Below are positions 1-64,000 of a stretch of DNA of 64,000 bases, in pieces; positions within the stretch are counted from its first letter, which is position 1; each line of letters opens with the position of its first letter. The stretch comes from an uncultured delta proteobacterium. GTDB lineage: Bacteria > Myxococcota_A > Polyangia > Polyangiales > Houyiibacteriaceae. Both the position numbers and the translations under genes were made by a program. The notes below the pieces were generated by a model. The model ran no database searches. It was given only the letters and a program-made list of their open reading frames with translations, and was not told the DNA's origin. The DNA is taken from the NCBI GenBank assembly GCA_963704865.1, contig CAVPIE010000014.1, positions 69,937 through 133,936 of the forward strand, given 5' to 3'.

Positions 1-166
1 CGTCCTCTTCGGGTAGGAACCAAACAGAAAGGACGATGGGGAAACCCGAGTCGGTGTTCGCGGCGAGCCGCATGGGGATGCGCGTCTCAGCGAGGAACTC
101 CTGAACGCGGGCCTGATTCCAGGGGCCGGAGAAACGTATCGATGGCGACGGCTCCGAGCTCATCAT
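1..166 (-). CDS. pyridoxamine 5'-phosphate oxidase-like (split-barrel FMN-binding) protein, N-terminal part only; gene runs off the window
   Basis: Own minus-strand translation from ATGATG at 161-166: MMSSEPSPSIRFSGPWNQARVQEFLAETRIPMRLAANTDSGFPIVLSVWFLPEED. The EFL..x..RLA...dG.P.v..vWF pattern is typical of PPOX-class proteins. Absent from the ORF track because it is truncated. Confidence 0.45.
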   Translation of the reverse strand, partial: MMSSEPSPSIRFSGPWNQARVQEFLAETRIPMRLAANTDSGFPIVLSVWFLPEED

Positions 167-336
167 CTCCATTCAGCTCATAGGTCGAGTTTCGCTTGGA
201 TGCAAAAACGGAAGACGGGAGCGCTCGTTGAGGGCGGGTTGGGTGACTTCGGACACGGCGTTTACAGCGCGAGTGCTGACTTTTCTTCTGAAGACCTTAC
301 GTTTCGACCATCCCAGCCCCAGATCCACTCCCAGCC

Positions 337-1398
337 ATGGCGTCGTCCCGAAACCAGCTTGGCCGCGTACTCGCAATCCTTGCGATGGCGCTGGTCTCTC
401 CCGCCGCTGCCTCCCCCTTCGAGGATGCCCTCGGCCCGGCCCCTCGCGAGGATGACGGTCGGTTCACGAACTTTGCCGGTCCGATGCCCGAGGTAAGCGC
501 TGCGGTGACGCTGCCCTTCTTCCTCCGGCGCATCACGAGCTCTTTCACGGAGATTCCGAGTGCGCTCGATCGGGTCGCCAACGATGGCGCCTGGCTGCGC
601 GAGAATGCCAAGCACAGCGAGCCCACGGTGACCTGGATTGGTCACGCGACGCTACTCGTTCAAATGGGTCACCTGACGTTTCTCACCGATCCGATCTGGT
701 CGGACCGGGCAAGTCCGGTCTCCTTCGCGGGGCCGCAACGACTCGTGGAGCCAGGTGTCGCGATCGATGATCTTCCGCCAATCGACTTCGTGATGGTCTC
801 GCACAATCACTACGATCACCTCGACCTTGCAAGCTTGGTCTTGCTGTCGGAGCGGGATCCCAACACGCGCTTCTTCGTTCCACTCGAGAACGGTGAGCTC
901 CTTCGCGAGAACGGAATCGAAAACGTCGAAGAGCTCGACTGGGGCCAGCACGTCGAGCACGAAGGGGTGCGCGTCTACTGCCTGCCCGCGCAGCACTGGA
1001 GCAAGCGGGGCATCGGCGACGACCGCGAAGCACTCTGGTCGTCTTGGGCCGTGGTCGGCGCGGAGCGAAAGTTCTTCTTCGCGGGGGACACCGGCTACTT
1101 CGACGGATTTGCCCGGATTGCCGAGGCGCTTGGGCCGTTCGACCTGGCCGCTGTGCCGATCGGCGCCTACGAGCCCAGTGAGATGATGAAGGCTTCACAC
1201 ATGAATCCCGAAGAAGCGGTGCAAGCGGCCATCGATCTTCGTGCCCGCGCCGCCGTCGCGATGCACTACGGCACGTTCAAGCTCTCCGACGAGCCTCTGG
1301 ACGAACCGCCCACGCGCTTCAAGAAAGCGGCATCCGAGGGAGCTCTCGGAGACGATGCCGCATGGTTGCTCCGCATCGGCGAAACCCACGCCTTTTGA
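337..1398 (+). CDS. secreted MBL-fold metallo-hydrolase, NAPE-PLD-like (Lactamase_B_2)
   Basis: N-terminal signal peptide (VLAILAMALVSPAAASP). WIGHATLLVQ and HNHYDHLD (HxHxDH) metal motif. Overall resemblance to N-acyl-phosphatidylethanolamine phospholipase D-type MBL hydrolases. Confidence 0.8.
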   Translation: MASSRNQLGRVLAILAMALVSPAAASPFEDALGPAPREDDGRFTNFAGPMPEVSAAVTLPFFLRRITSSFTEIPSALDRVANDGAWLRENAKHSEPTVTWIGHATLLVQMGHLTFLTDPIWSDRASPVSFAGPQRLVEPGVAIDDLPPIDFVMVSHNHYDHLDLASLVLLSERDPNTRFFVPLENGELLRENGIENVEELDWGQHVEHEGVRVYCLPAQHWSKRGIGDDREALWSSWAVVGAERKFFFAGDTGYFDGFARIAEALGPFDLAAVPIGAYEPSEMMKASHMNPEEAVQAAIDLRARAAVAMHYGTFKLSDEPLDEPPTRFKKAASEGALGDDAAWLLRIGETHAF

Positions 1399-1415
1399 GG
1401 GGGGTGAATCGACCT

Positions 1416-2342
1416 TCAGGCCGGCACCGGCGCCATGCCGGGGCCTGCGGAGATCGTTCGGTGGAGGATCGCAGGCGGGGCGATGCGGTGCTGCTCGAAC
1501 GCACGCATGACCCTGAGGTTCACGTCGGTCTCGAACGCCTTTTCGTATTGCGTATCGAGCACATAAGCCTTGAGCTGGAGCCGCACCGCGACGTAGTTGT
1601 CTTGGATGACCTGGTTGACGAGCACGACGACGGGTTTGGGAAGATGGACATAGCGGCTGGTCAGCCCGGCCTCGGTCACGATGTCACGCGCCTTGCTGAT
1701 GTCTTGGTCGAGCCCAATGTAGAAGTCCATGACGACCTGCATGTCGAGGGCGCCGTAGTTTCCGCATGACGTCATGTCGGTCAGGAACTTGTTGTTGGGG
1801 ATCGTCACGGTGTTGTCGCTCAACGTCTGTAGCCGTACCGATCGAAGCCCGATCGCGGTGATGTCTCCGTACTCTCCACCAAACGCGACCCGGTCCCCGA
1901 CCTGGAACGGCTGGTCGATCATGATCATGATGCCTGCGATGAACGAAGCGACGAGATCCCGAACGGCGAAGCCCACGGCGACGGCCGCGGTGCCACCCAG
2001 CAAGGTGAGGACCTTGGCATCGAAGTGAACACTCAGCGCGATGACCGTGCCGATGGTTCCGATGTAGACGAAGAACTGGACGATCGTGCCGAGCTTCTGG
2101 AAGAGCATTCGACGCGTCGTGAACTGGTTTCCCAGGTTTTCGATGAAGTTGTTGAAAAAACGAAGGCTAATCCAGACCCCGATGATGATGAAGACGGACG
2201 TGAGGACTCCGCCCCAGCGAATGGCTTCGCTGATTTGCGACATCACTTCATCTTCGCTCGGCTCCTGCGCGGCAGCCAGCGCCGGACCGAGCCACTGTCC
2301 GAGGATCGCGGCGGATAGAACGATTGCTTTGTATACTTTCAT
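1416..2342 (-). CDS. small-conductance mechanosensitive channel (MscS family)
   Basis: ORF 1416..2483 trimmed to the ATG at 2342 (MKVYKAIVLSAAILG.. signal-like N-terminus). MscS core motifs present (GGTAAVAVGFAVRDLVASFIAGIMIMIDQPFQVGDRV). GAGGTG Shine-Dalgarno lies 10 nt upstream. Confidence 0.85.
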   Translation of the reverse strand: MKVYKAIVLSAAILGQWLGPALAAAQEPSEDEVMSQISEAIRWGGVLTSVFIIIGVWISLRFFNNFIENLGNQFTTRRMLFQKLGTIVQFFVYIGTIGTVIALSVHFDAKVLTLLGGTAAVAVGFAVRDLVASFIAGIMIMIDQPFQVGDRVAFGGEYGDITAIGLRSVRLQTLSDNTVTIPNNKFLTDMTSCGNYGALDMQVVMDFYIGLDQDISKARDIVTEAGLTSRYVHLPKPVVVLVNQVIQDNYVAVRLQLKAYVLDTQYEKAFETDVNLRVMRAFEQHRIAPPAILHRTISAGPGMAPVPA

Positions 2343-2352
2343 GCCGAACACC

Positions 2353-5300
2353 TCAGAGCAGCAACAGATGCTTTCTGCGAAGGATACTGATGATCGCGCG
2401 ATACCACTGAAGGTCGATCTCGAAAAGATGACCGTGCCCCTCGATGTAGCCGTGGACGCGTGCGGCACGCAGGGCGTCTGCAACTTCAGCCGCGCTCAGG
2501 TCTGTGCAGGTCACCACATCCTCCTCGACCGCCAGCTCCAACTGTACGACTGTGCGTAAGACGAAGTAGAAGGTCGCGGGCAAATCGTCGAGCTGACCCG
2601 CGGACGGCCCCGAGAAGAGCCGGACGTGCACCGTCTCATCGTCGGGCCGCCGATACAGAGACTCCCTCCAAAAGTGGAGCGCCACCTCTGGATTGCCGTC
2701 TGAGTAGTCCCAGAGAATGCGATAGAAGTCGCGCTTCGTGCGCTCTTCGTCGGAAACGGGGGAGGTCCGCACCTGGCGCGGAACCACCAAGCGTTCGAAG
2801 CTAGGCACGACCCCCGCGGCCGCGCTGCGCTGCTCGATCAGCGACGCGATTTGATTTTCTTCCCAAGCTTGCAGCTTGATGACTTGGTCGAACGCGGCGC
2901 GGTCTCCGCGGGCCCGCCGAAGGTACTGCCAGGCAGGCATCCCAATGGCGATCAGCCACGAGGTCTGCGGGCTGACGCGGCGCGTGAGCTCAATGAGTTG
3001 GTCGATGGCTTCCAAGCCGCCGATGAGCGGCCGAACGAGCCTCTGCGCGTCGTCGACCTGGATCACATTGGGAGCGCGCTCACGCAAGGTCCCGGTGATC
3101 TCTTCTTCGGTTGCCGTCTCCGGGAGCCCAAGGGCGCGTGCAAACTCGACCAAGAGCGCGGCGAAGCCCCCCGGTTTGCATTGCACCGCATAGAGGCTGC
3201 CCGGTTCGAGGTCATTGGTGACGCGATTGAGAAAGGTGGTTTTCCCGAGCCCGCGTTCTCCAACCACCGCGACAATGGCATGACGTTCGGACCGAACGAG
3301 CGCGCGCATCGCATGAACGCTTTCTGACATGTACGACGTCAGAAGCTCGGGGGGAGTCTGAGGATGAGGTGCCAAGGCCTCGTAGACCTCGGTGGGAATT
3401 GGCTCGGTGCCGTACTCCGCGGGCGTGGCTGTCTTGCTTTTCTCGACGCCGCGTCGAAACAAGTAGGCGAAAACCCGACGGAGCGGCGCGAGGTCGCTCA
3501 CGCGGCGAACGACAAAGCCAGCGACTCCTTCGATCAGAAGATAAACGCCGCCGATCGCTGCAGCGGGGTAGGTCAGCAGCCCATGGTCGTGCCGCACGAC
3601 CCACTGCAATACGCGAGACGTCTCGCGGCCTTTCGCGCGCTCGAAGATCGTGTCCTTCCACCAATAAACCAAAACCAGGAACACTGGGATTGCGAGAAAG
3701 CCAAACGTACTGATGACCCAAGCGTAGATGGCGCCCTTGCCGACGGTGGCGACGGTCAACGACAGAATCAAGCCGACCGCGACGACGCTTACGCCGACCA
3801 AGCGCAGCGAGCGAAAGCGTAGCTTGGCGGACGACTCGCTCGAGAAACCCTGACGGCTGGCCGTCGCGTCGATCAGCTCGACGACGAAGGCACCTGCCAA
3901 GAGCCAGACAATGGTGATCTCGACGTACTTCGTCTCGGGTAGTCGGCCCCCTTTTGCGACCAACATCGTCAACACGGCAAAAAAGGCCAGCCACTCGAGT
4001 GGCTTTCGGATTCGACGCACGTACCAAACGAAAGTCGAAACTCCTCGGGTCAGATGCGTCTGAGGCCGTTTTTGGAGCCAAGACCGTCGCGATTGCTCGA
4101 GCGTATCGTCGGCCCGCTTTCGCCACCAGCGAAAGACGAGCACCAGCAGCAAGAGCTGAAATAGGCCGAAGACCACCGGCCGGGGTGAGGATTGGAGCTG
4201 CCGATACCGGCGAGCCGCTTCCCGCGGCACGACGAGCAAGTGGAAGCGGACCTCGAGAATGATCTGGTCGAGCTCGCGTTTGACCTGTGCGACGCCGTCT
4301 GGGCCGAACCCCTCGAGACTGTCACGCCGAGACTCGCTGAGCATCTCGAAGAGACGAAGTCGAGCGTGATTCATGATGACGATCGCATCACGAAGCGATT
4401 TCGCGCGATCCCATCTGAGCTCAGCCTCGAGGGCCTGAAGCGCAATCGCGGAACCGCGGAGTGAGGTTCGGAGCTCGCGTGTAGCGCCGCCGTCGATGTC
4501 GGCAGGAAGCTGGTCGGCATCCGCGTTGGGAAGCGGAGGGACTCCACTCGGATCGGATGTCACGGCATCGAGCGCGACGCGCAGATCGTGGCGCGCGTCG
4601 CCGAGATCCCTGGTGAGCCCCTGGTAGAGGTCATCGGCTTGATTTGCTCTTGCCTTTCCCGACGGCATCGCGCTTTGCAACTCTCGAACTCTTCGGTTCC
4701 ATGCGAGCGCGGACTCGGTCGTTGTCTCGATCTTTGCCCGACTGCTTGCAAGCTCCGCTTTGAACCGGGCTTGAGCCTCCTTCACGCTCAAAAGATGAGC
4801 ACGCCGGTCCGCGACCACTCGAAGTGACTCGGTCGTGGCCTCCTGGGAGTCGACGAGCGCTACTTCACGTTCCAAAGCAGCGTCCTTGGCCGCCTGCTCG
4901 GCGACACTTATCTGCTCGGCCAGCGCTTTGGAGGGTTCACCGCTGCGTTGCGCATGCTTGGACAGCAGGCGCTCACGCTCGGCGTCGTCGAGCTCGAGAA
5001 ATTGAAGCCAGAGCATATCGCGCCGTTGCTTCGCAGCGTTTAGTTGCCCGTCGACATCGTCCTCAGCGGCGGCTGGAATCGGCCTCCTCGAGTCCGGGTC
5101 TAAAAACCGTCGGCGCCGTTCAGGGTCTGCCGCAAGGTCAGCCAGCTCGTCTGGATCGATTTCGAGAAGCGGCCGAGGATCGATCGAAGGGTCCAAGTCC
5201 CCCGCAAGAAACGCTTTCAACTCCCCGATTTGCCCCTCGAGCCGGGCGAGCATCTCGGCCTTTCCCTCGGCCGAGATGGCTTGCGCCTCGGCCTCCCGGC

Positions 5301-5787
5301 GTCGGGCCTCGTGCCTGGCAAGAACCGCTGCGCGCTCCGAAAGCGGGAGAGAGAGAAACGCCGCCTGTGCTTCAACCAGCTCGCGACGCACCTTCCCCAA
5401 GGCGTCCTCGGAGCCTGGCGTGCGCGGCGCTCGCTTGCGGCCGGATGGACGCGCTGCTTGCTTGGTGTCTTGCTCGAGCTCTCGTAGAAGCAGCTCGAGA
5501 TCTGGATTGGCCTTTGGAGCGCCGAGGTCGACCATGAAGAGCGTCTGCGGGTCGACCGCTATATCCAAGCGCCCAACCATGAGTTGTCGGATCTGCTTCG
5601 TCTGGTCCCGTAGCTCCCGGATACTTGGAGCCTTGGCGTCCTGGACTTCGAGCGAAACAGTCGGGACCCCAGCATCCCCGCCCACCCCCTTTGCAGCAGG
5701 TGCTTGGGCGTCGGCAGAGGAGGCCCAGCAGCAACCGACCAGCGTCAGCATGAGCCACAGACGATCGCTGGAATTGGTCATCGGCAT
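2353..5787 (-). CDS. giant envelope protein: signal/lipobox, about 500 aa coiled coil, about 6 TM helices, C-terminal P-loop NTPase (ExeA/AAA_22-like)
   Basis: ORF 2353..5886 trimmed to MPMTNSSDRLWLMLTLVGCC (ATG 5787). Long E/R/A/L-rich heptad region. Hydrophobic helices such as FGLFQLLLLVLVFRWW and AWVISTFGFLAIPVFLVLVYWW. Walker A VVGERGLGKTTF, Walker B VIQVDDAQ, then WLIAIGMPAWQYL..LQAWEENQIASLIEQR as in ExeA-type ATPases. Confidence 0.8.
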   Translation of the reverse strand: MPMTNSSDRLWLMLTLVGCCWASSADAQAPAAKGVGGDAGVPTVSLEVQDAKAPSIRELRDQTKQIRQLMVGRLDIAVDPQTLFMVDLGAPKANPDLELLLRELEQDTKQAARPSGRKRAPRTPGSEDALGKVRRELVEAQAAFLSLPLSERAAVLARHEARRREAEAQAISAEGKAEMLARLEGQIGELKAFLAGDLDPSIDPRPLLEIDPDELADLAADPERRRRFLDPDSRRPIPAAAEDDVDGQLNAAKQRRDMLWLQFLELDDAERERLLSKHAQRSGEPSKALAEQISVAEQAAKDAALEREVALVDSQEATTESLRVVADRRAHLLSVKEAQARFKAELASSRAKIETTTESALAWNRRVRELQSAMPSGKARANQADDLYQGLTRDLGDARHDLRVALDAVTSDPSGVPPLPNADADQLPADIDGGATRELRTSLRGSAIALQALEAELRWDRAKSLRDAIVIMNHARLRLFEMLSESRRDSLEGFGPDGVAQVKRELDQIILEVRFHLLVVPREAARRYRQLQSSPRPVVFGLFQLLLLVLVFRWWRKRADDTLEQSRRSWLQKRPQTHLTRGVSTFVWYVRRIRKPLEWLAFFAVLTMLVAKGGRLPETKYVEITIVWLLAGAFVVELIDATASRQGFSSESSAKLRFRSLRLVGVSVVAVGLILSLTVATVGKGAIYAWVISTFGFLAIPVFLVLVYWWKDTIFERAKGRETSRVLQWVVRHDHGLLTYPAAAIGGVYLLIEGVAGFVVRRVSDLAPLRRVFAYLFRRGVEKSKTATPAEYGTEPIPTEVYEALAPHPQTPPELLTSYMSESVHAMRALVRSERHAIVAVVGERGLGKTTFLNRVTNDLEPGSLYAVQCKPGGFAALLVEFARALGLPETATEEEITGTLRERAPNVIQVDDAQRLVRPLIGGLEAIDQLIELTRRVSPQTSWLIAIGMPAWQYLRRARGDRAAFDQVIKLQAWEENQIASLIEQRSAAAGVVPSFERLVVPRQVRTSPVSDEERTKRDFYRILWDYSDGNPEVALHFWRESLYRRPDDETVHVRLFSGPSAGQLDDLPATFYFVLRTVVQLELAVEEDVVTCTDLSAAEVADALRAARVHGYIEGHGHLFEIDLQWYRAIISILRRKHLLLL

Positions 5788-5879
5788 CCGATTCGGCGCA
5801 AGTATAGACAGACCCCGAGCGGGGAGTAGCAGATGATTCCTTCCAGAGCGAGGGGCGAAAGCAACGAGACGAGCTTGAC

Positions 5880-7100
5880 ATGGCAAAGATGGCGACGTCA
5901 GATGACCCCGCGGAACGCAAGGAGACCCCCATCGCCAAGAAGGTACATCGAAAGCGAAAGCGCACCGCTTTGCGCAGGCGGCGACCCCAGACGCTCGGCT
6001 TGGCGCCGGGGAGCATCACCGCCGTCCCGGGCGCGCCGCCTGCCGTCATTCGCGCCATCTCCTACGACGCAGATCGGGTCGAGGAGCGCCCGATTGAGCA
6101 CGTTTCCGATCTGAAATCGCTTCACGACAGGCGCACAAGCGTCAGTTGGATCAACATCGATGGCCTCGGCGACCCTGACACCTTGTCTCAGCTCGGCGAG
6201 ATGTTTGGCCTTCATGCGCTCGCGTTGGAAGACGTGGTGAACCTCCATCAAAGGCCCAAGTTCGAGGACTACGGCGACATCGATTTCATCGTGCTTCGCA
6301 TGCCGTCGCTGGGCCCACACCTCGATCTCGAGCAAGTGAGCATGTTCGTTAGCGATCGCTTCGTGATCACCATTCAAGAGCGGCCGGGTGATTGCTTCGA
6401 CGCCCTCCGCGACCGAATCAGGAATGGGAAGGGGAGAATCCGCCAACGCGGGGGAGCCTACCTCGCCTATGCTGTGCTCGATGCGATCGTCGAGACCTTC
6501 TACCCGGTCGTAGAGAGCTATTCCGACCGGCTGGAAGAAATTGAAAGCAGACTGCTGGCAAACCAGACCGAGAATGTCGTCGCCGAGATTCACGCCGTTC
6601 GTCATGATTTGCGTGCCCTGCGTCGCGCGGTCGCCCCAACCCGAGAGGTCCTGGCCTCCATGGCCCGGGCAGACGCCAGCGATCCCCAAGGCGATACGCA
6701 CATCTTCCTCCGAGACTGTCACGATCACACCGTCCAGCTGATGGAGGCTCTCGACACGAACCGAGAGCTCGCCTCGAGCCTCATGGACATGCATCTGTCC
6801 AACGTGAGCATGCGAATGAACGAGGTCATGAAGGTCTTGACCATCATCGCGACGATCTTCATGCCGCTTGGCTTCATCGCGGGGCTTTATGGAATGAACT
6901 TCGATGGTGACCTTTCACGCTGGAACATGCCGGAGCTCCGATGGCGCTACGGCTATCTCTTCGCCCTCGGCGCGATGGGGCTCACCGCGATCGGGCTCGT
7001 GTTGTTTTTTCGTTCCAAGGGCTGGCTTGGTGACGACGGTCATGAAGCCAACCATGGGGCTGAGCCGGAACAAGATCCCCCCGCGGCTGGCGGGAGGTAG
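5880..7100 (+). CDS. corA: magnesium/cobalt transporter CorA
   Basis: C-terminal two-TM region with the canonical GMN motif (FIAGLYGMNFDG). CorA-like cytoplasmic domain. Basic N-terminal extension; the start could also be the ATG at 5889. Confidence 0.9.
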   Translation: MAKMATSDDPAERKETPIAKKVHRKRKRTALRRRRPQTLGLAPGSITAVPGAPPAVIRAISYDADRVEERPIEHVSDLKSLHDRRTSVSWINIDGLGDPDTLSQLGEMFGLHALALEDVVNLHQRPKFEDYGDIDFIVLRMPSLGPHLDLEQVSMFVSDRFVITIQERPGDCFDALRDRIRNGKGRIRQRGGAYLAYAVLDAIVETFYPVVESYSDRLEEIESRLLANQTENVVAEIHAVRHDLRALRRAVAPTREVLASMARADASDPQGDTHIFLRDCHDHTVQLMEALDTNRELASSLMDMHLSNVSMRMNEVMKVLTIIATIFMPLGFIAGLYGMNFDGDLSRWNMPELRWRYGYLFALGAMGLTAIGLVLFFRSKGWLGDDGHEANHGAEPEQDPPAAGGR

Positions 7101-7126
7101 CGCGTGATGGGCAATGGCGGCAAACG

Positions 7127-7561
7127 TCAGTCGGCGTCCGTTAGACCCAGGGCCGTGGAGATCTCTCGCAAGGTGGTTTCCTCGGCGGCCCGTACCCGAC
7201 CGTCCGCAGCGACAGCGATGGCTGCCGCGCCTCGGACCAGCTCGCTTTTGACCTCGTCGCCGGCCACGCGAGCGATGCAATCGAGGGCGCGTTGGCGGCC
7301 GTCGTCAGGGTTTGCGATCAAGGAGTCGCTCAGGTCCCGAAAGGTGCTTTCGAGCGCCTCGAAGTCCAGACCGGAAAATACATCTGTCTTACCCCGGAGC
7401 ATCTCGACGAACCCGTCGACCTCGGACCTCGCGAGCTCGCCGTCCGAAGCAGCCACCAATGCAAACGCTCCGGAAAGGGCACTCAGCAGAACATCCGGGA
7501 CCTCCTCGTTGAAACGAACCCAACTCGCGATGGCGTACGCCAGAGTCTCGTCTGCAACCAT
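7127..7561 (-). CDS. TerB-family (tellurite-resistance TerB-like) protein
   Basis: ORF 7127..7843 trimmed to MVADETL (ATG 7561). Two TerB-like repeats: LVAASDGELARSEVDGFVEML and AVAADGRVRAAEETTLREIS. Confidence 0.6.
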   Translation of the reverse strand: MVADETLAYAIASWVRFNEEVPDVLLSALSGAFALVAASDGELARSEVDGFVEMLRGKTDVFSGLDFEALESTFRDLSDSLIANPDDGRQRALDCIARVAGDEVKSELVRGAAAIAVAADGRVRAAEETTLREISTALGLTDAD

Positions 7562-7730
7562 TGATGCCTCCTCGGCTGAAGAGAGATTAGCGTGACCTGC
7601 TGGAGAATGCGAGGCATCTTGGACTCGCCCAGCAGGTTGCTGAGCGCAGTGACGTTCAGGGTCTGATTGGTTTTTGGTGACGGACGAGAAACCGGGGGCG
7701 CTCCAAGCGCTCGTTTGAATTGGAGGGCAC

Positions 7731-8618
7731 ATGAGTTTGAAGCAGATCATCGAAAATCTGAGCTCGCTACTGAGTACCGAGCTTTTTGAGATCGGGGGCA
7801 GGCATGTCAAATTGGGCACGCTGCTAGTCGCGGGCTTGGTCATCGGACTGACTTTCGGGATCTCCTCTCTGGCTCAGCGCGGGGTCCGGCGCGGAATGAC
7901 CCGGCGAGGTGTCGTCGACGAGGGTGTCATCGACGTCACCAACAAGCTCCTGCACTACGTGGCCCTGTTCGTCGGGTTCGGCATTGCCCTTCGCCTGGTT
8001 GGCTTCGACCTGAGCACCTTGTTTGCCGCAGGCGCCATCTTCGCGGTCGGTATCGGCTTTGCCATGCAGAACATCGCCCAGAACTTCGTTTCGGGCATCA
8101 TTCTTCTAGTGGAACGGGCGATTACGCCGGGGGATGTGCTCGAGGTCGACGGTCGGATCGTCCGGGTACTGCGCCTGGGAATCCGCGCGACCATCGCCAG
8201 ATCCCGGGACGGAGAAGACGTGATCGTGCCGAACTCGATGCTCGTGCAATCCCTGGTCAGGAACTTCACACTCGACGATGCTGCCTATCGAGTCCGTACT
8301 GAGGTTGGGGTGACCTATGGCTCCGATATGCGGCTCGTTCGCGAGACCCTCGAAGGAGTTGCGAAGCGCAACAGCACAGGCGTCCCCCGATACGAACCAC
8401 AGGTACTCATGCTGCGCTTCGGCAACAGCTCGGTGGACTTCGAGGTCGCGATCTGGATGGACGATCCCTGGCTCGCCCGCCGTCGGCTGTCCCAGCTCAA
8501 CGAGGAGATCTGGTTGGCGCTGAAGCGAGAAGGCGTCGTCATCGCGTTCCCACAGCTCGATGTGCACTTCGATGCCCCCGTCGAAGGGGGCCTAAGTCGG
8601 CTCGCAGCGGCTTCCTGA
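7731..8618 (+). CDS. mechanosensitive ion channel (MscS family)
   Basis: Three TM helices followed by an MscS beta-domain (FAVGIGFAMQNIAQNFVSGIILLVERAITPGDVLEVDG). Confidence 0.85.
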   Translation: MSLKQIIENLSSLLSTELFEIGGRHVKLGTLLVAGLVIGLTFGISSLAQRGVRRGMTRRGVVDEGVIDVTNKLLHYVALFVGFGIALRLVGFDLSTLFAAGAIFAVGIGFAMQNIAQNFVSGIILLVERAITPGDVLEVDGRIVRVLRLGIRATIARSRDGEDVIVPNSMLVQSLVRNFTLDDAAYRVRTEVGVTYGSDMRLVRETLEGVAKRNSTGVPRYEPQVLMLRFGNSSVDFEVAIWMDDPWLARRRLSQLNEEIWLALKREGVVIAFPQLDVHFDAPVEGGLSRLAAAS

Positions 8619-8636
8619 CGGGCGACAGAAAGACAT

Positions 8637-8681
8637 CGAGGGCCTTCCCTGACGCGGATCTCGCGGCCCTCGGGTTTTGCC
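8637..8681. terminator. candidate bidirectional terminator hairpin between convergent genes
   Basis: CGAGGGCC (8637-8644) pairs with GGCCCTCG (8665-8672) and is followed by GGTTTTGCC. It lies between the mscS stop (8618) and the TPR-protein stop (8686). The loop is long (20 nt), so the call is weak. Confidence 0.3.
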
Positions 8682-8685
8682 GGCG

Positions 8686-10776
8686 CTATTGGTCGAATCT
8701 GCGAAGCTGGTCGTCGAAGCTCCGGACGCCTTCCTTGGCTTTTGCAAGTTCGATGAAGCGTGGAAGTTCTCCGGAGTTGGCGCTCTGCTGCTCGAGCGTT
8801 GCGAGGTCGACGGGGGCGTTGGATTCGTATGCGCGAAGGGCATCCAAGACCGTTCGGAGCTCGGGAGGCAGTGCGGCAAGGTCGTTGGGCGTTTCACCAA
8901 ACCCGAGGGCATATCGGGCCAGCCGCGTTTTGGCGTCACTTGGGAGACTCGTCCGCGAAAGCGTTTCGCGCAGCGTTTCGAGCACGGCGCCTAGCTTGCC
9001 GGCGTCCGCGACGGATGGGTCCTGAGCCAACTCGCGCAGCGACTGCGCGATACGCCCCTGCGCCGCGACCAATCGGAGCCGAAGGTTCTCGGACAGGGGG
9101 TGCAGCGAAATGGAGCCAATGGCCTGGTCCTGCAGGATCTGCATGGCGGCGTCGATGTTGCCGAGGCGCGCTTCTACAGTGGCGCACGGAAGGGCATATT
9201 GAAAGTCGTCATTTAGAAAGTCGCCGGATTCCTGCGGTGTGAGCTGCATCAGCCAGGGCGGGCTTCCGCGATACGCGAACGCACCATCGCGGGCCATCTG
9301 AGCATACGCGCTCTGCAGTGCGAGCAAGGTGCTTTGTTCATCCGGGCTCGTCCGAAACGCAAGGGCCCAGGCGAGATCTTTGGTAGCCCGCAGCTGATCG
9401 TCGCGTACACAGCTGCGGGCCGCCAGCGCTTGCGCTTGCTCGAGGTACTCGAATCCGCTTTTTTGGAGGCCGGCGCGGGTTCGCGCAGTGCCAACGGCAT
9501 GCAGGGCGAACGGGTTGTCCGGGTTCCGCGTCACCTCGTATTCCCAAAGCGAAGACGACGAGGCGAAGACTCGCGAATGAAGTGACGTCACGACTGCAAA
9601 ACCCAAGACCACCACAGAAGCAACGATAGCGACCGTCTTCCCGAGCGTTGCGCGCTTCCGGAACATCATCAGGAGCCCGCGAGCGAAAAGCGACGCGACC
9701 CCGAGCATCGGAAGGTAGAGAAAACGGTCCGCCGTGAGATTTCGGCTGCCGAGGTCGATCAGGTTCGCCACCGGCAGCAGCGGAACGACCACCCATAGTG
9801 CGTCGGCGAACACCGGGCGCCATGCATGCCTGCGGTACGCGACGACGCCAAGCAGGATCACCACAGCGAGGACTACGGTCCCCCCGATCCACCACGCGGC
9901 CGGCAGGACCTCGCCGCCCTCGCATTCGTAGAGACGCATTCCAGGGAAGGCAGTCGGATTCCAAGGCGAGAAGATCTGCTGCGCGTACAAACCAAACGAC
10001 GCCAGAGCCCTCGGTAGCGCGCCGCGGGTCGGCCCGCTTGGAAGCGCGACGTCGATGATCCAAACGCGGGCGAGCAGCGCGACGACCACCGGCGCGATGA
10101 GTGCGATCGATGCCGAGCGCTCGCGACGTCCCTGCAGCAAGAATCGATCGGCCAAGAGCAAGGGTGCCCCGACGATCGCCGATTCCTTTGCGAACAGCGC
10201 CAGGGCGAGCAGAATCCCGGCGAGCCAACTGCGGCGCGAGTCAAACGCGAGGGCGGCCAAGAGGACCAGCGCGCACATCCAGAGCTCGGTGCTTCCCGAT
10301 ATCCACGAAACCGCCTCGGCGCGGCTTGGATGAAGCGCGAAGACGGCGGCGCCGAGGCCGACGGCAAGCAAGCGATGGGCCTCTTCGCCGGGCGGGATGC
10401 GTCGTCGCAGCCAGAAAAACGCGAGGACGCAGCAAAGTAAGTGAAGCGCCAGACTGACCGCACGGTACCCGGCGGCGTGCAGACCGAACAGGCGGAACTG
10501 AGCGATGTACGCGAACGTGACGATCGGCCTGTAGAGGTGATTGTAGGTCTCGTTGGCTTGCGCGGCGTCGCTCGAAACGTTCCAGAAGTGACTGGTCAGA
10601 GCTTCGCCATAGCGCTCGGGACTCTGAATGTTCTCGTTCGTACGGATCAGGCCGTTGTCATCCCAGGTGAACTCATCGCTGAGCCCCGGGATGAAAACCA
10701 AAACCGTGAGAAGAGCGAGAAGGATCGACGCAGCGCCCCACCAACGTTCCAAAGCCACCAGGCCATCGTATCTCAT
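8686..10776 (-). CDS. TMTC/PMT_2-like polytopic membrane glycosyltransferase-like protein with C-terminal TPR repeats
   Basis: N-terminal FTWDDNGLIRTNENIQSP motif, about 10 TM helices, C-terminal TPR-like helical repeats. Confidence 0.75.
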   Translation of the reverse strand: MRYDGLVALERWWGAASILLALLTVLVFIPGLSDEFTWDDNGLIRTNENIQSPERYGEALTSHFWNVSSDAAQANETYNHLYRPIVTFAYIAQFRLFGLHAAGYRAVSLALHLLCCVLAFFWLRRRIPPGEEAHRLLAVGLGAAVFALHPSRAEAVSWISGSTELWMCALVLLAALAFDSRRSWLAGILLALALFAKESAIVGAPLLLADRFLLQGRRERSASIALIAPVVVALLARVWIIDVALPSGPTRGALPRALASFGLYAQQIFSPWNPTAFPGMRLYECEGGEVLPAAWWIGGTVVLAVVILLGVVAYRRHAWRPVFADALWVVVPLLPVANLIDLGSRNLTADRFLYLPMLGVASLFARGLLMMFRKRATLGKTVAIVASVVVLGFAVVTSLHSRVFASSSSLWEYEVTRNPDNPFALHAVGTARTRAGLQKSGFEYLEQAQALAARSCVRDDQLRATKDLAWALAFRTSPDEQSTLLALQSAYAQMARDGAFAYRGSPPWLMQLTPQESGDFLNDDFQYALPCATVEARLGNIDAAMQILQDQAIGSISLHPLSENLRLRLVAAQGRIAQSLRELAQDPSVADAGKLGAVLETLRETLSRTSLPSDAKTRLARYALGFGETPNDLAALPPELRTVLDALRAYESNAPVDLATLEQQSANSGELPRFIELAKAKEGVRSFDDQLRRFDQ

Positions 10777-10877
10777 CGTCCAGATTGGCTAAGAAAAACT
10801 CGGTGGCTTCTCGCGCTAGCAGCGCCCCTGCGGCCTCGCCGTGTGCTTTGGGGAGTCTGTGCTACAAAAGCCGCTTC

Positions 10878-12617
10878 ATGTCTGAGTTACTTTCCCTAGA
10901 GCAGGCCCCCGCGGGCCTCGGCGCCGCCTTGCGCAACGCCGGTTTTGAGAGCTTCACCGCCATCCAGCAGGCCATTTTGGACCCCGGGTTGAAGGGTCGC
11001 GATTTGCGAATTTCCTCCCAAACGGGATCCGGAAAAACGGTGGCCCTGGGGCTGCTCCTGGCGCCCTCCGTCGCGATCGCCGCTGCCACGGCCAAGCCGA
11101 AGAAGTCCCGCAAGTCCATTGCGGCCGCCCCGGTGACTCTGCTCGTCGCCCCGACTCGCGAGCTCGCCGGCCAGCTCGGGCGTGAGCTTCGCTGGCTCTA
11201 CGAACCGCTCGGGGCCCGTGTCCTCGTGGTGACCGGTGGCACCAGCGTGATGCAGGAGCGATATCAGCTGTCCACCCTTCCCCAGGTCGTCATTGGCACT
11301 CCTGGTCGTCTTCTCGATCATCTGAAGGCCGGCGCCCTGAAGCTCGATCAGCTCAAGACCATCGCGCTCGACGAAGCCGATGAGATGCTCGATATGAACT
11401 TCGAGGAGGAGCTCGACGGCATCCTCGGCTTCGCGCCCGAGGCCCGTCGCACCCACCTGGTGTCGGCGACGTTTCCACGCGAAGTGGTGAGACTCGCGGA
11501 CCGGCTCCAGCAAGACGCCGTCTCGGTACAAGGTACGGCGCTCGGCAAGGCGAACGCCGACATCGAGCACCTCGTGATGCACGTCCGCCAAGCTGATCGA
11601 TTCCATGCGGCGATCAACGTCTTGCTCCGCTACCCGGATGACAAGACCCTTCTCTTCGTGCGAACCCGAACGGAAACGGTTCGACTTGCCGATGAGCTTT
11701 GCGCGGCCGGCCTCGCGGCGCGTGCGCTCAATGGCGAAATGACCCAGCGCGAGCGAACCGCGACATTCACTCAGTTTCGAAACGGCGCCGTTCGTTACCT
11801 CGTCGCCACAGACGTCGCGGCGCGCGGCCTCGACGTGCAAGACATCGGCCGGGTGATTCAAGTCGACCTCCCCGACAACGCCGACGTATTCACCCACCGG
11901 AGCGGACGCACCGGGCGAGCCGGACGGCGCGGCACCAACGTGCTGTTTGCGGCCGCGCACGCCGAGCGCCGAGTCCAGAGCACGCTGCGGGCCGCGCGCG
12001 TGGATGCGCGTCTGGTCCCCATTCCGACACCAGAGGAGATTTTCGCGGCCGCCGACGAGCGGACTGGTGAAAGCTTTCTTCGCGACCTCGCGAATCAGTC
12101 CAATGAGCCGGACGGCCGGGCGAAGGATCTAGCCGAACGCCTGCTCGCCGAGCATTCGCCCGCGGAGCTCGTGGCCTGCCTCCTGAAACGAGAAACGGAG
12201 CGCAGCCAAGGAACCCCAAAGCGCGTCCGAGACGATGCCAAGCCCGCACGCCACGAGCGCAGCCCTCGCAAGGTGGGTCCGAAGGGGCAATCGCGGCAGC
12301 GACCACAAGGCGATTTCATCACCTATCAAGTCAGCTGGGGCGGACAGGCGGGCGCTGACACGAGAAAGCTCCTAGCGATGGTCTGCCGGCGAGGCGACGT
12401 GTCGAGCGAAGTCGTGGGCGCGATTCGGGTCTCCCCGAAGAGCTCGACCGTAGACATCTCGGCCAGCGAGGCGCAGCGTTTCGAGCGAGCGGTGGCCCGG
12501 CCGGACAAGCGAAACCCTCGCGCGCAATTCCGGCGATGGGATCCACGCGCCAAGGTGAAACCAAGCGCGAAAGCGAAGCGCCCGCAGCAGAGTAGCAGCA
12601 GCGCCCGTTGCGCCTGA
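10878..12617 (+). CDS. DEAD-box ATP-dependent RNA helicase with DbpA-type C-terminal RNA-binding domain
   Basis: ORF trimmed to MSELLSLEQ (ATG 10878). Motifs SQTGSGKT, PTRELA, DEAD (LDEADEML), SAT, HRSGRTGRAG. C-terminal DbpA-like segment and basic tail. Confidence 0.9.
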   Translation: MSELLSLEQAPAGLGAALRNAGFESFTAIQQAILDPGLKGRDLRISSQTGSGKTVALGLLLAPSVAIAAATAKPKKSRKSIAAAPVTLLVAPTRELAGQLGRELRWLYEPLGARVLVVTGGTSVMQERYQLSTLPQVVIGTPGRLLDHLKAGALKLDQLKTIALDEADEMLDMNFEEELDGILGFAPEARRTHLVSATFPREVVRLADRLQQDAVSVQGTALGKANADIEHLVMHVRQADRFHAAINVLLRYPDDKTLLFVRTRTETVRLADELCAAGLAARALNGEMTQRERTATFTQFRNGAVRYLVATDVAARGLDVQDIGRVIQVDLPDNADVFTHRSGRTGRAGRRGTNVLFAAAHAERRVQSTLRAARVDARLVPIPTPEEIFAAADERTGESFLRDLANQSNEPDGRAKDLAERLLAEHSPAELVACLLKRETERSQGTPKRVRDDAKPARHERSPRKVGPKGQSRQRPQGDFITYQVSWGGQAGADTRKLLAMVCRRGDVSSEVVGAIRVSPKSSTVDISASEAQRFERAVARPDKRNPRAQFRRWDPRAKVKPSAKAKRPQQSSSSARCA

Positions 12618-12641
12618 GCGCCCACGCCAAGCGAACGACCG

Positions 12642-13136
12642 TCAGGCTGAAGCAGCCCCGAACGGATTGGGCTTCCACATGCGAATGCCCAGCAGGAATG
12701 GAACGACCCAGTAAGGCCCGTTGAACGCCCAAAAGATCAACGGCTTGCCCGGGGGAGGTCCTATCCAGTATTCGTAGATCAGGAACTCGGTGCAGCCGTG
12801 CAACATCGCGCCGACGTAGACGAGCGCCATCGGCCGGATCCAGTTCTTCCCCTTGATGAACGCGTAGACGAGCACGAGATAGAACGGCCCGAAGATCATG
12901 CCGGAGATGCCGGTGTTGACCCGGACGAATTGGTGATCGCCCTCGAAGAAATGGTCCTGCGCGAGTTCGCCGTACCAGCGGTTTGCGGCAGGCCAGAATC
13001 CGTCCCCTTCGAGCAGTCCGAGCGCATGCCAGGAGTCCGAGAAGAACGACGAAAACGCAAAGAACGAAAAGCAGAGGACGAAAAAGATGTCTTGCTTGCG
13101 TAGGCTCAGCGGGAGACCGGTACCTGATTCACTCAT
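12642..13136 (-). CDS. EXPERA-domain membrane protein, TMEM97 (sigma-2 receptor)/EBP-like
   Basis: ORF trimmed to MSESGT (ATG 13136, 1 nt after the WS/DGAT stop). Four predicted TM helices. From memory of human TMEM97: YAFIKGKNWIRPMALVY resembles YAFLKGSCKWIRTPAIIY, RWYGELAQD resembles KWYAKEFKD, and NGPYWVVPFLL resembles YAPYLLIPFIL. Confidence 0.65.
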   Translation of the reverse strand: MSESGTGLPLSLRKQDIFFVLCFSFFAFSSFFSDSWHALGLLEGDGFWPAANRWYGELAQDHFFEGDHQFVRVNTGISGMIFGPFYLVLVYAFIKGKNWIRPMALVYVGAMLHGCTEFLIYEYWIGPPPGKPLIFWAFNGPYWVVPFLLGIRMWKPNPFGAASA

Positions 13137-13137
13137 C

Positions 13138-14580
13138 TCAACTCCGGGTGGGGATTGCAGTCGATTTCTGGCTGCTGCAGGCTCGTACCTGCGCGGCGGT
13201 GTGAAGCTCGCGAAATTGCTCGCCGACGCCCTCAACGATGTTGTGAACGTCTGGCAGCGCGTCCCAATCCGAGTTGAAGCCCCAGAAAACCTTGCCCGCG
13301 TAGCTGAGCACGGCGAGCGCGAGCGCCTGATTGGGAAAGAGCGGCATCATGGGATAGATCGCCTGCATCTCGGAGCCCAGGAAGTAGAGCGGCATGGACG
13401 GGCCAGGGACGTTGGTGACGACGACATTGAACGGTCGGTTTCGAGTGGCCGAGCGACTGAGCTGGGCGAAGAAGCGGCCACCGATTCGATCGGCAAGGCC
13501 CTCGAGCCAGGCCACTCCGAGTGCTTGCTTGCTGTGCTTGAGCTCCTGTGTGGTCTCAATGACACACTCCAGACGGGCCGCCGGGTCGCGCTCACCGACC
13601 GGCAGCCGGGCCATGATCATCGCAACCCGATTGCCGATGCCCTTCTCCGTGTCCTTCCGGACGTTGACTGGAATCAGCGTTCGGAAGTCGATGTCGTCCG
13701 TGCTGGTCGCATGCTCGCGGAGGTACCGTCCAAACGAGCCCGCAGCCGTGGTCAACACCACGTCGTTGATCGTCCCGCCGAGACCGGACCTCACCTCTTT
13801 GATCTCGCGCATCGAGACTTCGGTCCAGTCGAAACGGCGATGCGGGCCAACGCCATCGGGATTGAAAGGCGTCTTGGTCGCAGCCCGCCAGCCCAGCTTC
13901 GAGGCCTCCACGAGACCTTGGACGACATCGCGCGCCTCCTGCAATGCGGCGCTCGGCCGCCTGAGCGGCGCGAGGAGCTCAAACGGCGCTTGGATGCGGC
14001 GAACGAGCTCGGTTGCGAAGAGCTCCGTGCGCTGCGGCGCGGGACGGGGTTTCCATGGCTTCGGCCGGCCCTCGCGCTCGAAGGGACGGCGGCCCAGCAG
14101 AGTCTGGATGATGCTCACGCCCGAGATGCCGTCGGCCATGCAGTGATGGATCTTCGTGACCAGCGCAAACCTGTCGTTCTCGAGGCCGTCGACCACCCAG
14201 ACTTCCCAAGGCGGCTTGTCGATATCGAGCGGGAGCTCCAGCAAATACCCACAGACGCGTTTTAGGACGCGCTCATCGGCGGGTCGCGGGAGCGCGATTT
14301 GTCGAACGTGATAGCGCACGTTGAAGCTCTCGTCGTCGACCCAAATGGGATGGTCGAAGAGGGGAATCTTGACGAGTCGTTGGCGATAGCGTGGAACCCG
14401 GTCGAAACACCACTCGTAGTTGTGGACGATCTTTTCGAAATCGAGCCCACCGTTCTCGGTCCGTAGGGGGCCCGCGTCGAAGACCATGACCGCTGCTTCG
14501 TGCCAGCGCGTGTTCTGCTCCTCGAAACCGAGGAAGGAGGCATCCAAAGCGGAAAGGCGTTCGTAGAAGGTGTGCGACAT
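13138..14580 (-). CDS. wax ester synthase/diacylglycerol acyltransferase (WS/DGAT)
   Basis: ORF trimmed to MSHTFYERLSALDASFL (ATG 14580). Catalytic HHxxxDG motif (KIHHCMADGISG). Typical WS/DGAT C-terminal NVPGP motif (VVVTNVPGP). Confidence 0.9.
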   Translation of the reverse strand: MSHTFYERLSALDASFLGFEEQNTRWHEAAVMVFDAGPLRTENGGLDFEKIVHNYEWCFDRVPRYRQRLVKIPLFDHPIWVDDESFNVRYHVRQIALPRPADERVLKRVCGYLLELPLDIDKPPWEVWVVDGLENDRFALVTKIHHCMADGISGVSIIQTLLGRRPFEREGRPKPWKPRPAPQRTELFATELVRRIQAPFELLAPLRRPSAALQEARDVVQGLVEASKLGWRAATKTPFNPDGVGPHRRFDWTEVSMREIKEVRSGLGGTINDVVLTTAAGSFGRYLREHATSTDDIDFRTLIPVNVRKDTEKGIGNRVAMIMARLPVGERDPAARLECVIETTQELKHSKQALGVAWLEGLADRIGGRFFAQLSRSATRNRPFNVVVTNVPGPSMPLYFLGSEMQAIYPMMPLFPNQALALAVLSYAGKVFWGFNSDWDALPDVHNIVEGVGEQFRELHTAAQVRACSSQKSTAIPTRS

Positions 14581-14606
14581 CGGCAGGGGGCGGCTCTCAA
14601 GCTCTT

Positions 14607-15752
14607 CTACCCTTGGAAGGCTTTGACCGACAACCCCCTTTTGCGATTCGATCCCAGCACTTTGCGACGAAACTCCCGGATCACGGGAATCGGGTCGAGC
14701 CAAGCCGACGCATCCGCGCGATCGTTGTCGTGCTCACACAATTCCCCGGCAAACCCCTCTGGGATTTGACTGAAGTGCTCCGAGGCATCGGCGTCTTCGT
14801 CGAAGTAGTGATACTCGAAGCCCGGCACGAACAAGTCTTCGTCCGCAACGACATCGATGGTGCGAACCCCGAACGACGAGAGCTCGGTCGTCGTGGCCTG
14901 AGGGGGAATGATCCACACGTGCTTGGGGGCTGCCACAAACAGGTACTGCACCTTTCGGTTGCGCGAGAGGATGCGAAACCTCTGAAGGTTTCCGCCGTAC
15001 ATCGCACTCCTGAGCTCGCTGATCTCCAAGATGCCTTCTGCGAAGTCCGGCTCGAAGCCAGCAACGATCTCGAGCGAGGTTGGGTCGTTCTTCCGCGTGA
15101 ACCGAGCGATGCTGCGGCCGCCGTTGATGAGGTTCCGGCGATTGGCCGCGGCCTTGCGTCGGGGCTCGGCGAAATCTCGATACGGCCTTGTCCGCGAGCT
15201 CGGCGCGCTCCGGAGCAGAAGGTAGAGCGCTTCCTCGTCGTTTAGCGCGTGTCGCGTCCTGCGGTTGAGCGTTTCGAGCGCGGTTTGCATCTCAAAAGGC
15301 AGATCTGTGGTCGACTCGACGCACTCCGTGATTTCATAACCGCCGCGAGCCAGTACCTTGACGTCGCCTTTGCCGATCCAGAAATCACCATCGGTTGCGA
15401 TCACATGCGAGGCGGCGCGCCAGATCAGAGACAAGTCTTTGTAGAAGATGCGGGGAAAGATCTCCTCTCGGCCTGTCCTCGGGTGACGCTGCACGACGTA
15501 GGCTACGAAGAAACGCAGTGCGGGATTCTGCCGAACGTTCGTCAAAAAGAACCGAGTGTCGAAAAGCGAGATCTCATACTTGGGCGTGTACCCAGAAGAC
15601 AGGAGCCCGTTCGGGTCGTCTTTCGCTTCTCCTGCTGGACGTAGCTTCGCGCCTGAATCGAGAAGCTTGTGGAATTCCTGGGCCACTTGGCGAGGGGTCC
15701 GATCGGCGGGCCCGACGCTCGGCACGATGCGAGTGGGAATGGCTGCAGTCAT
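14607..15752 (-). CDS. conserved-looking hypothetical protein (381 aa), first gene of the WS/DGAT-EXPERA operon
   Basis: Long ORF with a clean ATG and no better-supported alternative in other frames. I recognise no domain. The acidic C-terminal part (EYHYFDEDADASEHF) and absence of TM segments suggest a cytoplasmic protein. Confidence 0.55.
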   Translation of the reverse strand: MTAAIPTRIVPSVGPADRTPRQVAQEFHKLLDSGAKLRPAGEAKDDPNGLLSSGYTPKYEISLFDTRFFLTNVRQNPALRFFVAYVVQRHPRTGREEIFPRIFYKDLSLIWRAASHVIATDGDFWIGKGDVKVLARGGYEITECVESTTDLPFEMQTALETLNRRTRHALNDEEALYLLLRSAPSSRTRPYRDFAEPRRKAAANRRNLINGGRSIARFTRKNDPTSLEIVAGFEPDFAEGILEISELRSAMYGGNLQRFRILSRNRKVQYLFVAAPKHVWIIPPQATTTELSSFGVRTIDVVADEDLFVPGFEYHYFDEDADASEHFSQIPEGFAGELCEHDNDRADASAWLDPIPVIREFRRKVLGSNRKRGLSVKAFQG

Positions 15753-15926
15753 GGCTGGTAGCGGGGTAGCGTACTCACCAGGCTTAGACCAGGAATACCG
15801 GGCGTTCCCGTCAACGCGTGCTCAGCAACGTCGATGTTCCGCTCGACGCTGCGTAGCGGATGCATCCAGACGCAGCAATTGCGGGCCCTGCGCGGCCCAT
15901 TCCCATGTAAACGGAGCGTTTACCGA

Positions 15927-15941
15927 TGGCACGCGACTTGC
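15927..15941 (+). promoter_or_regulatory. sigma-54 (RpoN) -24/-12 promoter
   Basis: TGGCACgcgacTTGC exactly matches TGGCAC-N5-TTGC (GG-N10-GC). It lies 24 nt upstream of the RCC1-lipoprotein ATG (15965), with an AAGGGGAGG Shine-Dalgarno in between. Confidence 0.5.
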
Positions 15942-15964
15942 GTTGTTTCACAAGGGGAGGATTT

Positions 15965-16804
15965 ATGCGCGTGCTCACGAAAATATCGATGCTGCTGGTG
16001 CTCACGTTTGTGTTGGCGACCGGTTGCGGCGGCTCGGCGGAGGATGGCCCAGCTGGCAGCGGCGGCGCTGGGGGGAGCGCCGGTGGCAGCGGTTCGGGCG
16101 GAGACGGAGGCGCGGGCGGAGCCGTCGGCCCTCGGTTCTCACAGTTGGCGGCTTGGGGAGAGCACAGCTGCGGGCTCTTGCTGGACGGAAGCGCCCGGTG
16201 TTGGGGGTCCGATGCGCACGCGGATGTCGAGCCGCCAGCAAACAATACGTTCCGAGAGATCCATACCGCAAACGCGTACTCCTGCGGTGTCCTCGAGAAC
16301 CAGTCGGTCGCTTGTTGGGGCGAAAGCCAGGAGACCGCAGTTCCGGACGGAGAGTCGTTCGCGACCCTCGCGCTCGGCTTCGACCATGCCTGCGGTTTGC
16401 GTGCCAATGGCACGGTCCTTTGCTGGGGCGGCCAAACGAACGACGAGGAATGCGCAATCAATGAGTACAATTGCGGCCAAGGTCTGTCGCCCACTGGCAC
16501 ATTCATGCAGATCGCTGCGGGGCACTACAGCAATTGCGGACTGCGCGAAGGTGGGACGGTCGAATGCTGGGGCGCCGGCCGAACGGATGATTCCATTTCA
16601 CCGAATTGGGGCCAGGCTATTGCGCCCTCGGGGAGCTTTGTCAGTTTGTTCGCTGGAGTTTGGCACTATTGCGCGCTCGATGCTGCCGGCGAGGCGACCT
16701 GCTGGGGCGCGGGTACGCGGAACGTCTGTAGCGGTCCCAACTTGCACTGCGGCCAAGCGACCCCACCGGAGGGTCAAACCTTCAAGAACGTCGCGCTGGG
16801 CTGA
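15965..16804 (+). CDS. RCC1-like beta-propeller repeat lipoprotein, blades 1-5, ending at an in-frame TGA
   Basis: ORF trimmed to MRVLTKISMLLVLTFVLATGCGG (lipobox). Gly/Ser linker, then five repeats of the form ..H.CGL...G...CWG. Confidence 0.8.
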   Translation: MRVLTKISMLLVLTFVLATGCGGSAEDGPAGSGGAGGSAGGSGSGGDGGAGGAVGPRFSQLAAWGEHSCGLLLDGSARCWGSDAHADVEPPANNTFREIHTANAYSCGVLENQSVACWGESQETAVPDGESFATLALGFDHACGLRANGTVLCWGGQTNDEECAINEYNCGQGLSPTGTFMQIAAGHYSNCGLREGGTVECWGAGRTDDSISPNWGQAIAPSGSFVSLFAGVWHYCALDAAGEATCWGAGTRNVCSGPNLHCGQATPPEGQTFKNVALG

Positions 16805-17020
16805 CTTCATAGCTGCGGAATCCGCGCAGATGACAGCACGACTTGCTGGGGCCTCGATCGACTCGGTTCCGGCGATCTCGATCCACCTTCGGGAGAGGTC
16901 TTCGAACGGCTCACGGCCGGCCAAAATCATAGTTGCGGTCTTCGCGCCGACGGCGTCGGGATCTGCTGGGGCTACGTCCCTTGCGGAAGCGTCGGCGAAG
17001 AACCTTGCGGAACCCCGTGA
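16805..17020 (+). pseudogene. same-frame continuation of the RCC1-like gene (blades 6-7) beyond the TGA at 16802-16804
   Basis: Own translation directly after the TGA: LHSCGIRADDSTTCWGLDRLGSGDLDPPSGEVFERLTAGQNHSCGLRADGVGICWGYVPCGSVGEEPCGTP, stop at 17018-17020. This gives two more perfect H.CG...CWG repeats in the same frame. Confidence 0.7.
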
Positions 17021-17255
17021 CCGTCATCTGAAGGACCCTTCGATCATACACTTCGTGTTAGCCAGCGATGGGCATTCACCAGCTCGCAAACAAGAGCGCA
17101 GCGGAGAGGCAATTCGAAGGCTGAACAGCGATCCGGGGTTTGCAGCGAACCCTTTGCTCGCTCGGCCGTTTGGACGGTGCGCTACGAGTCCAAGGACACC
17201 CGCACGATCGGCTAGTTCTAGCGCGCAGGCGGGCGACGGCTCAAGATACGGGAAT

Positions 17256-18422
17256 ATGAACATGACCCGACCGATGTTGCGCTTCGTTGCTCAGTTCCTC
17301 CTCTCGCTGTGCTTCCTGATCACGAGCTGCGGCGGTGATGGCTGCGGCGCCGGAGGCTGCAGCGGCCCCGGCGGGCCGACCGACATCGATTTGGAGGTGG
17401 ACGACTTCATCGTCGGCCTCGAAAAGCCCTGGGACATCGCCTGGCTTCCCAACGGGACTGTCTTGGTGACCGAGCGGCCCGGCCGTCTGCATGTCTACGT
17501 CGATGGCGTCGGCGCCGCGCCCTTCGTCGTGGCACCAGACGACGTCGTGCCGCGGGGCGAAGGCGGCATGATGGGGCTCGAGGTCGACCCGGACTTCGCC
17601 AACAACGGCTACGTCTACGTTTGCACCACGTCAAACGCGGGCGGCGACAACGATGTTCGATTGCTGCGGCTCACATTGCGCACCCCCGACGGAGGCGCCG
17701 TGCTTGCGCGCGAGGACATCGTGACGGGGATGCCCTACAGCACGGGACGGCACAGTGGATGTCGGCCGCGCTTCGGGCCGGATGGTTTTCTGTGGATCGG
17801 CACTGGCGATGCGGCAATTGGGACGAACCCGCAAGATGACGACTCCCTTGGCGGAAAAGTGCTCCGCGTCGATCGGGAAGGTGCAGCCGCTCCCGACAAC
17901 GCTGGCGGGTTTCGATGGTACTCGAACGGGCATCGCAACATCCAAGGGATGGCATTTCGATCCGACGGAATCGGGATGTCGGCTGAGCACGGTCCGTCGA
18001 TTGACGACGAAATCAATCGGCTCGTCGCTGGCAACTTCGGCTGGGATCCGGTGCCAGGGTACAACGAGTCGGTGCCGATGACCGATCTAGAGAAGTTCCG
18101 AGCTGCGGTGCCCGCGGTCTGGTCGAGCGGCTCGCCCACCCTCGCGCTGGCGGGGGCGACGTTCCTCGAAGGCAGTGCCTGGGGCAACTGGGCTGGGGCC
18201 CTCGCGGTGGCCACTTTGAAGGCCGAGCACCTGCACATCTACTTCGTCGACGCCGAGGGCGAGGTGACCGGCGAAGAACGCGCCATCGATGACCAAGGCC
18301 GCCTCCGCACACCCCGGCAGGGCCCGGACGGCTTACTCTACATTACCAACGACGGCGGGAGCGGTGATGGCAAAGTCCTGCGCGTGAAACCGGTACCTGC
18401 GGCAAGCTCTGACGCACCGTGA
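17256..18422 (+). CDS. PQQ-dependent sugar dehydrogenase (soluble glucose/sorbosone dehydrogenase family) lipoprotein
   Basis: C-terminal 388 aa of ORF 15834..18422, starting at MNMTRPMLRF..LITSCGG (lipobox). GSDH motifs KPWDIAWLPNGTVLVTERPGRL, GGMMGLEVDPDF, GGKVLRV, NGHRNIQGMAF. Confidence 0.85.
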   Translation: MNMTRPMLRFVAQFLLSLCFLITSCGGDGCGAGGCSGPGGPTDIDLEVDDFIVGLEKPWDIAWLPNGTVLVTERPGRLHVYVDGVGAAPFVVAPDDVVPRGEGGMMGLEVDPDFANNGYVYVCTTSNAGGDNDVRLLRLTLRTPDGGAVLAREDIVTGMPYSTGRHSGCRPRFGPDGFLWIGTGDAAIGTNPQDDDSLGGKVLRVDREGAAAPDNAGGFRWYSNGHRNIQGMAFRSDGIGMSAEHGPSIDDEINRLVAGNFGWDPVPGYNESVPMTDLEKFRAAVPAVWSSGSPTLALAGATFLEGSAWGNWAGALAVATLKAEHLHIYFVDAEGEVTGEERAIDDQGRLRTPRQGPDGLLYITNDGGSGDGKVLRVKPVPAASSDAP

Positions 18423-19312
18423 GCGACGCCTACTACGCAATCGTCAACCGAACGGCGGCTGGCGGACGGTGCGCAAAAGCCGCACCGGAGGCCCTCGATG
18501 CATTGGAGCATCGCGGACTGTCGCTGAAGGTCGCGTTTACCGAGGAGCCGAAGCACGCGACTGAGCTCGCAAGGCGCGCAGCCAGTAACGGTTGTCGGCG
18601 TTTTCTTTCGGTCGGCGGTGATGGAACTGCCGCCGAGGTCGTCAACGGACTCATCGCCTCCGGCGTTGCTGGCGAATGCGCGCTGGCCATGCTTCCGCTC
18701 GGAACGGGCAACTCCTTTTTGCGCGACTTCGGTATCGCCGACCTTCAAGTCGCCGCCGATGCGATCGTTCGAGGCAAGAGCACCCCCATCGACGTGCTCC
18801 GCCTGACGCACGAAGACGGCGTCCTGCATTTCATCAATACGATGGGGACCGGTTTCGTCGCGCGCGCCGGCGAGCTCACCAACGAGCGCTTCAAATTTCT
18901 CGGTGCAGCGGGGTATGTTGCTGCAGTCCTGGTTTGCGTCGTGCGGCTCCGGTACGAAGAGAACACGCTTCGCTATGCGGGCGCGACCGATGAGGCGCGC
19001 ACGGTCCTCAGCTCGTTCTCCAACAGCCAGTACACGGGTGGTTCGATGCGGATGGCGCCGGATGCTCGAGTCGCCGACGGCCTGCTCGACGTCGTTCGGG
19101 CCGGGCCGCTCCGCAGAGCTGCCCTCGTGAGCGCGTTCGCCCGCATCTTTTCGGGAACGCACACCGATCTCGATCAGGTCTGGACGCGGCAAGTCGACCG
19201 GGTGGAATTCGTGAACCCCGCATTTCAAGCCGTGCTGATCGACGGCGACCTCTACCACCTGACGCCCCTTGCGATCGATGTCCTTCCTTCGGCAATCCAG
19301 CTCATCGCATGA
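18419..19312 (+). CDS. diacylglycerol-kinase-family lipid kinase (YegS/BmrU-like)
   Basis: GTG start overlaps the upstream stop (GTGA). GGDGT motif (SVGGDGTAAEVVNGL). LPLGTGNSF. Confidence 0.85.
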   Translation: MSDAYYAIVNRTAAGGRCAKAAPEALDALEHRGLSLKVAFTEEPKHATELARRAASNGCRRFLSVGGDGTAAEVVNGLIASGVAGECALAMLPLGTGNSFLRDFGIADLQVAADAIVRGKSTPIDVLRLTHEDGVLHFINTMGTGFVARAGELTNERFKFLGAAGYVAAVLVCVVRLRYEENTLRYAGATDEARTVLSSFSNSQYTGGSMRMAPDARVADGLLDVVRAGPLRRAALVSAFARIFSGTHTDLDQVWTRQVDRVEFVNPAFQAVLIDGDLYHLTPLAIDVLPSAIQLIA

Positions 19313-20055
19313 CGGAGACCACGACAGCTCGGGATCGAATCGTGAGCCTGTTCATCTGGGTTTTCGCCGGCGGCTTCCTGGTGCTGAGCCTGTCATTTTT
19401 GACGATCCTCTACCAGTTCGTGAAGCCGGACCGCGTTCAGCCCCTCGAACGCCTCTACTGCAAGCTCCAACTCGCACTCACGTTCAACCGGCAGCGCCAC
19501 GACGTGCATCCCGACGTCGACCCCGGCACCGCGTACATTTTCATTCAGAATCACAGCAGCCATCTCGATCACGTCGCGATGTACACGTCTACACCGCATT
19601 TCAAACAAGGCATCGAGCTCGAGAGCCACTTCGACTACCCCTTCTACGGCTGGTTCATGAAGGCGCGCGGAACCATTCCTGTTCCCAAGGATCGAGCAGG
19701 CGCACTCGACGCGCTCCGCGAGGCGGTTCATACCGAAGTCGATGCCGGGCATTCGATCCTCGGCTTTCCGGAGGGACACCGAACCAAGACCGGTCACGTG
19801 GGCCCCTTTTACGACGGCCTGTTTCGAATCGCGATCGAGCTCGGCGTGCCCATCGTGCCCGTCGCGGTGACAGGCCTTTTCGAAGTGCTTCACAAGGGCT
19901 CGCTCGTCATTCGCGCCGGCAACGAAATCAGCGTTTGCGTAGAAGAGCCGATTGCCACCGAAGGTCTCACCGAGCAGGACATCGCGAGCCTACGGGACCG
20001 AGTGCGGGACGCGATTGCAAGCAGGGTCGACGCGCATTTGGAGGCGCTCGCTTGA
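19309..20055 (+). CDS. plsC: 1-acyl-sn-glycerol-3-phosphate acyltransferase family (PlsC-like)
   Basis: ATGA overlap with the lipid kinase gene. HxxxxD box (NHSSHLDH) and FPEGHRT box. Confidence 0.85.
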   Translation: MTETTTARDRIVSLFIWVFAGGFLVLSLSFLTILYQFVKPDRVQPLERLYCKLQLALTFNRQRHDVHPDVDPGTAYIFIQNHSSHLDHVAMYTSTPHFKQGIELESHFDYPFYGWFMKARGTIPVPKDRAGALDALREAVHTEVDAGHSILGFPEGHRTKTGHVGPFYDGLFRIAIELGVPIVPVAVTGLFEVLHKGSLVIRAGNEISVCVEEPIATEGLTEQDIASLRDRVRDAIASRVDAHLEALA

Positions 20056-20065
20056 GCCAGCCGAC

Positions 20066-21145
20066 CTATTCGGCCGCGGCCGCTTCGACCGCCTGAAGCA
20101 AGCTCTTTGGAAAGACGCGCCCCGTCATTCGGTCCCGCACTTTTTTGGCAGCTGCGTCCCACTCGGCCTTGTACTGGCTCGTATCGGTCGCAGTGATCCC
20201 CTTGGTGAGGACGACATCGTAGGCCTTCTGGTCGTCGCGGCGAATCGTCTTGCTGAGCAAGACCTCAACGCGCTCGCAGGTCCGCAAGAACGTTGCCTTG
20301 AGGTCCGCCGGAAGCGCGTTGACCTTCTCTTTACGCATCACCATGCCACCCGCGATGATCGCCGAGTTGTGAGCCGTCATGTACTTGACGCGCGTGTACC
20401 ACTGAAGTGCAACCGCCGTGAGCGCGGAAGACGTCACCACGTCGACCATCTTGGTCTGAAGCCCGGGGTACACTTCGTTTACGCCCAGTCGAACGCCATT
20501 GGCTCCGATCACGTCGTAGAACTCGATGAAAACCAGGTCGTCTTTCCACATCCATGGTCGCATCGACTTGATGTCCGAGGGCTTTTCGATCGCCTTTTGT
20601 GAAAAGAGCCGCGTCTTTCCCGCGTCTCCCCAGGCCAACATCATGAAGCCTTCGTCGTCGAAGAGCTTCTCGAAGTCCGCGGCCATCTTGGTTCGCACTC
20701 GGTCCAGCTTCTCGTAGGTATCGAGGAAGTTCGGCAGGACCAAGATCACCATTGGCCTCACAAGCATGCTCATTCCGGTCATCGTGACGACGCCGCCGTC
20801 GAGCTGCCCCACGCGCATCTTTCGAACGAAGTCACGCTCATCGCCTTGCGCGCCGCCCGGGTAGAAACGCAGCTTCAACCGACCTTCCGTCTCGCTTTCG
20901 AGAGTCTTCTTCCAGGCGTTGAGGACCTTCATCCACGACGAGCCGGCAGGCGCGAGGGAGGCAATACGGAAGGTGACGGCCTCTTCGGCGCGACTGCTCG
21001 GGACGCTACCTGGCAACCCCACGAGGACGACCGCCAGAAGTACGACAAACGCGAAACCTCGGTTCACGGAACGGCATATACCCGGACCTGGCCGCCCGCG
21101 TCCAGCGTGGGGTGCACCAGGCTGTCCGCCGCGCCCTTCTTGCAC
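20066..21145 (-). CDS. TRAP-type periplasmic solute-binding protein (DctP family), orphan
   Basis: DctP-like sequence throughout. The true start is probably the GTG at 21067 (VNRGFAFVVLLAVVLVG signal peptide). No dctQ/dctM adjacent. Confidence 0.8.
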   Translation of the reverse strand: MQEGRGGQPGAPHAGRGRPGPGICRSVNRGFAFVVLLAVVLVGLPGSVPSSRAEEAVTFRIASLAPAGSSWMKVLNAWKKTLESETEGRLKLRFYPGGAQGDERDFVRKMRVGQLDGGVVTMTGMSMLVRPMVILVLPNFLDTYEKLDRVRTKMAADFEKLFDDEGFMMLAWGDAGKTRLFSQKAIEKPSDIKSMRPWMWKDDLVFIEFYDVIGANGVRLGVNEVYPGLQTKMVDVVTSSALTAVALQWYTRVKYMTAHNSAIIAGGMVMRKEKVNALPADLKATFLRTCERVEVLLSKTIRRDDQKAYDVVLTKGITATDTSQYKAEWDAAAKKVRDRMTGRVFPKSLLQAVEAAAAE

Positions 21146-21193
21146 GCCCCGAACTTTGACGGAATACTCTACCGTCTAGGGGGTTGAGAGGCT

Positions 21194-21577
21194 GTGATGG
21201 TCACGGAACCGGTGCTGGATTGGAGCGTTGCGAGGTGTCGGCCAGGCCGGCGCATTGCGCTATCCGCGCTCCTTCTGGTGTCTGTGCTGGGTTTCTCTCC
21301 CCGTGCGGAGGGCGATCTCACGGCAGATCGGAGCGCCGAGGCGAAGCCCTCGGCAGCCCCATCTCACGCGCACCCGGGCTCTGCCGTGGTGCGCTTCGCC
21401 GCAAGCGTCGACGAGCTCATCGACCCGGTCGAGGATGACCACCTTGGCTCCGAGCCCCTAGCCGCGCCATCTTTCGAGGCTCCCGAATCTCCTGCGAGCT
21501 ATGGCTGCCTCTCAGCCCCGCTCGACAGCCAATCGCTAGTTTCGTCGAATCCGGCTCGCGGTCCGCCTTCCAGCTGA
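21194..21577 (+). CDS. small hypothetical secreted protein
   Basis: Signal-like segment (RIALSALLLVSVLGFSPRAEG) and mostly G/C at third codon positions. No recognisable domain. Weak call. Confidence 0.35.
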   Translation: MMVTEPVLDWSVARCRPGRRIALSALLLVSVLGFSPRAEGDLTADRSAEAKPSAAPSHAHPGSAVVRFAASVDELIDPVEDDHLGSEPLAAPSFEAPESPASYGCLSAPLDSQSLVSSNPARGPPSS

Positions 21578-21666
21578 CGAAGCCCCCGAGGGTTTCGTCT
21601 CCCGTGTGTGTGATTGCCCCAGATCTCCGGGGCAACGTTGTGTTCTGAGCACGAAGGCGGATTGTC

Positions 21667-23268
21667 ATGTCGAATGTTGTATCGAAGGAAGGGCCACGCA
21701 GCCCGTTCCCAGTTGCCGATTTGAAGGCAGGTTTCTTAGTTTTCCTGATCGCCCTTCCCCTCTCCCTGGGGATCGCGATGGCCAGTGGATTCCCCCCGAT
21801 CGCGGGCGTTCTGACCGCGATCATCGGAGGGGTCATCGTCACGTTTCTCGGTAGCGCACGCCTGACGATCAAGGGGCCCGCGGCCGGACTCATCGTCATC
21901 GCATTGGGGGCGGTACAAGAGCTTGGGGGAGGAGATCCGATGCTCGGCTACCGTCGAGCCCTAGCGGTCGGGACGGTCGCCGCAGGCGTGCAAATTGCGT
22001 TCGCCCTCCTTGGCGCCGCCTCGATCGGCGTAGCGATGTCTCCCTCTGTGGTCCACGGCATGTTGGCCGCCATCGGTGTGATCATCATCTCGAAGCAAGT
22101 GCACACCCTGTTGGGCGTAGCGCCGGAGGCCAAGGAACCATTGGAGTTGCTCGCCGAAATTCCGAAGAGCATCGCGCATGCCAATCCCGAGATACTGATC
22201 CTTGGTGCTCTCTCGCTACTCATCCTTTTTGGATGGCCTCTGATTCGGACGCGATGGGCAAAAGCCATCCCGGCTCCGGTGCTGGTCCTCGCGGTGGCAG
22301 TGCCACTGAGCTTGTGGCTCAATTTGGACCACTCGCACGCCTATCAGTTTCTATCGCACCAGTTCCACGTTGGGCCGGAGTTCCTGGTGCAACTACCGGG
22401 CTCGCTCCTCGACGCGTTCGTATTCCCGGATTTTTCGATGGTGTTCAGTGCCGCGTCCCTGAAATACGTAGTGATGTTCGCCCTGGTCGGAACGATCGAG
22501 TCGACCTTGAGCGTGCTCGCAGTCGACTCGATGGACCCGGAGAAGCGCCCGTCGAATCTGAATCGTGATCTCCTGGCTCTTTCTTTGGGGAACCTCTGTT
22601 CGTCTCTGGTCGGCGGGCTTCCGATGATTTCCGAGATCGTTCGAAGCAAAGCGAACGTCGATGCTGGCGCGCAGTCCCGATGGGCGAACTTTTTTCATGG
22701 CGCATTTCTGCTGACATTCGTCGCTCTGGCTCCCGGCTTGCTGCACGAAATTCCGCTCGCGGCCTTGGCGGCAATGCTGGTCTACACCGGCGCACGACTC
22801 GCATCACCCCGTGAGCTGTGGCACGTCAAACAGATCGGTCTGGATCAGCTCGCCCTCTTCGTCACTACACTCATCATCACTCTCGCGACCGACCTTCTAA
22901 TTGGCGTCGCAGCCGGCCTCGTGCTCAAGGTCATTTTGCACCGCGTCCGCGGGGCGACTTTCAGCCAGATCTTCCGTGCGCGCGTCGAGAAGAGTCAGCA
23001 AGGCTCCGAATTGCGCTTGACGCTGCACGGTGCAGCGGCTTTCACGAGCCTCATCTCGGTCAGGAAGTCCCTCGCGGATCTCGATCCTTCCTGCCGGAAA
23101 GTGGTGATCGATGTGAGCGACGCCGCGATCGTTGACCATACGTTCTTGAGTCGCCTCGAGGGTCTATCCAACGAGTGGCCGAATGTGGAATTGGAGGTGG
23201 TGGGGATCGAGGCACTGACGCCGCATTCGCCGCATCCGCACTCAACCCGTCGAAGGACCGCTTCATGA
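21667..23268 (+). CDS. SulP-family anion transporter with C-terminal STAS domain (sulfate/bicarbonate permease type)
   Basis: Typical SulP N-terminus (DLKAGFLVFLIALPLSLGIAMASGFPPIAGVLTAIIGG), about 10-12 TM helices, STAS-like tail (ELRLTLHGAAAFTSLISVRKSL..VVIDVSDAAIVDHTFL). The stop overlaps the dabA ATG. Confidence 0.9.
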   Translation: MSNVVSKEGPRSPFPVADLKAGFLVFLIALPLSLGIAMASGFPPIAGVLTAIIGGVIVTFLGSARLTIKGPAAGLIVIALGAVQELGGGDPMLGYRRALAVGTVAAGVQIAFALLGAASIGVAMSPSVVHGMLAAIGVIIISKQVHTLLGVAPEAKEPLELLAEIPKSIAHANPEILILGALSLLILFGWPLIRTRWAKAIPAPVLVLAVAVPLSLWLNLDHSHAYQFLSHQFHVGPEFLVQLPGSLLDAFVFPDFSMVFSAASLKYVVMFALVGTIESTLSVLAVDSMDPEKRPSNLNRDLLALSLGNLCSSLVGGLPMISEIVRSKANVDAGAQSRWANFFHGAFLLTFVALAPGLLHEIPLAALAAMLVYTGARLASPRELWHVKQIGLDQLALFVTTLIITLATDLLIGVAAGLVLKVILHRVRGATFSQIFRARVEKSQQGSELRLTLHGAAAFTSLISVRKSLADLDPSCRKVVIDVSDAAIVDHTFLSRLEGLSNEWPNVELEVVGIEALTPHSPHPHSTRRRTAS

Positions 23269-26246
23269 CCTCCGTTGCAAGCGAGTCTCTCAGCCTGTCC
23301 AGCTCGAAATCGACTGCGAACGCGACGCTTGGTGAGCTGCTCGACCACGCAGCGGACCTGCTTCCTCAGCAGTCTCCGCTGCATATGTTCGTTCATCACA
23401 ACACCTTGCATGCCTTTGAGCACCTTCACTTCGAAGAAGCCGTCGTCGAGGCCGCTGCGCGCTTCGGTACCGAGCCTTACCAGTCCGAAGCAGCCTTCGA
23501 CGAGTGCATCGAGTCGGCGAGAATTCGTTCGGCCGACATTGAAAACGTAGTCAACGCGTCCATCGAGGACTCAGGAGGCCCTGTGATAGCCGGAGGGCCG
23601 ACGCGACGGGAGATGCGGGCCATACGTCTGAGCAATCTCTTCGAGATCCCACAGGGTCCTGCGCTCAACTGGATGCTCGAAGAGACGGGGACGCTGTTTC
23701 GCTTCCACCGTCGCGTGCCGGAGTCGGCCCGGGCTGCGATCCTACAGTCCGCCGAGCGTGTCTCCCTCGGCGGGAACTCCAGCACGCCAGAGGCGCGTGA
23801 AGAGCAGGCCCTCGAGCAGATCTGGAGGGAGCTGCTCGCCGTCGCTCCGACCTCCCCCCGCGCCCGCACCGGCATCAGGCGGCGCGACCAGATCCTCGAA
23901 GTCTGCGGCATTGATACCGATCACTTCGTCCACCCCCTTCTGATTCGTGTCTGCGCCGCTTTCGTCGATCAGGGGATCGCGTATTGGGAGATGCCGGGAC
24001 GAGATGCGGGTTTGCTCGAAGTCTTCCGCTCTCTCTACGGAATCGGGTCGGGTCCTTCCGATCGCTGGATGGAAGGGCTTTCAAAGCAGCTGAGACTCCA
24101 GCAAAGCGAGCGATGGGACGCAGACCGGACGGTGCGCTGGGCACTGGAAGAGCTCGATGTCCCCCACGCGCAATGGGCTGGGTACATCGAAGAGACCCTG
24201 TTGTCGCTTCCAGGTTGGGCGGGCATGATTCGGCAGCTGGAGCTGCGTCCCGACACGGCGCCCGTCGACCCTCCCCGCGCCCGACTCCTCGACTACCTCG
24301 CGCTGCAGCTCAGCCTCGACCTGCACGCCGCTCGCTTCGTCATTCGAACACGGGCTGGTGGGCCGGACGCGTTCGCTGAGATGCTATCGCTTCGGACGGA
24401 CGCCAAACGAGAGAGCGACCTCGATCTCGAGCTCGTCTACGAAGGCTTCATCACGGCCCAGCTCGCCGGACTCGGGCCGGCGGAGCTTGGAGGACGGGAA
24501 GCAGCGAAGCGCTGGCTCGAAGAGGTCGGCGGATTCGATTCGAACGAACGGCGCCGGCTCTTGCACCTCGCGTATGAAAGAAGGCACCGCATCGGGGTGC
24601 TCGACGGAATCGTGGGTCACTGCCGATTCAAACGCAGGCAAGCGGCACAACCTCGCTTTCAAGCCGTATTCTGTATCGACGATCGCGAGGAGTCGCTTCG
24701 CAGGCACCTCGAAGAGATTCGGCCGGACGTCGAGACCTTCGGATACGCGGGCTTCTTTGGCATCGCGATGGCGTATCAGGGCATCGAGGACATTCGTCCG
24801 AGGCCGCTATGCCCTGTGGCCGTTCTCCCAAGCCACTACGTCAGGGAACGCGCCCTCGACGAGGGCGAAGCTGCCGTGTTTGCCGAGAAGCGTCGCAGAC
24901 GAGGACAAATGACTCACTCGATCGGACTCGGAAGCAGAATGCTGACCCGCGGCGGGGTCCTCTCTGCCTTGTTCGGATTCTTGGCGATCATCCCACTTCT
25001 TGGGAGGAGCCTGTTTCCTCGCGCCACGGAGCGTCTAGCGCACAGGATCTCGCACAGGACAGCACCCATGCCTCCGACGCGCTTGTGCCTCGAACGCGCT
25101 CCAGGCGAGCGACCCGACGGGCTCGCGTTGGGCTACACGATCGATGAAATGGCGGATGTCGTGTCCGGAGCACTTACGACGATGGGGATGGCGGGACAGT
25201 TGTCGTCGCTGGTCCTGATCGTCGGGCATGGCTCCTCGAGTCTCAACAACCCTCACGAAGCGGCACACGACTGCGGTGCGACGGGTGGGGGACGCGGGGG
25301 CCCCAACGCGCGTGCCTTCGCTGAGATGGCCAATGAACCACGGGTTCGAGAACGGCTTCGAAGCAGAGGACTCGTCATCCCTGATTCGACCTGGTTCGTC
25401 GGCGCATATCACAACACCTGCGACGACTCGATGACGTACTACGAAGAAGATCGGGTCCCGGCAGAGTCGCTGGAGGCGCTGGCGGACGCGAAGCGCGCGT
25501 TTGCAGACGCCTGCCGACTTGATGCGCACGAGCGCTGTCGCCGTTTCGAGTCAGCGCCCCTGGGTCTGGATCCCGAGGCAGCGCTGGCACACGCCGAGGC
25601 GCACGCCTACGATCTCGCGCAGCCAAGGCCCGAGTATGGGCATGCAACCAACGCCGTTTGCATCGTGGGCCGCCGAGCACGGACACGTGGGTTGTTTCTA
25701 GATCGGCGGGCCTTTCTCGTGTCGTATGATCCCGAGAGCGACTCGACCGGGGCGATTCTGGCTCAGCTCCTTCGCTCGGTTGGACCGGTCGGCGCCGGGA
25801 TCAACCTGGAATATTACTTCAGCTTCGTCGATCCCACGGGCTACGGTTGCGGGACCAAGCTTCCCCACAACATCGTCGGGCTCGTCGGTGTGATGGATGG
25901 GCACGCATCGGACTTGAGAACGGGTCTTCCTTGGCAAATGGTGGAGATCCACGAGCCGGTTCGGCTACTCACGATTGTCGAGGCGGAAACCGAGGAGTTG
26001 GTGCGCATTCTCGAACGCGACTCGGCACTTGCGAACTTGGTGAACAACGAGTGGATCCAACTGGTCGCTTGGGACCCAAGAAGCGACGCCTTGGCGGTCT
26101 ACGAGAATCGGCGATTTCAGCCGTATGTTCCGGAAAATCCCGCCATCGCCGTAGTTGGCCGTTCCGTCGACTTCTACTCCGGCCGGCGAGGGCATTTGAG
26201 CCCGGCCCACGTCAAGGCCGGGTTGCTCGAATACGGTGCGGCATGA
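23265..26246 (+). CDS. dabA: DabA (DUF2309/PF10070) beta-carbonic-anhydrase-like subunit of a DAB inorganic-carbon pump
   Basis: ORF trimmed to MTSVASES (ATG 23265, ATGA overlap with sulP). DUF2309 hallmark SPLHMFVHHNTLHAFE. CxDxR-type site FCIDDRE and GHGSSSLNNPHEAAHDCGATGG. Confidence 0.85.
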   Translation: MTSVASESLSLSSSKSTANATLGELLDHAADLLPQQSPLHMFVHHNTLHAFEHLHFEEAVVEAAARFGTEPYQSEAAFDECIESARIRSADIENVVNASIEDSGGPVIAGGPTRREMRAIRLSNLFEIPQGPALNWMLEETGTLFRFHRRVPESARAAILQSAERVSLGGNSSTPEAREEQALEQIWRELLAVAPTSPRARTGIRRRDQILEVCGIDTDHFVHPLLIRVCAAFVDQGIAYWEMPGRDAGLLEVFRSLYGIGSGPSDRWMEGLSKQLRLQQSERWDADRTVRWALEELDVPHAQWAGYIEETLLSLPGWAGMIRQLELRPDTAPVDPPRARLLDYLALQLSLDLHAARFVIRTRAGGPDAFAEMLSLRTDAKRESDLDLELVYEGFITAQLAGLGPAELGGREAAKRWLEEVGGFDSNERRRLLHLAYERRHRIGVLDGIVGHCRFKRRQAAQPRFQAVFCIDDREESLRRHLEEIRPDVETFGYAGFFGIAMAYQGIEDIRPRPLCPVAVLPSHYVRERALDEGEAAVFAEKRRRRGQMTHSIGLGSRMLTRGGVLSALFGFLAIIPLLGRSLFPRATERLAHRISHRTAPMPPTRLCLERAPGERPDGLALGYTIDEMADVVSGALTTMGMAGQLSSLVLIVGHGSSSLNNPHEAAHDCGATGGGRGGPNARAFAEMANEPRVRERLRSRGLVIPDSTWFVGAYHNTCDDSMTYYEEDRVPAESLEALADAKRAFADACRLDAHERCRRFESAPLGLDPEAALAHAEAHAYDLAQPRPEYGHATNAVCIVGRRARTRGLFLDRRAFLVSYDPESDSTGAILAQLLRSVGPVGAGINLEYYFSFVDPTGYGCGTKLPHNIVGLVGVMDGHASDLRTGLPWQMVEIHEPVRLLTIVEAETEELVRILERDSALANLVNNEWIQLVAWDPRSDALAVYENRRFQPYVPENPAIAVVGRSVDFYSGRRGHLSPAHVKAGLLEYGAA

Positions 26247-27610
26247 TGGAAACGCTTGTCGATGGCTTGGTGATTGGCATCGTAGGCTTTCCGGTGCTCG
26301 CCGTCTTCGTGCTCGGCTTGCGGGCCTGGCTCGATCGAGCGTGGAGCGAGCGAGCGACCGTCACGATCGTAGGTTTGGCGTTCAGCGCTTCCCTAGCCTC
26401 ATCTACGCTGACTGCGGGATGGCTTCTGCTGCGCGATTTCGCGGAAGTCCGCGTGCACTTGGGCAGCTGGTTCTCTGCCAAACACTATTCGTTCGATTGG
26501 AGTCTCGTCGCCGATCATCTGTCGATCCCGTTTGCAATCTTCTCGGCTGCTTTGCTCGGCCTGGTCGCGGCATTCTCGCGGAGGTATTTGCACCGCGAGC
26601 CGGGTTTCTCACGGTTCTACCTGCTGCTGACCATTTTTGGCGCTGCGGTCGAGTTCGTCGTCCTCGCGGGAAGCCTGGACTTGGCCTTTATCGGATGGGA
26701 GCTCGTCGGCCTGACGTCAGCTCTCTTGATCGCGTTCTTCCACGAGAGGCGCGCGCCGGTCGAGCACGGCCTCCGTGCCTTCGTCACCTATCGGCTCTGT
26801 GATATCGGTTTGCTCTCCGCCGCCGTTGCACTTCACCAGATGGTCGGTACCTCCGATGTCGTACCTTCCCCGACGGGTCCATGGGCGAGCTTCGTCGTTC
26901 CGGACACCGTGCTCGGGGCGACCGTGGTCGGCTTGCTCCTTCTCTGGGCGTCGATGGGCAAAGCGGCCCAAGTGCCCCTGTCGGGATGGCTGCCCCGTGC
27001 GATGGAAGGTCCCACTCCTTCGAGCGCCGTCTTTTATGGGGCGCTCTCCATTCATCTCGGGCCCTATCTCCTGCTTCGCGCCACATCGATTCTCGAGTTC
27101 TCCGGGGTCGCAGCGGGCTCGGTAGTCGCCGTGGGAGCGCTCACGGCGCTGCACGCGACGTTCGTGGGCCGCACGCAAAGCGACATCAAAAGCGCCCTCG
27201 CATACGCGTCGATGACCCAAGTTGGGCTGATCTACGTGGAGATCGGCCTTGGCTTCTACCACCTCGCCGTGGCCCATATCGTCGGCCATGCCGCCATTCG
27301 AACGCTCCAGATCCTCCGTTCGCCGAGTCTCCTTCACGACTACCATCATCTCGAACAAGCGATGGGAAAGCAGCTCCCCCGAACCGGCGGACATCTCGAA
27401 CGCCTAGTGCCGACGGCACTGCAGCCCTGGCTCTATCGCGTCGCTCTAGAGCGCGGGGGCTTCGACGCTTTTCTCAAAGACCACGTCATTGGGCGAGCGC
27501 TAGCCGTGCTCTCGTGGCTGGATCGACTGGACCGGGCCTGGGTTGACTATCTCACGAAACCAACACCGGCCAAGAAGTCACGTCAGCAGCGGGACGAGGT
27601 GACGTCATGA
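26243..27610 (+). CDS. dabB: DabB, NuoL/MrpA-like proton-conducting membrane subunit (PF00361)
   Basis: ORF trimmed to MMETLVDG (ATG 26243, ATGA overlap with dabA). GWELVGLTSALLIAFF and PLSGWLPRAMEGPTPSSAVFYGAL motifs of NuoL/MrpA-type subunits. Confidence 0.85.
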   Translation: MMETLVDGLVIGIVGFPVLAVFVLGLRAWLDRAWSERATVTIVGLAFSASLASSTLTAGWLLLRDFAEVRVHLGSWFSAKHYSFDWSLVADHLSIPFAIFSAALLGLVAAFSRRYLHREPGFSRFYLLLTIFGAAVEFVVLAGSLDLAFIGWELVGLTSALLIAFFHERRAPVEHGLRAFVTYRLCDIGLLSAAVALHQMVGTSDVVPSPTGPWASFVVPDTVLGATVVGLLLLWASMGKAAQVPLSGWLPRAMEGPTPSSAVFYGALSIHLGPYLLLRATSILEFSGVAAGSVVAVGALTALHATFVGRTQSDIKSALAYASMTQVGLIYVEIGLGFYHLAVAHIVGHAAIRTLQILRSPSLLHDYHHLEQAMGKQLPRTGGHLERLVPTALQPWLYRVALERGGFDAFLKDHVIGRALAVLSWLDRLDRAWVDYLTKPTPAKKSRQQRDEVTS

Positions 27611-28992
27611 CACTCGTATTTGCGGCTCTGCAACTCCTTCTTCTCCTCCCCATGGCCTGGTTCGTCGCGCGCTCGCCCTCGTCACGAACAGCCCGTCACC
27701 GCGCTAGCTACGCGATGGGTCTCACCGGCTTGCTTGCGCTCACCCACGTCAGCTGGCGCGTACTAGGAGCTCCCATGCTCGAGCGATCCGCCGACTGGGT
27801 CGCGATGGAGGACCCGCACTCCTGGGCTCCCGCATTCTCGTTGATTACCTGCCTGATCGGCTATGCCGCGATCGTCCTCAGTCCAATTCGTGGAACGCGT
27901 CCAAAGACATTCGCGAGGATTTTGCTTCTCATCGCGATCGCGTTGGTCTTCCTGGTCATTCGCCATCCGATCGGGCTTGCCGTCCTCTGGGGCGCTTCGG
28001 CGCTCATCGTGTGGCTCGAGTTACGAGAGATGCGACGAACTCGAAGTACGGCGAGGTTATTCGCCATTTATCATGTGCCGAGTGTCGTCGCGCTTGGAAT
28101 CGGCGCGGTGCTGCTCAGTCGAGGCGAGTCCACGGTTGGGCTCGTGTTTCTCCTCGCCGGCATCGGAATTCGCGAAGCCGTGATCCCGCTCCACAGTTGG
28201 TTCCCCCCGTTCGTGCAATACGCACCCATGGGACTCGTTGTGGCGTTCTTTGCACCACAACTGGGCGTCTATGCGCATCTCGAGTTGCTCCGAGGGGAGC
28301 TCCCGTCGCAACTTGCTCACGGGGTGGCGTCTCTCGGTGCGATCACTGCGGTGGTCGCCGCAGCTCTCGGCATTGCACAAACGGACGCGCGGCGCGCGCT
28401 CGCATTCTTGATAATGAGCCAGACAGGGCTCGTGGCCTTCGGCCTGGATACGAGCTCTCCCGTTGCCCAGATTGGCGCATTGCTCACATGGCAAGTGATA
28501 GGGGTGGCAACCGCCGGCTTCGCAATGACGCTCGCCTCTCTCGAAGCCCGGCGTGGGAATCTTTCGGTCAATGTCCCGGGCGGGAGTTTCACCCGAACGC
28601 CGCGCATGGCTGTCGCTTTTCTCTTCATGGGTTTTGCAAGTGTGGGCCTGCCGCTGACGCTCGGTTTCGTAGCCGAAGACCTCTTGGTTCAGGGATCGGT
28701 CGATGAGTTCCCACTACTTGCCTTTGCATTGATCGCCGCGACGGCGCTCAACGGGATCGCTGTGATGCGAGCGTTCTTCACGTTGTTCAGCGGATCTTCC
28801 AAGCACATTGGGGAACGTGACCTGACCAGACGTGAAGCAGCCGTACTGACGATGTTGATGGCCACGCTCCTCATCATGGGTCTGTTTCCGGGGCAGACCG
28901 TTCGGCGGCTCGAGCGCGTCACCGAGGGTGATGCCCAGCCCGTTACCGTCGTCCAGACGCTCGACGTCTCGCCCGACGCGCAACGGCCTTGA
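27607..28992 (+). CDS. second, divergent NuoM/N- or MrpD-like antiporter-type membrane subunit
   Basis: ATGA overlap with dabB. About 13 TM helices. Degenerate version of the PF00361 core (IPLHSWFPPFVQYAPMGLVVAFFAPQLG in place of ..LH.WLP.AMEGPTP..). Confidence 0.7.
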   Translation: MTLVFAALQLLLLLPMAWFVARSPSSRTARHRASYAMGLTGLLALTHVSWRVLGAPMLERSADWVAMEDPHSWAPAFSLITCLIGYAAIVLSPIRGTRPKTFARILLLIAIALVFLVIRHPIGLAVLWGASALIVWLELREMRRTRSTARLFAIYHVPSVVALGIGAVLLSRGESTVGLVFLLAGIGIREAVIPLHSWFPPFVQYAPMGLVVAFFAPQLGVYAHLELLRGELPSQLAHGVASLGAITAVVAAALGIAQTDARRALAFLIMSQTGLVAFGLDTSSPVAQIGALLTWQVIGVATAGFAMTLASLEARRGNLSVNVPGGSFTRTPRMAVAFLFMGFASVGLPLTLGFVAEDLLVQGSVDEFPLLAFALIAATALNGIAVMRAFFTLFSGSSKHIGERDLTRREAAVLTMLMATLLIMGLFPGQTVRRLERVTEGDAQPVTVVQTLDVSPDAQRP

Positions 28993-29860
28993 ACACGCGC
29001 TGAAACATCGCGGCGTCGCCGCTTGCCGGCTTGCGCTGGTCTTTTTTGTCACCCGACTCTGGGTAGAGCTGGTATGCGGCGTTCAGGATGCGATCGACGG
29101 CATTCGGCGCCACCCCATAGGCGAATTCGAATAGATTTCCGACAGGGGTGGCCACCCGTTTTGGCTGACGGACGATGCCGTCCGCCACTAGGTCGGCAGC
29201 TTCTTGGGCGCTCCGCATCGGAAACGAGTCGTAGATCGTCGTCGATTTCATCATCGGCGTCTTGACCAACGGCATGTAGATCGTCGTGACCTTGACCCCG
29301 TCCTTCAGCGCTTCGACTGCCAGGACTCGGCTAAATGCGTCGAGTGCCGCTTTGCTCGCGATGTAAGCGCCGTAGCGCGGAACGTTCACCTGGACCCCGA
29401 TCGTCGACACGTTGAGGATCTGCCCGCTCTTCTGTGCGCGCATACCCGGAAGAAATCCCATGATGAGACGCACCGCGCCCAAGAAATTGAGAGCGAGCGT
29501 CCGCTCGAAGTCGTGCACCCGATCGTAGGACTTGGCGACACTTCGGCGAATCGAAATTCCTGCATTGTTGACGAGGATGTCGACTTGGCCGTGGTCAGCA
29601 AGAATGGCGGCGATCAGACGCTCGGTGTCCTCGGCGTTCGATAAGTCGCCAGGATACGCGAATGCCGTTCCGCCGCGCCCCTCGATGCTCTTCTTCATAT
29701 CTTCGAGCTTGTCGGCGGATCGGGCGACGAGCAGGACCTTTGCCCCGGCGTCCCCCAATCGATTGGCCAGCGCTTCCCCAATCCCGCTCGAAGCGCCGGT
29801 GATCGCGACGGCACGGCCGGAAACCCGTTCGCGCAAGGCGCTATCTTCGGAGTCGGTCAC
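28943..29860 (-). CDS. short-chain dehydrogenase/reductase (SDR), classical family with C-terminal extension
   Basis: C-terminal 305 aa of ORF 28943..30376, with a GTG at 29860 (or a TTG at 29836). ITGASSGIGEAL, NNAG, YGAYIASKAAL (YxxxK). The 3' end overlaps the convergent 27607..28992 gene by 50 nt. Confidence 0.8.
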   Translation of the reverse strand: MTDSEDSALRERVSGRAVAITGASSGIGEALANRLGDAGAKVLLVARSADKLEDMKKSIEGRGGTAFAYPGDLSNAEDTERLIAAILADHGQVDILVNNAGISIRRSVAKSYDRVHDFERTLALNFLGAVRLIMGFLPGMRAQKSGQILNVSTIGVQVNVPRYGAYIASKAALDAFSRVLAVEALKDGVKVTTIYMPLVKTPMMKSTTIYDSFPMRSAQEAADLVADGIVRQPKRVATPVGNLFEFAYGVAPNAVDRILNAAYQLYPESGDKKDQRKPASGDAAMFQRVFKAVARRARRRASGRR

Positions 29861-30629
29861 CGGCGAAGCGTAGCCCAGTCGATGCGCTCTGCGGCGAAAA
29901 ACATTTGTTAATCGTCGATCTCGCGGCCATGCAGGCGTTGAATGTGTCGGGCGTTGTCGCCCTCGACGAGGTGAATGCGTTTGTCTGAGCCGGCCCGGCG
30001 TCGACGCTCTGCACATCCAAGCCCGGACCAAGCACGTCTTCGACAAACACCCCCTCGAGCTCTGCCGAACGGCCTTCCTCCGTCGGAATGGCATCGAGGA
30101 ACTCATCGATGAATTGATTCGACTTCCCCATCCGAAAGAGAAGTGCAACGACCAAGTAGTTGGGCGGATCATCGGCCGAAAGACCAGGACGTGAATGCAC
30201 CAAGTGCATCTCCATGGGATAGGTGATGCCGTCGACGAGATGCTCAGAAGGCGTGTGAAAATGAAGCTGCATGAACTCGTAGCTGTTGCCGTCGAACTCC
30301 GTCGTGGTGCCCGTGCGGAAGTCGAGCTGCACGGTGTGTCCGAGATTCTGTACCTGGTCTGCGCCATCTCCAGCATTGAGATGGATGGTGTGCCTCCCCT
30401 CTTCGGCCTCGCCGGAAAGGATGTTCACGGGGGACTGGAGTAGTCCATGCTCCAGGCCGGGAAGCGCGTAGTAGTGACCAGATGCCGACTCGCCGCCCGA
30501 GCCCTTGGACTTCTTCGCAGATACGACTGCCGCGTCGCATGGGGGACAAGACTTGGAAGCACAGCCCATGCCAGTCATGAAGACCATCAGCGTTCCGAGG
30601 GCGCTGCCGAGGACACTTCGTGAGCTCAT
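29841..30629 (-). CDS. alpha-carbonic anhydrase lipoprotein, with a possibly frameshifted or decayed 3' end
   Basis: Lipobox MTGMGC. Exact alpha-CA signature SEHLVDGITYPMEMHLV with the HFH..H zinc histidines. No GSLTTPPC/Thr199 loop downstream in this frame (see findings). Confidence 0.75.
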   Translation of the reverse strand: MSSRSVLGSALGTLMVFMTGMGCASKSCPPCDAAVVSAKKSKGSGGESASGHYYALPGLEHGLLQSPVNILSGEAEEGRHTIHLNAGDGADQVQNLGHTVQLDFRTGTTTEFDGNSYEFMQLHFHTPSEHLVDGITYPMEMHLVHSRPGLSADDPPNYLVVALLFRMGKSNQFIDEFLDAIPTEEGRSAELEGVFVEDVLGPGLDVQSVDAGPAQTNAFTSSRATTPDTFNACMAARSTINKCFSPQSASTGLRFAGDRLRR

Positions 30630-30715
30630 CGGAGGATTGTAGGGGAAGAAGGGTCCTATGCGTCAACCCACTTGCTTGTGTCGATCCGCCAGCACAATTT
30701 TCCAATAGGCGGCGC

Positions 30716-32431
30716 TCAGGGCAAGCGGCGTTGGTCATCGGGCAGGTCGAGCGCGAGGGTGCCGCCTGGGTTGAGCACGTTCCGGGGATCGAAGTGCCGC
30801 TTGAGGGCCCGAAACACCTCGAGCTCATTGCGTCCGATCTGGCCTTCCAGCCATGGCGCGGTCATTTTTCCGATGCCGTGGTGGTGACTCATCGTGGCGC
30901 CGGAAGCCTGGACGGCATCGAGGATGCCGCGGTGAAACTCCAAGAACTCCTGGTGACCCATTTTCGCGATGAAGATGAAGTATAGATTCGCGCCCTGCGG
31001 ATAACAGTGGGACATGTGCGTCATGCAGACGGTCTGCGGTCGGCTCTTGACGTACGCCCGAACGTGCTGGTGCACTTTCGGAAGCTCGTCCCAATTGGTG
31101 GCGCACTCGAGGGTGTCGATGAGAATGCCGTAATCCTGCAGGTCCTCGCGCATGTACGGATCGGTAAAGCGGCCGTGCTCCCACTTCTTGGTGATGAACC
31201 CGGTGGTGTACATCCCGCCATGCGCGCTGCAGACTTGTCGGAGTCGGCGTTTGACCATTGCCGTATAGGCGCGGTCTCCGTCGACCGTTCCGAGCATCAG
31301 GCAACGCTCGCCCTTTTTGAAACCCCGCAGGCTGACGAGCGTGTCGATCGGCGTGCCCTCGACCCCATAGAGCTTGAAGGCGACGTCGGTTTCCTCGGGG
31401 TCGGAAAGTCGAAAGACCGATGGAACACCAAACTGACCCTGCATGATCTCTCGGACCGCAGCCGTCCCGCTCTGCCAATTCGGAAAGATAAAGCTGAAGC
31501 GGCGCGTGTTCTCAGGCTGATAGCGAAAAATTTTCAGGGTCACCGCCACCAAAATCCCGTACGCCCCTTCGCTTCCGATCATGATCTGATCGAGGTTGGG
31601 GCCGGTCGAATACGCGGGGACATCGACGGTTTTGATCGTGCCAACGGGTGTGATGTACTCCTGGCTCAGCACCAGATCTTCGGCCTTGCCGTAGTACGTC
31701 GAATTCTGCCCGGCGCCGCGTGTCACCACCCAGCCTCCTGCCGACGAAAACTCGAACGACTGCGGGAAATGACCGCAGGTATACGCATGCGGTGCGTTGA
31801 AACCCTCGCGCGCACCGTTGAGGGCTGCTTCGAGATCGGGCCCTAGAATACCGGGCTCCACCGTGACCGTTTGATTCACGACATTGAGGGACAGGATGCG
31901 CTTCATATGCGTGCCGAGATGGATTGAAACCCCGGCTCTCACGCACTCGGTGCCGCGGGTGACACTCGAGCCCGCCGCGTAAGTGTAGAGAGGAATTTCC
32001 TGCTCGTGGCAGTAGCGAACGATCTGCTCGACATCGTCGCGGTCGCGCGGGTGCAGCACCAGGTCGGGAAGATTCTCTACTTCGTGGTCACGCAGGCGAA
32101 GCGCGTCGACCATCGTCTTGCCGTACGACACGCGGAGCCTCGAGTAGACATCGTCGCTCACGTTCTCATCACCCAGCAAACGGCGGAAGAAGCCAACCTG
32201 CTCGGAGCTGAGCGAAATCGGAGCGTCCGCTGTCACCTCTTCGAGGCCTAGCTTCTGTGGCTTCTCGAAGTGCTCGTCCCCGATTCCGAACGTCTCTTTC
32301 ATCAAGGCGTAGAGTCGCGGATTCGGGTGCTTGTAGGCCTCTGGCGCTCCCCACTTGAACGCCGAACGATAAGAGCGCTTTGGAAGCGTTCCCTCGAACC
32401 ACTGCGGAGTGAAGGAATCCTGGTCCGTCAT
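30716..32431 (-). CDS. alkyl-dihydroxyacetonephosphate synthase-like FAD-linked oxidase (AGPS)
   Basis: ORF trimmed to MTDQDSF (ATG 32431, ATGA overlap with the upstream gene). FAD_binding_4 region. AGPS-type motifs SVFRLSD, SHCYPQGANLYFIF, HHHGIGK. Confidence 0.85.
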   Translation of the reverse strand: MTDQDSFTPQWFEGTLPKRSYRSAFKWGAPEAYKHPNPRLYALMKETFGIGDEHFEKPQKLGLEEVTADAPISLSSEQVGFFRRLLGDENVSDDVYSRLRVSYGKTMVDALRLRDHEVENLPDLVLHPRDRDDVEQIVRYCHEQEIPLYTYAAGSSVTRGTECVRAGVSIHLGTHMKRILSLNVVNQTVTVEPGILGPDLEAALNGAREGFNAPHAYTCGHFPQSFEFSSAGGWVVTRGAGQNSTYYGKAEDLVLSQEYITPVGTIKTVDVPAYSTGPNLDQIMIGSEGAYGILVAVTLKIFRYQPENTRRFSFIFPNWQSGTAAVREIMQGQFGVPSVFRLSDPEETDVAFKLYGVEGTPIDTLVSLRGFKKGERCLMLGTVDGDRAYTAMVKRRLRQVCSAHGGMYTTGFITKKWEHGRFTDPYMREDLQDYGILIDTLECATNWDELPKVHQHVRAYVKSRPQTVCMTHMSHCYPQGANLYFIFIAKMGHQEFLEFHRGILDAVQASGATMSHHHGIGKMTAPWLEGQIGRNELEVFRALKRHFDPRNVLNPGGTLALDLPDDQRRLP

Positions 32432-33609
32432 GCTTTCTCTCTTTCCGTCGGTTTGACCGGCATGTCCCACGGCGTTCCCATGAGCGCCAGCTTCATTCGC
32501 ATGAGCCTCGAAGGCTGGACGCGATTGGGCCGTAGCGGCAACTGATGCTCCTCGATGAGCCCCGAATCGAGCCCGTCGACCAGCTCGATCGAGCCGTAGG
32601 GCCGCAACAACTCGTCGACCGCCTTCCGATTGGGCTCGCTGAGACGCCGATACTCGTTTTGAAGCACTTCGAGACAATACACGCGGTAGCGCACGACCTT
32701 GAGATTGCGATACGTGACGCCGTGCGCTTGGTGGTCGACTCGTGCTTGCCCAGCTGCCCAGGCGCGCGCATTCCGCAAGAGGAATGGCCAGTAGCTCTGT
32801 GCGATCTCGCGCAGGAAGTACTCCCACCCCGGTTGTGAAAAATCGCTCAGGATAGGCTCCCGCCCAAGGCGATGCGCCCGCGCGTTCCACACTCGCCCGA
32901 CCCAGGCGTAAACCGCTGGCGCGCGCTCCATCATGACGCGGCTCGGCGTGGGGTCCTGCGCGTAGTGCCGAAACATCGGCCCGAACACGCCGATGTCGAC
33001 GAGTGTCGGATGACTACCAAGCAGATACGGCTGCGCCTCGAGGAGCTCGCTCATGGCGTCGAGCAGGTCGAGGTACTGTTGCTTCACCTCTGGCTCCGTT
33101 TCGGCGCTCAGACCGTCACCGCGCAAGTATGTCGCCATCTGGCGGCGTCCGTAATACCAGCCGGCGAACCACTTGGGCGCCGGGAAATCGGCCAGCACCT
33201 CGTGCCCGATGCGATGCATGAGAAGCTTTCGTGACTCAACCGGTTGCCAGCGCCAATAGAGCGCCGCCCGCCAGCACCATTCGTCCGCGTAGTCCTCGAC
33301 CAGCTTCGACATGAAGCGGAGGACGGGGTCCCGGGGGATCACCGGCGACTCTGGATACGCCGAGTCGAGCCAGTCGATCATCGGCGTCGTGTCTTTGAGC
33401 CACTGCCCATTGGCCAGGCGCAGCACCGGCACCTTCATGAGCCCGGTGGCCGGAAGGATCTCGTTGCGCATGACTTTCATGTCGACGACCCGTCGCTCGA
33501 AGGGAATCTCCTTGTAACGAAGGTAAGCTTCCATCTTCCCGCTGAAATACGACATGTCCGCGACGTACGCGGTGATCGGCTCCCAATCGGGATGTCGTGA
33601 CTCAGCCAT
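32428..33609 (-). CDS. glutathione S-transferase-like protein with an extra C-terminal domain
   Basis: ORF trimmed to MAESRHPDWEP (ATG 33609). GST-N-like thioredoxin fold (SYFSGKMEAYLRYKEIPFERRVVD..KVPVLRLANGQWLKDTTPMIDWL) and GST-C-like helices. About 150 additional C-terminal residues of unknown type. Confidence 0.65.
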   Translation of the reverse strand: MAESRHPDWEPITAYVADMSYFSGKMEAYLRYKEIPFERRVVDMKVMRNEILPATGLMKVPVLRLANGQWLKDTTPMIDWLDSAYPESPVIPRDPVLRFMSKLVEDYADEWCWRAALYWRWQPVESRKLLMHRIGHEVLADFPAPKWFAGWYYGRRQMATYLRGDGLSAETEPEVKQQYLDLLDAMSELLEAQPYLLGSHPTLVDIGVFGPMFRHYAQDPTPSRVMMERAPAVYAWVGRVWNARAHRLGREPILSDFSQPGWEYFLREIAQSYWPFLLRNARAWAAGQARVDHQAHGVTYRNLKVVRYRVYCLEVLQNEYRRLSEPNRKAVDELLRPYGSIELVDGLDSGLIEEHQLPLRPNRVQPSRLMRMKLALMGTPWDMPVKPTEREKA

Positions 33610-33714
33610 GGGTGTTCCTCCAGCTATTCCGGATCGAGTCTTGAGAGAGGCACGGTAACATGTCACAGGACTCGCGGATGCTCTTGCAGGAATGCGAGCG
33701 CTAGGGAGCCAAGC

Positions 33715-34494
33715 ATGGACCAACGAGAAACGGCATTGATCACCGGCGCCTCGATGGGCATCGGCAAAGAGCTGGCAAGGATCTTCGCATCGGACGGCCG
33801 GGACCTGGTGCTGGTCGCGCGCAGCGAAGACAAGCTTCAAGGCTTGGCGCAGGAGCTCGAGGGCGCGCATGGAATTCGCGCACACGTCGTGCCCGCGGAC
33901 CTCACCGACCCAGGCGCGCCGGCCCGCATCTTTGCCGTACTCCAAAGCGAGGGGCTCGAGGTCGACTATCTGGTCAACAATGCCGGCTTCGGCGCGAACG
34001 GCCCGTTCGCGGGGCTTCCCCTCCAGTCACAGATGGACATGCTCCAGGTCAACATCGATGCGTTGGTCGCGCTCACTCACCTTGCCCTGCAAGGCATGCT
34101 CGCTCGCAAAAGGGGACGAATCTTGAACATCGCATCGACTGCCGGCTTTCAACCAGGGCCAGACATGGCAGTGTACTACGCGACCAAGTCATTCGTGCTC
34201 CTGTTCTCCGAAGCAGTTGCAGAAGAGGTCAAGGACGCCGGCGTCACGGTGACCGCGCACTGTCCCGGCGCGACGGTGACCAACTTTGCTGGCACCGCGG
34301 GGAACGACAAGAGCATCCTTTTCAAGCTCGGGGCCGCGCCGGCCGACAGAGTGGCCAGGCATGCCTACCGTTCGATGATGAAGGGCAAAGTCGTCGCCAT
34401 CGAGGGCTGGCTGAACTGGCTGACTGCATTCAGCGTGCGGTTCAGCCCACGATTTCTGGTTCGCAAACTCGCCCGCTGGATGAACAAAACATGA
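33715..34494 (+). CDS. SDR-family oxidoreductase with a hydrophobic C-terminal tail
   Basis: ITGASMGIGKELA, NNAGFG, YYATKSF (YxxxK). C-terminal WLNWLTAFSVRFSPRFLV amphipathic or membrane segment. Confidence 0.85.
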   Translation: MDQRETALITGASMGIGKELARIFASDGRDLVLVARSEDKLQGLAQELEGAHGIRAHVVPADLTDPGAPARIFAVLQSEGLEVDYLVNNAGFGANGPFAGLPLQSQMDMLQVNIDALVALTHLALQGMLARKRGRILNIASTAGFQPGPDMAVYYATKSFVLLFSEAVAEEVKDAGVTVTAHCPGATVTNFAGTAGNDKSILFKLGAAPADRVARHAYRSMMKGKVVAIEGWLNWLTAFSVRFSPRFLVRKLARWMNKT

Positions 34495-35198
34495 TCGACA
34501 CGCGATTCTTTTCACTTCTGGGGCCGCTGGCGCTGCTTCTTTTCGGTTCGGTGGCATCGGCGCAGGGAGCCTGGTCCTACGAGCCCTCTCAAACTTCGCC
34601 CTACACGACTCGCCCGGTTGAACAGTACCCGCCTCAGCCATCCGCCGAGCAGCGAGCCTCGCACCGGGGCTATCAGGGCTCTTTCAGCCTTGGGGTCCCC
34701 ATATGGTTGAAGGCCGACAGAGACGTGGTCCGACCGGGCGCGGATCTGAACGGCTTCGGCGGCTTCGACATGGGCTACGTGGTTTTCGGCCTCGGGCTCG
34801 GCGCAATGTGGACGCCGATCAACTTCTACAACATCCCCGGCATCGACCCGGGCTTTGACCGTCGGCCGATGACCCGCCTCTACCTCGCGCCCGAGGTGCG
34901 CGTTCAGGTGCCAAACAACACCCCTCTCCTGCCGTATCTGGGCATCAGCTTCGATGCGAACTGGTGGCGCGTAGCGGAAACGAACGTGGTCTGCACCGGC
35001 AACTTTTACTATTACTGCGCACGAATCGCAGTCTTCCGCTTCACTCCCGGCATGACCGCGAAGATAGGTCTCGCGATCCGGGTAGCGAGCGGAAGCTACA
35101 TCGACCTCGGCGTCAAATACTCGCTGACGGGGCCTGGTAGCTTTTTCTTTCAGCGCGAGCAGTGGGTCACGCCGTACGTGGGCTTGCTCTTTCGCTGA
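34491..35198 (+). CDS. hypothetical secreted protein, possibly an outer-membrane beta-barrel
   Basis: ATGA overlap with the SDR gene. Signal peptide (LLGPLALLLFGSVASAQG). Alternating aromatic/Gly beta-strand-like pattern ending in ..PYVGLLFR. Confidence 0.5.
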   Translation: MIDTRFFSLLGPLALLLFGSVASAQGAWSYEPSQTSPYTTRPVEQYPPQPSAEQRASHRGYQGSFSLGVPIWLKADRDVVRPGADLNGFGGFDMGYVVFGLGLGAMWTPINFYNIPGIDPGFDRRPMTRLYLAPEVRVQVPNNTPLLPYLGISFDANWWRVAETNVVCTGNFYYYCARIAVFRFTPGMTAKIGLAIRVASGSYIDLGVKYSLTGPGSFFFQREQWVTPYVGLLFR

Positions 35199-35200
35199 GC

Positions 35201-36409
35201 CTAGACGTACTTCTTGAGCTCGAGCCGCGCGACCATGCCGCGGTGCACTTCATCCGGGCCGTCGGCAATTCGTAGAGCGCGCGCCATCGCCAGCAGGCGC
35301 GTGAGCTCGAGGTCGGACATACCCTCACCGCCATGGATCTGAATCGCCGCATCGACCACCGACTGCAGCACATTGGGCGCGATGACTTTGATGGCGGAGA
35401 TGTCGACCAAGGCGCCGAAGGTGCCCATCGTGTCGAGCGCCCAGGCGGCCTTCATCGTCAGGAGACGGGCCTGGTCGATCGCCATGCGGCTGTTCGCAAT
35501 GATGTCTCGGTTGCCGCCGAGGTTCGAAAGCGGTTTGCCGAAAGCGACCCGAAGCACGGCGCGCTGGCAGAGGCGCTCGAGGGCTCGCTCCGCCGCGCCG
35601 ATCGCCCGCATGCAGTGATGGATGCGTCCAGGCCCGAGGCGGCCTTGGGCGATTTCGAAGCCACGGCCCGGCCCTGCGACGATGGCGCTCACCGGAAGAC
35701 GCACGTCGTCGAAAAGCACCTCGGCGTGCCCGTGTGGCTCATCGAGGTGACCGAACACGGGCAACATTCGCAGAACCTTCACGCCCTTGGCGTCGGCGGG
35801 CACCAGCACCATCGAATGACGTTCGTGGCGGCTGGCATTTGCATCGGTGACGCCCATGAAAATGTAAAAGCCGCAGCGGGGATCACCGGCCCCACTCGTC
35901 CACCACTTTTGGCCGTTGAGCACGACTTCGTCACCAACGACCTCGCAAGTGGCTTGCATGTTGGTCGCATCGCTCGATGCGACTGCCGGTTCTGTCATGG
36001 CAAAGGCGGAACGGATTTTCCCATCGAGGAGCGGCTCGAGCCACCGTTTCTTCTGCTCGTCAGAACCGTACTTCACCAGGACCTCGGCGTTGCCCGTATC
36101 GGGCGCGCTGCAGTTGAACACCTCCGGCGCCAGAAAGCTTCGCCCAGTGATCTCGGCGACGGGCGCGTAGTCGCGGTTGTCCAGGCCGGCACCGTACTCC
36201 TCGTCGGGCAAGAAGAGGTTCCAAAGCCCGAGCTCTTTTGCTTCGGCTTTTAGCTCTTCGACGATTGGGGGAATCTTCCAGTCTCGCCAATCGTCGGTGC
36301 CGACGAGCTGGTCGAGATAGGTCTGCTCGTTGGGCACGACGCGCTCGCGGACGAAACGCTCCGCCTGCGCCATCACGTTTTGAGCCCGCTCGGAATGCGT
36401 GAAATCCAT
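35201..36409 (-). CDS. acyl-CoA dehydrogenase (ACAD10/11-FadE2-like)
   Basis: [18 protein letters not shown], and the three typical ACAD domains are readable. Confidence 0.9.
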
Positions 36410-36502
36410 AGTTGGGGTTGATACCGCATGCGTCGAGACAATTCACGCGGGAAGTATGCAGTTCCGGTGCTAGGTTTCGCCGAACTGAGGAAGCCGAAGC
36501 AC

Positions 36503-38287
36503 ATGGCAACACGAAGCAATCCCCTGATCGACGATGGTCTCGTCGATTTTCTTCTCTACTCGGTGCTCGACGCCGAGTCGCTCTGCGAGCTCGAAGCCTA
36601 TCGGCAGCACTCCAAGGAGACGTTCGACCTCTACATCGACAGCGTCCGGCGATTCTCGCGTCAGGACCTCCTGCCTACATACAAGCCGATGGATGAAGAG
36701 CCTCCGGTGTTCCGCGACGGGCGAATCCGTACCCATCCCGCACTGCCCGAGCTTTACGAAAAGATGATCGACCTAGGGGTGCTCACCGCGACCCGCCCCG
36801 AATCGCTCGGTGGTCAGCAGATGCCCATGCTGATCCACTGGATGGCGAGCGCGTACCTCATGGCGGCCAACCTGAGCGCGTACGGTTACATCGGTCTGAC
36901 CTTGGGGGCGGGGCATTTGATCGAAGCCTTTGGTTCCGATGAGGTCAAAGAGCTCTTCTTGGCGCGCATGTATGAAGGTGAGTGGACCGGGACAATGGCC
37001 CTCACCGAGCCACAGGCCGGAAGCAGCCTCGGCGACATCAACACGACGGCAACGCCTACGAACGACGGTCACTACCTGATCAAGGGCAGTAAGATCTTCA
37101 TCTCCGGTGCGGATCACGGCATCACCGACAACGTCGTCAACCTCACCCTGGCCCGAATCAAAGGCGCGCCCGAGGGGACCAAGGGGATTTCTTTGTTCGC
37201 AATCCCGAGGCTTCGTGAAGAAGACGGTCGCCTCGTCTCCAACGACGTGACGGTGGCCGGCATGATTCACAAGATCGGTTGGCGGGGACTTCCAAGCCTG
37301 GCGTTGGAGTTCGGCGACGAAGGCGACTGCAGGGGCTGGCTCGTCGGAGAACCCAATCAAGGCCTTCGCTGCATGTTTCAGATGATGAACGAGGCCCGCA
37401 TCATGGTGGGCGTCAACGGCTTTGCTACGGCTTCGGCTGCGTATCACGAGTCGCGACTTTACGCGCTCGACCGCAAGCAGGGGCGCACGCCGGGCCGGCG
37501 CGACGGCGAACAGGTATCGATCGTCGAGCACGCCGACGTTCGTCGGATGCTGTTGCGCCAAAAAGCAATCATCGAGGGCAGCCTGGCCTTGCTAGGCACC
37601 GTCTCGCGCTACGCGGACGTCGCTGCGCATGGCGCATCGGAAGAGGACCGGGAGCGCGCTGGTCTGTTGCTCAACTTGCTCACCCCAGTTGCGAAGACCT
37701 TTCCCGCCGAGCGAGGCTTCGAATCCAATGTGCTCTCTGTTCAAATCCACGGCGGCTACGGCTACACGAGCGAATACCTTCCCGAAGCCTACATGCGTGA
37801 TCAGAAGCTGAACACGATTCATGAAGGAACCAATGGGATCCAAAGCATGGATCTGCTCGGCCGGCAGGTCATGTCCAAAGGCGGTGCCCCGCTGCGGGCG
37901 TTGGCCGAGGAGATCGGCCTTACGATTGCTCGTGCGCGGGAAGCGGGCTGCGATCCGGCGCTTTGTTCACCCCTCGAAGACGCGGTCGCCACGGTCGGCG
38001 CCATCACCATGGAGCTCGGCCAGCGCGGCATGGCCGGAGATGCGGACGGCATGCTCGGCCACAGCTGGGACTACCTCGACATGTTCGCAACCCTCGTCAT
38101 CGGCTGGCAATGGCTCAAGATGGCCGCTTCGGCGCGTACCGCGCCTATTTCCGAGAAGCGCAGACATGGGACCGACGCAGCGGCGCAGTATTGGATCCGG
38201 ACTGAGGTCCCACGCATCCCACTGCTCGCGGAGCTCTGCCGCTCCAACGAGGACTCTTACATCCGGGCGGAACAGGACTGGTTCTAG
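36503..38287 (+). CDS. long acyl-CoA dehydrogenase with extra C-terminal domain
   Basis: ORF trimmed to MATRSNPL (ATG 36503). [49 protein letters not shown]. About 170 aa C-terminal extension. Confidence 0.85.
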
Positions 38288-38290
38288 GGC

Positions 38291-38758
38291 TCAGCGCGAC
38301 TTCTTCTCGGCAATCTTTCGGCGGCACACTTTGTTGATGAGCCGCAGCTCTTCAATCTTTTCGTCGATCTGCCGCTTCTTGTCTTGGAGCTCGGCGATCA
38401 TCTCTGCGCTTCGCGCCGCCGAAATCTCGAGTTGCTTCAGGCGGCCCTCACCGTGTTGGCCATAGAGGTCGAGGTAGTCCTTGGTCTCCTCGAGCGTATA
38501 GCCGAGCGACTTCGCGCGAACGATGATGTGCAGGCGCGCACGATCGCGACGCGCGTAGATTCGAGCGCCGTTCAGCCTCTTTGGCGAAAGCAAGCCTTTG
38601 GACTCGTAGAAACGGATCGCACGATGGCTGATCGCAAACTCGTCTGCGAGGTCCGAAATCGAGAACAATTCGGTCTTCTGACCCTCCCCGTGGGCCTCGA
38701 CGAACGCCTTTACCGTGTCGTTCCGAGCAGTTCTCTTCGAAGCCGAGGCCATCGGCAC
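38291..38758 (-). CDS. MerR-family transcriptional regulator (LiuR-like)
   Basis: HTH FSISDLADEFAISHRAIRFYESKGLL, followed by a coiled-coil dimerisation helix. Confidence 0.85.
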   Translation of the reverse strand: MPMASASKRTARNDTVKAFVEAHGEGQKTELFSISDLADEFAISHRAIRFYESKGLLSPKRLNGARIYARRDRARLHIIVRAKSLGYTLEETKDYLDLYGQHGEGRLKQLEISAARSAEMIAELQDKKRQIDEKIEELRLINKVCRRKIAEKKSR

Positions 38759-38816
38759 CGAGCATAGCGCGACGGGCTTGCTGTATCAACAGATGACTTA
38801 CGTTGCTGGGTGCAGA

Positions 38817-38832
38817 TTGACGTATACGTAAA
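38817..38832. promoter_or_regulatory. candidate MerR/LiuR-type operator palindrome
   Basis: TTGACGTATACGTAAA: a perfect 10-bp core palindrome ACGTATACGT, with 14 of 16 symmetric positions. It sits in the divergent merR/BKACE intergenic region. A related half-site CTTACGT lies about 20 nt upstream. Confidence 0.4.
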
Positions 38833-38877
38833 CCTAGACTAGGAATGCGCTGAATCTCTCGAAGCCGGAGGACGGAG

Positions 38878-39735
38878 ATGGACAAGGCGATCATCACCTG
38901 TGCGCTGAACGGCGTGCTCACCAACCCGAAACAGCACCCTGTGCCCGTGACTCCCGAAGAAATGGCCACATCGGCGCGGGACGCTTACAACGCGGGCGCC
39001 TCGATCGTGCACATCCATTTTCGCCGCCAGGAGCCGGGCATGGGGCACTTTCCGTCCTGGGATCCGGGAGTTGCCGCGGCAGCGAGCGATGCCATCCGCG
39101 AGGCCTGCCCTGGCATCATCATCAATCAGACGACGGGCGTGATCGACGAGGATGTCTCGGGGCCGATCGCCTGCCTTCATCGAATCAAGCCAGAGATCGC
39201 CGCCTGCAACGCGGGCAGCCTCAACTACCTGAAGCTCAAGAGGGACAACACCTGGGCCTGGCCTCCGATGGTGTTTCTCAACAGCGTCGACAAGGTCCAA
39301 AAGATGCTGGATGCGATGAAAGAGACGCACACCACCGCAGAGATGGAGTGCTTCGACGTGGGCATCGTTCGTTCGGTCGGGCTCTATCTTAGAGCCGGGA
39401 TGGCCAAGGAGATGCACTACAACTTCGTCATGGGTGTCGCATCGGGGATGCCTTGCGATCCAGAGCTGCTCGAGCTCCTCATGAAGTACAAGAGCGGCGA
39501 CGCCCACTGGCAAGCGACGCTCATCGGCCGCGAAGACATCTGGAAAACGCACCAGCGGGCCGCCGAGCTCGGAGGCATGCTCCGAACTGGCGTCGAGGAC
39601 ACCTTCTACCTGCCGAACGGTGACAAAACGACCGGCAACGGACAGCTGATCGAAGCGCTGGCCGAGTGCGCGCGCAATGCTGGCCGAGAGGTCGCATCAC
39701 CGACCGAAGCCAGAGAGATGCTGGGCTTCAACTAG
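38878..39735 (+). CDS. beta-keto acid cleavage enzyme (BKACE/DUF849, 3-keto-5-aminohexanoate cleavage family)
   Basis: Hallmark N-terminus MDKAIITCALNGVLTNPKQHPVPVTPEEMA and IVHIHFR. Confidence 0.85.
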   Translation: MDKAIITCALNGVLTNPKQHPVPVTPEEMATSARDAYNAGASIVHIHFRRQEPGMGHFPSWDPGVAAAASDAIREACPGIIINQTTGVIDEDVSGPIACLHRIKPEIAACNAGSLNYLKLKRDNTWAWPPMVFLNSVDKVQKMLDAMKETHTTAEMECFDVGIVRSVGLYLRAGMAKEMHYNFVMGVASGMPCDPELLELLMKYKSGDAHWQATLIGREDIWKTHQRAAELGGMLRTGVEDTFYLPNGDKTTGNGQLIEALAECARNAGREVASPTEAREMLGFN

Positions 39736-39779
39736 GGTTCGAGATTGTCAGCCGCCGAAGCCGGAGGTAAAGACCAGCC

Positions 39780-40484
39780 ATGGCCAGCAAGGTGTACCCA
39801 GACGCGATCTCCGCCCTCGATGGGCTGCTCCGCGACAAGATGACCCTCATGTCCGGAGGTTTCGGCCTGTGCGGAATCCCCGAGGCGCTGATCGAAGCCG
39901 TTGCGAAGTCAGGTGTAAAGGGCCTGACGGTGATCTCCAACAACGCGGGTGTCGATGGCATCGGCCTCGGCGTGATGTTGGAAACCCGGCAGATCGTGAA
40001 GATGGTTTCATCGTACGTGGGTGAAAACAAGCTCTTCGCCAAGCAGTTCCTCGACGGCGATTTGACGGTGGAGTTCAACCCACAGGGCACCCTGGCCGAG
40101 CGGATCCGCGCTGGTGGCGCTGGGATACCGGCGTTTTTCACGAAGACCGGTGTCGGGACCTCGGTCGCCGAGGGCAAAGAGGTGCGCGAGTTCGACGGCG
40201 AGTCGTACGTGATGGAGCGCGGCCTCGTCGCGGACCTGGCGATCGTGCATGCGTGGAAAGGCGATACGGAAGGCAATCTCATCTACCGAAAGACCGCACG
40301 AAACTTCAACCCCATGATGGCCACCGCCGGCAAAGTGACGGTTGCCGAAGTCGAGCATCTCGTCGAGCCGGGCGAGCTGGCGCCCGATCAGATCATGACC
40401 CCGGGCATCTACGTCGATCGCATCATTCACTACCCAGCTCCCTCGAAGCACATCGAGCAACGGACCACGCGCCCGCGCGCCTGA
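39780..40484 (+). CDS. scoA: 3-oxoacid CoA-transferase subunit A
   Basis: [11 protein letters not shown] and VSSYVGENK motifs; length is typical. Confidence 0.9.
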
Positions 40485-40494
40485 GGAGAAGACG

Positions 40495-41142
40495 ATGGCT
40501 TGGACCCGCGACCAAATGGCTGCACGTGCCGCGCGAGAGCTTCGCGACGGCTTCTACGTGAATCTCGGAATCGGCATACCGACCCTCGTCTCGAACCACA
40601 TTCCGGCGGGGATGACCGTGCAGCTGCAAAGCGAAAACGGCATGCTCGGAATGGGCCCGTTCCCTTACGAAGGCGACGAGGACGCGGACTTGATCAACGC
40701 CGGAAAGCAGACGGTGACCGAGCTGCCCACCACGAGCTTTTTCTCGAGCGCCGAGTCGTTTGCCATGATTCGTGGCGGGCACATCGATCTTTCGATCCTC
40801 GGGGCGATGCAGGTTGCGGAAAACGGCGACCTCGCGAACTGGATGATCCCCGGAAAGATGGTGAAGGGGATGGGCGGCGCCATGGATCTGGTCGCGGGCG
40901 TGCCTCGGGTTGTCGTCGTGATGGAGCACACGGCCAAGGGAAAGCCCAAGCTCCTGAAGCGCTGCACCCTGCCACTTACCGGCACCCACGTGGTCGACTT
41001 ACTCATCACCGACCTGGGTGTCTTCGAAATCGACAAGAAGGGCGGCGGGGGCATGACCCTCGTCGAGCTGGCGGACGGCGCCACCCTCGAGCAAATCGCC
41101 GAGACCACCGAGGGGGCGTACAGCGTCGCCGCTGGGCTCTAA
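40495..41142 (+). CDS. scoB: 3-oxoacid CoA-transferase subunit B
   Basis: VNLGIGIPT, catalytic-Glu motif [18 protein letters not shown]. Confidence 0.9.
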
Positions 41143-42464
41143 CCAAAAAGCCAAAGAACCAAGCCGACGTAGAGCCCCATGCCGATCGCGAGAATTGCGG
41201 TGTAGCCGGCGATCTGGCGAGCCTTGAGGCCGGTGATCGCAAGCAGCGGCAGGGCCCAAAACGGCTGTAAGAGGTTCGTCCACTCGTCGCCATAGGCAAA
41301 GGCCATGACGGTGCGCGCGGGATCGAGCTCGAGGGAGGCAGCCGTGGTGAGCAACACGTCACTTTGGAGCGCCCACTGACCTCCGCCCGAGGGCACGAAG
41401 AAATTCACCAAGCCCGCACTCAGGAACGTCAGCAGGGGAAAGGTGCTGCTGGACGCGATGGAAGCCATGGCCGATGAAAGCCGCTCGATCATTCCGCTCG
41501 CCTGCATCACGCCGAGGATGCCGAAATACAAAGGGAACTGAACGATGATGGCCCCCGCGCCGCGCGCCCCGTCCGAGACCGAATCGAGAAAACTCCGAAT
41601 CGAGCCGTGCGCGGCAAGCGCCAGCGCCAAGAAGAAGAGATTCACGGAGTTGAGATCGAACGCGACTTCCCCACGAACCCAGCCGTAGCCGACGAGCAGC
41701 ACGGCCGCGCCGCCAACGCCGAGTACCAGAACCGAGTGCTTACCCCGTTGCGATGCGACGGCACGCACCACTGGGACCTCTGGAACCAGTGCGGTTTTCG
41801 GTGCAAGCGCAATGCACATCAGTGGCAACAAGATCAGTAAGCCACCGGTGACGACGAGATTCAGCGACGAGAAGAGCGTTTCGCTGACGGGGATCCCCTG
41901 CGTCGTGCCCTGCGTGAACTGCGCCGATTCGGCCGCCTTCAAGGGAGCCGAGCCGCTGAGGCCGCCATGCCATACCGCGAGCCCAGCGTACGCAGCAGCT
42001 CCGAGCACGGGAATGTCCATCGGCCGGCCGTCTTCTGCAGCGCTGTGCGCGATCTCCCGAACCACGAACGCGGCGACGACGGCTCCGAGACCCCATTGGA
42101 TGACGCCGGTTAGGCAGGCGATGAGCGCGACCAAGCCAGCGGCCTGCGGCGTCCGCTTGGGCACGCGTGCGACCGCCCGGACCACGCTCTGCACCGGGGG
42201 GCTCGCCGCCAAGGCCTGGCCGGTCACCAAGATCAGGCACATTTGCAGCGCAAAGGCGAGTAGCGGCGTGCTCGAAAAGCCTCCGTACCAGCCCTGAAGC
42301 ACCGTCGCGACGGACCCCGAGAGCACGAAGCCTCCGAGAAGCGCAATCGAGGTCAGCGCGAGCACGAGGACGAATGGATCGGGAACCCAACGTTCGGCCC
42401 ACCGGCTGAAAACCTCACCAAGCCGAGCCAGCATGGCACGGACCATAGCACCAAGCGCCACCAT
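41139..42464 (-). CDS. atoE: short-chain fatty acid transporter (AtoE family)
   Basis: Strong resemblance to E. coli AtoE along its length ([15 protein letters not shown].., [44 protein letters not shown]). The ATG at 42464 overlaps the PP2C stop (TGATG). Confidence 0.85.
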
Positions 42465-43270
42465 CAACGGCGGCGGCGAATTGCGATGAAGGTCAGGTCG
42501 TCGGGCTTCGAGGGAGCGCCTTCGGTCGGCGCCTCCATGCGTCGACGCCCGAGGGTGGCCAAGTCGTCGACGGCCCTCGAAAGCGGCCCTTTGCGCAGGT
42601 GCTCCACAATCTCGTTCACGTGAAGGTTGTCACTGAGCCCGTCGCTGGCCAAAACGACCGTATCGCGCCGCGCCAAACTGAGCGTCGCACCGAGCTCGAT
42701 TCGCATCTCCTTCGCGCCCAAGAGGTTGGATACGATGTGAAGGTCTTCGTGGTGCAGTGCGTCTCCCGCATCCAGCAAGCCCGCCTCGACTGCGTAGCCA
42801 ACCGGAGAGTGCGGGATGGTCCGCCACTTGATGCGTCCGCGCTGCCCGGTCACGAGCACCATTGAGTCGCCCGCGTGATAGGACCGCATCTTGTGGCCCT
42901 GCACTTCGACGACCGCGAGGGTGGCCGCGGCGCCCGTTCCGAGCGCAGAGATCGCACGATCCGCCGATTCGAAGCCGTTGATGATTGCTCCGCGCAGGTC
43001 CGCGGGCTCTGCACCGAGCTTCGCAACGGATTCACAGACCGCCTGCACCGCGAGCTTCGCCGCTTCGGCGCCGCCCGGATGACCACCGGCCCCATCGGAC
43101 ACCACCGCGACACCGGCCTCGTCGCCAATCGAGATCAAGCCCGCGGCGTCCTCGTTCGGGCCCTCTCGTTCGGGTTTCCGAATGCTGAGCACCACCGCCT
43201 CGCAGCCGCCAAGCTCGAAGCGCTCTCCCTGCGCCATGTCCACATCTACGAAGATGTGGGCTTTGCTCAC
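42464..43270 (-). CDS. PP2C-family Ser/Thr protein phosphatase
   Basis: GPNEDA, VSDGAGGHPGG, LASDGLSD motifs. The GTG start overlaps the kinase stop (GTGA). Confidence 0.85.
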   Translation of the reverse strand: MSKAHIFVDVDMAQGERFELGGCEAVVLSIRKPEREGPNEDAAGLISIGDEAGVAVVSDGAGGHPGGAEAAKLAVQAVCESVAKLGAEPADLRGAIINGFESADRAISALGTGAAATLAVVEVQGHKMRSYHAGDSMVLVTGQRGRIKWRTIPHSPVGYAVEAGLLDAGDALHHEDLHIVSNLLGAKEMRIELGATLSLARRDTVVLASDGLSDNLHVNEIVEHLRKGPLSRAVDDLATLGRRRMEAPTEGAPSKPDDLTFIAIRRRR

Positions 43271-44127
43271 AGCGACGCTCTCTTGCTTCGTGTGGTGCTT
43301 CGAAGCGCCTTGGGCGCCACCGCTTGAAACGCCCGCTGCATCTGCACGCCGTCCCGAAATCGTTTGCGCTCCCGAACTTCAATCGCCCGGCGAAGAAAAC
43401 CGATGAAATCCCGGCTGACCGTGCGGCGAAGCCTTTCGGCCCCGGGCAGCGGCCAATCAAACGGCCAGGCGGGGAGCTCGCCGGCAAACATGCGATAGAT
43501 CAGCAGGCCCATCGAGAACACATCCGATCGAAACGACGGCTTGCCCATCGCTTGCTCGGGCGCGATGTAGCCAACGGTGCCTTGCCCGGAACCCATGATC
43601 GTTCGCGTCCGCAGCGCGACCTTCGCGATGCCGAAATCGGACAGGCGCACGTGCCCCTCCGGAAAGAGGATCACGTTGTCAGGCTTGATATCGCAGTGAA
43701 TGACTCGAACCTCGTGGGCGTACGCGAGAGCATCGACCAGCTGCTCGGTGTACGAAAGCGCGGTTTTCGCGCCGAGGCGGTAGTGCAAGCGGTCGGTCAG
43801 CGTCTGCTCCCCGAGCGGAGTCGCAAGCACCAAATGACCATCGATCATCATGGCATTTCGGAGCGGCAGGATGTTCTCGTGGTCCAGGCGTGCGGTGAGA
43901 CGGACCTCACGCTGGATGGCGTTCAGCGATTCCTTGTCGAGATGGTCGAGGTTCGGAACTTTGAGCGCGATGGGAATGCCCTCGATCGTGTCGTACGCCT
44001 CGTACACGGTCGCAAACCCACCGGCGCCGATTCGGCGTCGAATGCGGTACTTTCCAAGCACCTGCCGGGCTTTGAGTGGCTGAGTCGGTACGGCGATGTG
44101 CTTGCCGTGAAGAACGTGAGGTTTCAT
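43267..44127 (-). CDS. Ser/Thr protein kinase, kinase domain only, non-RD type
   Basis: GAGGFATVYEA..IALK, HCDIKPDNV (Cys in place of the RD Arg), SDFGIAK, YIAPEQ. No TM or sensor domain. Confidence 0.9.
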   Translation of the reverse strand: MKPHVLHGKHIAVPTQPLKARQVLGKYRIRRRIGAGGFATVYEAYDTIEGIPIALKVPNLDHLDKESLNAIQREVRLTARLDHENILPLRNAMMIDGHLVLATPLGEQTLTDRLHYRLGAKTALSYTEQLVDALAYAHEVRVIHCDIKPDNVILFPEGHVRLSDFGIAKVALRTRTIMGSGQGTVGYIAPEQAMGKPSFRSDVFSMGLLIYRMFAGELPAWPFDWPLPGAERLRRTVSRDFIGFLRRAIEVRERKRFRDGVQMQRAFQAVAPKALRSTTRSKRASL

Positions 44128-44137
44128 GGGCGAACGC

Positions 44138-45145
44138 TCAGAATGTCTTACGGATCGCCTTCAAGAGTGCAACCCCCTCGGGGCCCATCTCTTTCGCGAT
44201 ACGGTCCGGAACGCCCTTCTGCTTCGCCTTGAAGGCCGCAAGCTCCGCCTCCGTGGGCTCGTAGATTTCGTACCCGTAGCGCGCCAAGTTCTTGAGCAAG
44301 ACCGGCTCTATCTTTCGGACTTGGTCTCGCCCCCACACGGTGAGGTCGTGGGGCATGGTGGTGATTACTTCCTGGATGTCCTTTGGAAGGGTGTCGAACC
44401 ACTTTTTGGAGTAAACGAGCAGCGCGGGCTGGTAGCAATGGCGGCTGAGGAAGATGTGGCGCTCGCCTTCCTTGAGACCCTGGTACCAACTGGCCGCCAT
44501 CGCAAAGAGCGGCGTGTTGTCGAAACCGTCGACGACTCCGGTCTGCACACTCATCAGCGTATTGCCGTTGTCGATCGGGACCGGAGTCGCGCCGAATGCC
44601 TCGTAGGTTTCGACATGCACCATCGATTCTTGCGAACGGAACCGAATCCCGGCCATGTCGCTGGGTTTGCGGATTTTCTGGTTACTGAAGTAGGACCGGT
44701 ATCCGTTCTCTGCCCATATCCCGAAGATGAGCCCTCGCTTTGCAAGGACCTTCTTGACCTGTTCGGTGACCTCGGGCGTGTCGAGCGCCTTATCCGCGCT
44801 GGCAAAGGTCTCGAAGACGTACGGGGCCTCGATGACATTGACCTCTCGAACGATCGAGCTCATGCCGCCGACGGAGCCAGCAAACGCTTGCATGCTGCCC
44901 ATCTGAACCCTGCGCGCCATCGACCGCTCGTTGCCGCGCCCGAGCCGAAGCTTCACTTTCAACCGACCGTTGGTCTTTTCCTGGACCTCGGCCTTGAAAC
45001 GTTGAAGCTGTTCGGCCCATGGGCTTCCTTTTGGAGCCACGGTGCCGACCTCCATGATGAACTCCGGATCTTCCGCGGTCGCGGGGCCGACGATGGTCAA
45101 GGATAGGGCGAGCAGCGCTCCGGAAAAGAAGATCGATCTACGCAT
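44138..45145 (-). CDS. TRAP-type periplasmic solute-binding protein (DctP family), orphan
   Basis: Signal peptide MRRSIFFSGALLALSLTIVGPATA. DctP-like sequence. No dctQM present. First gene of the kinase/phosphatase/atoE operon. Confidence 0.85.
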   Translation of the reverse strand: MRRSIFFSGALLALSLTIVGPATAEDPEFIMEVGTVAPKGSPWAEQLQRFKAEVQEKTNGRLKVKLRLGRGNERSMARRVQMGSMQAFAGSVGGMSSIVREVNVIEAPYVFETFASADKALDTPEVTEQVKKVLAKRGLIFGIWAENGYRSYFSNQKIRKPSDMAGIRFRSQESMVHVETYEAFGATPVPIDNGNTLMSVQTGVVDGFDNTPLFAMAASWYQGLKEGERHIFLSRHCYQPALLVYSKKWFDTLPKDIQEVITTMPHDLTVWGRDQVRKIEPVLLKNLARYGYEIYEPTEAELAAFKAKQKGVPDRIAKEMGPEGVALLKAIRKTF

Positions 45146-45297
45146 GAGGCACTTTCTAGTCAGTTGGGGAGGGGAAATAAAGAACCAAAGTCTTTGGGCG
45201 GCTCACGGATCGCTGACCTTAGCGGAATTCTCAGCGCCCGTCTTGCGCCGGGCGTGTCTGGATTTGACCGCCGCGTCGTCTGGCCCAGAATCTCCGC

Positions 45298-45843
45298 ATG
45301 GCATTCTCCGGACCCCGAATCCTGGGCCTCTCGCTCCTTCTACTCGCGGCCGCCACCCCGGCCACCGCGGACAGCGCGAGCGACGCCCAACTGGCAGCTG
45401 ACGTCCGGGATGCGATTGGACGGTTCCAGGAAAAGGACAGCACGTTCAAGGCCAGCCTCGAAAAGCTGGTCGGCTACGCGATCTTCCCCGAGGTCGCCAA
45501 AGGCGGGTTCATCGTGGGCGGCGCCGGGGGCCGGGGCGAGGTGTATGAAGGGGGCAAGCTCATCGGACACGCAAAGCTCTCCCAAGGGACCATAGGCGCG
45601 CAGATCGGCGGACAGAAATTCGCCGAGATCATCCTCTTCAAGACCAAGTCGGCGCTCAACCGCTTCAAAAAGAACAGACTCGAGCTCAGCGCCCAGGCAA
45701 CGGCCAACGCGGCCGACCAAGGAGCCGCGGCCAAAGCCAAATACGCGGACGGCATAGCGATCATCATCCTTCCGACCGCCGGGCTGATGGCGGAAGCGAG
45801 CGTCGGCGGACAGAAGCTCAAATTCGCGCCGCTAAAGGAGTGA
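45298..45843 (+). CDS. SYLF-domain (Ysc84-like, DUF500) lipid-binding protein, secreted
   Basis: Signal peptide, then YAIFPEVAKGGFIVGGAGGRGEVY..GTIGAQIGGQKFAEIILF, typical of SYLF. Confidence 0.75.
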   Translation: MAFSGPRILGLSLLLLAAATPATADSASDAQLAADVRDAIGRFQEKDSTFKASLEKLVGYAIFPEVAKGGFIVGGAGGRGEVYEGGKLIGHAKLSQGTIGAQIGGQKFAEIILFKTKSALNRFKKNRLELSAQATANAADQGAAAKAKYADGIAIIILPTAGLMAEASVGGQKLKFAPLKE

Positions 45844-45848
45844 CCGTG

Positions 45849-46262
45849 ATGGATGAGGCAATCGGAGGATCCTGCGTCTGCGGCGCCGTGGCCTTTCGCA
45901 TCGAACACCCGTTCCGTGGGTTTCAGTACTGCCACTGCAGCCGGTGTCGGAAAAAGACCGGCTCTTCGCACGTGGCCAACATCTTCGTCCCCGTCGGTCA
46001 GTTCCACTGGGAGCGGGGAGAAGACAAGGTCCGCCGATTCGAGCTGCCCACCGCGAAGTATTGGTCCACGGCTTTTTGTACGGACTGCGGCTCGGCGATG
46101 CCCTGGCTGACGAGGAACGGCAAAGTGATGGTCGTCGGCGCTGGTGCGCTCGACGGCGATCCGGGAGTCAAACCCAAATTCAGCGTCCACTACGACTCCC
46201 GGGCCCCCTGGTACGTACACGTTTCCGATCTCGAAATGCACGGGACGATCCCTGCATCCTAA
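45849..46262 (+). CDS. GFA-family protein (glutathione-dependent formaldehyde-activating/CENP-V-like zinc protein)
   Basis: CVCGAVAF..YCHCSRCRKKTGSSH..FCTDCGS Cys clusters. ATG 45849 lies 9 nt after AAGGAG; the ORF track starts at the GTG at 45840. Confidence 0.8.
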   Translation: MDEAIGGSCVCGAVAFRIEHPFRGFQYCHCSRCRKKTGSSHVANIFVPVGQFHWERGEDKVRRFELPTAKYWSTAFCTDCGSAMPWLTRNGKVMVVGAGALDGDPGVKPKFSVHYDSRAPWYVHVSDLEMHGTIPAS

Positions 46263-46300
46263 GTTACCCTCGCAGCCTGGTGTCGAGTGGAGGTGTACGG

Positions 46301-47362
46301 ATGGCGCGTGCGTGTGCGGGATGGGTCGGGTTGTTGCTCTTTGCGTTTGGCTGCGGGTCTTCCTCGGGGGCTGCGCCCATCGACCCGGTGGCAACCGCAT
46401 ACTGCGCGGCGTGCTCCGAATTCCCGAACTGCGAGCGTGTGGTCAACGAGACGATCAACGTCAACTGCACCGAGGAGACCCGCGCCTGGTATTCTTGTGC
46501 AACGGAAAACGCCTGTGACAGTACGGCGTGCGACGCCGAGTGGGACGAACGAGAGATTTGTATGGGAGATTCACCCGCAGACCTGGTGCGCGATCGAATC
46601 AGGCTTCTCGCGCCGTCCGCCAACCTCGGTCATCGTGGCACTGGGAAGACACGGGCGGGCCATCCATTCCCGGAGAACTCGATTTCTTCGTTCCGCGCAG
46701 CGATGGACGCAGGGGCCGATGGCCTCTCGCTCGACGTGGAGATCACACAGGACGGGCAGGTGATCGTGATGCACGACGATACGCTCGATCGAACCACCAA
46801 TTGCGCCGGCTGCGTCAGCGCAATGACCTTCGACGAAATCCGGGCCTGTCGCTTGCGCGATGGCGCCGGCGCCGTGACGGAAGAACGGCCGCCGACGTTG
46901 CTCGAGGTCTACAGCGCGATCGGCGGGAACGCGATCATGGACGTTGAGCTAAAGGTCTTCGACTCCGAGTGTTTGACCGATACGACCGGGCCCGAGCAGT
47001 TGGTTGCGGCTGTACTCGATGAAGTCACGCTCATCGGTGGAGAAGATCGAACCATCTTCTCCTCGTTCGATGAAACCGTCGCGGAGCTCGTCAAGACGGC
47101 GCGCCCCGGGTACTACTCCGCCCTCCTCTCGTCGAATCCAGGCCCGGAGCTCGTCGGAACGGCGTTGCGCCTGGAGCAAGACGCGATCCATCCGCTCTTC
47201 TCCATCACGGCCGAGACGGTTCAAGCCGCGCTTGATGCTGGCCTGCAGGTCAACGTTTGGACGGTGAATACGGCCGAATTCATGCAGGCCCAGCTCGACA
47301 AGGGCACGACCGCGATCATCACCGACGACCCCGCTGTCTTGGCCGAGCTGCTCGGACGCTAG
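46301..47362 (+). CDS. glycerophosphodiester phosphodiesterase lipoprotein with Cys-rich N-terminal domain
   Basis: ORF trimmed to MARACAGWVGLLLFAFGCG (lipobox). Eight further Cys in about 60 aa. GDPD motifs LGHRGTG..PENS and DVEITQDGQVIVMHDDTLDRTT. Confidence 0.85.
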   Translation: MARACAGWVGLLLFAFGCGSSSGAAPIDPVATAYCAACSEFPNCERVVNETINVNCTEETRAWYSCATENACDSTACDAEWDEREICMGDSPADLVRDRIRLLAPSANLGHRGTGKTRAGHPFPENSISSFRAAMDAGADGLSLDVEITQDGQVIVMHDDTLDRTTNCAGCVSAMTFDEIRACRLRDGAGAVTEERPPTLLEVYSAIGGNAIMDVELKVFDSECLTDTTGPEQLVAAVLDEVTLIGGEDRTIFSSFDETVAELVKTARPGYYSALLSSNPGPELVGTALRLEQDAIHPLFSITAETVQAALDAGLQVNVWTVNTAEFMQAQLDKGTTAIITDDPAVLAELLGR

Positions 47363-48783
47363 GCGCCAATCCGAGGCCAGGGCGCTGCCGCTTCGATCTC
47401 CAGCGCCAGCTCGAGAAGCGTTCGTTCATCACCGAGCGGCGATGCGAGCTGCACGCCCAAAGGCATTCCATCTTCACTACGGCCCAGGGGTAGCGAGATC
47501 GCAGGGCCTCCCGACACGTTCTGGGTCGGGGTGAACGGGATGAACCATTTCAGTCGCTCCAACGCCGTGTCGAACGGGACAGAGGGGCCGATGTAGCCGT
47601 GCTCCGGCGATGGCATGGCGACGGTGGGGTTCATCAAGACGTCGTACTGATCGAAGCAGCGTCCGTATTGATGAGCGAACTTCCTCAAACGCCAAATGGC
47701 CGCGGGCGCCTTTTGCATGTTTGCTTTGAAGTAGTCCGCGAGACCACTGGTGAAGTCCTCGACCTTCGACGCGTCGAAATCCGGATGAACGACTCGCGTT
47801 CCAAATCGAGTGACTGCGAAACTGAGCATCGACCAAAACAAGAAAAAGTCCTCGAGAAACCCATCGTCGAACGGTCGCACGACCCGCTCGACCGAATGGC
47901 CAAGACCTTCGAGCAGCTTGGCCGCGTCGGTCACGGCCGCCACGCAGTCCGGGTGTGATGGCGTGCTTTCATCGAGGTCCGTGAAGAAGCCAACCCGCAG
48001 CCGCCGGCCAGGGTGAGTCACCAGCCCGATCTCGGGCAGCTTGGGATTGCGATAGTAACGCTCCGCGGCGTGGTAGAAGACGGCCGTATCGCGCACCGAG
48101 CGGCTCAGGATCCCTTGGTGGACGATCTTGACCGGGAATAGTCTGGCTCCATCCATATCGACGAGCCGACCGCGCGAGGGTTTGAGGCCGACCAGCCCAC
48201 AACACGACGCAGGAATCCGCGTCGAGCCTCCCCCGTCGTTCGCGTGCGCGATTGGAACGACCCCTGCAGCCACGAGCGCGGCAGACCCACCGGAAGAGCC
48301 ACCAGGAGAGAACCCCAATCGCCACGGATTGTGGGTGGCGCCATAGACCAGCGCCTCGGTAGTTCCAGTGAGCCCGAACTCGGGCATGGTGGTCTTGCCG
48401 AGGTTGATCAGACCAGGAGACAAGAACTGCTCTACGAAGGGCGAGTTCTTCTCCGAAGGGCGATTCGGGAGCCCGCGCGAACCATGCAAGAGCGGCGCGC
48501 CTGCGACGGCTTCGTTGTCCTTGATGAATGAGGGCACGCCGGCGAGGGCCCCCGACCGAAACCGCCCGGCTTCTTTTCGAGCAGCATCGAAAAGCGGGGT
48601 AGCGATCGCATTGAGAGATGGGTTCACCCGCTCCGCTCGGGCGATGGCCGCGTCGACGGCCTCGTGCGCGTTGATCTCGCGGCTTTCAATGCGCCGCGCG
48701 ATTTCTACCGCATCGGCCGTCCCGAGAACATCCTCGCAGAATGCGCTTACACGCCTTCTTTCCTTCACTCGCTCAGCTCGCAC
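47359..48783 (-). CDS. amidase (amidase-signature family)
   Basis: [14 protein letters not shown] and catalytic Ser-cisSer-Lys context (KDN..., GGSTRIPAS). Confidence 0.9.
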
Positions 48784-48812
48784 ATCGAGCCATTATCACA
48801 TAGCCTCGCGCC

Positions 48813-49748
48813 ATGGCATCCGGATCTACCAAGGCGATTTTAGCCGCCCTTTTCGCCAATCTCGGCATCGCGATCGCAAAGTTCGTCGGTTACGCTTTCA
48901 CTTCTTCCTCGTCGATGCTGGCCGAAGCCATCCACTCGGTCGCCGACACCTCCAATCAGGCGCTGCTGCTGCTCGGAGGCCGGCGAGCCAGCATGGATGC
49001 AACCCCCGAGCATCCGTTCGGATTCGGACGGGAGCGCTATTTCTGGTCGTTCATCGTCGCGCTCGTGCTCTTCACGCTGGGCGGGCTCTTTGCGATCTTC
49101 GAAGGCGTGCACAAGCTGGGTGAGGCAAGCCACGAGGTCTCCAACGTCGAGTGGGCGATCGGGATTCTCACATTCGCCATCATTCTGGAAGGATACTCGT
49201 TTTACACGGCCGTCAAGGAGTCGCGAGCGCTCAAGGGGCAGGCTTCCTGGTGGGAGTTCATTCGCCACTCGCGTACGCCGGAGCTTCCGGTCGTGCTCCT
49301 CGAGGACTTTGGGGCGCTGCTGGGCTTGGCGCTTGCGTTGCTCGGCGTATCGCTGGCGGCCATCACCAGCGACTCCCGTTGGGACGCGTACGGCACCATC
49401 TCGATCGGGGTGCTCCTGGTCGTGATTGCAGCGGTCCTCGTCTTCGAGATGAAAAGCCTGTTGATCGGCGAATCGGCGCTCGGGAGCATGCGAAGGACGA
49501 TCGTCCGGGCCATCGAAGAGACCCCGGACGTGAAACGACTCCTTCACATGCGTACCCAGCACATCGGTCCCGACGAGCTTTTGGTCGCGGCCAAAGTTCA
49601 GCTCGAGCCGGGCCTCGACACCAGGAGGGTCGCGGCCGCGATCAACCAAACCGAAAAACACATCCGCGAAGCGGTTCCAATCCGCTGCATGATCTATCTC
49701 GAGCCCGACGTATTCGACCCCGATCACCCCGAGCTCGCCCGGGGCTGA
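48813..49748 (+). CDS. cation diffusion facilitator (CDF) family metal efflux transporter
   Basis: Six TM helices, SMLAEAIHSVADTSNQ (HxxxD), C-terminal cytoplasmic CDF domain. Confidence 0.9.
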   Translation: MASGSTKAILAALFANLGIAIAKFVGYAFTSSSSMLAEAIHSVADTSNQALLLLGGRRASMDATPEHPFGFGRERYFWSFIVALVLFTLGGLFAIFEGVHKLGEASHEVSNVEWAIGILTFAIILEGYSFYTAVKESRALKGQASWWEFIRHSRTPELPVVLLEDFGALLGLALALLGVSLAAITSDSRWDAYGTISIGVLLVVIAAVLVFEMKSLLIGESALGSMRRTIVRAIEETPDVKRLLHMRTQHIGPDELLVAAKVQLEPGLDTRRVAAAINQTEKHIREAVPIRCMIYLEPDVFDPDHPELARG

Positions 49749-49755
49749 GCTCGAG

Positions 49756-50787
49756 CTACCAGTCGATGATCGCGGCGCCCCAAGTGAAGCCAGAGCCAAA
49801 AGCCACGGTGGCGATCTTCATTCCGCGCTCGAGCCTGCCCTCGCCCTGTGCTTCAGCCAGCATGATCGGGATGGTCGCGGCCGTGGTATTGCCATAGCGC
49901 TCGATGTTGTGGAAGAGCTTGTCTTCGGGAATGCCGAGTTGCTTCGCAACGTACTGATTGATTCTCAGGTTCGCCTGATGAAAGAAGAACAGGTCGACGT
50001 CGTCCAGGGTCAGGCTCTGCTTCTGGAACTCTTTCATGAGGGCGCCGATCATGCGCTCGACCGCGTTCTTGAAGACCAGACGCCCCGACATGCGTGCGTA
50101 CATGTGAGTGGGGTCGACCTGCCCGACGCCTTCTTCATTGCGCGGAATGAAGGGTCGCTTGCTGATATCCCAGATCTTTTGAGAAAGTGCATCGGCATGA
50201 CGCCCATCTGCCCCGAGGTGCCAGCTCCGAACGCCGCGGTCTTCGTCCGTCGCGCTGACGATGACTGCGCCTGCACCGTCGCCGAACAGCGAGGCGACGT
50301 CGCGCCCGTCCGTGCTCAGATCGAGTGCCGCCGAGTGAACCTCGGCGCCGACGACGACGACGTTGTCGACGGAGCCGGACTGCACCATCGATGCTGCGGT
50401 CACGAGGCCGTACAAGAACCCGGAGCACTGGTTTCTCACGTCCAGGCAGCCGACGAAGTGGCCGACGTCATCGTCGGTCAGCCCGAGCTTGGTTTGAAGA
50501 TAGACCCCCGACCCCGGAAAGGCGTGGTCTGGGGACAGCGTCGCAAAAACGATCATCCCGATGTCGGTCTTCGCAAGCCCCGCTCGTTCGAGCGCCATCT
50601 GGACGGCGGGAACCGCTAGATCCGACGTGCCGACCCCCGCGGGTGCGAAACGGCGCGCTGCGATGCCCGTGCGCTTCTCGATCCATTCGTGGCTGGTGTC
50701 GATCCCGTAGCGTTTCGAGAGATCGTCGTTGCTGACAACGTCGTCAGGCACGTAGAAGCCGGTTCCAGAAATGTACGCGTTCGGCAA
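49756..50787 (-). CDS. fabH: 3-oxoacyl-ACP synthase III
   Basis: FabH-type sequence with active-site Cys context (NQCSGFLYGL), FHQANLRI, and GNTTAATIP (Asn). Confidence 0.9.
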   Translation of the reverse strand: MPNAYISGTGFYVPDDVVSNDDLSKRYGIDTSHEWIEKRTGIAARRFAPAGVGTSDLAVPAVQMALERAGLAKTDIGMIVFATLSPDHAFPGSGVYLQTKLGLTDDDVGHFVGCLDVRNQCSGFLYGLVTAASMVQSGSVDNVVVVGAEVHSAALDLSTDGRDVASLFGDGAGAVIVSATDEDRGVRSWHLGADGRHADALSQKIWDISKRPFIPRNEEGVGQVDPTHMYARMSGRLVFKNAVERMIGALMKEFQKQSLTLDDVDLFFFHQANLRINQYVAKQLGIPEDKLFHNIERYGNTTAATIPIMLAEAQGEGRLERGMKIATVAFGSGFTWGAAIIDW

Positions 50788-50913
50788 GGTTCCTCCAGGG
50801 CCTCTTCTCGTGCCAGTATGCCAGCAATCGCAGCCCGTCTGGCCGGAATTCCGAGTGGTCGACGGCGCGAATCCCGTCTGGCAGGGTCGCTGCTTCCGGG
50901 GAGAGGGTTAGTC

Positions 50914-51747
50914 GTGAAAAGCTTCGAAAACAAGGTGGCCGCCATCACAGGCGCCGGCTCTGGCATCGGCCGCGCGCTCGCCATCGAGCTAGGTCGCCAC
51001 AAATGCGACGTCGCGCTATCCGACGTGAACGAGGAAGGATTGCTTGACACCGTCGAGCAAGTGCGAAGGCTCGGCGTTCACGTGACGTCTCAGAAGGTGG
51101 ACGTAGCCGATCGTGAAGCAGTCCATGCTTGGGCAGACCAGGTCGTGGACGAGCACGGCAAGGCAAACCTCATCTTCAACAACGCCGGCGTGGCACTTGC
51201 TAGCACGGTCGAAGGCATGAGCTATGGCGACTTCGAATGGCTGATGGATGTGAACTTTTGGGGTGTCGTCCACGGCACCAAGGCGTTTTTGCCGCATCTC
51301 AAAGCCTCGGGTGACGGACACATCATCAACATCTCGAGTGTGTTCGGCTTGGTAGGGATTCCAAGTCAGAGCGCCTACAACTCGGCCAAGTTTGCCGTGC
51401 GCGGCTTCACCGAATCACTGCGCCAAGAGCTTGACATGATGAGCTACGGCGTCAGCGCATCGAGCGTCCACCCTGGCGGAATCAAGACGGGGATCGCCCG
51501 CTCCTCCCGGATCGACCGCAGCGTATGCGACCTCGGCATCAGCGATATCGACAGTAGGGAGAAATTCGAGAAATCATTCATCACTGGCGCCGACAAAGCG
51601 GCGCGTGTGATCCTCGACGGCGTACGGCGCAATCAACGACGAATTTTGGTCGGCCCGGACGCGAGAGTATTCGACTGGATCGTGAGGCTGCTACCTTCCA
51701 CCTACCAGCGAATCACCATCGGTTATTCCAAGTTCAGCGCCAAATAG
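50914..51747 (+). CDS. SDR-family oxidoreductase
   Basis: ORF trimmed to a GTG at 50914 (VKSFENKVAAITGAGSGIGRALA). NNAG, YNSAKFAV. Confidence 0.8.
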   Translation: MKSFENKVAAITGAGSGIGRALAIELGRHKCDVALSDVNEEGLLDTVEQVRRLGVHVTSQKVDVADREAVHAWADQVVDEHGKANLIFNNAGVALASTVEGMSYGDFEWLMDVNFWGVVHGTKAFLPHLKASGDGHIINISSVFGLVGIPSQSAYNSAKFAVRGFTESLRQELDMMSYGVSASSVHPGGIKTGIARSSRIDRSVCDLGISDIDSREKFEKSFITGADKAARVILDGVRRNQRRILVGPDARVFDWIVRLLPSTYQRITIGYSKFSAK

Positions 51748-51763
51748 CTCCGTCGGATCCCCA

Positions 51764-52315
51764 GTGAAGCTCAAATACATCCCCAACGTGATTTGCGTCC
51801 TGCGCATCATCTTGGTAGCGCCGATCGTCTGGACCCTATTGCAGGGGCGCTATGGACTGGCCTTGGGTTTGATCCTGCTGGCGGGCTTCTCGGACGCTCT
51901 GGATGGATTTTTGGCCCGGCGTTTCGACTGGCGGACGCGTTTGGGCGGCCTTCTCGACCCCGCGGCGGACAAACTGCTGATGTTCGCCGCATACGTCACG
52001 CTAGCCTGGATTGGACTGGTGCCGATTTGGTTCTCGGCGATCGTCATCGGTCGCGACATCATCATCATCACCGGAGCCATCGTCTACCAACTCTACGTGG
52101 CGCCGGTCCGCGGCGAACCGACCGGCGCCAGCAAGCTAAACACCGTCCTCCAGATCCTCTTCGCCCTATTCACAATCAGCCACGCCTGGCGCGGCCAACC
52201 CCCCATGCTCGCATTGCAGCTCCTGGGCGCCGCCATCCTCGCGACGATCGCCATCAGCACCATCCAATACGTAACCACGGGCCTCACCCGCGCCCGCCAA
52301 AAGGGGACACGCTAG
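51764..52315 (+). CDS. CDP-alcohol phosphatidyltransferase family protein
   Basis: DALDGFLARRFDWRTRLGGLLDPAADK matches D-x2-DG-x2-AR-x8-G-x3-D-x3-D. Polytopic membrane protein. Confidence 0.85.
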   Translation: MKLKYIPNVICVLRIILVAPIVWTLLQGRYGLALGLILLAGFSDALDGFLARRFDWRTRLGGLLDPAADKLLMFAAYVTLAWIGLVPIWFSAIVIGRDIIIITGAIVYQLYVAPVRGEPTGASKLNTVLQILFALFTISHAWRGQPPMLALQLLGAAILATIAISTIQYVTTGLTRARQKGTR

Positions 52316-52339
52316 GGACCGACCTGAAACGCAATGTCC

Positions 52340-53023
52340 CTATGGCTGCGGCAGTTGCGTGCCGGGGGTTTTGCCTTCCATTCGGTGGGAGACGAAGGCT
52401 TCTAGGGTCTGGTGTTGGAGATAGGGGTTTTCTTTGAGCTCTTCGTCGAGGGTCGAGACCGTGACGGGGCCATAATTGTGGCCCGGGTACATGCGGGTGT
52501 CTCTGGGGAGTGCTTCGGTGAGGCACTTGAGCGTTTGGTACATGACCTCCGGGTCGCCGCCGACGAAGTCGCAGCGTCCGCAGCCTTGGATGAAAAGTGT
52601 GTCGCCGGTGACGATGGCGTCCCGAAGGCGAAACGTGGTCGAACCCGGCGTGTGACCGGGCGTATGCACCATCGTGACCTCGAGATGGTCGCCGATCCGC
52701 AGGATGTCGCCCGGGCTGTGACGCTGCAGGTTCTCGCAGCGAAAACCTGAGAAGTCGATTTCTTCACCGAGCATGTGCACCGGCACGTCTCGCTTCTCGA
52801 GAATTTCGTCCACGCGATTCACGTGGTCGAAGTGACTGTGAGTGCAGAGAATGTTGCTGATCTCGACGTCGAGCCGCTTGGCCTCTTCGAGAATGAAACC
52901 CGCATCCCACGCCGGGTCGACGACCGCGCATTCCCGCGTGGCCTTGTCGCCAACGAAGTAGATGAAATTGTCCCAGGGGCCAAGCTCGAACTGATGCACG
53001 AAAACCTCGGACTCGGTGCTCAT
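52340..53023 (-). CDS. MBL-fold thioesterase, hydroxyacylglutathione hydrolase (GloB)-like
   Basis: THSHFDHV, TPGHTPGS, GDTLFIQGCGRCDF. One nucleotide downstream of the adhC stop. Confidence 0.8.
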   Translation of the reverse strand: MSTESEVFVHQFELGPWDNFIYFVGDKATRECAVVDPAWDAGFILEEAKRLDVEISNILCTHSHFDHVNRVDEILEKRDVPVHMLGEEIDFSGFRCENLQRHSPGDILRIGDHLEVTMVHTPGHTPGSTTFRLRDAIVTGDTLFIQGCGRCDFVGGDPEVMYQTLKCLTEALPRDTRMYPGHNYGPVTVSTLDEELKENPYLQHQTLEAFVSHRMEGKTPGTQLPQP

Positions 53024-53024
53024 T

Positions 53025-54134
<1,110 letters not shown>

Positions 54135-54153
54135 GCGTTTCTCCCTTTGTGCC

Positions 54154-54909
54154 TCAGGCACACCTCTCGGCAGCCTCGAACCGGCCTCTCATCTTTCCCA
54201 TCCACAAGCTCATCAGTGCTGGCTTCGGAAGACCGAGCGAACGCAGCTCGTCCGCGATTGGGTGTGCACCCAGCGCCATTTTCACGCCGCCAAGCCGAAC
54301 GCCGAGATTTTCAGCGCTCGATATGAACGGCGTCCGATACAGCGTCCCGTCGATGTAGCTGTAGGTGCAAAGCTCCTGCTCAGGAAAGGCGCGATTTCCG
54401 CCGATCGGGAAACTGATCTTCAGCACGTTTTGCCCGTCCTTGTTCCACACGCATCGGGCGCGGTCGCCGCTCGTGTCGAAATCGATTTCATCGACCGTCT
54501 TGGGAAACCCCCAAATCGTTTGCCCGGCCTCGCAGGTGAAGGGCTGATTCACCGGAAGATGAATGATGTGCGTTGGGAGAACCCCCCGAATCATGTCGAT
54601 TCCCGCGCCCATGAACGGAACGCCCTTGCGATCACCACGCTTGCGAACGAAGAACGCAATCGAAACCTCATTGTAGTCGCCTAGGTCATTGTCGCGGTAG
54701 TCGATGCACGCGATACTGAGCAGCCCGCGCCCTGGGAGCACTTGGGCGATCTCGAGCTCGGGCCCGGGGAGCAGCGCCTGGGCCGCCTGCGCGCTGACGA
54801 GCCAAGTCGCCGTCGCAGAGCATGCATCCCGAACGACACATGGCATCGTCACGTTGCGGCCCTGAATCAGATAATGGCTGGGTTGGCGCTCATGCCGTTC
54901 GGCTTTCAT
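54154..54909 (-). CDS. acetoacetate decarboxylase (ADC)-family protein
   Basis: ORF trimmed to MKAERHE (ATG 54909). [21 protein letters not shown] resembles the ADC-family core (LPV..e.....GreiWGfPK). Confidence 0.6.
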
Positions 54910-54962
54910 TGCCGCGGAGTATATGGAAGGCTCCCGCCACCTGCCACGCAAAGCGCAACACG

Positions 54963-56024
54963 ATGACCAGCCAGCAGCGCCGCCTTTCATTTCTCGACCG
55001 TTACCTGACGCTGTGGATCTTCGTCGCCATGGCGCTCGGCATTGGCCTGGGCTACCTCGTACCGGGATTTGCCGATGCGCTGAACGCCATGAGCATCGGT
55101 ACGACGTCCATCCCAATCGCGGTGGGCTTGATTCTAATGATGTACCCGCCCCTCGCGAAAGTCCGGTACGAGGAGATGGGGCGCGTCTTCACCAACAAGA
55201 AGGTCCTGACGCTGTCGCTGATTCAGAACTGGGTCATCGGCCCAGTGCTCATGTTTGCCTTGGCGGTCACATTGTTGCCCGACAAGCCGGAGTACATGGT
55301 CGGGCTGATCATCATCGGGCTGGCACGCTGCATCGCCATGGTCATCGTCTGGAATGATCTCGCGCTCGGAGACCGCGAATTCGCAGCAGGATTGGTCGCT
55401 TTCAATTCGATCTTTCAGATTCTGTTCTTCTCGGTCTATGCATGGTTCTTCGTCACCTGGCTGCCGGCACAGCTGGGCCTCGAAGGAGTGGTCGTCGACA
55501 TCACGATCACCGAAATCGCCAAGAGCGTCGCGATCTATCTCGGCATCCCCTTCGCTGCTGGCTTCCTGACACGAACAGGGCTCATCAAGGCGAAGGGACG
55601 CGACTGGTACGACGAGTCCTTTGCGCCGCGCATCGGTCCGATCACGCTAGTCGCCCTTCTCTTCACGATCGTCGTCATGTTCTCGCTCAAGGGAGACACG
55701 ATCGTCGCCCTACCGTTCGACGTGGTTCGCATCGCCATACCGCTTCTCATCTACTTCGTGGCCATGTTCTTCATCTCGTTCTGGCTCTCGAAGGCTGCAG
55801 GGGCCGACTACCCGGTGGCGACGACGCTGTCTTTCACGGCTGCCTCGAACAACTTCGAGCTCGCGATCGCGGTTGCCGTCGCGACCTTTGGCATTCATCA
55901 CGGAGCCGCCTTTGCGGCGGTCATCGGCCCCTTGGTCGAGGTGCCGGTCATGATCGCCCTGGTCAGCGTCGCCCTCGGGATTCGGAAGAGATACTTCGCT
56001 CCCCCCGCCGTGCTAGAAGCATAG
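54963..56024 (+). CDS. acr3: ACR3-family arsenite efflux transporter
   Basis: ORF trimmed to [20 protein letters not shown] (ATG 54963). ACR3 hallmarks [15 protein letters not shown] and [13 protein letters not shown]. Confidence 0.9.
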
Positions 56025-56028
56025 CGCC

Positions 56029-56904
56029 ATGAACGGGAGCCACGAGAGAGTCGCCGTCATCACCGGTGCAAGCCGCGGCGTCGGGAAGGGAATTGCCATC
56101 GCCCTCGGTGCTTCAGGTGTCACGGTGTACGTCAGCGGACGGAGCCAGAAAAGCGGCAAGGAGCATCCGCTGGGCGGGACGGTGCAGGCCACGGCTTCGG
56201 CGGTCACCGAGGCTGGCGGCCGAGGCATCGCCGTCACTTGCGACCACTCCGACGACGAGCAGGTTCGCCAGTTGTTCGCACGCGTCGGCGACGAGCAGGG
56301 GCGCCTCGACATCCTGGTCAACAACGCGACCGCGGTGCCGAGGGAGCTCGCCAAGCCCGGTCCGTTTTGGGAGAAGTCCCTCGACCTTTTGCGCATTCTC
56401 GACGTGGGGCAACGCTCACACTACGTCGCCAGCTATTTTGCTGCGCCGATCCTGCTTCGAACCGGAGGTGGCCTCGTCGTGTTCACCTCGAGCTACGGTG
56501 GGCGCTGCTACATGCATGGCCCCGCTTACGGTGCGGGCAAAGCAGGAGTCGACAAGATGGCGATGGACATGGCCGTCGACTTTCGCGATCACGACGTGGC
56601 CGCCATGAGCCTGTGGCTGGGTTTCGTTCGAACCGAGCGGAACGAGCCGCTCTTTCAGCATCCCGATGCCATGAAGGGCCCGTATGGAAAGTTTCTCGCC
56701 AACGCGGAGAGTCCCAATCTGATCGGCCGCGTCATCGAGGCACTGCATTGCGACGAGAAGCGGATGGAGCGCTCGGGCCGCGTTCTCATCGTCGCGGAGC
56801 TTGCACGGGAGTATGGGATCTCCGAGGCCGACGGACGGCAGCCAAAGTCGAACCGAGACGTGCTGGCTGCCCCGCCCGAACCCAGCTCCGTCATCGTCCG
56901 CTAG
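56029..56904 (+). CDS. SDR-family oxidoreductase (DHRS1-like), co-transcribed with acr3
   Basis: VITGASRGVGKGIA, NNA, YGAGKAGV. Starts 4 nt after the acr3 stop. Confidence 0.8.
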   Translation: MNGSHERVAVITGASRGVGKGIAIALGASGVTVYVSGRSQKSGKEHPLGGTVQATASAVTEAGGRGIAVTCDHSDDEQVRQLFARVGDEQGRLDILVNNATAVPRELAKPGPFWEKSLDLLRILDVGQRSHYVASYFAAPILLRTGGGLVVFTSSYGGRCYMHGPAYGAGKAGVDKMAMDMAVDFRDHDVAAMSLWLGFVRTERNEPLFQHPDAMKGPYGKFLANAESPNLIGRVIEALHCDEKRMERSGRVLIVAELAREYGISEADGRQPKSNRDVLAAPPEPSSVIVR

Positions 56905-57533
56905 GCGACCCGCGCGAATACGTAGAGCATCTCCGTCGCGATCTGCAGGCAACGCGCATCATAGGCCAACGCCTCGTCCGGCGTTCCGTCGGCGACTTTG
57001 GGGTCATCGTAACGAATCGGCGCGCGAAGGGCCGCGCCCTTGATCACGGGACAGGCCTCGTCCGCATCGGAGCAGGTCATGATGGCCGCGAAGCCGGTCG
57101 CGGGATTGACAGGGTCATCATAGATCTTCGAGAAGCATTCGATGACCGGACCCTCTTCGTCGAACGTCACCTGGTAGCACGGATTGTCGCCTCCCGGGTT
57201 CTCGATGATGAAACCCGCGCGCTGCATCGCGGCCGCTGCGCGCGGGTTGAACGCCGTTGCTTCGGTGCCACCCGAGTACGTGCGCACATGCTCTATTCCA
57301 AAGTGCGCGGCGGCCGCCGCGGCCCAAAGTTGCCCCATCTGGCTCCGCCGGGAGTTGTGCGTACAGACGAACGTCAGCTCGGCGACTTGCCCTGCCCGAT
57401 GCTTGGCCGCAACGAACGCGGAGACTTCTCGTAGCGCGCGCTTCCGCTCGTCAACAACCTCATCGATATGCGGCAGCGCGCGGCTGATGTAGGCTTCGAG
57501 CCTAGGGTGCATCTGACCGTTCCCTACCTTCAA
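56901..57533 (-). CDS. arsC: arsenate reductase, low-molecular-weight phosphatase (thioredoxin-coupled) type
   Basis: CX5R(S) P-loop FVCTHNSRRSQMG. Downstream Cys pair (MTCSDADEACP). Alternative start at 57512. Confidence 0.8.
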   Translation of the reverse strand: MKVGNGQMHPRLEAYISRALPHIDEVVDERKRALREVSAFVAAKHRAGQVAELTFVCTHNSRRSQMGQLWAAAAAAHFGIEHVRTYSGGTEATAFNPRAAAAMQRAGFIIENPGGDNPCYQVTFDEEGPVIECFSKIYDDPVNPATGFAAIMTCSDADEACPVIKGAALRAPIRYDDPKVADGTPDEALAYDARCLQIATEMLYVFARVA

Positions 57534-57583
57534 TAGCGCCGCAAAGCCATGTTTTTTATCGCGTCCCGTGTTGCCGTCGGGGG

Positions 57584-57899
57584 GTGTCCCATTCGTACGA
57601 CCGCTATCACGACTTCGAGCGAACGATGGAGCTCAACTACTTCGGCTCGCTCAAGCTCATCTTGGGCCTCTTGCCGACCATGCGTGAGCGCAAAGGCGGC
57701 CAAATCGTCACCATCTCTAGCATCGGTGTTCAAACCAATGCGCCACGGTTCAGCGCCTACGTCGCGAGCAAGGCCGCCCTCGATGCCTTTAGCCGTTCAA
57801 TTCCCGGATTCGCCAAAGAAGGGCGAGGAAGGCGATCACCGACCGCCGGGGCCCGAAGCAGTGGCCTTCGCACACATCATGCACGGGATTCACTGGTAG
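57584..57899 (+). pseudogene. SDR gene remnant, paralogous to 28943..29860: lacks the NAD(P)-binding N-terminus and is frameshifted at the 3' end
   Basis: SYDRYHDFERTMELNYFGSLKLILGLLPTMRERKGGQIVTISSIGVQTNAPRFSAYVASKAALDAFSRS aligns with SYDRVHDFERTLALNFLGAVRLIMGFLPGMRAQKSGQILNVSTIGVQVNVPRYGAYIASKAALDAFSRV of the intact SDR. No TGxxxGxG segment upstream. Homology is lost after 57799. Confidence 0.65.
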
Positions 57900-58012
57900 G
57901 ACGCGGCGCTGCGCCGGGTTCCACCGAGCTCACACAACGACGTGATCGCGCTGCGAGGCTCGCGCATGCCAGTGTGATCACCTTCGCGTAACGAGCGAGG
58001 TCGAGCCGTACG

Positions 58013-60256
58013 TTAGATCTGCAAGCGGCGCAGACGCAACGAGTTCGCGATCACGGACACGGAGCTGAAGCTCATCGCTCCCGCCGCGATCATCGGGCTG
58101 AGAAGGAGGCCGAACACCGGATAGGCCACGCCAGCAGCAATTGGCACCCCCAAGCTGTTGTAGACGAAGGCAAAGAACAGGTTCTGTTTGATGTTGGCCA
58201 TCGTCGCCCGACTGAGCTTTCGGGCACGAACGATTCCGCGCAGGTCGCCTTTGACCAGAGTTACGCCGGCGCTCTCCATCGCCACGTCGGTGCCGGTGCC
58301 CATGGCGATTCCGACATGCGCCTGCGCTAGCGCCGGGGCGTCGTTGATCCCGTCGCCCGCCATCGCCACGACGCTTCCGCCGTCCTGCAGGCGCTTGATG
58401 ACCTCTGCCTTTTGATCGGGCAGCACCTCGGCGATCACCTCGTCGATCGACAGCTTCGCGGCGACTGCGTCGGCGGTCTTGCGGTTGTCGCCAGTGAGCA
58501 TCACGACGCGCACCCCCTCCGCATGCAAGGCGGCAATGGCGTCTGGCGTATTGTCTTTGATGGGGTCGGCCACGCCGAGGATCCCGGCGACCGATCCATC
58601 GACCACGACGAACATGACGGTTTGCCCTTGGCCGCGTAACTCGTCTGCCCGGCGAGCCTGCGCACCCGCGGATAGGCCGAGTCCTTCGAGCAGCTTGAGA
58701 TTCCCAAGCGCCACGTCACGGGCCGCAACACGGCCGAGCACGCCCTGACCCGTGATCGACTCGAACGATTCCGCATGCGGTATGGAAACACCTCGTTCTA
58801 GAGCACCGGCCACGATCGCTTCCGCCAAGGGATGCTCGCTTGCACGCTCGAGACCGGATGCAGCGCTGAGCAGCTCGGTCGCGTCGAACCCAGGGGCCGT
58901 CTCCACGATCACCAGCGCGGGTCGGCCCGCCGTGAGTGTTCCCGTCTTGTCCACGACGAGGGTGTCTACTTTGCGCAAGACTTCGATCGCTTCGGCATCC
59001 TTGAAGAGAACGCCGACACTCGCCCCTTTGCCCATGGCGACCATGATCGACATCGGGGTCGCCAGGCCGAGCGCACAAGGGCACGCGATGATGAGGACGG
59101 CAACCGCGTTGATCAAACCATGCGCCATGCGTGGCTCCGGGCCGACCAGCCCCCAAATCGCGAACGTCACGATGGCTACACTGATTACGATCGGCACGAA
59201 GTAGCCGGACACCACGTCCGCAAGCTTCTGGATCGGAGCCCGGCTTCGTTGCGCTTCGGCGACCATCGCGACGATCCGGGACAAAAGCGTATCCGAGCCA
59301 ACCTTTTCGGCCCGTATGATGAGCATTCCGGTACCATTGATCGTTGCTCCAATGACCTGATCTCCCTCGTGCTTCTCGATTGGAATCGGCTCGCCAGTCA
59401 CCATCGACTCGTCGATGGAGCTTGCCCCTTCAAGAACGACCCCGTCGACTGGCACTTTCTCACCAGGGCGCACACGCAAGCGATCCCCAGCGTGAACGTG
59501 CTCCAACGGTACGTCCTCGTCACTTCCGTCCTCGCGAATGCGTCGCGCCGTTTTTGCCGCGAGGCCGAGGAGCTTCTTGATTGCGGCCCCCGTCTGACCA
59601 CGCGCGCGAAGCTCCAAAACTTGCCCCAACAAGATCAGCGTGACGATTACCGCAGCCGCCTCGAAGTACACCGCGACTTCTCCACCCTCGTTTCGAAACG
59701 ACTTGGGAAAGATTTGGGGCGCGAGCGCCGCGACGACGCTGTAGCCATATGCAACGCTCACACCCAAGCCGATCAGCGTGAACATGTTCAGGCTCTTGTT
59801 TTTCAACGACTGTGCGAAGCGAACATAAAAAGGCCAGGCTGCCCAGAGGCAAACGGGTGTTGCGAGTGCAAGCTCCAACAGAGTCCGCGCCCTCGGGGTA
59901 AAAATCTGTGAGATCGGCTCTCCGGGAAGCAGGTCGCCCATCGCAATGACAGCCACCGGAATGGCGAACGCGGCCGCCACCCAAAAGCGGCGCGTCATAT
60001 CGACGAGCTCCGGGTTCGCAGCATCGTCATCTGCCGAGACGTCGCGTGGCTCGAGCGCCATCCCGCAAATCGGGCAGCTTCCCGGCTCGACCCTCACGAT
60101 CTCCGGGTGCATCGGGCAGGTCCACTCGACCTGCGCTCGTGGTGGCGGTGGCGCGACGGGTTCGAGCGCCATTCCGCAGATCGGGCAGGACCCGCTGTGA
60201 TCTTGTCGGACCTCCGGATGCATGGGACAGGTGTACAGTTCGTTCGAGATAGGCAT
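58013..60256 (-). CDS. copA: copper-translocating P1B-type ATPase with two N-terminal CPxHP...CPICGM metal-binding modules
   Basis: CPC ([13 protein letters not shown]), [19 protein letters not shown]. Two tandem copies of CPMHPE(V/I)..[12 protein letters not shown] at the N-terminus. No GMTCxxC HMA domain. Confidence 0.92.
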
Positions 60257-60322
60257 GGCTTCCTACCCTCCCCGCTATGGGGCAAAAACGACGCGACCGC
60301 ACCTGGCGGGCGCTGTGCTAGA

Positions 60323-60718
60323 ATGGAGTTCCGAATGCTGCGAGCAGCCACAGCCCTTTTGACGCTCATGTTCGTGGCCACCACCGGGGTGGCTGGGGCG
60401 GCGCTGCATCTGTGCGCCATGGAAGGCCTCATCGTGAGGACCTGCTGCTGCCACGGCGAACACGAGGGGCCTCCCGTCCAGCTCGAGCCTGTCGACGATT
60501 GCTGCGGCGCGCTGATCTCGAAGAGCGAGCATCCGCCGGTCGCGACCGGAAGCGACAAGGCCGGCGTGGATGCGCCCCTTTTGATTTCCTTGGCCGTCCA
60601 GATGGACGAGCCCGGCGATGCACCCCCCACCGACGCGGGGTGGATTCCGCTGGCGCGCGGCTCTCCTGGAGTACACGGCCCACCTCTGTTTGTTTGGAAC
60701 TGCTCCTATCTGATTTGA
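60323..60718 (+). CDS. small secreted Cys/His-rich protein of unknown function
   Basis: ORF 60107..60718 trimmed to MEFRMLRAATALLTLMFVATTGVAGA (ATG 60323 or 60335). HLCAMEG, TCCCHGEHEG, DDCCG clusters. Divergent from copA and directly upstream of cusCBA. Confidence 0.5.
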   Translation: MEFRMLRAATALLTLMFVATTGVAGAALHLCAMEGLIVRTCCCHGEHEGPPVQLEPVDDCCGALISKSEHPPVATGSDKAGVDAPLLISLAVQMDEPGDAPPTDAGWIPLARGSPGVHGPPLFVWNCSYLI

Positions 60719-60816
60719 GCCCTCTGCGCGTCTTGGGCTGAGCGGCGGTCATCGCCGTTCGAGGCGGGTCTGTGTTCAAAGCAGGCCCTGGGTATGTGCA
60801 GAGGAGCAAGGGAGCA

Positions 60817-62205
60817 ATGAATCGAATACCAATGGCCGCGGCCGTGGTGCCTTGGCTCGTATGGAGTATGGGCCTCAGTGGCTGCGCGCACGGCCAGCGC
60901 GGTGAGTACCATGCGCAAAAAAGCGCGCTCGACGCAGCAAAGCAACGAAACGGTGCCGACGGGGAGGAGCTCGAGGAGCAATCATCGTTCCGCAGCGACA
61001 CCGCTCTAGAACGGGAGGCGCTCGTTCGCGCCGTCCTCGCGCGAAACCCCAACTTGGAAGCGGCGAGGCAGGCTTGGCGGGCCACGCTGGCGGAACACCC
61101 CCAGGCACGCTCCCTCGAAGATACCTTGGCGAGCTATTCGCTTGCGCCACTGAGCATACGCTCGGACGTGGTGCGGTTTGGCCAGGTCGTTCGGCTCGAG
61201 CAACGCTTCCCCACGCCCGGTAAGTTCAGGTTTGCCGGAGAGGTTGCGCTCGCAGAGGCCGAGGCGATGCGCGGCGGCTACGAAGCGGTGCGGCTGACGC
61301 TTGCCCTGATGGCTTCGTCCCTGTTCGACGACTACCACCGAGTGACGCGTGTCCTCACGCTCAATGACGAGCATCGTGAGCTGATCGAGGACATCAAAGC
61401 AAGCGCGATGGTGCAATACGAATCAGGACGCGCTTCTCAGCAAGATGTCCTGCAAGCCGAGGTGGAGCTGGCGCACATCATCCATCAACGCGTCATGCTC
61501 GAATCGGAGCGGAGGGTGATTATGGCGCAGATCAACGGCCTGCTCCATCAGCGCCCCGAGCTGGAGCTCCCTGCGCCGCCTCGAAGGACGACACCACCCT
61601 CGATCGAAGTGCCTCAGACGGAAGAATTGCAGCGAGACGCGCTGGAGCATCGGCCCGAGCTTCATGCCGCGCAATCTCAGTTGCGGGCTGCGGACTCCGC
61701 GGTCGGGCTCGCCAAACGCAACTACTCACCCGCAATAGGACTCATGGGAGAATACAACTCGATGTGGGCCCGAACGGAGCATCAATGGATGACCGGGGTT
61801 TCGCTGAACCTGCCACTGCAGATCAGGTCGCGGAAGGGCGCCGTCGACGAAGCGCAGGCCCGTGCCGAGCAGGCCTCCGCCGAGCTCTCTGTGAAGCGAG
61901 ACGAGGTGCGGGTCGAGGTCGATCAAGCACGCCAGCGCGTGCTCGAAGCGGAGCATGTGGTTCGGTTGTATGAGACGCGACTGATCCCGGCGGCGCGGGC
62001 GCAAATCGACGCAGCCGGGTTCGGTTACGACACCGGACGGAATAGCTTTCAGGCGCTGATCGACGCCGAACGTTCGCTTCGAACACTCGAGATCGAATAC
62101 GAGCAGGTTTTGGCCAGCCTCGGGCAGCGGGCTGCAGAGCTCGATCGGGCACGCGGAATCTTACCGGGCCTGGGAAATCAAGGAGGGCCGAATGAGCTTC
62201 CGTGA
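60817..62205 (+). CDS. cusC: TolC-family outer-membrane efflux lipoprotein (CusC-like)
   Basis: ORF trimmed to MNRIPMAAAVVPWLVWSMGLSGC (lipobox; GGAG Shine-Dalgarno). Two OEP repeats with coiled-coil character. Confidence 0.85.
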   Translation: MNRIPMAAAVVPWLVWSMGLSGCAHGQRGEYHAQKSALDAAKQRNGADGEELEEQSSFRSDTALEREALVRAVLARNPNLEAARQAWRATLAEHPQARSLEDTLASYSLAPLSIRSDVVRFGQVVRLEQRFPTPGKFRFAGEVALAEAEAMRGGYEAVRLTLALMASSLFDDYHRVTRVLTLNDEHRELIEDIKASAMVQYESGRASQQDVLQAEVELAHIIHQRVMLESERRVIMAQINGLLHQRPELELPAPPRRTTPPSIEVPQTEELQRDALEHRPELHAAQSQLRAADSAVGLAKRNYSPAIGLMGEYNSMWARTEHQWMTGVSLNLPLQIRSRKGAVDEAQARAEQASAELSVKRDEVRVEVDQARQRVLEAEHVVRLYETRLIPAARAQIDAAGFGYDTGRNSFQALIDAERSLRTLEIEYEQVLASLGQRAAELDRARGILPGLGNQGGPNELP

Positions 62206-63460
62206 ACCTACTGGAAAGCGACGCTACTGGGCGCTCCTCGGCCTGCTGCTTCTCGGAATGGCTGGCGCCGCGATTTGGATGTTCAGCCGGGACACCGGGC
62301 AGCCGGAGGCAAGCCAGGAAGAGGTCGATCATCACGCGCACGAAGAGGGCGTCGCGTATTACACCTGTCCCATGCACCCTTCTGTGCAGCAGCCGTCGCC
62401 AGGGAAGTGTCCGATATGCGGCATGGACCTCACGCCGGTGAAGCAGGAGGACTTGAAGAGTGGGATCATCGTGGTCGACGAAGTGCGCCGGCAGCAGATT
62501 GGGGTCAGGACGGCAGCCGTGGAGCGGCGAAACGTCTCGCGTCAGATTCGTGCCGTGGGCCAAGTCAAGGTCGACGAGACACGTCTCTCGGACGTGAACC
62601 TTCGCATGAGTGGCTGGGTGCACCGGCTCCATGTCGAGGAGACCGGGCAACGTGTCAAGCGAGGGCAAGTCCTGTTTACACTTTACAGCCCCGAGCTCTA
62701 CGCGGCCGAACGCGAATACCTGACCACGTTGAAACGGGACCGTGAGGCTCGTTCGGTCACGAGCTCGGAGCTGACGCGCGCCTCCGAACAACGGCTTCGT
62801 CTGCTCGGCATGAGCCAAGCACAGATTCGCGAGCTCGCACGGCGGGACGAGGCCTGGGAGAACGTTCCTGTGGTGGCTCCAGCTACCGGATACGTCATCC
62901 ACAAAGATGTGGTGGAGGGCGGGCGCATCGAGGTCGGCACACGCGTCTACCGAATCGCCGACCTGAGCCGTCTCTGGGTCGATGCGGAAGTGTATGAATC
63001 CGATCTGGCCCAGGTGAAGAAAAATCAACCGGTGTCCGTGCAACTTCCCTATGTGCCCGGACAGAGCTTTGAGGGCACGGTGGACTATATCTACCCAACG
63101 CTGGACGCAGTCACACGGACGGGTCGTGTGCGTGTGGCGCTCGACAACCCAGGCTTGACGCTCAAGCCCGACATGTACGCTGATGTCGAGCTCGCTGTAG
63201 ACCTCGGGGAACGACTCGTGATTCCCAGTTCGGCGGTGATCTACACGGGGCCCCGCCGCCTGGTATTCGTCGACCTCGGCGAAGGAAGGCTTCGTCCGCA
63301 AGAGATCGAAGTCGGCGTACGGGCAGGCGATTACGTCGAAGTGACGCACGGCCTCGAACCGGGCGATGTCGTCGTGACTTCCGGGAATTTTCTCATCGCG
63401 GCCGAGAGCCGCATTCGATCCGCCACCGGGTATTGGGGAGGCGGGCATGGCGCTCACTGA
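62192..63460 (+). CDS. cusB: RND efflux periplasmic adaptor (CusB-like) with N-terminal CPxHP...CPICGM module
   Basis: TM anchor, YTCPMHPSVQQPSPGKCPICGMDLTPV, then HlyD/CusB-type barrel-sandwich and beta-barrel regions. 14-nt overlap with cusC. Confidence 0.85.
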   Translation: MSFREPTGKRRYWALLGLLLLGMAGAAIWMFSRDTGQPEASQEEVDHHAHEEGVAYYTCPMHPSVQQPSPGKCPICGMDLTPVKQEDLKSGIIVVDEVRRQQIGVRTAAVERRNVSRQIRAVGQVKVDETRLSDVNLRMSGWVHRLHVEETGQRVKRGQVLFTLYSPELYAAEREYLTTLKRDREARSVTSSELTRASEQRLRLLGMSQAQIRELARRDEAWENVPVVAPATGYVIHKDVVEGGRIEVGTRVYRIADLSRLWVDAEVYESDLAQVKKNQPVSVQLPYVPGQSFEGTVDYIYPTLDAVTRTGRVRVALDNPGLTLKPDMYADVELAVDLGERLVIPSSAVIYTGPRRLVFVDLGEGRLRPQEIEVGVRAGDYVEVTHGLEPGDVVVTSGNFLIAAESRIRSATGYWGGGHGAH

Positions 63461-64000
63461 AGACGAGGCGAGCCCGAAGCCTACTTTGATTGCCCGCCTC
63501 ATCGAGGCGAGTGCGCGTCAGCCTTTCATGACGCTCTTGTTCGCAATCGTGGCGGGTGTTTGGGGCTACTACTCGCTCCGGAACGCGCCGCTCGACGCGA
63601 TTCCAGATCTCTCGGACACGCAGGTCATCATCTTCACGGAGTGGCAGGGCCGAAGCCCCGACTTGGTCGAAGATCAGATCACTTACCCGATTTCGACCTT
63701 TCTGCTGGCAGCACCGAAGGTCAAGTTCGTGCGAGGCCAGTCTTTCTTCGGGCTCTCGTTCGTTTCGGTGATCTTCGAAGACGGGACCGACATGTACTGG
63801 GCGCGAAGCCGAGTCCTGGAATACCTCAACTCCGCGCTCGCCGACCTGCCGGACCGCGTGCGCCCCACCCTAGGCCCGGATGCGACCGGCGTGGGCTGGG
63901 TGTTCCAGTACGCCTTGGTGGACAGGAGCGGTAAGCACGACCTGCAAGAGCTGCGCTCGTTCCAGGACTGGAATCTGCGGTACGCGCTCGAGAGCGTGCC
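63447..64000 (+). CDS. cusA: heavy-metal RND efflux pump CusA/CzcA family, N-terminal part; runs off the window end
   Basis: Own translation from ATG 63447: MALTEDEASPKPTLIARLIEASARQPFMTLLFAIVAGVWGYYSLRNAPLDAIPDLSDTQVIIFTEWQGRSPDLVEDQITYPIS..GPDATGVGWVFQYALVD. Classic CusA N-terminus. 14-nt overlap with cusB. Absent from the ORF track because it is open-ended. Confidence 0.9.
   Translation, partial: MALTEDEASPKPTLIARLIEASARQPFMTLLFAIVAGVWGYYSLRNAPLDAIPDLSDTQVIIFTEWQGRSPDLVEDQITYPISTFLLAAPKVKFVRGQSFFGLSFVSVIFEDGTDMYWARSRVLEYLNSALADLPDRVRPTLGPDATGVGWVFQYALVDRSGKHDLQELRSFQDWNLRYALESV

Follow-up and report, generated by a model that had tools for sequence, protein, structure and literature searches.

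MscS-family channels are regarded as tension sensors that are complete in themselves, and the known elaborations of this theme, MscK, MscM, YbiO, YnaI and the bCNG channels, are fusions within the channel polypeptide. MscK carries 8 extra helices (11 TM in all), and its gating depends on the external ionic milieu, which makes it a model for a periplasmic sensor. In bCNG channels, a small cNMP-binding domain is fused at the C-terminus of an MscS-family channel. To our knowledge, no known elaboration of an MscS-family channel uses ATP. Among AAA+ ATPases, two are of relevance here: ORC/Cdc6-type modules with a winged helix, which are usually DNA-binding, and ExeA/GspA, in which the inner membrane lies between an AAA_22 ATPase and the periplasmic domain to which it is coupled.

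The locus described here brings an MscS channel and a membrane AAA+ protein together, a combination that is undescribed in the libraries and papers searched. A full-text search found no paper on the family of the large protein or on a pair of MscS and an AAA_22/Cdc6-like protein, in agreement with the sequence-only reading that preceded this analysis, which had not recognised the combination either. In the window, i.e. the whole stretch of 64,000 nucleotides that was analysed, a gene at 2353..5787 encodes a protein of 1144 aa with a signal peptide, a periplasmic helical repeat domain, a TM domain and a Cdc6/Orc1-like AAA+ module with a winged helix; a gene for a dedicated MscS-family channel of 308 aa follows at 1416..2342 (these and all further coordinates refer to the minus strand). 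The large ORF starts with an ATG at 5787, and a longer version starting with a TTG at 5886 is possible; a database protein that is 100% identical (P0001) begins two codons later and has 1142 aa. The family comprises 1071 clusters (50% identity, E ≤ 1e-30), and its database label is 'AAA family ATPase', nothing further.

Taken together, the two polypeptides resemble MscK (KefA) and MscM (YjeP) of E. coli in that they comprise a signal peptide, a helical periplasmic domain of about 500 aa, a multi-helix membrane domain and an MscS core. Unlike MscK and MscM, which are one chain, the pair places the sensor module on a separate polypeptide and equips it with a cytoplasmic Cdc6-like AAA+ ATPase that neither of the two E. 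coli proteins has; the large protein also has about five TM helices, compared with the 8 extra helices of MscK. The bCNG channels likewise tie an MscS core to a nucleotide-binding module, whereas here an AAA+ ATPase takes its place, carried by a membrane subunit that is separate and much larger.

The junction between the two genes (2343..2358) carries a translational-coupling signature. It reads CTC-TGA-GGTG-TTCGGC-ATG, so that the TGA stop of the large gene (2353-2355) is overlapped by a GAGGTG that lies 6 nt before the mscS ATG at 2342, with a stop-to-start gap of 10 nt; the ORF, the overlap and the gap are just as the sequence-only reading had described them. A scan of the junction yielded neither a sigma-70-like promoter nor a terminator-like site. 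Where the scan did give terminator-like matches, they fall within coding sequence or upstream of it. The matches in the coding region (7, against 3.8 ± 2.0 in shuffled sequence) are not meaningfully above expectation. Across related loci, the stop-to-start spacing falls between −4 and +15 nt in 34 of 39 cases.

Conservation of the gene pair had been proposed as a check, and the synteny proved close to complete. In a scan outwards from the 1144-aa protein, 38 of 39 loci, or 35 of 36 distinct ones, had the same MscS ortholog as the next gene downstream, in the same orientation. These 39 loci comprise 5 loci of database proteins (L001-L003 are copies of one gene) and 34 from GTDB genomes, found with two peptide patterns from one family alignment that reach Myxococcota only, so that the 34 GTDB loci are no census. 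All three gammaproteobacterial loci, including that of the cultured Solimonas terrae, have the MscS ortholog downstream, and the count for all distinct loci found via the 1144-aa protein is 41/42. The reciprocal search started from MscS and used the 80 best metagenome loci (39-92% identity), taking as informative those with at least 300 nt of upstream sequence; the C-terminus of the 1144-aa protein was found directly upstream in 63 of 63, with no exceptions. Partner orthologs (45-92% identity) follow every full-length member of the large family examined, and identity to the 1144-aa protein of the window co-varies with identity to its MscS (Spearman rho 0.93). A truncated paralog (L038) has neither the ATPase nor an MscS gene.

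Only these two families recur across loci; clustering of ORFs revealed no third conserved gene, and the other seemingly conserved clusters were alternative-frame ORFs in the GC-rich large gene or neighbours shared by close relatives only. The flanking genes are completely different between lineages. The two proteins are encoded by separate ORFs in all loci, and a fused (Rosetta-stone) form was not found among about 215 family proteins. The family is distributed over Myxococcota and, in a scattered manner, Gammaproteobacteria, with Solimonas terrae and S. marina as cultured carriers; a further homology search, run with a diverse alignment, recovered no protein beyond the 20 already in hand. The pairing of the two genes looks obligate, and it is well supported that this strictly conserved, translationally coupled pair is a functional unit.

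The 1144-aa protein begins with a Sec signal peptide (5707..5787; aa 1-27, predicted cleavage ADA|Q), and an N-terminal hydrophobic h-region is present in 122 of 142 family members. The sequence-only reading had pointed to a lipobox, and the LVGC of the window protein does fit one. The Cys is not kept in orthologs, however, and the A-x-A|Q signal peptidase I site is (L001, for example, has ...MAWSSTAPASA|Q with the Cys replaced); the segment is therefore an ordinary Sec signal peptide and no lipoprotein signal. The lipoprotein reading was ruled out, since the +1 Cys is replaced in orthologs.

The domain that follows (4180..5706; aa 28-536, about 510 aa) is rich in A, L, R, E and D and is all-helical in the AF2 model (pLDDT 79.5 over aa 40-790). 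It had been described as some 500 aa of heptad sequence; the helical character stands, but rather than one plain heptad coiled coil the domain contains a tandem repeat of about 110 aa. Unit 1 (5281..5613; aa 59-169), with the motifs GxLDxxVDPxxLFxxDL and FLxLPxxxRxxLLxxH, aligns with unit 2 (4924..5241; aa 183-288) at an hhalign probability of 98.6% (E 1.3e-15). A loose regular expression for the second motif matches 0-4 times per family member and 3 times in the window protein, one of them spurious. Scans of Pfam and NCBIfam gave no family match for the periplasmic domain, and the concern that the N-terminal region might belong to a known unrelated family did not materialise.

The membrane domain (3505..4179; aa 537-761) was delineated by hydropathy, the positive-inside pattern and AF2 helices, and it is the most conserved portion of the non-ATPase region. 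About six TM helices had been counted initially. Five are clearly hydrophobic (TM1 537-555, TM2 597-612, TM3 622-641, TM4 660-681 and TM5 686-709); the sixth (aa 741-761) is weak, with a mean hydropathy of 1.0 and K/R-rich segments on either side, and is probably not membrane-spanning. K/R-rich loops recur family-wide at 556-596, 642-659, 710-740 and 762-790, a positive-inside pattern. A cytoplasmic linker (3298..3504) leads to the ATPase. It includes an amphipathic helix of basic character, LRRVFAYLFRRGVEK, as well as a stretch of low confidence, and its R778 is kept in at least 90% of the family. We infer an N-out, C-in topology for the whole protein, which fits a transducer between periplasm and cytoplasm.

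How far does the likeness to MscK go? The sequence-only reading had called the pair a split MscK-like architecture, and of this the analogy of layout survives, along with one weak fold match. The top PDB match of the model of the N-terminal and TM regions in Foldseek is MscK (7uw5_A), with a probability of 0.91 but a weak alignment that falls short of significance (E 0.064, TM-score 0.18, rmsd 19 Å); the remaining PDB matches of this model have probabilities of 0.33 or less. Homology in sequence did not emerge. BLASTP against MscK and MscM found none for the 1144-aa family, and hhalign of family profiles of 14 and 154 sequences against E. coli MscK and against MscK plus MscM gave probabilities of at most 0.3%. 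The Pfam domains MscS_porin (PF12795) and MscS_TM (PF12794) had no match in the window protein or in 12 diverse family members, even at E ≤ 10; as positive controls, they match MscK at E 4.6e-61 and 2.3e-100, and MscM at E 6.8e-49 and 1.1e-113, respectively. With sequence homology undetectable, 'split MscK' is valid only as an analogy.

The protein ends in a true P-loop AAA+ ATPase, of the AAA_22 or ORC/Cdc6 type, with base, lid and winged helix. The alpha/beta base domain (2872..3297; aa 831-972) matches Pfam AAA_22 (PF13401) over aa 835-951 with an E-value of 6.6e-11 (43.1 bits, cutoff 27), and the match is present in 6 of 6 diverse family members scanned. The base holds the Walker A motif GERGLGKTT (3235-3261), the Walker B motif VIQVDD (3049-3066) and a candidate arginine-finger segment, RARGDR (2899-2916); the Walker motifs and the AAA_22-like continuation named in the sequence-only reading have thus been borne out. 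Among 154 members, G846 and G848 are invariant and K849 is kept in 150, D912 in 152 and D913 in 132, and the ATPase appears, from these near-invariant Walker residues, to be under purifying selection. R958 (142/154) and R960 (144/154) are both predicted to lie on the helix after strand beta-4, the arginine-finger position of AAA+ proteins. The lid (2614..2871; aa 973-1058) bears an invariant D-Y-S-x-G-N-P motif (G1031 154/154, N1032 153/154), after which the residue expected to be the sensor-2 Arg is variable. Since the sensor-2 Arg is not conserved and the second acidic Walker B residue is missing in 22 of 154 members, some of the family may hydrolyse ATP slowly or not at all. The C-terminal winged-helix-like domain (2356..2613; aa 1059-1144) has a DSSP order of H-H-H-E-E-H and a conserved tail, W..R....L.R[KRQ]HLL, including W1128, R1138 and L1141; model pLDDT in the AAA+ region is about 80.

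The relationships of this module are clearer in structure than in sequence. A PDB sequence search with the whole 1144-aa protein gave no matches, one with a C-terminal profile gave weak P-loop matches (best E 0.0023), and NCBIfam returned sub-threshold P-loop matches and nothing else. Foldseek aligned the AAA+ module with Cdc6/Orc1 (1fnn_A, E 3.7e-8; 2qby_A/B, E 3e-7 to 8e-7) over about 400 columns at a TM-score (target) of 0.45 and 12-17% identity. In this respect, too, the P-loop reading of the C-terminus held up. Next came ORC, TnsC, MuB and RuvB, all of them oligomerising AAA+ switches or motors. The module of base, lid and winged helix is shared with Orc1/Cdc6 and with AAA_22 or initiator-type AAA+ proteins (ORC, TnsC, MuB, ExeA/GspA and TniB), and the Walker B context hhhhDDAQxL resembles the DEAQ motif of ExeA/TniB-type AAA_22 proteins. 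Unlike in the Orc1/Cdc6 group, the module is membrane-anchored behind the five TM helices and the periplasmic domain, it has no replication or transposition context, and its sensor-2 Arg is not conserved. It was not filed as an Orc1/Cdc6 initiator proper, given the low identity, an E-value of 0.29 for PF24389 (ORC-CDC6-like) and the membrane anchor. An assignment to the ExeA/GspA type was ruled out as well: ExeA has the reverse order, a cytoplasmic ATPase followed by one TM helix and a periplasmic peptidoglycan-binding domain, and Pfam scans of the family here detected no peptidoglycan-binding or other periplasmic effector domain.

The partner encoded downstream comprises an N-terminal signal-like segment, three predicted TM helices, a beta domain and a putative C-terminal domain. 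It matches MS_channel_2nd (PF00924) at E 1.5e-17 (63.9 bits, cutoff 20.2), confirming the small MscS channel that had been read from the sequence. MS_channel_3rd (PF21082) scores 21.0 bits, exactly its cutoff; PF21088, which covers the TM1-2 region, was not detected by the Pfam scan, and the NCBIfam equivalog models of MscS are far under their cutoffs (59 bits against 500). The pore helix reads GGTAAVAVGFA..., and partners of two phyla show no variation in the Gly/Ala-rich TM3 motif, GGTxAVxxGFA. Partners from Myxococcota and Gammaproteobacteria are 45% identical and share long invariant motifs, compared with 16% identity between the partner and a second MscS in the window. By sequence, the partner is a divergent MscS subfamily of its own, and channel activity is predicted.

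The obligate gene pairing points to an undescribed nucleotide-regulated channel complex. Our best hypothesis, a nucleotide-regulated mechanosensitive channel complex, is that the two proteins are subunits of one membrane complex, in which the MscS pore is joined by the 1144-aa protein as an accessory sensor and regulator coupling a periplasmic cue to a nucleotide switch; we put its probability at about one half. The MscS-family protein would form the pore, presumably as a heptamer. The exported helical repeat domain would reach into the periplasm and read an envelope or ionic cue, and the five TM helices, arranged as one single helix and two tight hairpins, might pack against the peripheral helices of the channel, much as the MscS core of MscK is enclosed by the additional TM helices of that protein. 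The Cdc6/Orc1-like AAA+ module and its winged helix could serve as a nucleotide-dependent oligomerisation switch that sets the gating threshold, or the open or closed state or the assembly state of the channel. We infer that the subunits touch, that signals run towards the pore and that ATP affects gating; the stoichiometry of the complex and the site of contact are pure conjecture.

Would the signal not rather run the other way? The MscS-like protein could be a tension sensor and the 1144-aa protein its output, either binding DNA or another cytoplasmic target or using ATP to drive the periplasmic arm (in the manner of MacB/FtsEX or ExeA/GspA), so that the envelope would be remodelled or gene expression altered. 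ORC/Cdc6-type AAA+ proteins with a winged helix normally bind DNA, and the well-scoring structural relatives of the AAA+ module are, without exception, DNA-binding AAA+ proteins; the C-terminal winged helix could thus point to a nucleic-acid-related role that the channel model leaves unused. ExeA/GspA provides a precedent, and the variable number of periplasmic repeats across the family is as expected of an envelope-spanning arm. This reversal of flow is nevertheless unlikely. In the partner, the beta domain and the Gly/Ala pattern that lines the pore in TM3 are fully conserved, which a working channel would require and a pure sensor would not, and neither a periplasmic effector domain nor a third conserved gene as a potential target was detected.

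A similarly low probability attaches to a membrane conflict or abortive-infection module, in which an ORC/STAND-like AAA+ protein would sense an invader (such as DNA entering the cell, or a phage protein that has reached the envelope), oligomerise and force the MscS-type pore open, dumping solutes or ions and arresting the cell, by analogy with PifA (KAP family) and Tmn (YobI family). Among known defence effectors are P-loop NTPases of the membrane that change ion flux, and they link an NTPase at the membrane to the flux of ions or solutes, as the present pair would; Tmn, for one, brings about plasmolysis by exporting Mg2+ (bioRxiv 10.64898/2026.03.01.708804). The nearest folds of our module are DNA-binding AAA+ proteins, with weak Pfam similarity to NACHT, NB-ARC and nSTAND P-loops, the distribution over two phyla could reflect horizontal transfer, and two copies (L006 and L039) occur in a single MAG. 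The NTPase clade differs from that of the KAP and YobI families, however (KAP_NTPase E 0.27, P-loop only), and the TM helices lie upstream of the ATPase instead of being inserted. PADLOC-DB v2 gave no significant match, the best E-values for the large protein being 0.035 and 0.061, in the P-loop only, and none for MscS. The neighbours with an annotation are housekeeping or ion-transport genes, and none was recognisable as a defence gene; GC and GC3 of the pair are as in the flanking genes, and a CorA neighbour common to eight closely related loci argues for a stable chromosomal position. The graded identity, from close Polyangiales to distant Myxococcota, looks like vertical descent, and intracellular sensing would leave the large exported periplasmic domain unexplained.

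The 1144-aa protein might instead serve its MscS partner alone as a factor for assembly, insertion or quality control, and be no stable subunit or regulator. This would suit the tight coupling, the synteny and the chaperone-like roles of many AAA+ proteins, but is very improbable: the AAA_22/ORC clade is no unfoldase clade, pore-loop-type AAA (PF00004) is at noise (E 0.24), such a role calls for neither a periplasmic domain of 500 aa nor a conserved 5-TM domain, and the other MscS paralogs of these genomes do without a factor of this kind.

The nucleotide-regulated channel complex could, tentatively, be taken one step further, to a supercomplex of an MscS heptamer ringed by accessory subunits, with an AAA+ ring or spiral beside or beneath the cytoplasmic cage, in which ATP binding or hydrolysis and the periplasmic cue together decide whether tension opens the pore. 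This arrangement is doubtful; if true, no bacterial ion channel under AAA+ control would have preceded it, and the sensor architecture of the MscK type would have arisen a second time, independently. An obligate AAA+ partnership, suggested because the pair is conserved in two phyla and in more than 1000 clusters at 50% identity and is translationally coupled, would add an input of energy or nucleotide state to the control of osmotic and ionic safety valves. If the complex is real, a new family of membrane AAA+ proteins would be defined together with a new periplasmic repeat domain.

The genomic neighbourhood was counted in favour of the channel complex, as the neighbours are often ion-homeostasis genes. 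The window itself holds CorA and the second MscS, L001 is accompanied by two MgtE genes and an MscS, and L043 by a TrkA-type K+ channel and two MscS genes.

The large gene (2353..5787, reverse strand) encodes a protein of 1144 amino acids counted from the ATG at 5787; its reading frame stays open as far as a TTG at 5886, and an identical database protein (P0001) is annotated with a start two codons shorter. Its TGA stop (2353-2355, reverse strand) is overlapped by a GAGGTG sequence, and after a gap of 10 nt the ATG at 2342 opens the 308-aa reading frame of the partner MscS (1416..2342, reverse strand). This layout and junction agree with a previous sequence-only reading, and the motifs quoted there are present, so that description is correct, with three refinements that concern the signal peptide, the periplasmic domain and the membrane domain. 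Both genes agree with their neighbours in GC and GC3 content.

The strongest conclusion of our analysis is that the two genes are an obligate, co-inherited module. An ortholog of the partner MscS lies immediately downstream of the large gene, on the same strand, in 38 of 39 loci scanned by tblastn; three of these (L001-L003) are copies of one gene, leaving 35 of 36 distinct loci, and inclusion of the gammaproteobacterial loci (3/3) brings the sum to 41/42. The sole locus without a partner, L038, contains a truncated paralog from which the ATPase is missing too. The proposed gene pair thus holds up across related genomes, and it does so reciprocally: of the best 80 metagenome loci of the partner MscS (39-92% identity), 63 extend at least 300 nt upstream of it, and every one of these has the C-terminus of the large protein directly upstream; the other 17 contigs are too short to tell. 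In 34 of 39 loci the stop-to-start spacing falls between -4 and +15 nt, and the identity of each protein to its counterpart in the window co-varies with that of the other (Spearman rho 0.93). ORF clustering of 38 loci yielded no third conserved gene, the genes around the pair are wholly different from lineage to lineage, and no fusion of the large protein with MscS occurs among the proteins retrieved. Forward and reciprocal synteny, spacing, co-varying identities and the lack of a third gene together support the obligate linkage and suggest that the genes are probably co-translated; the two proteins very probably function together as one unit.

The large protein begins with a Sec signal peptide (aa 1-27), and a hydrophobic h-region is found in 122 of the 142 family members having enough N-terminal sequence. 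An LVGC string had been interpreted as a lipobox, which is not borne out: orthologs have LVLC, MAWC or MAWS in its place, and it is the cleavage site A-x-A|Q that is conserved. The periplasmic domain (aa 28-536), in which A, L, R, E and D predominate, is predicted to be all-helical and matches no Pfam or NCBIfam model. It harbours a tandem duplication (aa 59-169 versus 183-288; hhalign probability 98.6%, E 1.3e-15) with the signature motifs GxLDxxVDPxxLFxxDL and FLxLPxxxRxxLLxxH. A loose regular expression for the latter finds 0-4 matches per family protein, a noisy count given that the three in the window protein include a spurious one; together with profile alignments that start only at around position 230 for many family members, these counts point to a repeat number that may differ across the family.

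Five clearly hydrophobic helices constitute the membrane domain (aa 537-709), in which TM2 pairs with TM3, and TM4 with TM5, in tight hairpins whose outer loops are 9 and 4 residues long. Of the previously estimated six or so TM helices, the sixth (aa 741-761) is far less hydrophobic (family mean hydropathy 1.0 versus 1.5-1.8) and has K/R-rich segments on either side. The four proposed cytoplasmic loops carry net charges of +7, +3, +3 and +3 family-wide and the short outer loops about 0, a positive-inside pattern that argues for an N-out, five-span, C-in topology, which would place aa 762-1144, and with them the ATPase, in the cytoplasm.

The pair had been likened to a split MscK, and as a statement of homology this finds no support in sequence comparisons. 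BLASTP and profile-profile comparisons of the family with E. coli MscK and with MscK plus MscM returned nothing (probability <=0.3%). MscS_porin and MscS_TM, the Pfam models by which the sensor module of MscK and MscM is defined, match these two proteins at E 1e-49 to 1e-113 but none of the 12 diverse family members that were scanned, even at E<=10. Span numbers are also unlike, with about five in the large protein compared with the eight extra helices of MscK. MscK (7uw5_A) is nevertheless the single best PDB match of an AF2 model of aa 40-790 (pLDDT 79.5, pTM 0.58), with a Foldseek probability of 0.91 but an E-value of 0.064 and a TM-score of 0.18; all other matches have probabilities of <=0.33. 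On these grounds, the resemblance is best regarded as one of architecture, by analogy and with a slight indication of a similar fold, rather than as family membership.

The C-terminal part of the large protein (aa 831-1144) comprises an AAA+ base, a lid and a winged-helix-like domain. A Pfam AAA_22 match above threshold (aa 835-951, E 6.6e-11), the Walker A motif GERGLGKTT (3235-3261, reverse strand) and the Walker B motif VIQVDD (3049-3066, reverse strand) confirm its identification as a P-loop NTPase. The AF2 model of the module (pLDDT about 80) matches archaeal Cdc6/Orc1 across about 400 columns (1fnn, E 3.7e-8; 2qby, E 3e-7), with eukaryotic ORC/Cdc6, TnsC, MuB and RuvB ranking lower. G846 and G848 occur in every one of 154 full-length family members, the lid motif G-N-P is essentially invariant, and K849 (150/154), D912 (152/154), D913 (132/154), R958 (142/154) and R960 (144/154) are conserved in most. 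Both R958 and R960 map to the helix following strand beta-4, the usual site of AAA+ arginine fingers, a placement which suggests that the active sites are formed between subunits and hence that the large protein may oligomerise. The residue following GNP, the sensor-2 arginine position of ExeA/ORC-type proteins, varies across the family. The extreme C-terminus, W-Y-R-A-x-x-x-x-L-x-R-[KRQ]-H-L-L (window 2356-2400, aa 1128-1144), is among the best-conserved stretches of the family, W1128, R1138 and L1141 each occurring in at least 90% of the 154 members; it may serve to dock the protein to the channel or the membrane.

The partner MscS has a Gly/Ala-rich pore helix (GGTAAVAVGFA...) and an MscS beta domain (Pfam E 1.5e-17); the match of its C-terminal domain is borderline and the curated MscS equivalogs are distant. 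Its orthologs elsewhere are 45-92% identical with long invariant stretches, and those of Myxococcota have a signal-peptide-like start (...ALAAA|QEP) that is missing in Gammaproteobacteria. In two Bradymonadales loci (L019:7366-9167, L022:7405-9241) the large gene is followed by two tandem partner-type copies, 60-68% identical to that of the window, an arrangement suggestive of heteromeric channels or of subfunctionalisation.

When 1.84 billion cluster representatives were searched exhaustively with a profile, 2786 clusters matched the large protein at E<=1e-3 and 1071 at E<=1e-30; a word-indexed search had yielded only 20 relatives. The best 150 matches all extend over long stretches, and most are about 1000-1400 aa in length; 13 are shorter (589-939 aa) and apparently truncated. 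Databases label family members no more specifically than 'AAA family ATPase', 'Cdc6-like AAA superfamily ATPase' or 'hypothetical protein'. Our genome scan, a sample of carriers rather than a census, found matches across Myxococcota (Polyangiales, Sandaracinaceae, Kofleriaceae, Bradymonadales, Microvenator and Archangium). A second clade belongs to Gammaproteobacteria and includes the cultured Solimonas terrae (GCA_011067135.1, locus L041) and S. marina as well as Perlucidibaca and Paraperlucidibaca MAGs. The MAG CAVOVB01 has two copies of the pair on different contigs (L006 and L039, with identities to the window protein of 88% and about 70-81%), owing either to genuine duplication into paralogs or to mixing in the bin. 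The relative in L038 (3765-6155) matches aa 65-779 only, is split into two ORFs next to a histidine kinase and an M23 peptidase, and may be either a copy in decay or a paralog without the ATPase. An MscS channel and an AAA_22/Cdc6-like ATPase are each of a known kind; their pairing is described in none of Pfam, NCBIfam, PADLOC, PDB sequences and 8 million papers searched in full text, in keeping with the initial impression; the membrane-anchored ATPase family, its periplasmic repeat domain and the obligate coupling to a channel appear to be new.

Every functional statement about the pair is deduced from sequence, moderate-confidence structural models and gene context; anatomy, conserved motifs and obligate linkage are observed, and we infer subunit contact, topology, direction of signalling and nucleotide effect. 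The best-supported model, with a probability of about one-half, is a two-subunit channel complex in which the MscS-type protein would provide the pore and the large protein would be a dedicated sensor and regulatory subunit. Its periplasmic helical repeat arm would sense an envelope or ionic cue, its membrane domain would touch the peripheral helices of the channel, and the cytoplasmic Cdc6-like AAA+ switch would bias gating or assembly via its nucleotide-dependent oligomeric state. Ion-homeostasis genes recur in loose association with the pair, in keeping with this model: a divergent CorA Mg2+ channel gene directly upstream of the pair (5880-7100, forward strand) and a second, canonical-looking MscS gene (7731-8618, forward strand; only 16% identical to the partner) in the window, two MgtE-type genes and another MscS-like gene after the pair in the Myxococcota contig L001 (10271-13249), and, after the pair in the gammaproteobacterial L043 (8125-11947), a gene for a TrkA-N-type K+ channel with two more MscS genes. 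Information could also flow in reverse, from the MscS-like protein as tension sensor to the AAA+ module and winged helix as output, which we consider unlikely even though all good structural relatives of the module bind DNA. A defence or abortive-infection module, whose AAA+ sensor would drive the pore open, in analogy to the membrane P-loop NTPases PifA and Tmn, is similarly improbable; PADLOC matches are absent, the neighbourhoods are housekeeping, base composition is native and the periplasmic domain is left unexplained. That the large protein is a dedicated assembly factor seems very improbable indeed, and coincidental co-transcription is ruled out by the reciprocal synteny.

Beyond the CorA gene, a TerB-domain ORF (7127-7843, reverse strand) as listed overlaps the 5' end of the second MscS gene by about 110 nt; because of this overlap, and with the Pfam match limited to aa 125-238, the TerB-domain ORF is probably translated from an internal start codon. 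Next come a 696-aa membrane protein that has several spans and helical repeats at its C-terminus (8686-10776, reverse strand) and a DEAD-box-type helicase ORF (10785-12617, forward strand), both judged from translation only.

What the first reader, a model, noticed from the sequence alone, without database searches (positions are those of the whole stretch)
12642..14580. Bacterial TMEM97 (sigma-2 receptor)/EBP-type EXPERA protein translationally adjacent to a WS/DGAT acyltransferase
Seen in sequence:
- A 164-aa four-TM protein starts 1 nt after the WS/DGAT stop.
- It carries segments I recall from human TMEM97. YAFIKGKNWIRPMALVY resembles YAFLKGSCKWIRTPAIIY, RWYGELAQD resembles KWYAKEFKD, and PYWVVPFLL resembles PYLLIPFIL.
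- The WS/DGAT has the HHCMADG active site.

Established knowledge: EXPERA proteins (EBP, TMEM97, TM6SF) are sterol isomerases or sterol-binding proteins, mostly eukaryotic. WS/DGAT enzymes esterify alcohols, and in some cases other hydroxylated lipids, with acyl-CoA. Some myxobacteria make sterols.

Inference: this may be a coupled pair that binds or isomerises a polycyclic or long-chain lipid alcohol and then esterifies it, giving steryl-ester- or wax-ester-like storage lipid.
Basis: partly seen in the sequence, partly recalled or inferred. Interest (0 to 1): 0.7.

Follow-up and report, generated by a model that had tools for sequence, protein, structure and literature searches.

The report
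Bacterial TMEM97-like protein behind wax-ester synthase
A myxobacterial genome encodes a real relative of the human sigma-2 receptor/TMEM97 (a sterol-related membrane protein) directly behind a wax-ester/triacylglycerol synthase gene, but this pairing occurs in only one small lineage, so the two are probably co-expressed rather than an obligate two-step lipid pathway.

Summary
A 164-aa ORF (12642-13136, minus strand) starts 1 nt after the stop of a 480-aa WS/DGAT (13138-14580). It is a genuine EXPERA protein:
- Pfam PF05241 scores 42 bits against a cut-off of 25.7.
- A family profile hits sigma-2/TMEM97 at E 5e-11.
- The AlphaFold model (pLDDT 89) matches only sigma-2 and EBP structures, with TM-score up to 0.76.
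- Both acidic residues that mark the superfamily are kept (D34, D61). EBP's catalytic His76 and Glu122 are not (S30, T75).

- WS/DGAT sits next to the EXPERA gene in 13 of 80 related loci. These lie at one tip of the EXPERA tree, where the whole gene block is syntenic.
- EXPERA orthologues up to 91% identical have unrelated neighbours.
- The 64-kb window has no sterol, hopanoid or fatty-alcohol-reductase gene.
- The rest of the genome could not be checked.

A sterol-type link does exist for distant family members (35-41% identical). They lie inside cyanobacterial sterol clusters, next to ERG4/ERG24 reductases in Leptospirales, or next to or fused with DUF1295 reductases.

Verdict: an uncharacterised but already annotated bacterial TMEM97-like family, here in a lineage-specific operon with WS/DGAT. 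Moderate interest.

The parts
12642..13136 (-). 164-aa, four-helix TMEM97-like EXPERA membrane protein
   Evidence: PF05241 at 42.1 bits, above the 25.7 cut-off. The family profile hits sigma-2 7m93 at E 4.7e-11, TM6SF1 at 5.5e-9 and EBP at 0.016. AlphaFold pLDDT 89.2, pTM 0.83. The 12 best Foldseek matches in the PDB are all EBP or sigma-2, with TM-score up to 0.76. dN/dS is 0.06-0.12.
13134..13145 (-). Coupling junction: GGAG (13145-13142), WS/DGAT stop TGA (13140-13138), one spacer base, EXPERA ATG (13136-13134)
   Evidence: Read directly from the sequence. The string GGAGTTGA[G/A]ATG is invariant in all 13 WS/DGAT-linked loci, while the DNA upstream of it varies.
13138..14580 (-). 480-aa WS/DGAT-family O-acyltransferase, with the HHCMADG motif at 14128-14148
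   Evidence: PF03007 and PF06974. TIGR02946 at 377 bits against a 310 cut-off. Best solved relatives are 7nxg (O-acyltransferase WSD, E 1.9e-43) and 6chj (E 3.4e-38). Motif position.
14607..15752 (-). 381-aa conserved protein of unknown function (called UP381 here), 26 nt upstream of WS/DGAT on the same strand; probably the first gene of the block
   Evidence: No Pfam or NCBIfam hit. 1843 homologues, with every name shown among the 120 listed being 'hypothetical'. AlphaFold pTM 0.81 with no PDB fold match. It is adjacent in the 12 WS/DGAT-linked loci that extend that far, and lies 1-4 kb from EXPERA in 6 further loci.

Best explanation
The 164-aa gene encodes a real member of a bacterial TMEM97/sigma-2-like branch of the EXPERA superfamily. 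It is a small four-helix membrane protein with a membrane-embedded pocket carrying two conserved carboxylates (D34, D61).

By homology and by the company its relatives keep, it most likely binds a sterol-like or other polycyclic or unsaturated isoprenoid lipid. It might also shift a double bond in such a lipid.

It is a stand-alone gene whose family does not depend on WS/DGAT. In one Polyangiales lineage, a local rearrangement placed UP381 and a WS/DGAT directly upstream of it. This created a co-directional UP381-WS/DGAT-EXPERA block with a stop-1 nt-start junction and an in-frame Shine-Dalgarno motif. In this lineage the acyltransferase and the EXPERA protein are therefore probably transcribed and translated together.

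Shown: family membership, fold, conserved residues, junction anatomy, and the distribution of neighbours. Inferred: the kind of ligand, co-expression, and any hand-over of a lipid alcohol to the acyltransferase.
For: Membership and fold.

Conserved residues across 77 homologues:
- R13, D16, D61, F85, Y86, P141 and P146 are invariant.
- D34 is present in 73 of 77.
- D61 aligns with TMEM97 D56 and EBP D108. D34 aligns with EBP E80. The D34-D61 spacing of 27 residues equals the D29-D56 spacing in TMEM97 (sequence from my memory).
- EBP positions 80 and 108 are named the conserved acidic positions of the superfamily in PMC4263179. [quoted passage not shown]

Sterol-type associations of relatives:
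- The Rivularia and Calothrix homologues (about 41% identical) lie inside a cluster with SQS, ERG24, SE-OSC, ERG2, Rieske, a geranylgeranyl-reductase-like (GGR) flavoprotein, 3beta-HSD and CYP51 genes.
- ERG4_ERG24 (430 bits) is directly adjacent in 4 Leptospirales/Spirochaetota loci.
- EXPERA, DUF1295 and SDR genes lie in a row in a Bacteroidales locus. DUF1295-EXPERA fusion proteins also exist.

The WS/DGAT link is lineage-specific:
- Adjacency occurs in only 13 of 80 loci, at one tip of the tree.
- Sister loci have GSDH divergent from EXPERA, with UP381 located downstream.
- Orthologues 84-91% identical have a LysR regulator, an isocitrate-dehydrogenase-like gene (judged from sequence only), a P450 or ribosomal genes as neighbours.

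The junction is invariant in all 13 linked loci despite dS of 0.6-1.2.
Against: - No ligand or activity has been shown for any bacterial member.
- The window holds no sterol gene, and the genome-wide test failed.
- Most Polyangiales contexts say nothing about lipids.
- Three other bacterial SE-OSC sterol clusters that I sampled lack an EXPERA gene, so the sterol link is not general.
- The alignment that maps D34 and S30 onto EBP is weak (E 0.016).
- The homologues from the Rivularia/Calothrix sterol clusters, E. salina (a known sterol producer) and one unclassified MAG (L080) carry Asp at residue 78, the position of TMEM97 E73. The window clade has Ser there, which may mean a different ligand.
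- Retention of the exact junction over dS of about 1 could reflect real functional coupling, which this explanation plays down.
Confidence: 0.55

Rival explanations
1. Coupled two-step module. The EXPERA protein binds or isomerises a sterol-like or long-chain lipid alcohol in the membrane, and the translationally coupled WS/DGAT esterifies it with acyl-CoA. The product would be steryl-ester- or wax-ester-type storage lipid.
For: - The junction is stop-1 nt-start with an SD motif, and it is invariant in 13 loci over dS 0.6-1.2.
- WS/DGAT enzymes are known to be promiscuous towards alcohols (my own knowledge).
- Distant EXPERA relatives lie in sterol clusters.
- Conjugated sterols of unknown nature are reported in the myxobacterium E. 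salina (PMC10202945).
Against: - The pair is absent from 67 of 80 loci, including EXPERA proteins 84-91% identical.
- In the linked clade the whole block is syntenic, including a convergent helicase, so adjacency carries little extra information.
- There is no sterol or fatty-alcohol-forming gene in 64 kb.
- In E. salina, base hydrolysis of the lipid extract, which cleaves esters, released no additional sterols.
Confidence: 0.15
2. A catalytic Delta8-Delta7 sterol isomerase of the EBP type, serving a sterol pathway encoded elsewhere in the genome.
For: - EXPERA fold, with acidic residues at the EBP E80 and D108 positions.
- Y142 sits at the EBP W196 position.
- The order Polyangiales includes cholesterol producers (PMC12004948).
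Against: - EBP His76 and Glu122 align with S30 and T75.
- The profile scores TMEM97 far above EBP: 46 against 18 bits.
- The C-8 isomerases that Lee et al. list for bacterial sterol producers were found by BLAST with the E. salina and Calothrix genes. The Calothrix rhizosoleniae one is ERG2-type by gene order, and the E. salina one is 51% identical to the Calothrix enzyme.
- No sterol genes in the window.
Confidence: 0.1
3. The ligand is not a sterol. The protein handles another unsaturated membrane lipid (fatty-acyl or ether lipid, oxylipin, carotenoid). In this case the WS/DGAT context reflects general acyl, ether or neutral-lipid metabolism.
For: - A lipoxygenase-EXPERA fusion exists.
- A CYP97/CYP102-like P450, not a CYP51, lies divergent from EXPERA in 5 Polyangiales loci.
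- An FAD-linked oxidase resembling alkyl-DHAP synthase (AGPS; resemblance judged by me, Pfam gives only FAD_binding_4 and FAD-oxidase_C) plus an SDR lie near the block in L003 and L008 and are present in the window.
- DAG-kinase-like and PlsC genes lie nearby.
- Family members occur in bacterial groups not known to make sterols, such as Bacteroidales, Leptospirales and Mycobacterium (their sterol status is my own knowledge).
Against: - Every characterised EXPERA protein is sterol-related.
- The strongest recurrent partners (ERG4/ERG24, DUF1295/steroid-5alpha-reductase-like, a full sterol cluster) point to steroid-type chemistry.
- The lipid genes near the window locus are not conserved neighbours.
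Confidence: 0.2

Closest known systems
TMEM97 / sigma-2 receptor (MAC30), EXPERA superfamily
   Same: - Similar size (164 against 176 aa) and four transmembrane helices.
- Best sequence match of the family profile (E 4.7e-11) and best structural match (TM-score 0.76, rmsd 2.9 A over 160 columns).
- The shared motifs WY..D, YAF.KG..WIR.PA..Y and PY...P..L.
- Both ligand-binding aspartates are kept (D29 and D56 correspond to D34 and D61).
- Y142 sits at the Tyr150 position.
   Different: - Only about 19-25% identical.
- TMEM97 Glu73 is Ser78 here.
- The bacterial family has its own invariant residues (R13, D16, E122).
- No C-terminal lysine-rich ER-retention tail.
- Bacterial host, with no NPC1, LDLR or PGRMC1 partners.
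- Function has not been tested.
EBP (emopamil-binding protein, Delta8-Delta7 sterol isomerase)
   Same: - Same EXPERA fold (Foldseek TM-score 0.67).
- Acidic residues at positions E80 and D108.
- An aromatic residue at the W196 position.
   Different: - Weak sequence match (E 0.016).
- EBP has an extra N-terminal helix.
- Catalytic His76 and Glu122 are replaced by Ser30 and Thr75.
EXPERA gene of the Calothrix/Rivularia sterol biosynthesis cluster (cluster described in PMC10202945)
   Same: - Same bacterial family (40-41% identical, same length).
- Shares invariant R13, D16, D61, E122 and Y142.
   Different: - The cyanobacterial gene sits between SdmA-like Rieske and GGR-like reductase genes, inside a complete sterol cluster that also has an ERG2-type isomerase.
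- It has Ser34 and Asp78 where the window protein has Asp34 and Ser78.
- The window gene has no sterol neighbours.
WS/DGAT (AtfA-type wax ester synthase / diacylglycerol acyltransferase)
   Same: The upstream gene has both WS/DGAT domains, the HHxxxDG motif, and passes the TIGR02946 cut-off.
   Different: No WS/DGAT is known to work with an EXPERA partner. This adjacency is restricted to one Polyangiales lineage.

Membership tests
EXPERA superfamily (PF05241) | Significant match to the family HMM | tested here: met
   42.1 bits against a gathering cut-off of 25.7, E 1.2e-10, covering profile positions 6-113. 76 of 78 homologues listed at E <= 0.001 include most with a precomputed PF05241 hit.
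EXPERA superfamily (PF05241) | Core of four transmembrane helices with the sigma-2/EBP fold | tested here: met
   AlphaFold pLDDT 89.2, with helices at 16-38, 69-95, 98-125 and 132-152. The top 12 Foldseek PDB hits are all EBP or sigma-2, probability 1.00, TM-score up to 0.76.
EXPERA superfamily (PF05241) | Conserved acidic residues at EBP positions 80 and 108 (TMEM97 D29 and D56) | tested here: met
   D61 aligns with TMEM97 D56 and EBP D108 and is invariant in 77 of 77 homologues. D34 aligns with EBP E80 (weak alignment) at the same 27-residue spacing as in TMEM97, and is present in 73 of 77.
EBP-type Delta8-Delta7 sterol isomerase | Catalytic His76 and Glu122 (alanine-scan essentials) | tested here: not met
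   They align with Ser30 and Thr75 (alignment E 0.016). Ser30 is present in 75 of 77 family members.
EBP-type Delta8-Delta7 sterol isomerase | Isomerase activity on Delta8 sterols | not testable with these tools
   Needs yeast erg2 complementation or an enzyme assay.
TMEM97 / sigma-2 receptor | Asp29 and Asp56 (ligand recognition), plus Glu73 which bonds to Asp29 | tested here: inconclusive
   The two Asp positions are met (D34, D61). The Glu73 position is Ser78 here, and is Asp only in the cyanobacterial, E. salina and L080 homologues.
TMEM97 / sigma-2 receptor | Binding of sigma-2 ligands or sterols | not testable with these tools
   Needs a binding assay.
WS/DGAT acyltransferase (upstream gene) | Catalytic and C-terminal WS/DGAT domains plus the HHxxxDG motif | tested here: met
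   PF03007 at 209.7 bits, PF06974 at 115.8 bits, TIGR02946 at 377 bits (cut-off 310). HHCMADG at residues 145-151.
Functionally coupled gene pair (conserved neighbourhood) | Adjacency retained across divergent members of the family | tested here: not met
   13 of 80 loci, all at one tip of the tree with full block synteny. No WS/DGAT lies within 10 kb in the other 67.
Operon with translational coupling | Same strand, overlapping or near-overlapping stop and start, SD motif within the upstream ORF | tested here: met
   TGA-g-ATG with GGAG 5 nt upstream of the ATG. Invariant in 13 loci. No internal promoter-like site and no convincing terminator. Transcription itself was not tested.
Bacterial sterol biosynthesis locus | Presence of OSC, squalene epoxidase, CYP51, ERG24 or SdmAB near the gene or elsewhere in the genome | tested here: not met
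   No hit in the 64-kb window at E < 1e-6, and none by Pfam on about 40 window proteins. Genome-wide presence could not be tested: an OSC homologue search could not be tied to this MAG.

The most novel reading that the evidence does not exclude
The UP381-WS/DGAT-EXPERA block is a bacterial module for esterifying sterols or other polycyclic alcohols. The TMEM97-like protein would capture the lipid alcohol in the membrane and present it to the co-translated acyltransferase. This would be the first bacterial steryl-ester synthesis system and the first biochemical role for a TMEM97-type protein.
Probability: 0.08. Interest if true: 0.8.

Novelty: new member of a known kind. Interest (0 to 1): 0.4.

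Why it matters
What TMEM97/sigma-2 actually does biochemically is still unclear, even though it is a drug target. I found no paper on bacterial homologues in the held library; they exist only as automatic annotations.

This work shows that a coherent bacterial TMEM97-like family exists, found in at least 279 species genomes. The pocket carboxylates are conserved. In some lineages the family is tied to sterol clusters or to ERG24/DUF1295-type reductases by adjacency or fusion. Simple bacterial systems of that kind could make the function of the fold testable.

The specific WS/DGAT pairing in this window is a lineage-specific arrangement. It would matter only if co-expression turns out to change the ester products. 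Sterol esters have, to the knowledge of Lee et al. 2023, been found only in eukaryotes.

Tried and rejected
1. Tying a sterol pathway to this organism. A homologue search with an OSC domain gave 1856 hits, of which only 120 were listed. None lay on a contig of this MAG's known sizes, so the result is inconclusive.

2. The P450 next to EXPERA in five Polyangiales loci. I suspected CYP51, but its best solved relatives are CYP97 carotenoid hydroxylases and CYP102/CYP4 fatty-acid hydroxylases, so it is not evidence for sterols.

3. UP381 as a clue to the pathway. It has no Pfam or NCBIfam hit, no named homologue and no PDB fold match. Its co-occurrence with EXPERA in six further loci is explained by regional synteny.

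4. A neutral-ceramidase gene seen in the near-identical contig L081. It is absent from the window, so a sphingolipid reading was dropped.

5. Direct phmmer of the single sequence against PDB sequences found nothing. The family profile was needed.

6. Sequence alignment of TM1 to TMEM97 failed in both HMMER and hhalign. The D34/D29 equivalence therefore rests on the EBP alignment and on residue spacing.

7. The promoter and terminator scan of the block was uninformative.

8. Three other bacterial SE-OSC clusters were checked for an EXPERA gene. None had one.
Full report
**Observation**

On the minus strand, a 164-aa ORF (ATG 13136-13134, stop 12644-12642) begins one base after the TGA (13140-13138) of a 480-aa ORF that starts at 14580. 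A GGAG motif lies at 13145-13142, five bases upstream of the ATG.

The upstream protein is a WS/DGAT. It scores 209.7 bits on PF03007, 115.8 bits on PF06974, and 377 bits on TIGR02946 against a cut-off of 310. The HHCMADG motif is at residues 145-151. Its closest solved relatives are the WS/DGAT structures 7nxg and 6chj.

The 164-aa protein passes Pfam's EXPERA model (PF05241, 42.1 bits, cut-off 25.7). The finding's coordinates and every sequence-level statement in it are correct.

**Is it really an EXPERA/TMEM97-type protein?**

Yes.
- A single-sequence search of PDB sequences found nothing. A profile built from 32 homologues hit bovine sigma-2/TMEM97 (E 4.7e-11), TM6SF1 (5.5e-9) and EBP (0.016).
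- An AlphaFold model built on that alignment is confident (pLDDT 89.2, pTM 0.83) and shows four long helices.
- The 12 best Foldseek matches in the PDB are all EBP or sigma-2 chains, with TM-score up to 0.76. The next hits drop to about 0.37.
- Among 77 homologues, R13, D16, D61, F85, Y86, P141 and P146 are invariant. E122, Y142 and N139 are nearly so.
- D61 is the counterpart of TMEM97 D56 and EBP D108. D34 (73 of 77) aligns with EBP E80, and lies 27 residues before D61, as D29 does before D56 in TMEM97.
- EBP positions 80 and 108 are the conserved acidic positions of the superfamily (PMC4263179). [quoted passage not shown]
- EBP's catalytic His76 and Glu122 align with Ser30 and Thr75, and TMEM97 Glu73 aligns with Ser78. 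The protein therefore resembles TMEM97 more than the isomerase EBP. TMEM97 itself is not thought to be an isomerase (PMC10093856).
- dN/dS of 0.06-0.12 shows the gene is constrained.

**Origin and family**

The window is 96-99% identical to contig CAVOVB010000001.1 of an uncultured "delta proteobacterium" MAG. Its relatives are labelled Polyangiales, Sandaracinaceae or Polyangiaceae.

Relatives of the protein are encoded in 279 of the species-representative genomes. Most are Myxococcota MAGs. Others include Enhygromyxa salina, Archangium, Leptospirales, Bacteroidales, Calothrix/Rivularia and a Mycobacterium MAG.

An exhaustive profile search found 331 clusters (at 50% identity) with E <= 1e-10.

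Database pipelines already name such proteins "EXPERA domain-containing", "DUF2781" or "emopamil-binding family protein". I found no paper dealing with bacterial members.

**Is the WS/DGAT pairing conserved?**

Only locally.
- WS/DGAT lies next to EXPERA in 13 of 80 loci (L001-L012 and L015). In these, the block GSDH / UP381 / WS/DGAT / EXPERA / convergent DEAD-box helicase is syntenic wherever the contig extends far enough. No WS/DGAT lies within 10 kb in the other 67 loci.
- The 13 loci sit at one tip of the EXPERA tree. In the low-resolution NJ tree, the smallest clade holding all of them also contains 10 unlinked loci. EXPERA proteins up to 91% identical have quite different neighbours.
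- Those neighbours include a LysR regulator, an isocitrate-dehydrogenase-like gene (judged from sequence only), a lipoprotein, a divergent P450, and in one group a position between rpsP and rimM-trmD.
- In sister loci (L028, L033, L034), GSDH is directly divergent from EXPERA and UP381 lies 3-4 kb downstream. The simplest history is a rearrangement that put UP381 and a WS/DGAT between GSDH and EXPERA.
- Within the linked clade, the junction GGAGTTGA[G/A]ATG is invariant while flanking DNA varies and dS reaches 0.6-1.2. This fits selection for coupled expression.
- UP381 ends 26 nt before the WS/DGAT start, and no promoter-like site lies inside the block. A three-gene transcript is therefore plausible but untested.

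**Is there a sterol connection?**

Not in this window. tblastn with the twelve proteins of a cyanobacterial sterol cluster found nothing at E < 1e-6. Pfam scans of about 40 window proteins found no cyclase, squalene enzyme or fatty acyl reductase.

Lipid-related genes in the window are:
- a DAG-kinase-like gene and a PlsC acyltransferase (18419-20055);
- an FAD-linked oxidase resembling alkyl-DHAP synthase (AGPS; my reading, since Pfam gives only FAD_binding_4 and FAD-oxidase_C) with an SDR (28943-32890);
- acyl-CoA dehydrogenases, FabH and a CDP-alcohol phosphatidyltransferase.

Whether the genome has OSC elsewhere could not be established.

At the family level there are real links:
- In Rivularia sp. 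MS3 and Calothrix rhizosoleniae, the 40-41% identical homologue lies inside a cluster with SQS, ERG24, an SE-OSC fusion, ERG2, a Rieske oxygenase, a GGR-like reductase, 3beta-HSD, CYP51 and a second Rieske gene. This type of cluster was described for Calothrix by Lee et al. 2023. They assign C-8 isomerisation to a gene that, by its position next to SE-OSC, is the ERG2-type one. The EXPERA gene is left unassigned.
- In four Leptospirales/Spirochaetota loci, an ERG4/ERG24-family reductase (430 bits) is the immediate neighbour.
- In a Bacteroidales locus, EXPERA is followed by a DUF1295 (steroid-5alpha-reductase-like) gene and an SDR.
- DUF1295-EXPERA fusion proteins exist, including one in Emiliania huxleyi.

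Against a general rule, three other bacterial SE-OSC clusters have no EXPERA gene within 10 kb. The homologues from the Rivularia/Calothrix clusters, E. salina and the unclassified MAG L080 also differ from the window clade at residue 78, with Asp instead of Ser.

**Best reading**

This is a stand-alone, strongly conserved TMEM97-like membrane protein. Its acidic pocket most likely accommodates a sterol-like or other polycyclic or unsaturated isoprenoid lipid.

In this lineage it has become the last gene of a UP381-WS/DGAT-EXPERA block and is probably co-expressed with the acyltransferase. I put about 0.55 on that statement as a whole.

My estimates for the alternatives:
- About 0.15 that the two proteins form a true bind-or-isomerise-then-esterify pair.
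- About 0.1 that it is a bona fide Delta8-Delta7 isomerase.
- About 0.2 that its lipid is not sterol-like at all. Pointers in that direction are a lipoxygenase fusion, CYP97/CYP102-like P450 neighbours, ether-lipid genes nearby, and members in bacterial groups not known to make sterols.

**Novelty**

This is a new, uncharacterised member of a known superfamily, in a lineage-specific operon arrangement. It is not a new kind of system.

The more interesting leads lie outside the window. They are the co-occurrence of sigma-1-like (ERG2) and sigma-2-like (EXPERA) genes in one cyanobacterial sterol cluster, the ERG24/DUF1295 partnerships, and a tandem double-EXPERA protein in a Heimdallarchaeota MAG.

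Noticed in passing
window 14607-15752 (-): UP381 is a 381-aa protein directly upstream of WS/DGAT. It belongs to a large family (1843 homologues at E <= 0.001) in which every name shown among the 120 listed is 'hypothetical'. It has no Pfam or NCBIfam match. The AlphaFold model is confident (pTM 0.81) and beta-rich, with no structural match in the PDB (best TM-score 0.12).
   Followed up: partly
L087 2904-15235 (Rivularia sp. MS3); L061 (Calothrix rhizosoleniae SC01): These cyanobacterial sterol clusters carry both an ERG2/sigma-1-receptor-type gene and a TMEM97/sigma-2-type EXPERA gene. Lee et al. 2023 assign C-8 isomerisation to the ERG2-type gene and give the EXPERA gene no role.
   Followed up: partly
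L059 8730-10573; L062; L063; L065: In Leptospirales/Spirochaetota MAGs, an ERG4/ERG24-family reductase (430 bits) is the immediate neighbour of the EXPERA gene. The pair is conserved in groups not known to make sterols.
   Followed up: partly
P0369, P0452, P0457 (Emiliania huxleyi XP_005760328.1); L073 1381-3958: Fusion proteins join DUF1295 (steroid-5alpha-reductase-like) to EXPERA. A Bacteroidales locus has EXPERA, DUF1295 and SDR genes in a row. This links the fold repeatedly to membrane double-bond reductases.
   Followed up: partly
P0352 (719 aa, metagenome): A fusion of an N-terminal EXPERA domain with a lipoxygenase domain, named arachidonate 15-lipoxygenase by JGI. Organism unknown.
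   Followed up: no
P0331 (TFG08474.1, Candidatus Heimdallarchaeota archaeon): A 368-aa Asgard-archaeal protein with two EXPERA domains in tandem, the same architecture as eukaryotic TM6SF1/2.
   Followed up: no
window 28943-32890 (-): An FAD-linked oxidase resembling alkyl-DHAP synthase (FAD_binding_4 + FAD-oxidase_C; the AGPS resemblance is my reading) with an SDR, suggestive of ether-lipid synthesis. In L003 and L008 this pair sits directly beside the GSDH-UP381-WS/DGAT-EXPERA block. In the window it is about 16 kb away.
   Followed up: partly
L001 and L015 (contigs CAVOVB010000001.1 and CAVOVB010000007.1): The same MAG holds two copies of the whole UP381-WS/DGAT-EXPERA-helicase block at 83-87% protein identity. 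This is either a large duplication or a bin that mixes two related populations.
   Followed up: no
L081 5335-6366, compared with window about 16290-17290: The near-identical reference contig has a neutral-ceramidase-like gene (PF04734/PF17048) between GSDH and UP381. The window lacks it, so the two genomes differ by an indel here.
   Followed up: partly
L018, L022, L025, L029, L032 (about 8.5-9.9 kb in L018): A cytochrome P450 is transcribed divergently from EXPERA in five Polyangiales loci. It is closest to CYP97 carotenoid hydroxylases and CYP102/CYP4 fatty-acid hydroxylases, not to CYP51.
   Followed up: partly
window 23175-28992 (+): A DabA-type inorganic-carbon transporter subunit (PF10070, 810 bits), with a proton-antiporter-like membrane subunit about 1.4 kb downstream. 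Together they look like a DAB CO2-uptake pair.
   Followed up: no

Follow-up and report, generated by a model that had tools for sequence, protein, structure and literature searches.

A predicted operon for a DAB-type carbonic anhydrase complex and a SulP anion transporter in a Polyangiales-like heterotroph

What kind of DAB complex is specified by four tightly packed genes, one of them encoding an anion transporter, and what would it do in a heterotroph? Outside the cyanobacteria, CO2 is pumped mainly by DAB complexes, which are also targets for engineering in crops and industrial microbes. The locus lies in a window of 64,000 nt (the whole stretch of DNA analyzed here). The initial annotation rightly tied it to inorganic carbon, in an organism whose other gene content it found to look heterotrophic. 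The window agrees with the latter view: it carries genes for DctP, an SDR, an FAD oxidase, a GST, acyl-CoA dehydrogenases and an SCFA transporter, and no Calvin-cycle genes were found among the window ORFs scanned. On the sequence comparisons described below, we regard the locus as a real four-gene operon, predicted to encode a DAB-type, membrane-energized carbonic anhydrase complex and a SulP anion transporter.

Operon layout and surroundings

An ORF scan of the window placed the four genes as follows.

21667..23268, + strand: gene 1, SulP/SLC26-family anion transporter, 533 aa (PF00916, 1.6e-53)
23265..26246, + strand: gene 2, DabA, cytoplasmic β-carbonic anhydrase (CA)-like catalytic subunit, 993 aa (PF10070, 2e-243; matches DabA2 of PDB 9rd0)
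26243..27610, + strand: gene 3, truncated DabB, 455 aa (PF00662 and PF00361; NuoL-like TM1–11, short cytosolic helices and a long C-terminal helix)
27607..28992, + strand: gene 4, full-length NuoM-like DabC homolog, 461 aa, ~14 TM helices (PF00361, partial match, 7.5e-19)

The arrangement of same-strand, translationally coupled genes described in the initial annotation was recovered, with ATGA overlaps linking genes 1–4 exactly at 23265–23268, 26243–26246 and 27607–27610. These overlaps are not due to chance, because, across many phyla, related loci most often have a 4-nt overlap at each of the three junctions (23/38, 45/76 and 38/69, respectively). The earlier identification of SulP, DabA and a NuoL-like gene 3 agrees with the Pfam matches, and every motif quoted for it is present (SPLHMFVHHNTLHAFE, FCIDDRE, GHGSS..HDCGATGG, GWELVGLTS and WLPRAMEGPTPSSA).

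Two flanking features were considered.

21146..21666, + strand: intergenic region, ~520 nt, between the divergent DctP gene and sulP
29025..29050, + strand: terminator-like hairpin and T-run (pattern scan), 33 nt past the gene 4 stop

The intergenic region presumably holds the operon promoter and 5′ leader; a sigma-70 consensus search of it found no match, and an Rfam search of it gave no match at E ≤ 1. The hairpin sits within the 3′ end of the convergent SDR gene and is a weak candidate, since the number of terminator-like sites in the region is not above the shuffled expectation. No other nuo or mrp genes lie beside the operon, and the neighbors are unrelated.

Subunits of the predicted complex and the SulP transporter

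Gene 2 matches PF10070 over profile positions 2–747 with 810.6 bits (cut-off 25). Its quoted motifs lie at residues 37–52 (SPLHMFVHHNTLHAFE), 469 (FCIDDRE) and 654–675 (GHGSS..HDCGATGG). The features that bear on catalysis are listed here.

24672..24686, + strand: Cys470-x-Asp472-x-Arg474, first zinc ligand and Asp-Arg dyad (codons checked)
25227..25274, + strand: His655...Cys670 within GHGSSSLNNPHEAAHDCGA, second and third zinc ligands
24939..25019, + strand: hydrophobic hairpin, residues 559–585, counterpart of the membrane-inserting "finger/elbow" of DAB1 and DAB2
25641..25643, + strand: His793 in RPEYGH, an active-site position that is Leu in DAB1 and DAB2

C470, D472, R474, H655 and C670 align to C351, D353, R355, H524 and C539 of DabA2 (9rd0_A) and are invariant in 79/79 relatives. 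This alignment and the profile match identify gene 2 as a DabA with a complete β-CA zinc site. The second zinc-ligand motif reads GHGSSSLNNPHEAAHDCGA here, whereas DabA1 has NNPYESALDCGACGG and DabA2 has NNPHRAGLDCGACAG. The hairpin is the sole hydrophobic stretch in the protein and aligns with the finger region of canonical DabA; it is shorter than the canonical finger and has no conserved acidic residue, lacking the Glu that is E444 in DabA2. Position 793 is His in 79/79 clade members; DAB1-motif loci (113/113) and two-gene plasmid DABs (4/4) have RPEWGL there. The corresponding Leu (Leu658 of DabA2, Leu825 of DabA1) is reported as strictly or broadly conserved in the 2026 DAB structure work. 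It amounts to the absence of the canonical β-CA hydrogen-bond donor and has been proposed to disfavor bicarbonate binding in DAB1 and DAB2.

Gene 3 resembles DabB in its membrane core and departs from it afterward. Its best PDB matches are NuoL/ND5; Foldseek aligns ~370 columns of the AF2 model (pLDDT 82) to NuoL, and DabB2 (9rd0_B) aligns over residues 88–373 only. The hhalign match to DabB1 reaches 100% over TM1–11. No hydrophobic segment lies past approximately residue 365, and TM12–15 are missing. Taken together, the profiles and model identify gene 3 as a NuoL-like proton-path subunit whose membrane part ends with TM11 and is followed by a conserved cytosolic tail.

26699..27301, + strand: charged/polar axis, E153 (TM5), R184/D187, K240 (TM7), Y265 (TM8), K316, E333 and H345/H349/R353 (TM11)
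27338..27607, + strand: cytosolic tail, residues 366–455, with a conserved WLYRxALERG motif and a predicted long helix at 406–438 (AF2)

R184 is invariant in a 46-sequence alignment of closer relatives and at least 90% conserved among 72; the other axis residues are invariant or nearly so in the 72, with Tyr265 and Arg353 each present in 72/72. Canonical DabB differs in having a TM8 His, a TM11 Lys and no TM5 Glu: at the same positions, DAB1-motif loci carry the TM8 His in 39/39 cases and the TM11 Lys in 66/67. The TM8 His has been called essential in the DAB structures (H260 of DabB2, H229 of T. albus DabB). The tail gives a weak profile match (33%) to the extreme C-terminal helix of DabB1. 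Against the ndhF3_CO2 model gene 3 scores 138 bits (cut-off 589), and the best complex I scores at the locus, 229 versus 556 for NuoL and 100 versus 264 for NuoM, are both below the equivalog cut-offs. The truncation of DabB, His793, Tyr265 and Arg353 are the most distinctive features of the locus and went unmentioned in the initial annotation.

Gene 4 had been labeled a second DabB ("DabB2"). Its antiporter-family membership is confirmed by PF00361, whereas the label is not. The AF2 model (pLDDT 87, pTM 0.88) has NuoM as its top Foldseek match (TM-score 0.84), followed by NdhD3 of NDH-1MS (6tjv_D). The gene 4 family was compared by hhalign with DabC candidates, defined by position only as ORFs between dabB and dabA1 in DAB1 loci. 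Long-class candidates matched over the full length (98.7%, E = 5e-16) and short-class candidates over the C-terminal half (95.9%, E = 6e-9), with controls at ≤5%. PF00361 is found in 59/60 clade members of gene 4, and the short candidates have no Pfam match. By fold and profile, then, gene 4 is a full-length NuoM-fold homolog of DabC, in an ancestor-like form, rather than a second DabB. Its C-terminus is predicted to be periplasmic (positive-inside rule on the sequence and AF2 helices), and an α-carbonic anhydrase is fused to the C-terminus of some homologs.

Gene 1 was correctly called a SulP permease: the PF00916 membrane domain scores 182 bits (cut-off 23.2) and spans approximately residues 17–425. 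The STAS domain claimed for it is less clear. The C-terminal STAS-like domain (approximately residues 430–533) is short and divergent, and PF01740 is sub-threshold at 13.2 bits (cut-off 22.6, E = 0.078). Indirect indications of a STAS domain come from alignments to SLC26 structures, which are full-length and reach into STAS, and from PF13466, recorded for some homologs.

Distribution, proposed mechanism and alternatives

The 80 closest DabA loci were surveyed, covering ~11 phyla as judged by record titles. DabA is followed by gene 3 and then gene 4 in all 61 informative loci. A same-clade SulP adjoins DabA in 32/44 loci, lying upstream in 27 of them and downstream in the other 5, which are from Planctomycetota; SulP is not obligatory, since 12/44 have none adjacent. 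The link is specific to the present DabA clade, because a same-clade SulP occurs in only 1/113 DAB1-motif loci. The four-gene layout is thus standard for a large clade, and the neighborhood survey does not uphold the earlier description of the locus as "expanded." The operon belongs to a widespread third class of DAB that has apparently gone undescribed. The clade includes culturable actinomycetes and planctomycetes.

We consider it probable that the four genes specify a vectorial carbonic anhydrase of the DabA-DabB-DabC type along with a dedicated SulP anion transporter, trapping CO2 as bicarbonate in a heterotroph. If the DAB1 and DAB2 structures are a guide, DabA and the products of genes 3 and 4 would form a membrane complex in which the proton-motive force drives protons through the gene 3 axis (E153/K240...H345/H349/R353). 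The flow would be relayed by the post-TM11 cytosolic helices to the NNPHE..DCGA loop of DabA, gating the hydration of CO2 that enters by diffusion and leaving bicarbonate trapped in the cell. Gene 4 would act chiefly in a structural or allosteric role, like the one put forward for DabC, and might also supply the periplasm-side proton path missing from gene 3. With less confidence, we suggest that SulP imports bicarbonate, giving a CO2 route and an HCO3− route, that the α-CA fused to gene 4 in some relatives interconverts CO2 and HCO3− in the periplasm at the complex, and that the bicarbonate feeds bicarbonate-using carboxylases at low CO2 in the heterotrophic Polyangiales-like host. The replacement of Leu by His793, of the TM8 His by Tyr265 and of the TM11 Lys by Arg353, at three positions described as strictly conserved or essential in DAB1 and DAB2, together with the absence of TM12–15 and of the finger Glu, means that the coupling mechanism, direction or substrate may differ.

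The initial annotation spoke of two proton-conducting subunits. If gene 4 were a second active channel, in series with gene 3 as in NuoL/NuoM, the H+/CO2 stoichiometry would be higher. The complete 14-helix NuoM fold suits this idea, as do E138, R189/E190, Q218 and E357/D358 of gene 4, invariant or nearly so among relatives of at least 44% identity, and E153 of gene 3, which is the TM5 Glu that faces the neighboring subunit in complex I and is lost in two-gene DabB. The canonical residues of gene 4 are less accommodating: its TM7 Lys is replaced by Arg and its TM8 Lys by Gln, Leu or Met, and only nearer relatives keep the TM12 acid (E or D in 31/57 across the whole clade). Its N-terminal half is poorly conserved (0.38 versus 0.54), and in the homologous DabC of the solved DAB1 hydrophobic residues replace the proton path and there is no water chain. 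A second channel is therefore doubtful and, in our judgment, rather unlikely. That genes 3 and 4 form a cation (Na+/H+)-translocating Mrp-like or respiratory module with no role in carbon, as MpsABC was first read, is highly improbable; PF00361 membership and weak matches to MrpA/MrpD and NuoL/NuoM models speak for it, against scores far below the equivalog cut-offs, the lack of nuo/mrp neighbors, the missing TM12–15 of gene 3 and the fixed position of the pair beside DabA.

The substrate and direction of the carbon steps allow two further readings. SulP might be an exchanger, or carry another anion such as sulfate or a dicarboxylate, using or balancing the bicarbonate made by DAB (e.g., by HCO3−/anion antiport as in SLC26 exchangers). 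Gene 1 does score higher with the DauA model (160 bits, cut-off 614) than with BicA (NF050096; 111.5, cut-off 880), below all NCBIfam equivalog cut-offs; exchangers and a fumarate transporter are among its SLC26 relatives, and a tight, conserved coupling to DabA would suit a product-consuming partner. We nevertheless think this unlikely: among solved structures the BicA membrane domain (6ki1, E = 1e-18) comes closest, SulP transporters of chemolithoautotrophs rescue CA-free E. coli (PMC12628692), SulP genes in apparent operons with carbonic anhydrase genes are regarded as probable carriers of bicarbonate (PMC13147460), and the α-CA fusions point to inorganic carbon supply. Alternatively, the module could run in reverse or reversibly, SulP admitting bicarbonate and the His793 DabA dehydrating it with consumption of a cytoplasmic proton, for pH homeostasis or CO2 supply. 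His793 restores the canonical β-CA hydrogen-bond donor, and gene 3 has Tyr265 where DabB has its essential TM8 His. Moreover, one locus checked (L023) has a cytoplasmic-looking β-CA next to the module, with related ORFs clustered in three other loci; such an enzyme would short-circuit a bicarbonate pool, which also speaks against the reading that we favor. Such operation is nonetheless very unlikely: L658Q DabA2 did not become a free CA and was still functional in vivo, a periplasmic α-CA fusion fits inward CO2 delivery, and no energy logic favors sustained reverse cycling. Bicarbonate transport by SulP, as part of the vectorial CO2-trapping operon, remains the inference that we prefer.

A bolder proposal, which we put forward tentatively and hold as possible only, is that these operons are a mechanistically distinct, possibly ancestral-like third class of DAB, with a complete NuoM-type third subunit, a DabB without TM12–15, the canonical β-CA His and SulP as an integral part (a bicarbonate "transport metabolon"). 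Two 2026 DAB structures disagree on how proton flow enforces one-way CO2 hydration, notably on the finger Glu and the rearranged TM12–15. The present clade, found in ~11 phyla, lacks both and has changed two "essential or strictly conserved" residues, and it offers ready-made variants for testing the models. If its members are active, the finger Glu, TM12–15, the active-site Leu and the TM8 His would be dispensable for vectorial CO2 hydration; alternatively, this class may handle bicarbonate differently, e.g., reversibly or in concert with SulP. The gene 4 family ties DabC to its NuoM-like origin, and the conserved pairing of a CO2 pump with SulP in heterotrophs, sometimes with a tethered periplasmic α-CA, widens the view of bicarbonate supply in non-autotrophs.

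Comparison with known systems

The description of DAB as a two-gene unit in the initial annotation is outdated, since experiments have shown DAB1 to be a DabABC heterotrimer, whose DabC is essential and aligns with the NuoM helices next to NuoL (bioRxiv 10.64898/2026.05.01.722082). DAB1 (DabA1-DabB1-DabC; Thermocrinis albus cryo-EM structure in the same work, H. neapolitanus Hneap_0907-0909) shares with the present system a three-subunit make-up: DabA is large (~1000 aa) and has a buried β-CA site, DabB is NuoL-like, and the third membrane subunit goes back to the NuoM fold. Gene 3 also retains the short post-TM11 helices on the cytosolic side and the H-x3-H-x3-K/R motif. However, DabC of DAB1 has ~250 aa and no Pfam match, unlike the 461-aa, 14-helix, PF00361-positive gene 4, and DabB1 (~560 aa) has the TM12–15 that gene 3 lacks. 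In place of NNPYESALDCGACGG and DW(xxx)RPEWGL, both strictly conserved in DabA1, gene 2 has NNPHEAAHDCGATGG and DLAQPRPEYGH, and gene 3 has Tyr and Arg for the TM8 His and TM11 Lys. The genes run A-B-C here, not A-C-B or B-C-A, and SulP is attached.

DAB2/DAC/MpsAB (H. neapolitanus DabA2B2, PDB 9rd0; S. aureus MpsAB) likewise combines PF10070 and PF00361, with the same zinc ligands and Asp-Arg dyad, and these two-subunit complexes occur in heterotrophs, where they replace carbonic anhydrase (PMC6689103). Their DabA has only ~30–35% identity to gene 2, over half of DabA, and there is no third subunit comparable to gene 4. DabB2 has 15 helices and Ile151 in place of the TM5 Glu that gene 3 keeps as E153; the finger Glu444 and Leu658 of DAB2 are both absent from the present DabA.

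Cyanobacterial NDH-1MS (NdhF3-NdhD3-CupA) works similarly, in that a NuoL-like and NuoM-like pair carries a vectorial carbonic anhydrase, although CupA is unrelated to DabA and the pair belongs to the redox-driven NDH-1 complex. BicA and other bicarbonate SulPs share the PF00916 fold with gene 1, which differs in its score far below the BicA equivalog cut-off and in its short, divergent STAS. SulP genes in apparent operons with carbonic anhydrase genes show the same genetic coupling of a SulP to a CA-type enzyme; there the partner is a free CA, whereas the partner of gene 1 would be an energy-coupled DabA.

Operon organization and surroundings

The four genes lie on one strand, flanked by genes in the opposite orientation.

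Features of the operon and its flanks
Upstream flank, opposite orientation to the operon: DctP gene
21146–21666: leader or intergenic region before sulP, unusually long (520 nt)
21667–23268, + strand: gene 1, SulP, 533 aa; PF00916
23265–26246, + strand: gene 2, DabA, 993 aa from the ATG overlapping the upstream stop; PF10070, 810 bits
26243–27610, + strand: gene 3, NuoL-like DabB, 455 aa; PF00662 and PF00361
27607–28992, + strand: gene 4, NuoM-like DabC homolog, 461 aa; PF00361, partial match
28943–30376, − strand, convergent: SDR gene, sharing 50 nt (28943–28992) with the 3′ end of gene 4

The initial annotation described four same-strand genes joined by ATGA overlaps, and this is borne out by the ORF coordinates and by direct reading of all three junctions (23265–23268, 26243–26246 and 27607–27610). 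The motifs it cited were all found in the window proteins, and the Pfam searches it proposed returned PF10070 for gene 2 (810 bits), PF00361 for genes 3 and 4, and PF00916 for gene 1. Its description of gene 1 as a SulP with a STAS domain stands for the permease; the STAS part is weak (PF01740 reaches 13 bits, short of its cut-off of 22.6). Alignments of gene 1 to SLC26 structures extend into the STAS region, and PF13466 is recorded for several gene 1 homologs.

Farther out, the window carries genes common in heterotrophs, for acyl-CoA dehydrogenases, an SCFA transporter, an amidase and CorA, and no carbon-fixation genes were found among the ORFs scanned in it. Together with the flanking genes, this agrees with the heterotrophic character noted earlier. 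Judged by its best matches, the organism belongs with Polyangiales-like Myxococcota. A 127-codon ORF (21194–21577) lies inside the 520-nt region upstream of sulP. No Rfam match at E ≤ 1 was found in that leader or elsewhere, a consensus scan for sigma-70 promoters that included 21146–21666 gave no match, and terminator-like sites did not exceed the number expected from shuffled sequence.

Distribution of the layout and its transport partners

A DabA search using one genome per species returned 594 relatives, of which the best 80 (41–77% identity) were used. Judged by record titles, these best 80 of 594 come from Myxococcota, Planctomycetota, Actinomycetota (Actinosynnema, Saccharothrix, Actinokineospora and Pilimelia), Acidobacteriota, Vulcanimicrobiota, Elusimicrobiota, Verrucomicrobiota, Spirochaetota, Thermodesulfobacteriota, Bdellovibrionota and Pseudomonadota. 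The order DabA, gene 3 homolog, gene 4 homolog occurs in all 61 loci from this set with at least 3 kb downstream of DabA. A same-clade SulP adjoins the module in 32 of the 44 loci with sufficient flank on both sides; it precedes the module in 27 of them and follows gene 4 in five, all Planctomycetota. The locus is therefore not the unusual expansion it had been taken for. At each of the three boundaries, a 4-nt overlap is the most frequent junction type among related loci, and the same four genes are present in a cultured planctomycete, Poly30.

Among 113 DAB1-type metagenomic loci (DAB1 being the DabA-DabB-DabC heterotrimer type), the same-clade SulP turned up just once, and the four two-gene plasmid DAB loci that were inspected lacked it; because of this rarity, we regard the SulP link as a property of the window's clade. 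The sole DAB1-motif locus carrying it (L170, 2143–8586; SulP 47% identical, 416 bits) has a long DabC without a Pfam match and may be an intermediate between the classes. A Haliangium sp. MAG locus (L020, 2700–16048) has one sulP followed by two tandem dabA-gene 3-gene 4 trios, with 56% identity between these copies and the window DabA.

A sigma-54-type response regulator (receiver plus AAA+), mostly divergent, recurs upstream of the module among related loci (L044, L050, L051, L053, L058, L061, L062, L073, L074 and L075; assigned by eye, not Pfam), and a PAS histidine kinase occurs in an overlapping set. This suggests dedicated two-component control of the module in Planctomycetota and others; such regulator genes are absent from the window.

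SulP most plausibly carries bicarbonate. Its closest solved structure is BicA, SulP transporters rescue carbonic anhydrase (CA)-free E. coli (PMC12628692), and SulP genes in apparent operons with CA genes have been read as likely bicarbonate carriers (PMC13147460). The window protein scores far under the BicA equivalog cut-off, which is why an exchanger, or a transporter of another substrate, has also to be considered; set against the structural likeness and the two reports, we think this less likely.

Three close gene 4 homologs (P0018, P0019 and P0024) and one related locus have an α-CA domain fused to the C-terminus. Such a fusion lies at 14352–16385 of L004, a Myxococcales SG8_38 locus. 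The α-CA-bearing homologs are 72–75% identical, with PF00194 matches of 59–75 bits; the domain is absent from the window gene 4. The C-terminal end of NuoM lies in the periplasm, the usual site of action of bacterial α-CAs. The same end of gene 4 is predicted to be periplasmic by the positive-inside rule applied to sequence, AlphaFold2 helices and NuoM topology, and the fusion fits a role in delivering CO2 to an inward pump. A β-class CA (PF00484; L023, 11290–11946) with no obvious signal peptide is encoded less than 5 kb from the module in another locus, and ORFs that cluster with it lie near the module in L008, L031 and L042. A β-CA close to a bicarbonate-accumulating pump is odd.

Subunit features and class assignment

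DAB2 (PDB 9rd0, 2026 cryo-EM) pairs DabA2 with DabB2 in a heterodimer. Of the 15 helices of DabB2, TM1–11 are NuoL-like and TM12–14 are rearranged around a DabA2 "finger" bearing Glu444; Ile151 takes the place of the NuoL TM5 glutamate. The DabA2 active site contains Leu658, "strictly conserved among 150 homologues", where ordinary β-CAs have Gln or His. The initial annotation regarded DAB as a two-gene unit, a premise now out of date because DAB1 of T. albus has been solved by cryo-EM as a DabA-DabB-DabC heterotrimer (bioRxiv 10.64898/2026.05.01.722082). Its DabC aligns with the NuoM helices beside NuoL and is essential despite hydrophobic residues at the NuoM proton-path positions. In the same study, the TM8 histidine H229 of DabB (H260 in DabB2) is essential, TM11 residues H308/H312/K316 and the post-TM11 cytosolic helices couple to the DabA NNPYESALDCGACGG loop, and L825 lies within a DW(xxx)RPEWGL motif.

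The initial annotation had staked its reading of gene 2 on PF10070 and the zinc ligands. The Pfam match is strong, and neither the zinc ligands nor the Asp-Arg dyad varies across 79 relatives. The lid motif GxAGFFG is preserved in window-clade DabA, but the coupling loop differs from that of DAB1 and DAB2, reading NNPHEAAHDCGATGG in the window protein. The second motif reads RPEYGH, with His793 in 79 of 79 sequences; in contrast, the DAB1-motif loci (113/113) and the plasmid DABs (4/4) all have RPEWGL, so that the window clade has histidine instead of the "strictly conserved" leucine. The DabA membrane hairpin (559–585) is short, with no conserved acidic residue at the Glu444 position. By bit score, DAB1-type and DAB2-type DabA are nearer each other than either is to the window protein. 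As the latter is about equidistant from both, we read its clade as a third DAB lineage. In the plasmid DABs of Salinivibrio, Methylocystis, Pantoea and Ideonella (L081–L084), dabB precedes dabA with a divergent LysR regulator (4/4), and the Methylocystis pair adjoins bioD and crotonyl-CoA carboxylase/reductase.

Gene 3 scores 140–150 bits against NuoL/ND5 versus 97 bits against DabB2. Its membrane part stops after TM11, with no hydrophobic segment past residue ∼365; Foldseek aligned the model to NuoL over about 370 columns, and hhalign matched it to DabB1 at 100% across TM1–11. The cytosolic tail is conserved and contains WLYRxALERG and a predicted long helix (406–438) with weak likeness to the DabB1 terminal helix (33%, hhalign). 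Residues E153, D187, K240, Y265, K316, E333, H345, H349 and R353 are invariant or nearly so in 72 relatives; R184 is conserved in at least 90% of these and invariant in the 46 closer ones. Gene 3 keeps the TM5 glutamate (E153) that two-gene DabB has lost, whereas canonical DabB has a histidine, reported essential, at Tyr265 (TM8) and a lysine at Arg353 (TM11).

Sequence searches align only residues ∼170–435 of gene 4 to NuoM TM7–14. The AlphaFold model (52 homologs) has a complete 14-helix antiporter-like fold (pLDDT 87, pTM 0.88), matched best by NuoM (TM-score 0.84) and then by NdhD3, a subunit of the cyanobacterial CO2-uptake complex. For comparison with DabC, we took ORFs by position between dabB and dabA in 120 metagenomic loci with the DabA1 signature motif; these fall into two sizes, of about 250 and about 436 aa. 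In profile–profile comparison, the short class matched the C-terminal half of the gene 4 family (95.9%, E 6e-9) and the long class its full length (98.7%, E 5e-16), with controls against the gene 3 and SulP families at ≤5%. Because of these matches, gene 4 is, at the level of sequence profiles, a full-length DabC homolog, and the data suggest a series that begins with a NuoM-like subunit, continues with long DabC and gene 4, and ends in short DabC. PF00361 was found in 59/60 gene 4 orthologs and two of three long DabC candidates, whereas the short candidates match no Pfam family. The 491-aa Poly30 ortholog (CP036434; L085, 14833–16308) has no Pfam match at E ≤ 0.1; the third subunit can therefore escape PF00361 detection even inside the clade. 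In some DAB1-type loci (L093, L099, L108, L114 and L120), a tandem pair of DabB-like genes, encoding about 566 and 578 aa, is followed by the ∼436-aa long DabC and then dabA1; the long DabC of L099 and L108, the two checked against Pfam, matches PF00361 weakly.

Other origins for gene 4 were rejected. Genes 3 and 4 are not a split DabB, as gene 4 is a complete NuoM fold and aligns to NuoM TM7–14 rather than to the C-terminus of a DabB. A boundary shift, with gene 4 combining DabB TM12–15 and a short DabC, fails because the C-terminal 212 aa of DabB1 do not match the gene 4 family (0.3%), and it is also contradicted by long DabC beside full-length DabB in DAB1 loci. S. aureus MpsC is dispensable and staphylococcus-specific, and was dismissed as a counterpart. 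The DUF6671 gene beside the Ideonella plasmid dabA was discounted as a DabC counterpart on its position, which is outside the dabB–dabA interval.

The C-terminal half of gene 4 is more conserved than the N-terminal half. The TM7 lysine is replaced by arginine (Arg189) in 53/57 relatives and the TM8 lysine by Gln, Leu or Met; across the whole set, 31/57 have a TM12 acid, with E357/D358 conserved in nearer relatives. With its proton-path positions so degraded, the earlier proposal of two proton-conducting subunits is doubtful.

Proposed mechanism and relation to known DAB systems

What is established here is the set of parts with their homologies, and an operon that is conserved and translationally coupled. 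By analogy with the solved relatives, DabA, gene 3 and gene 4 would form one complex. Protons would flow along the gene 3 axis, and the helices after TM11 would relay this flow to the active-site loop of DabA, gating one-way CO2 hydration. In DAB1 and DAB2, the periplasm-side part of the path is formed or flanked by helices that are missing from gene 3, so some other element would have to supply it. The obvious, though speculative, candidate is the C-terminal half of gene 4, which is conserved and which complex I geometry sets against the NuoL-like TM5/TM7 side. His793 in DabA and Tyr265 in gene 3 leave room for different coupling, or even reversibility, in the window-clade complex, although the DabA2 L658Q experiment argues that the DabA residue alone does not uncouple the enzyme.

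In the literature searched, we found no report of a SulP-DAB operon or of dabA with two PF00361 genes. A dabA operon combining a truncated DabB, a PF00361-type DabC and SulP is likewise undescribed there, although a prior mention is possible; databases give these proteins generic names. The layout is a genuine, widespread third DAB architecture rather than a freak expansion. It is a DAB of known kind, and its apparently new parts are the truncated DabB, the PF00361-type DabC and the presence of SulP in the dabA operon.
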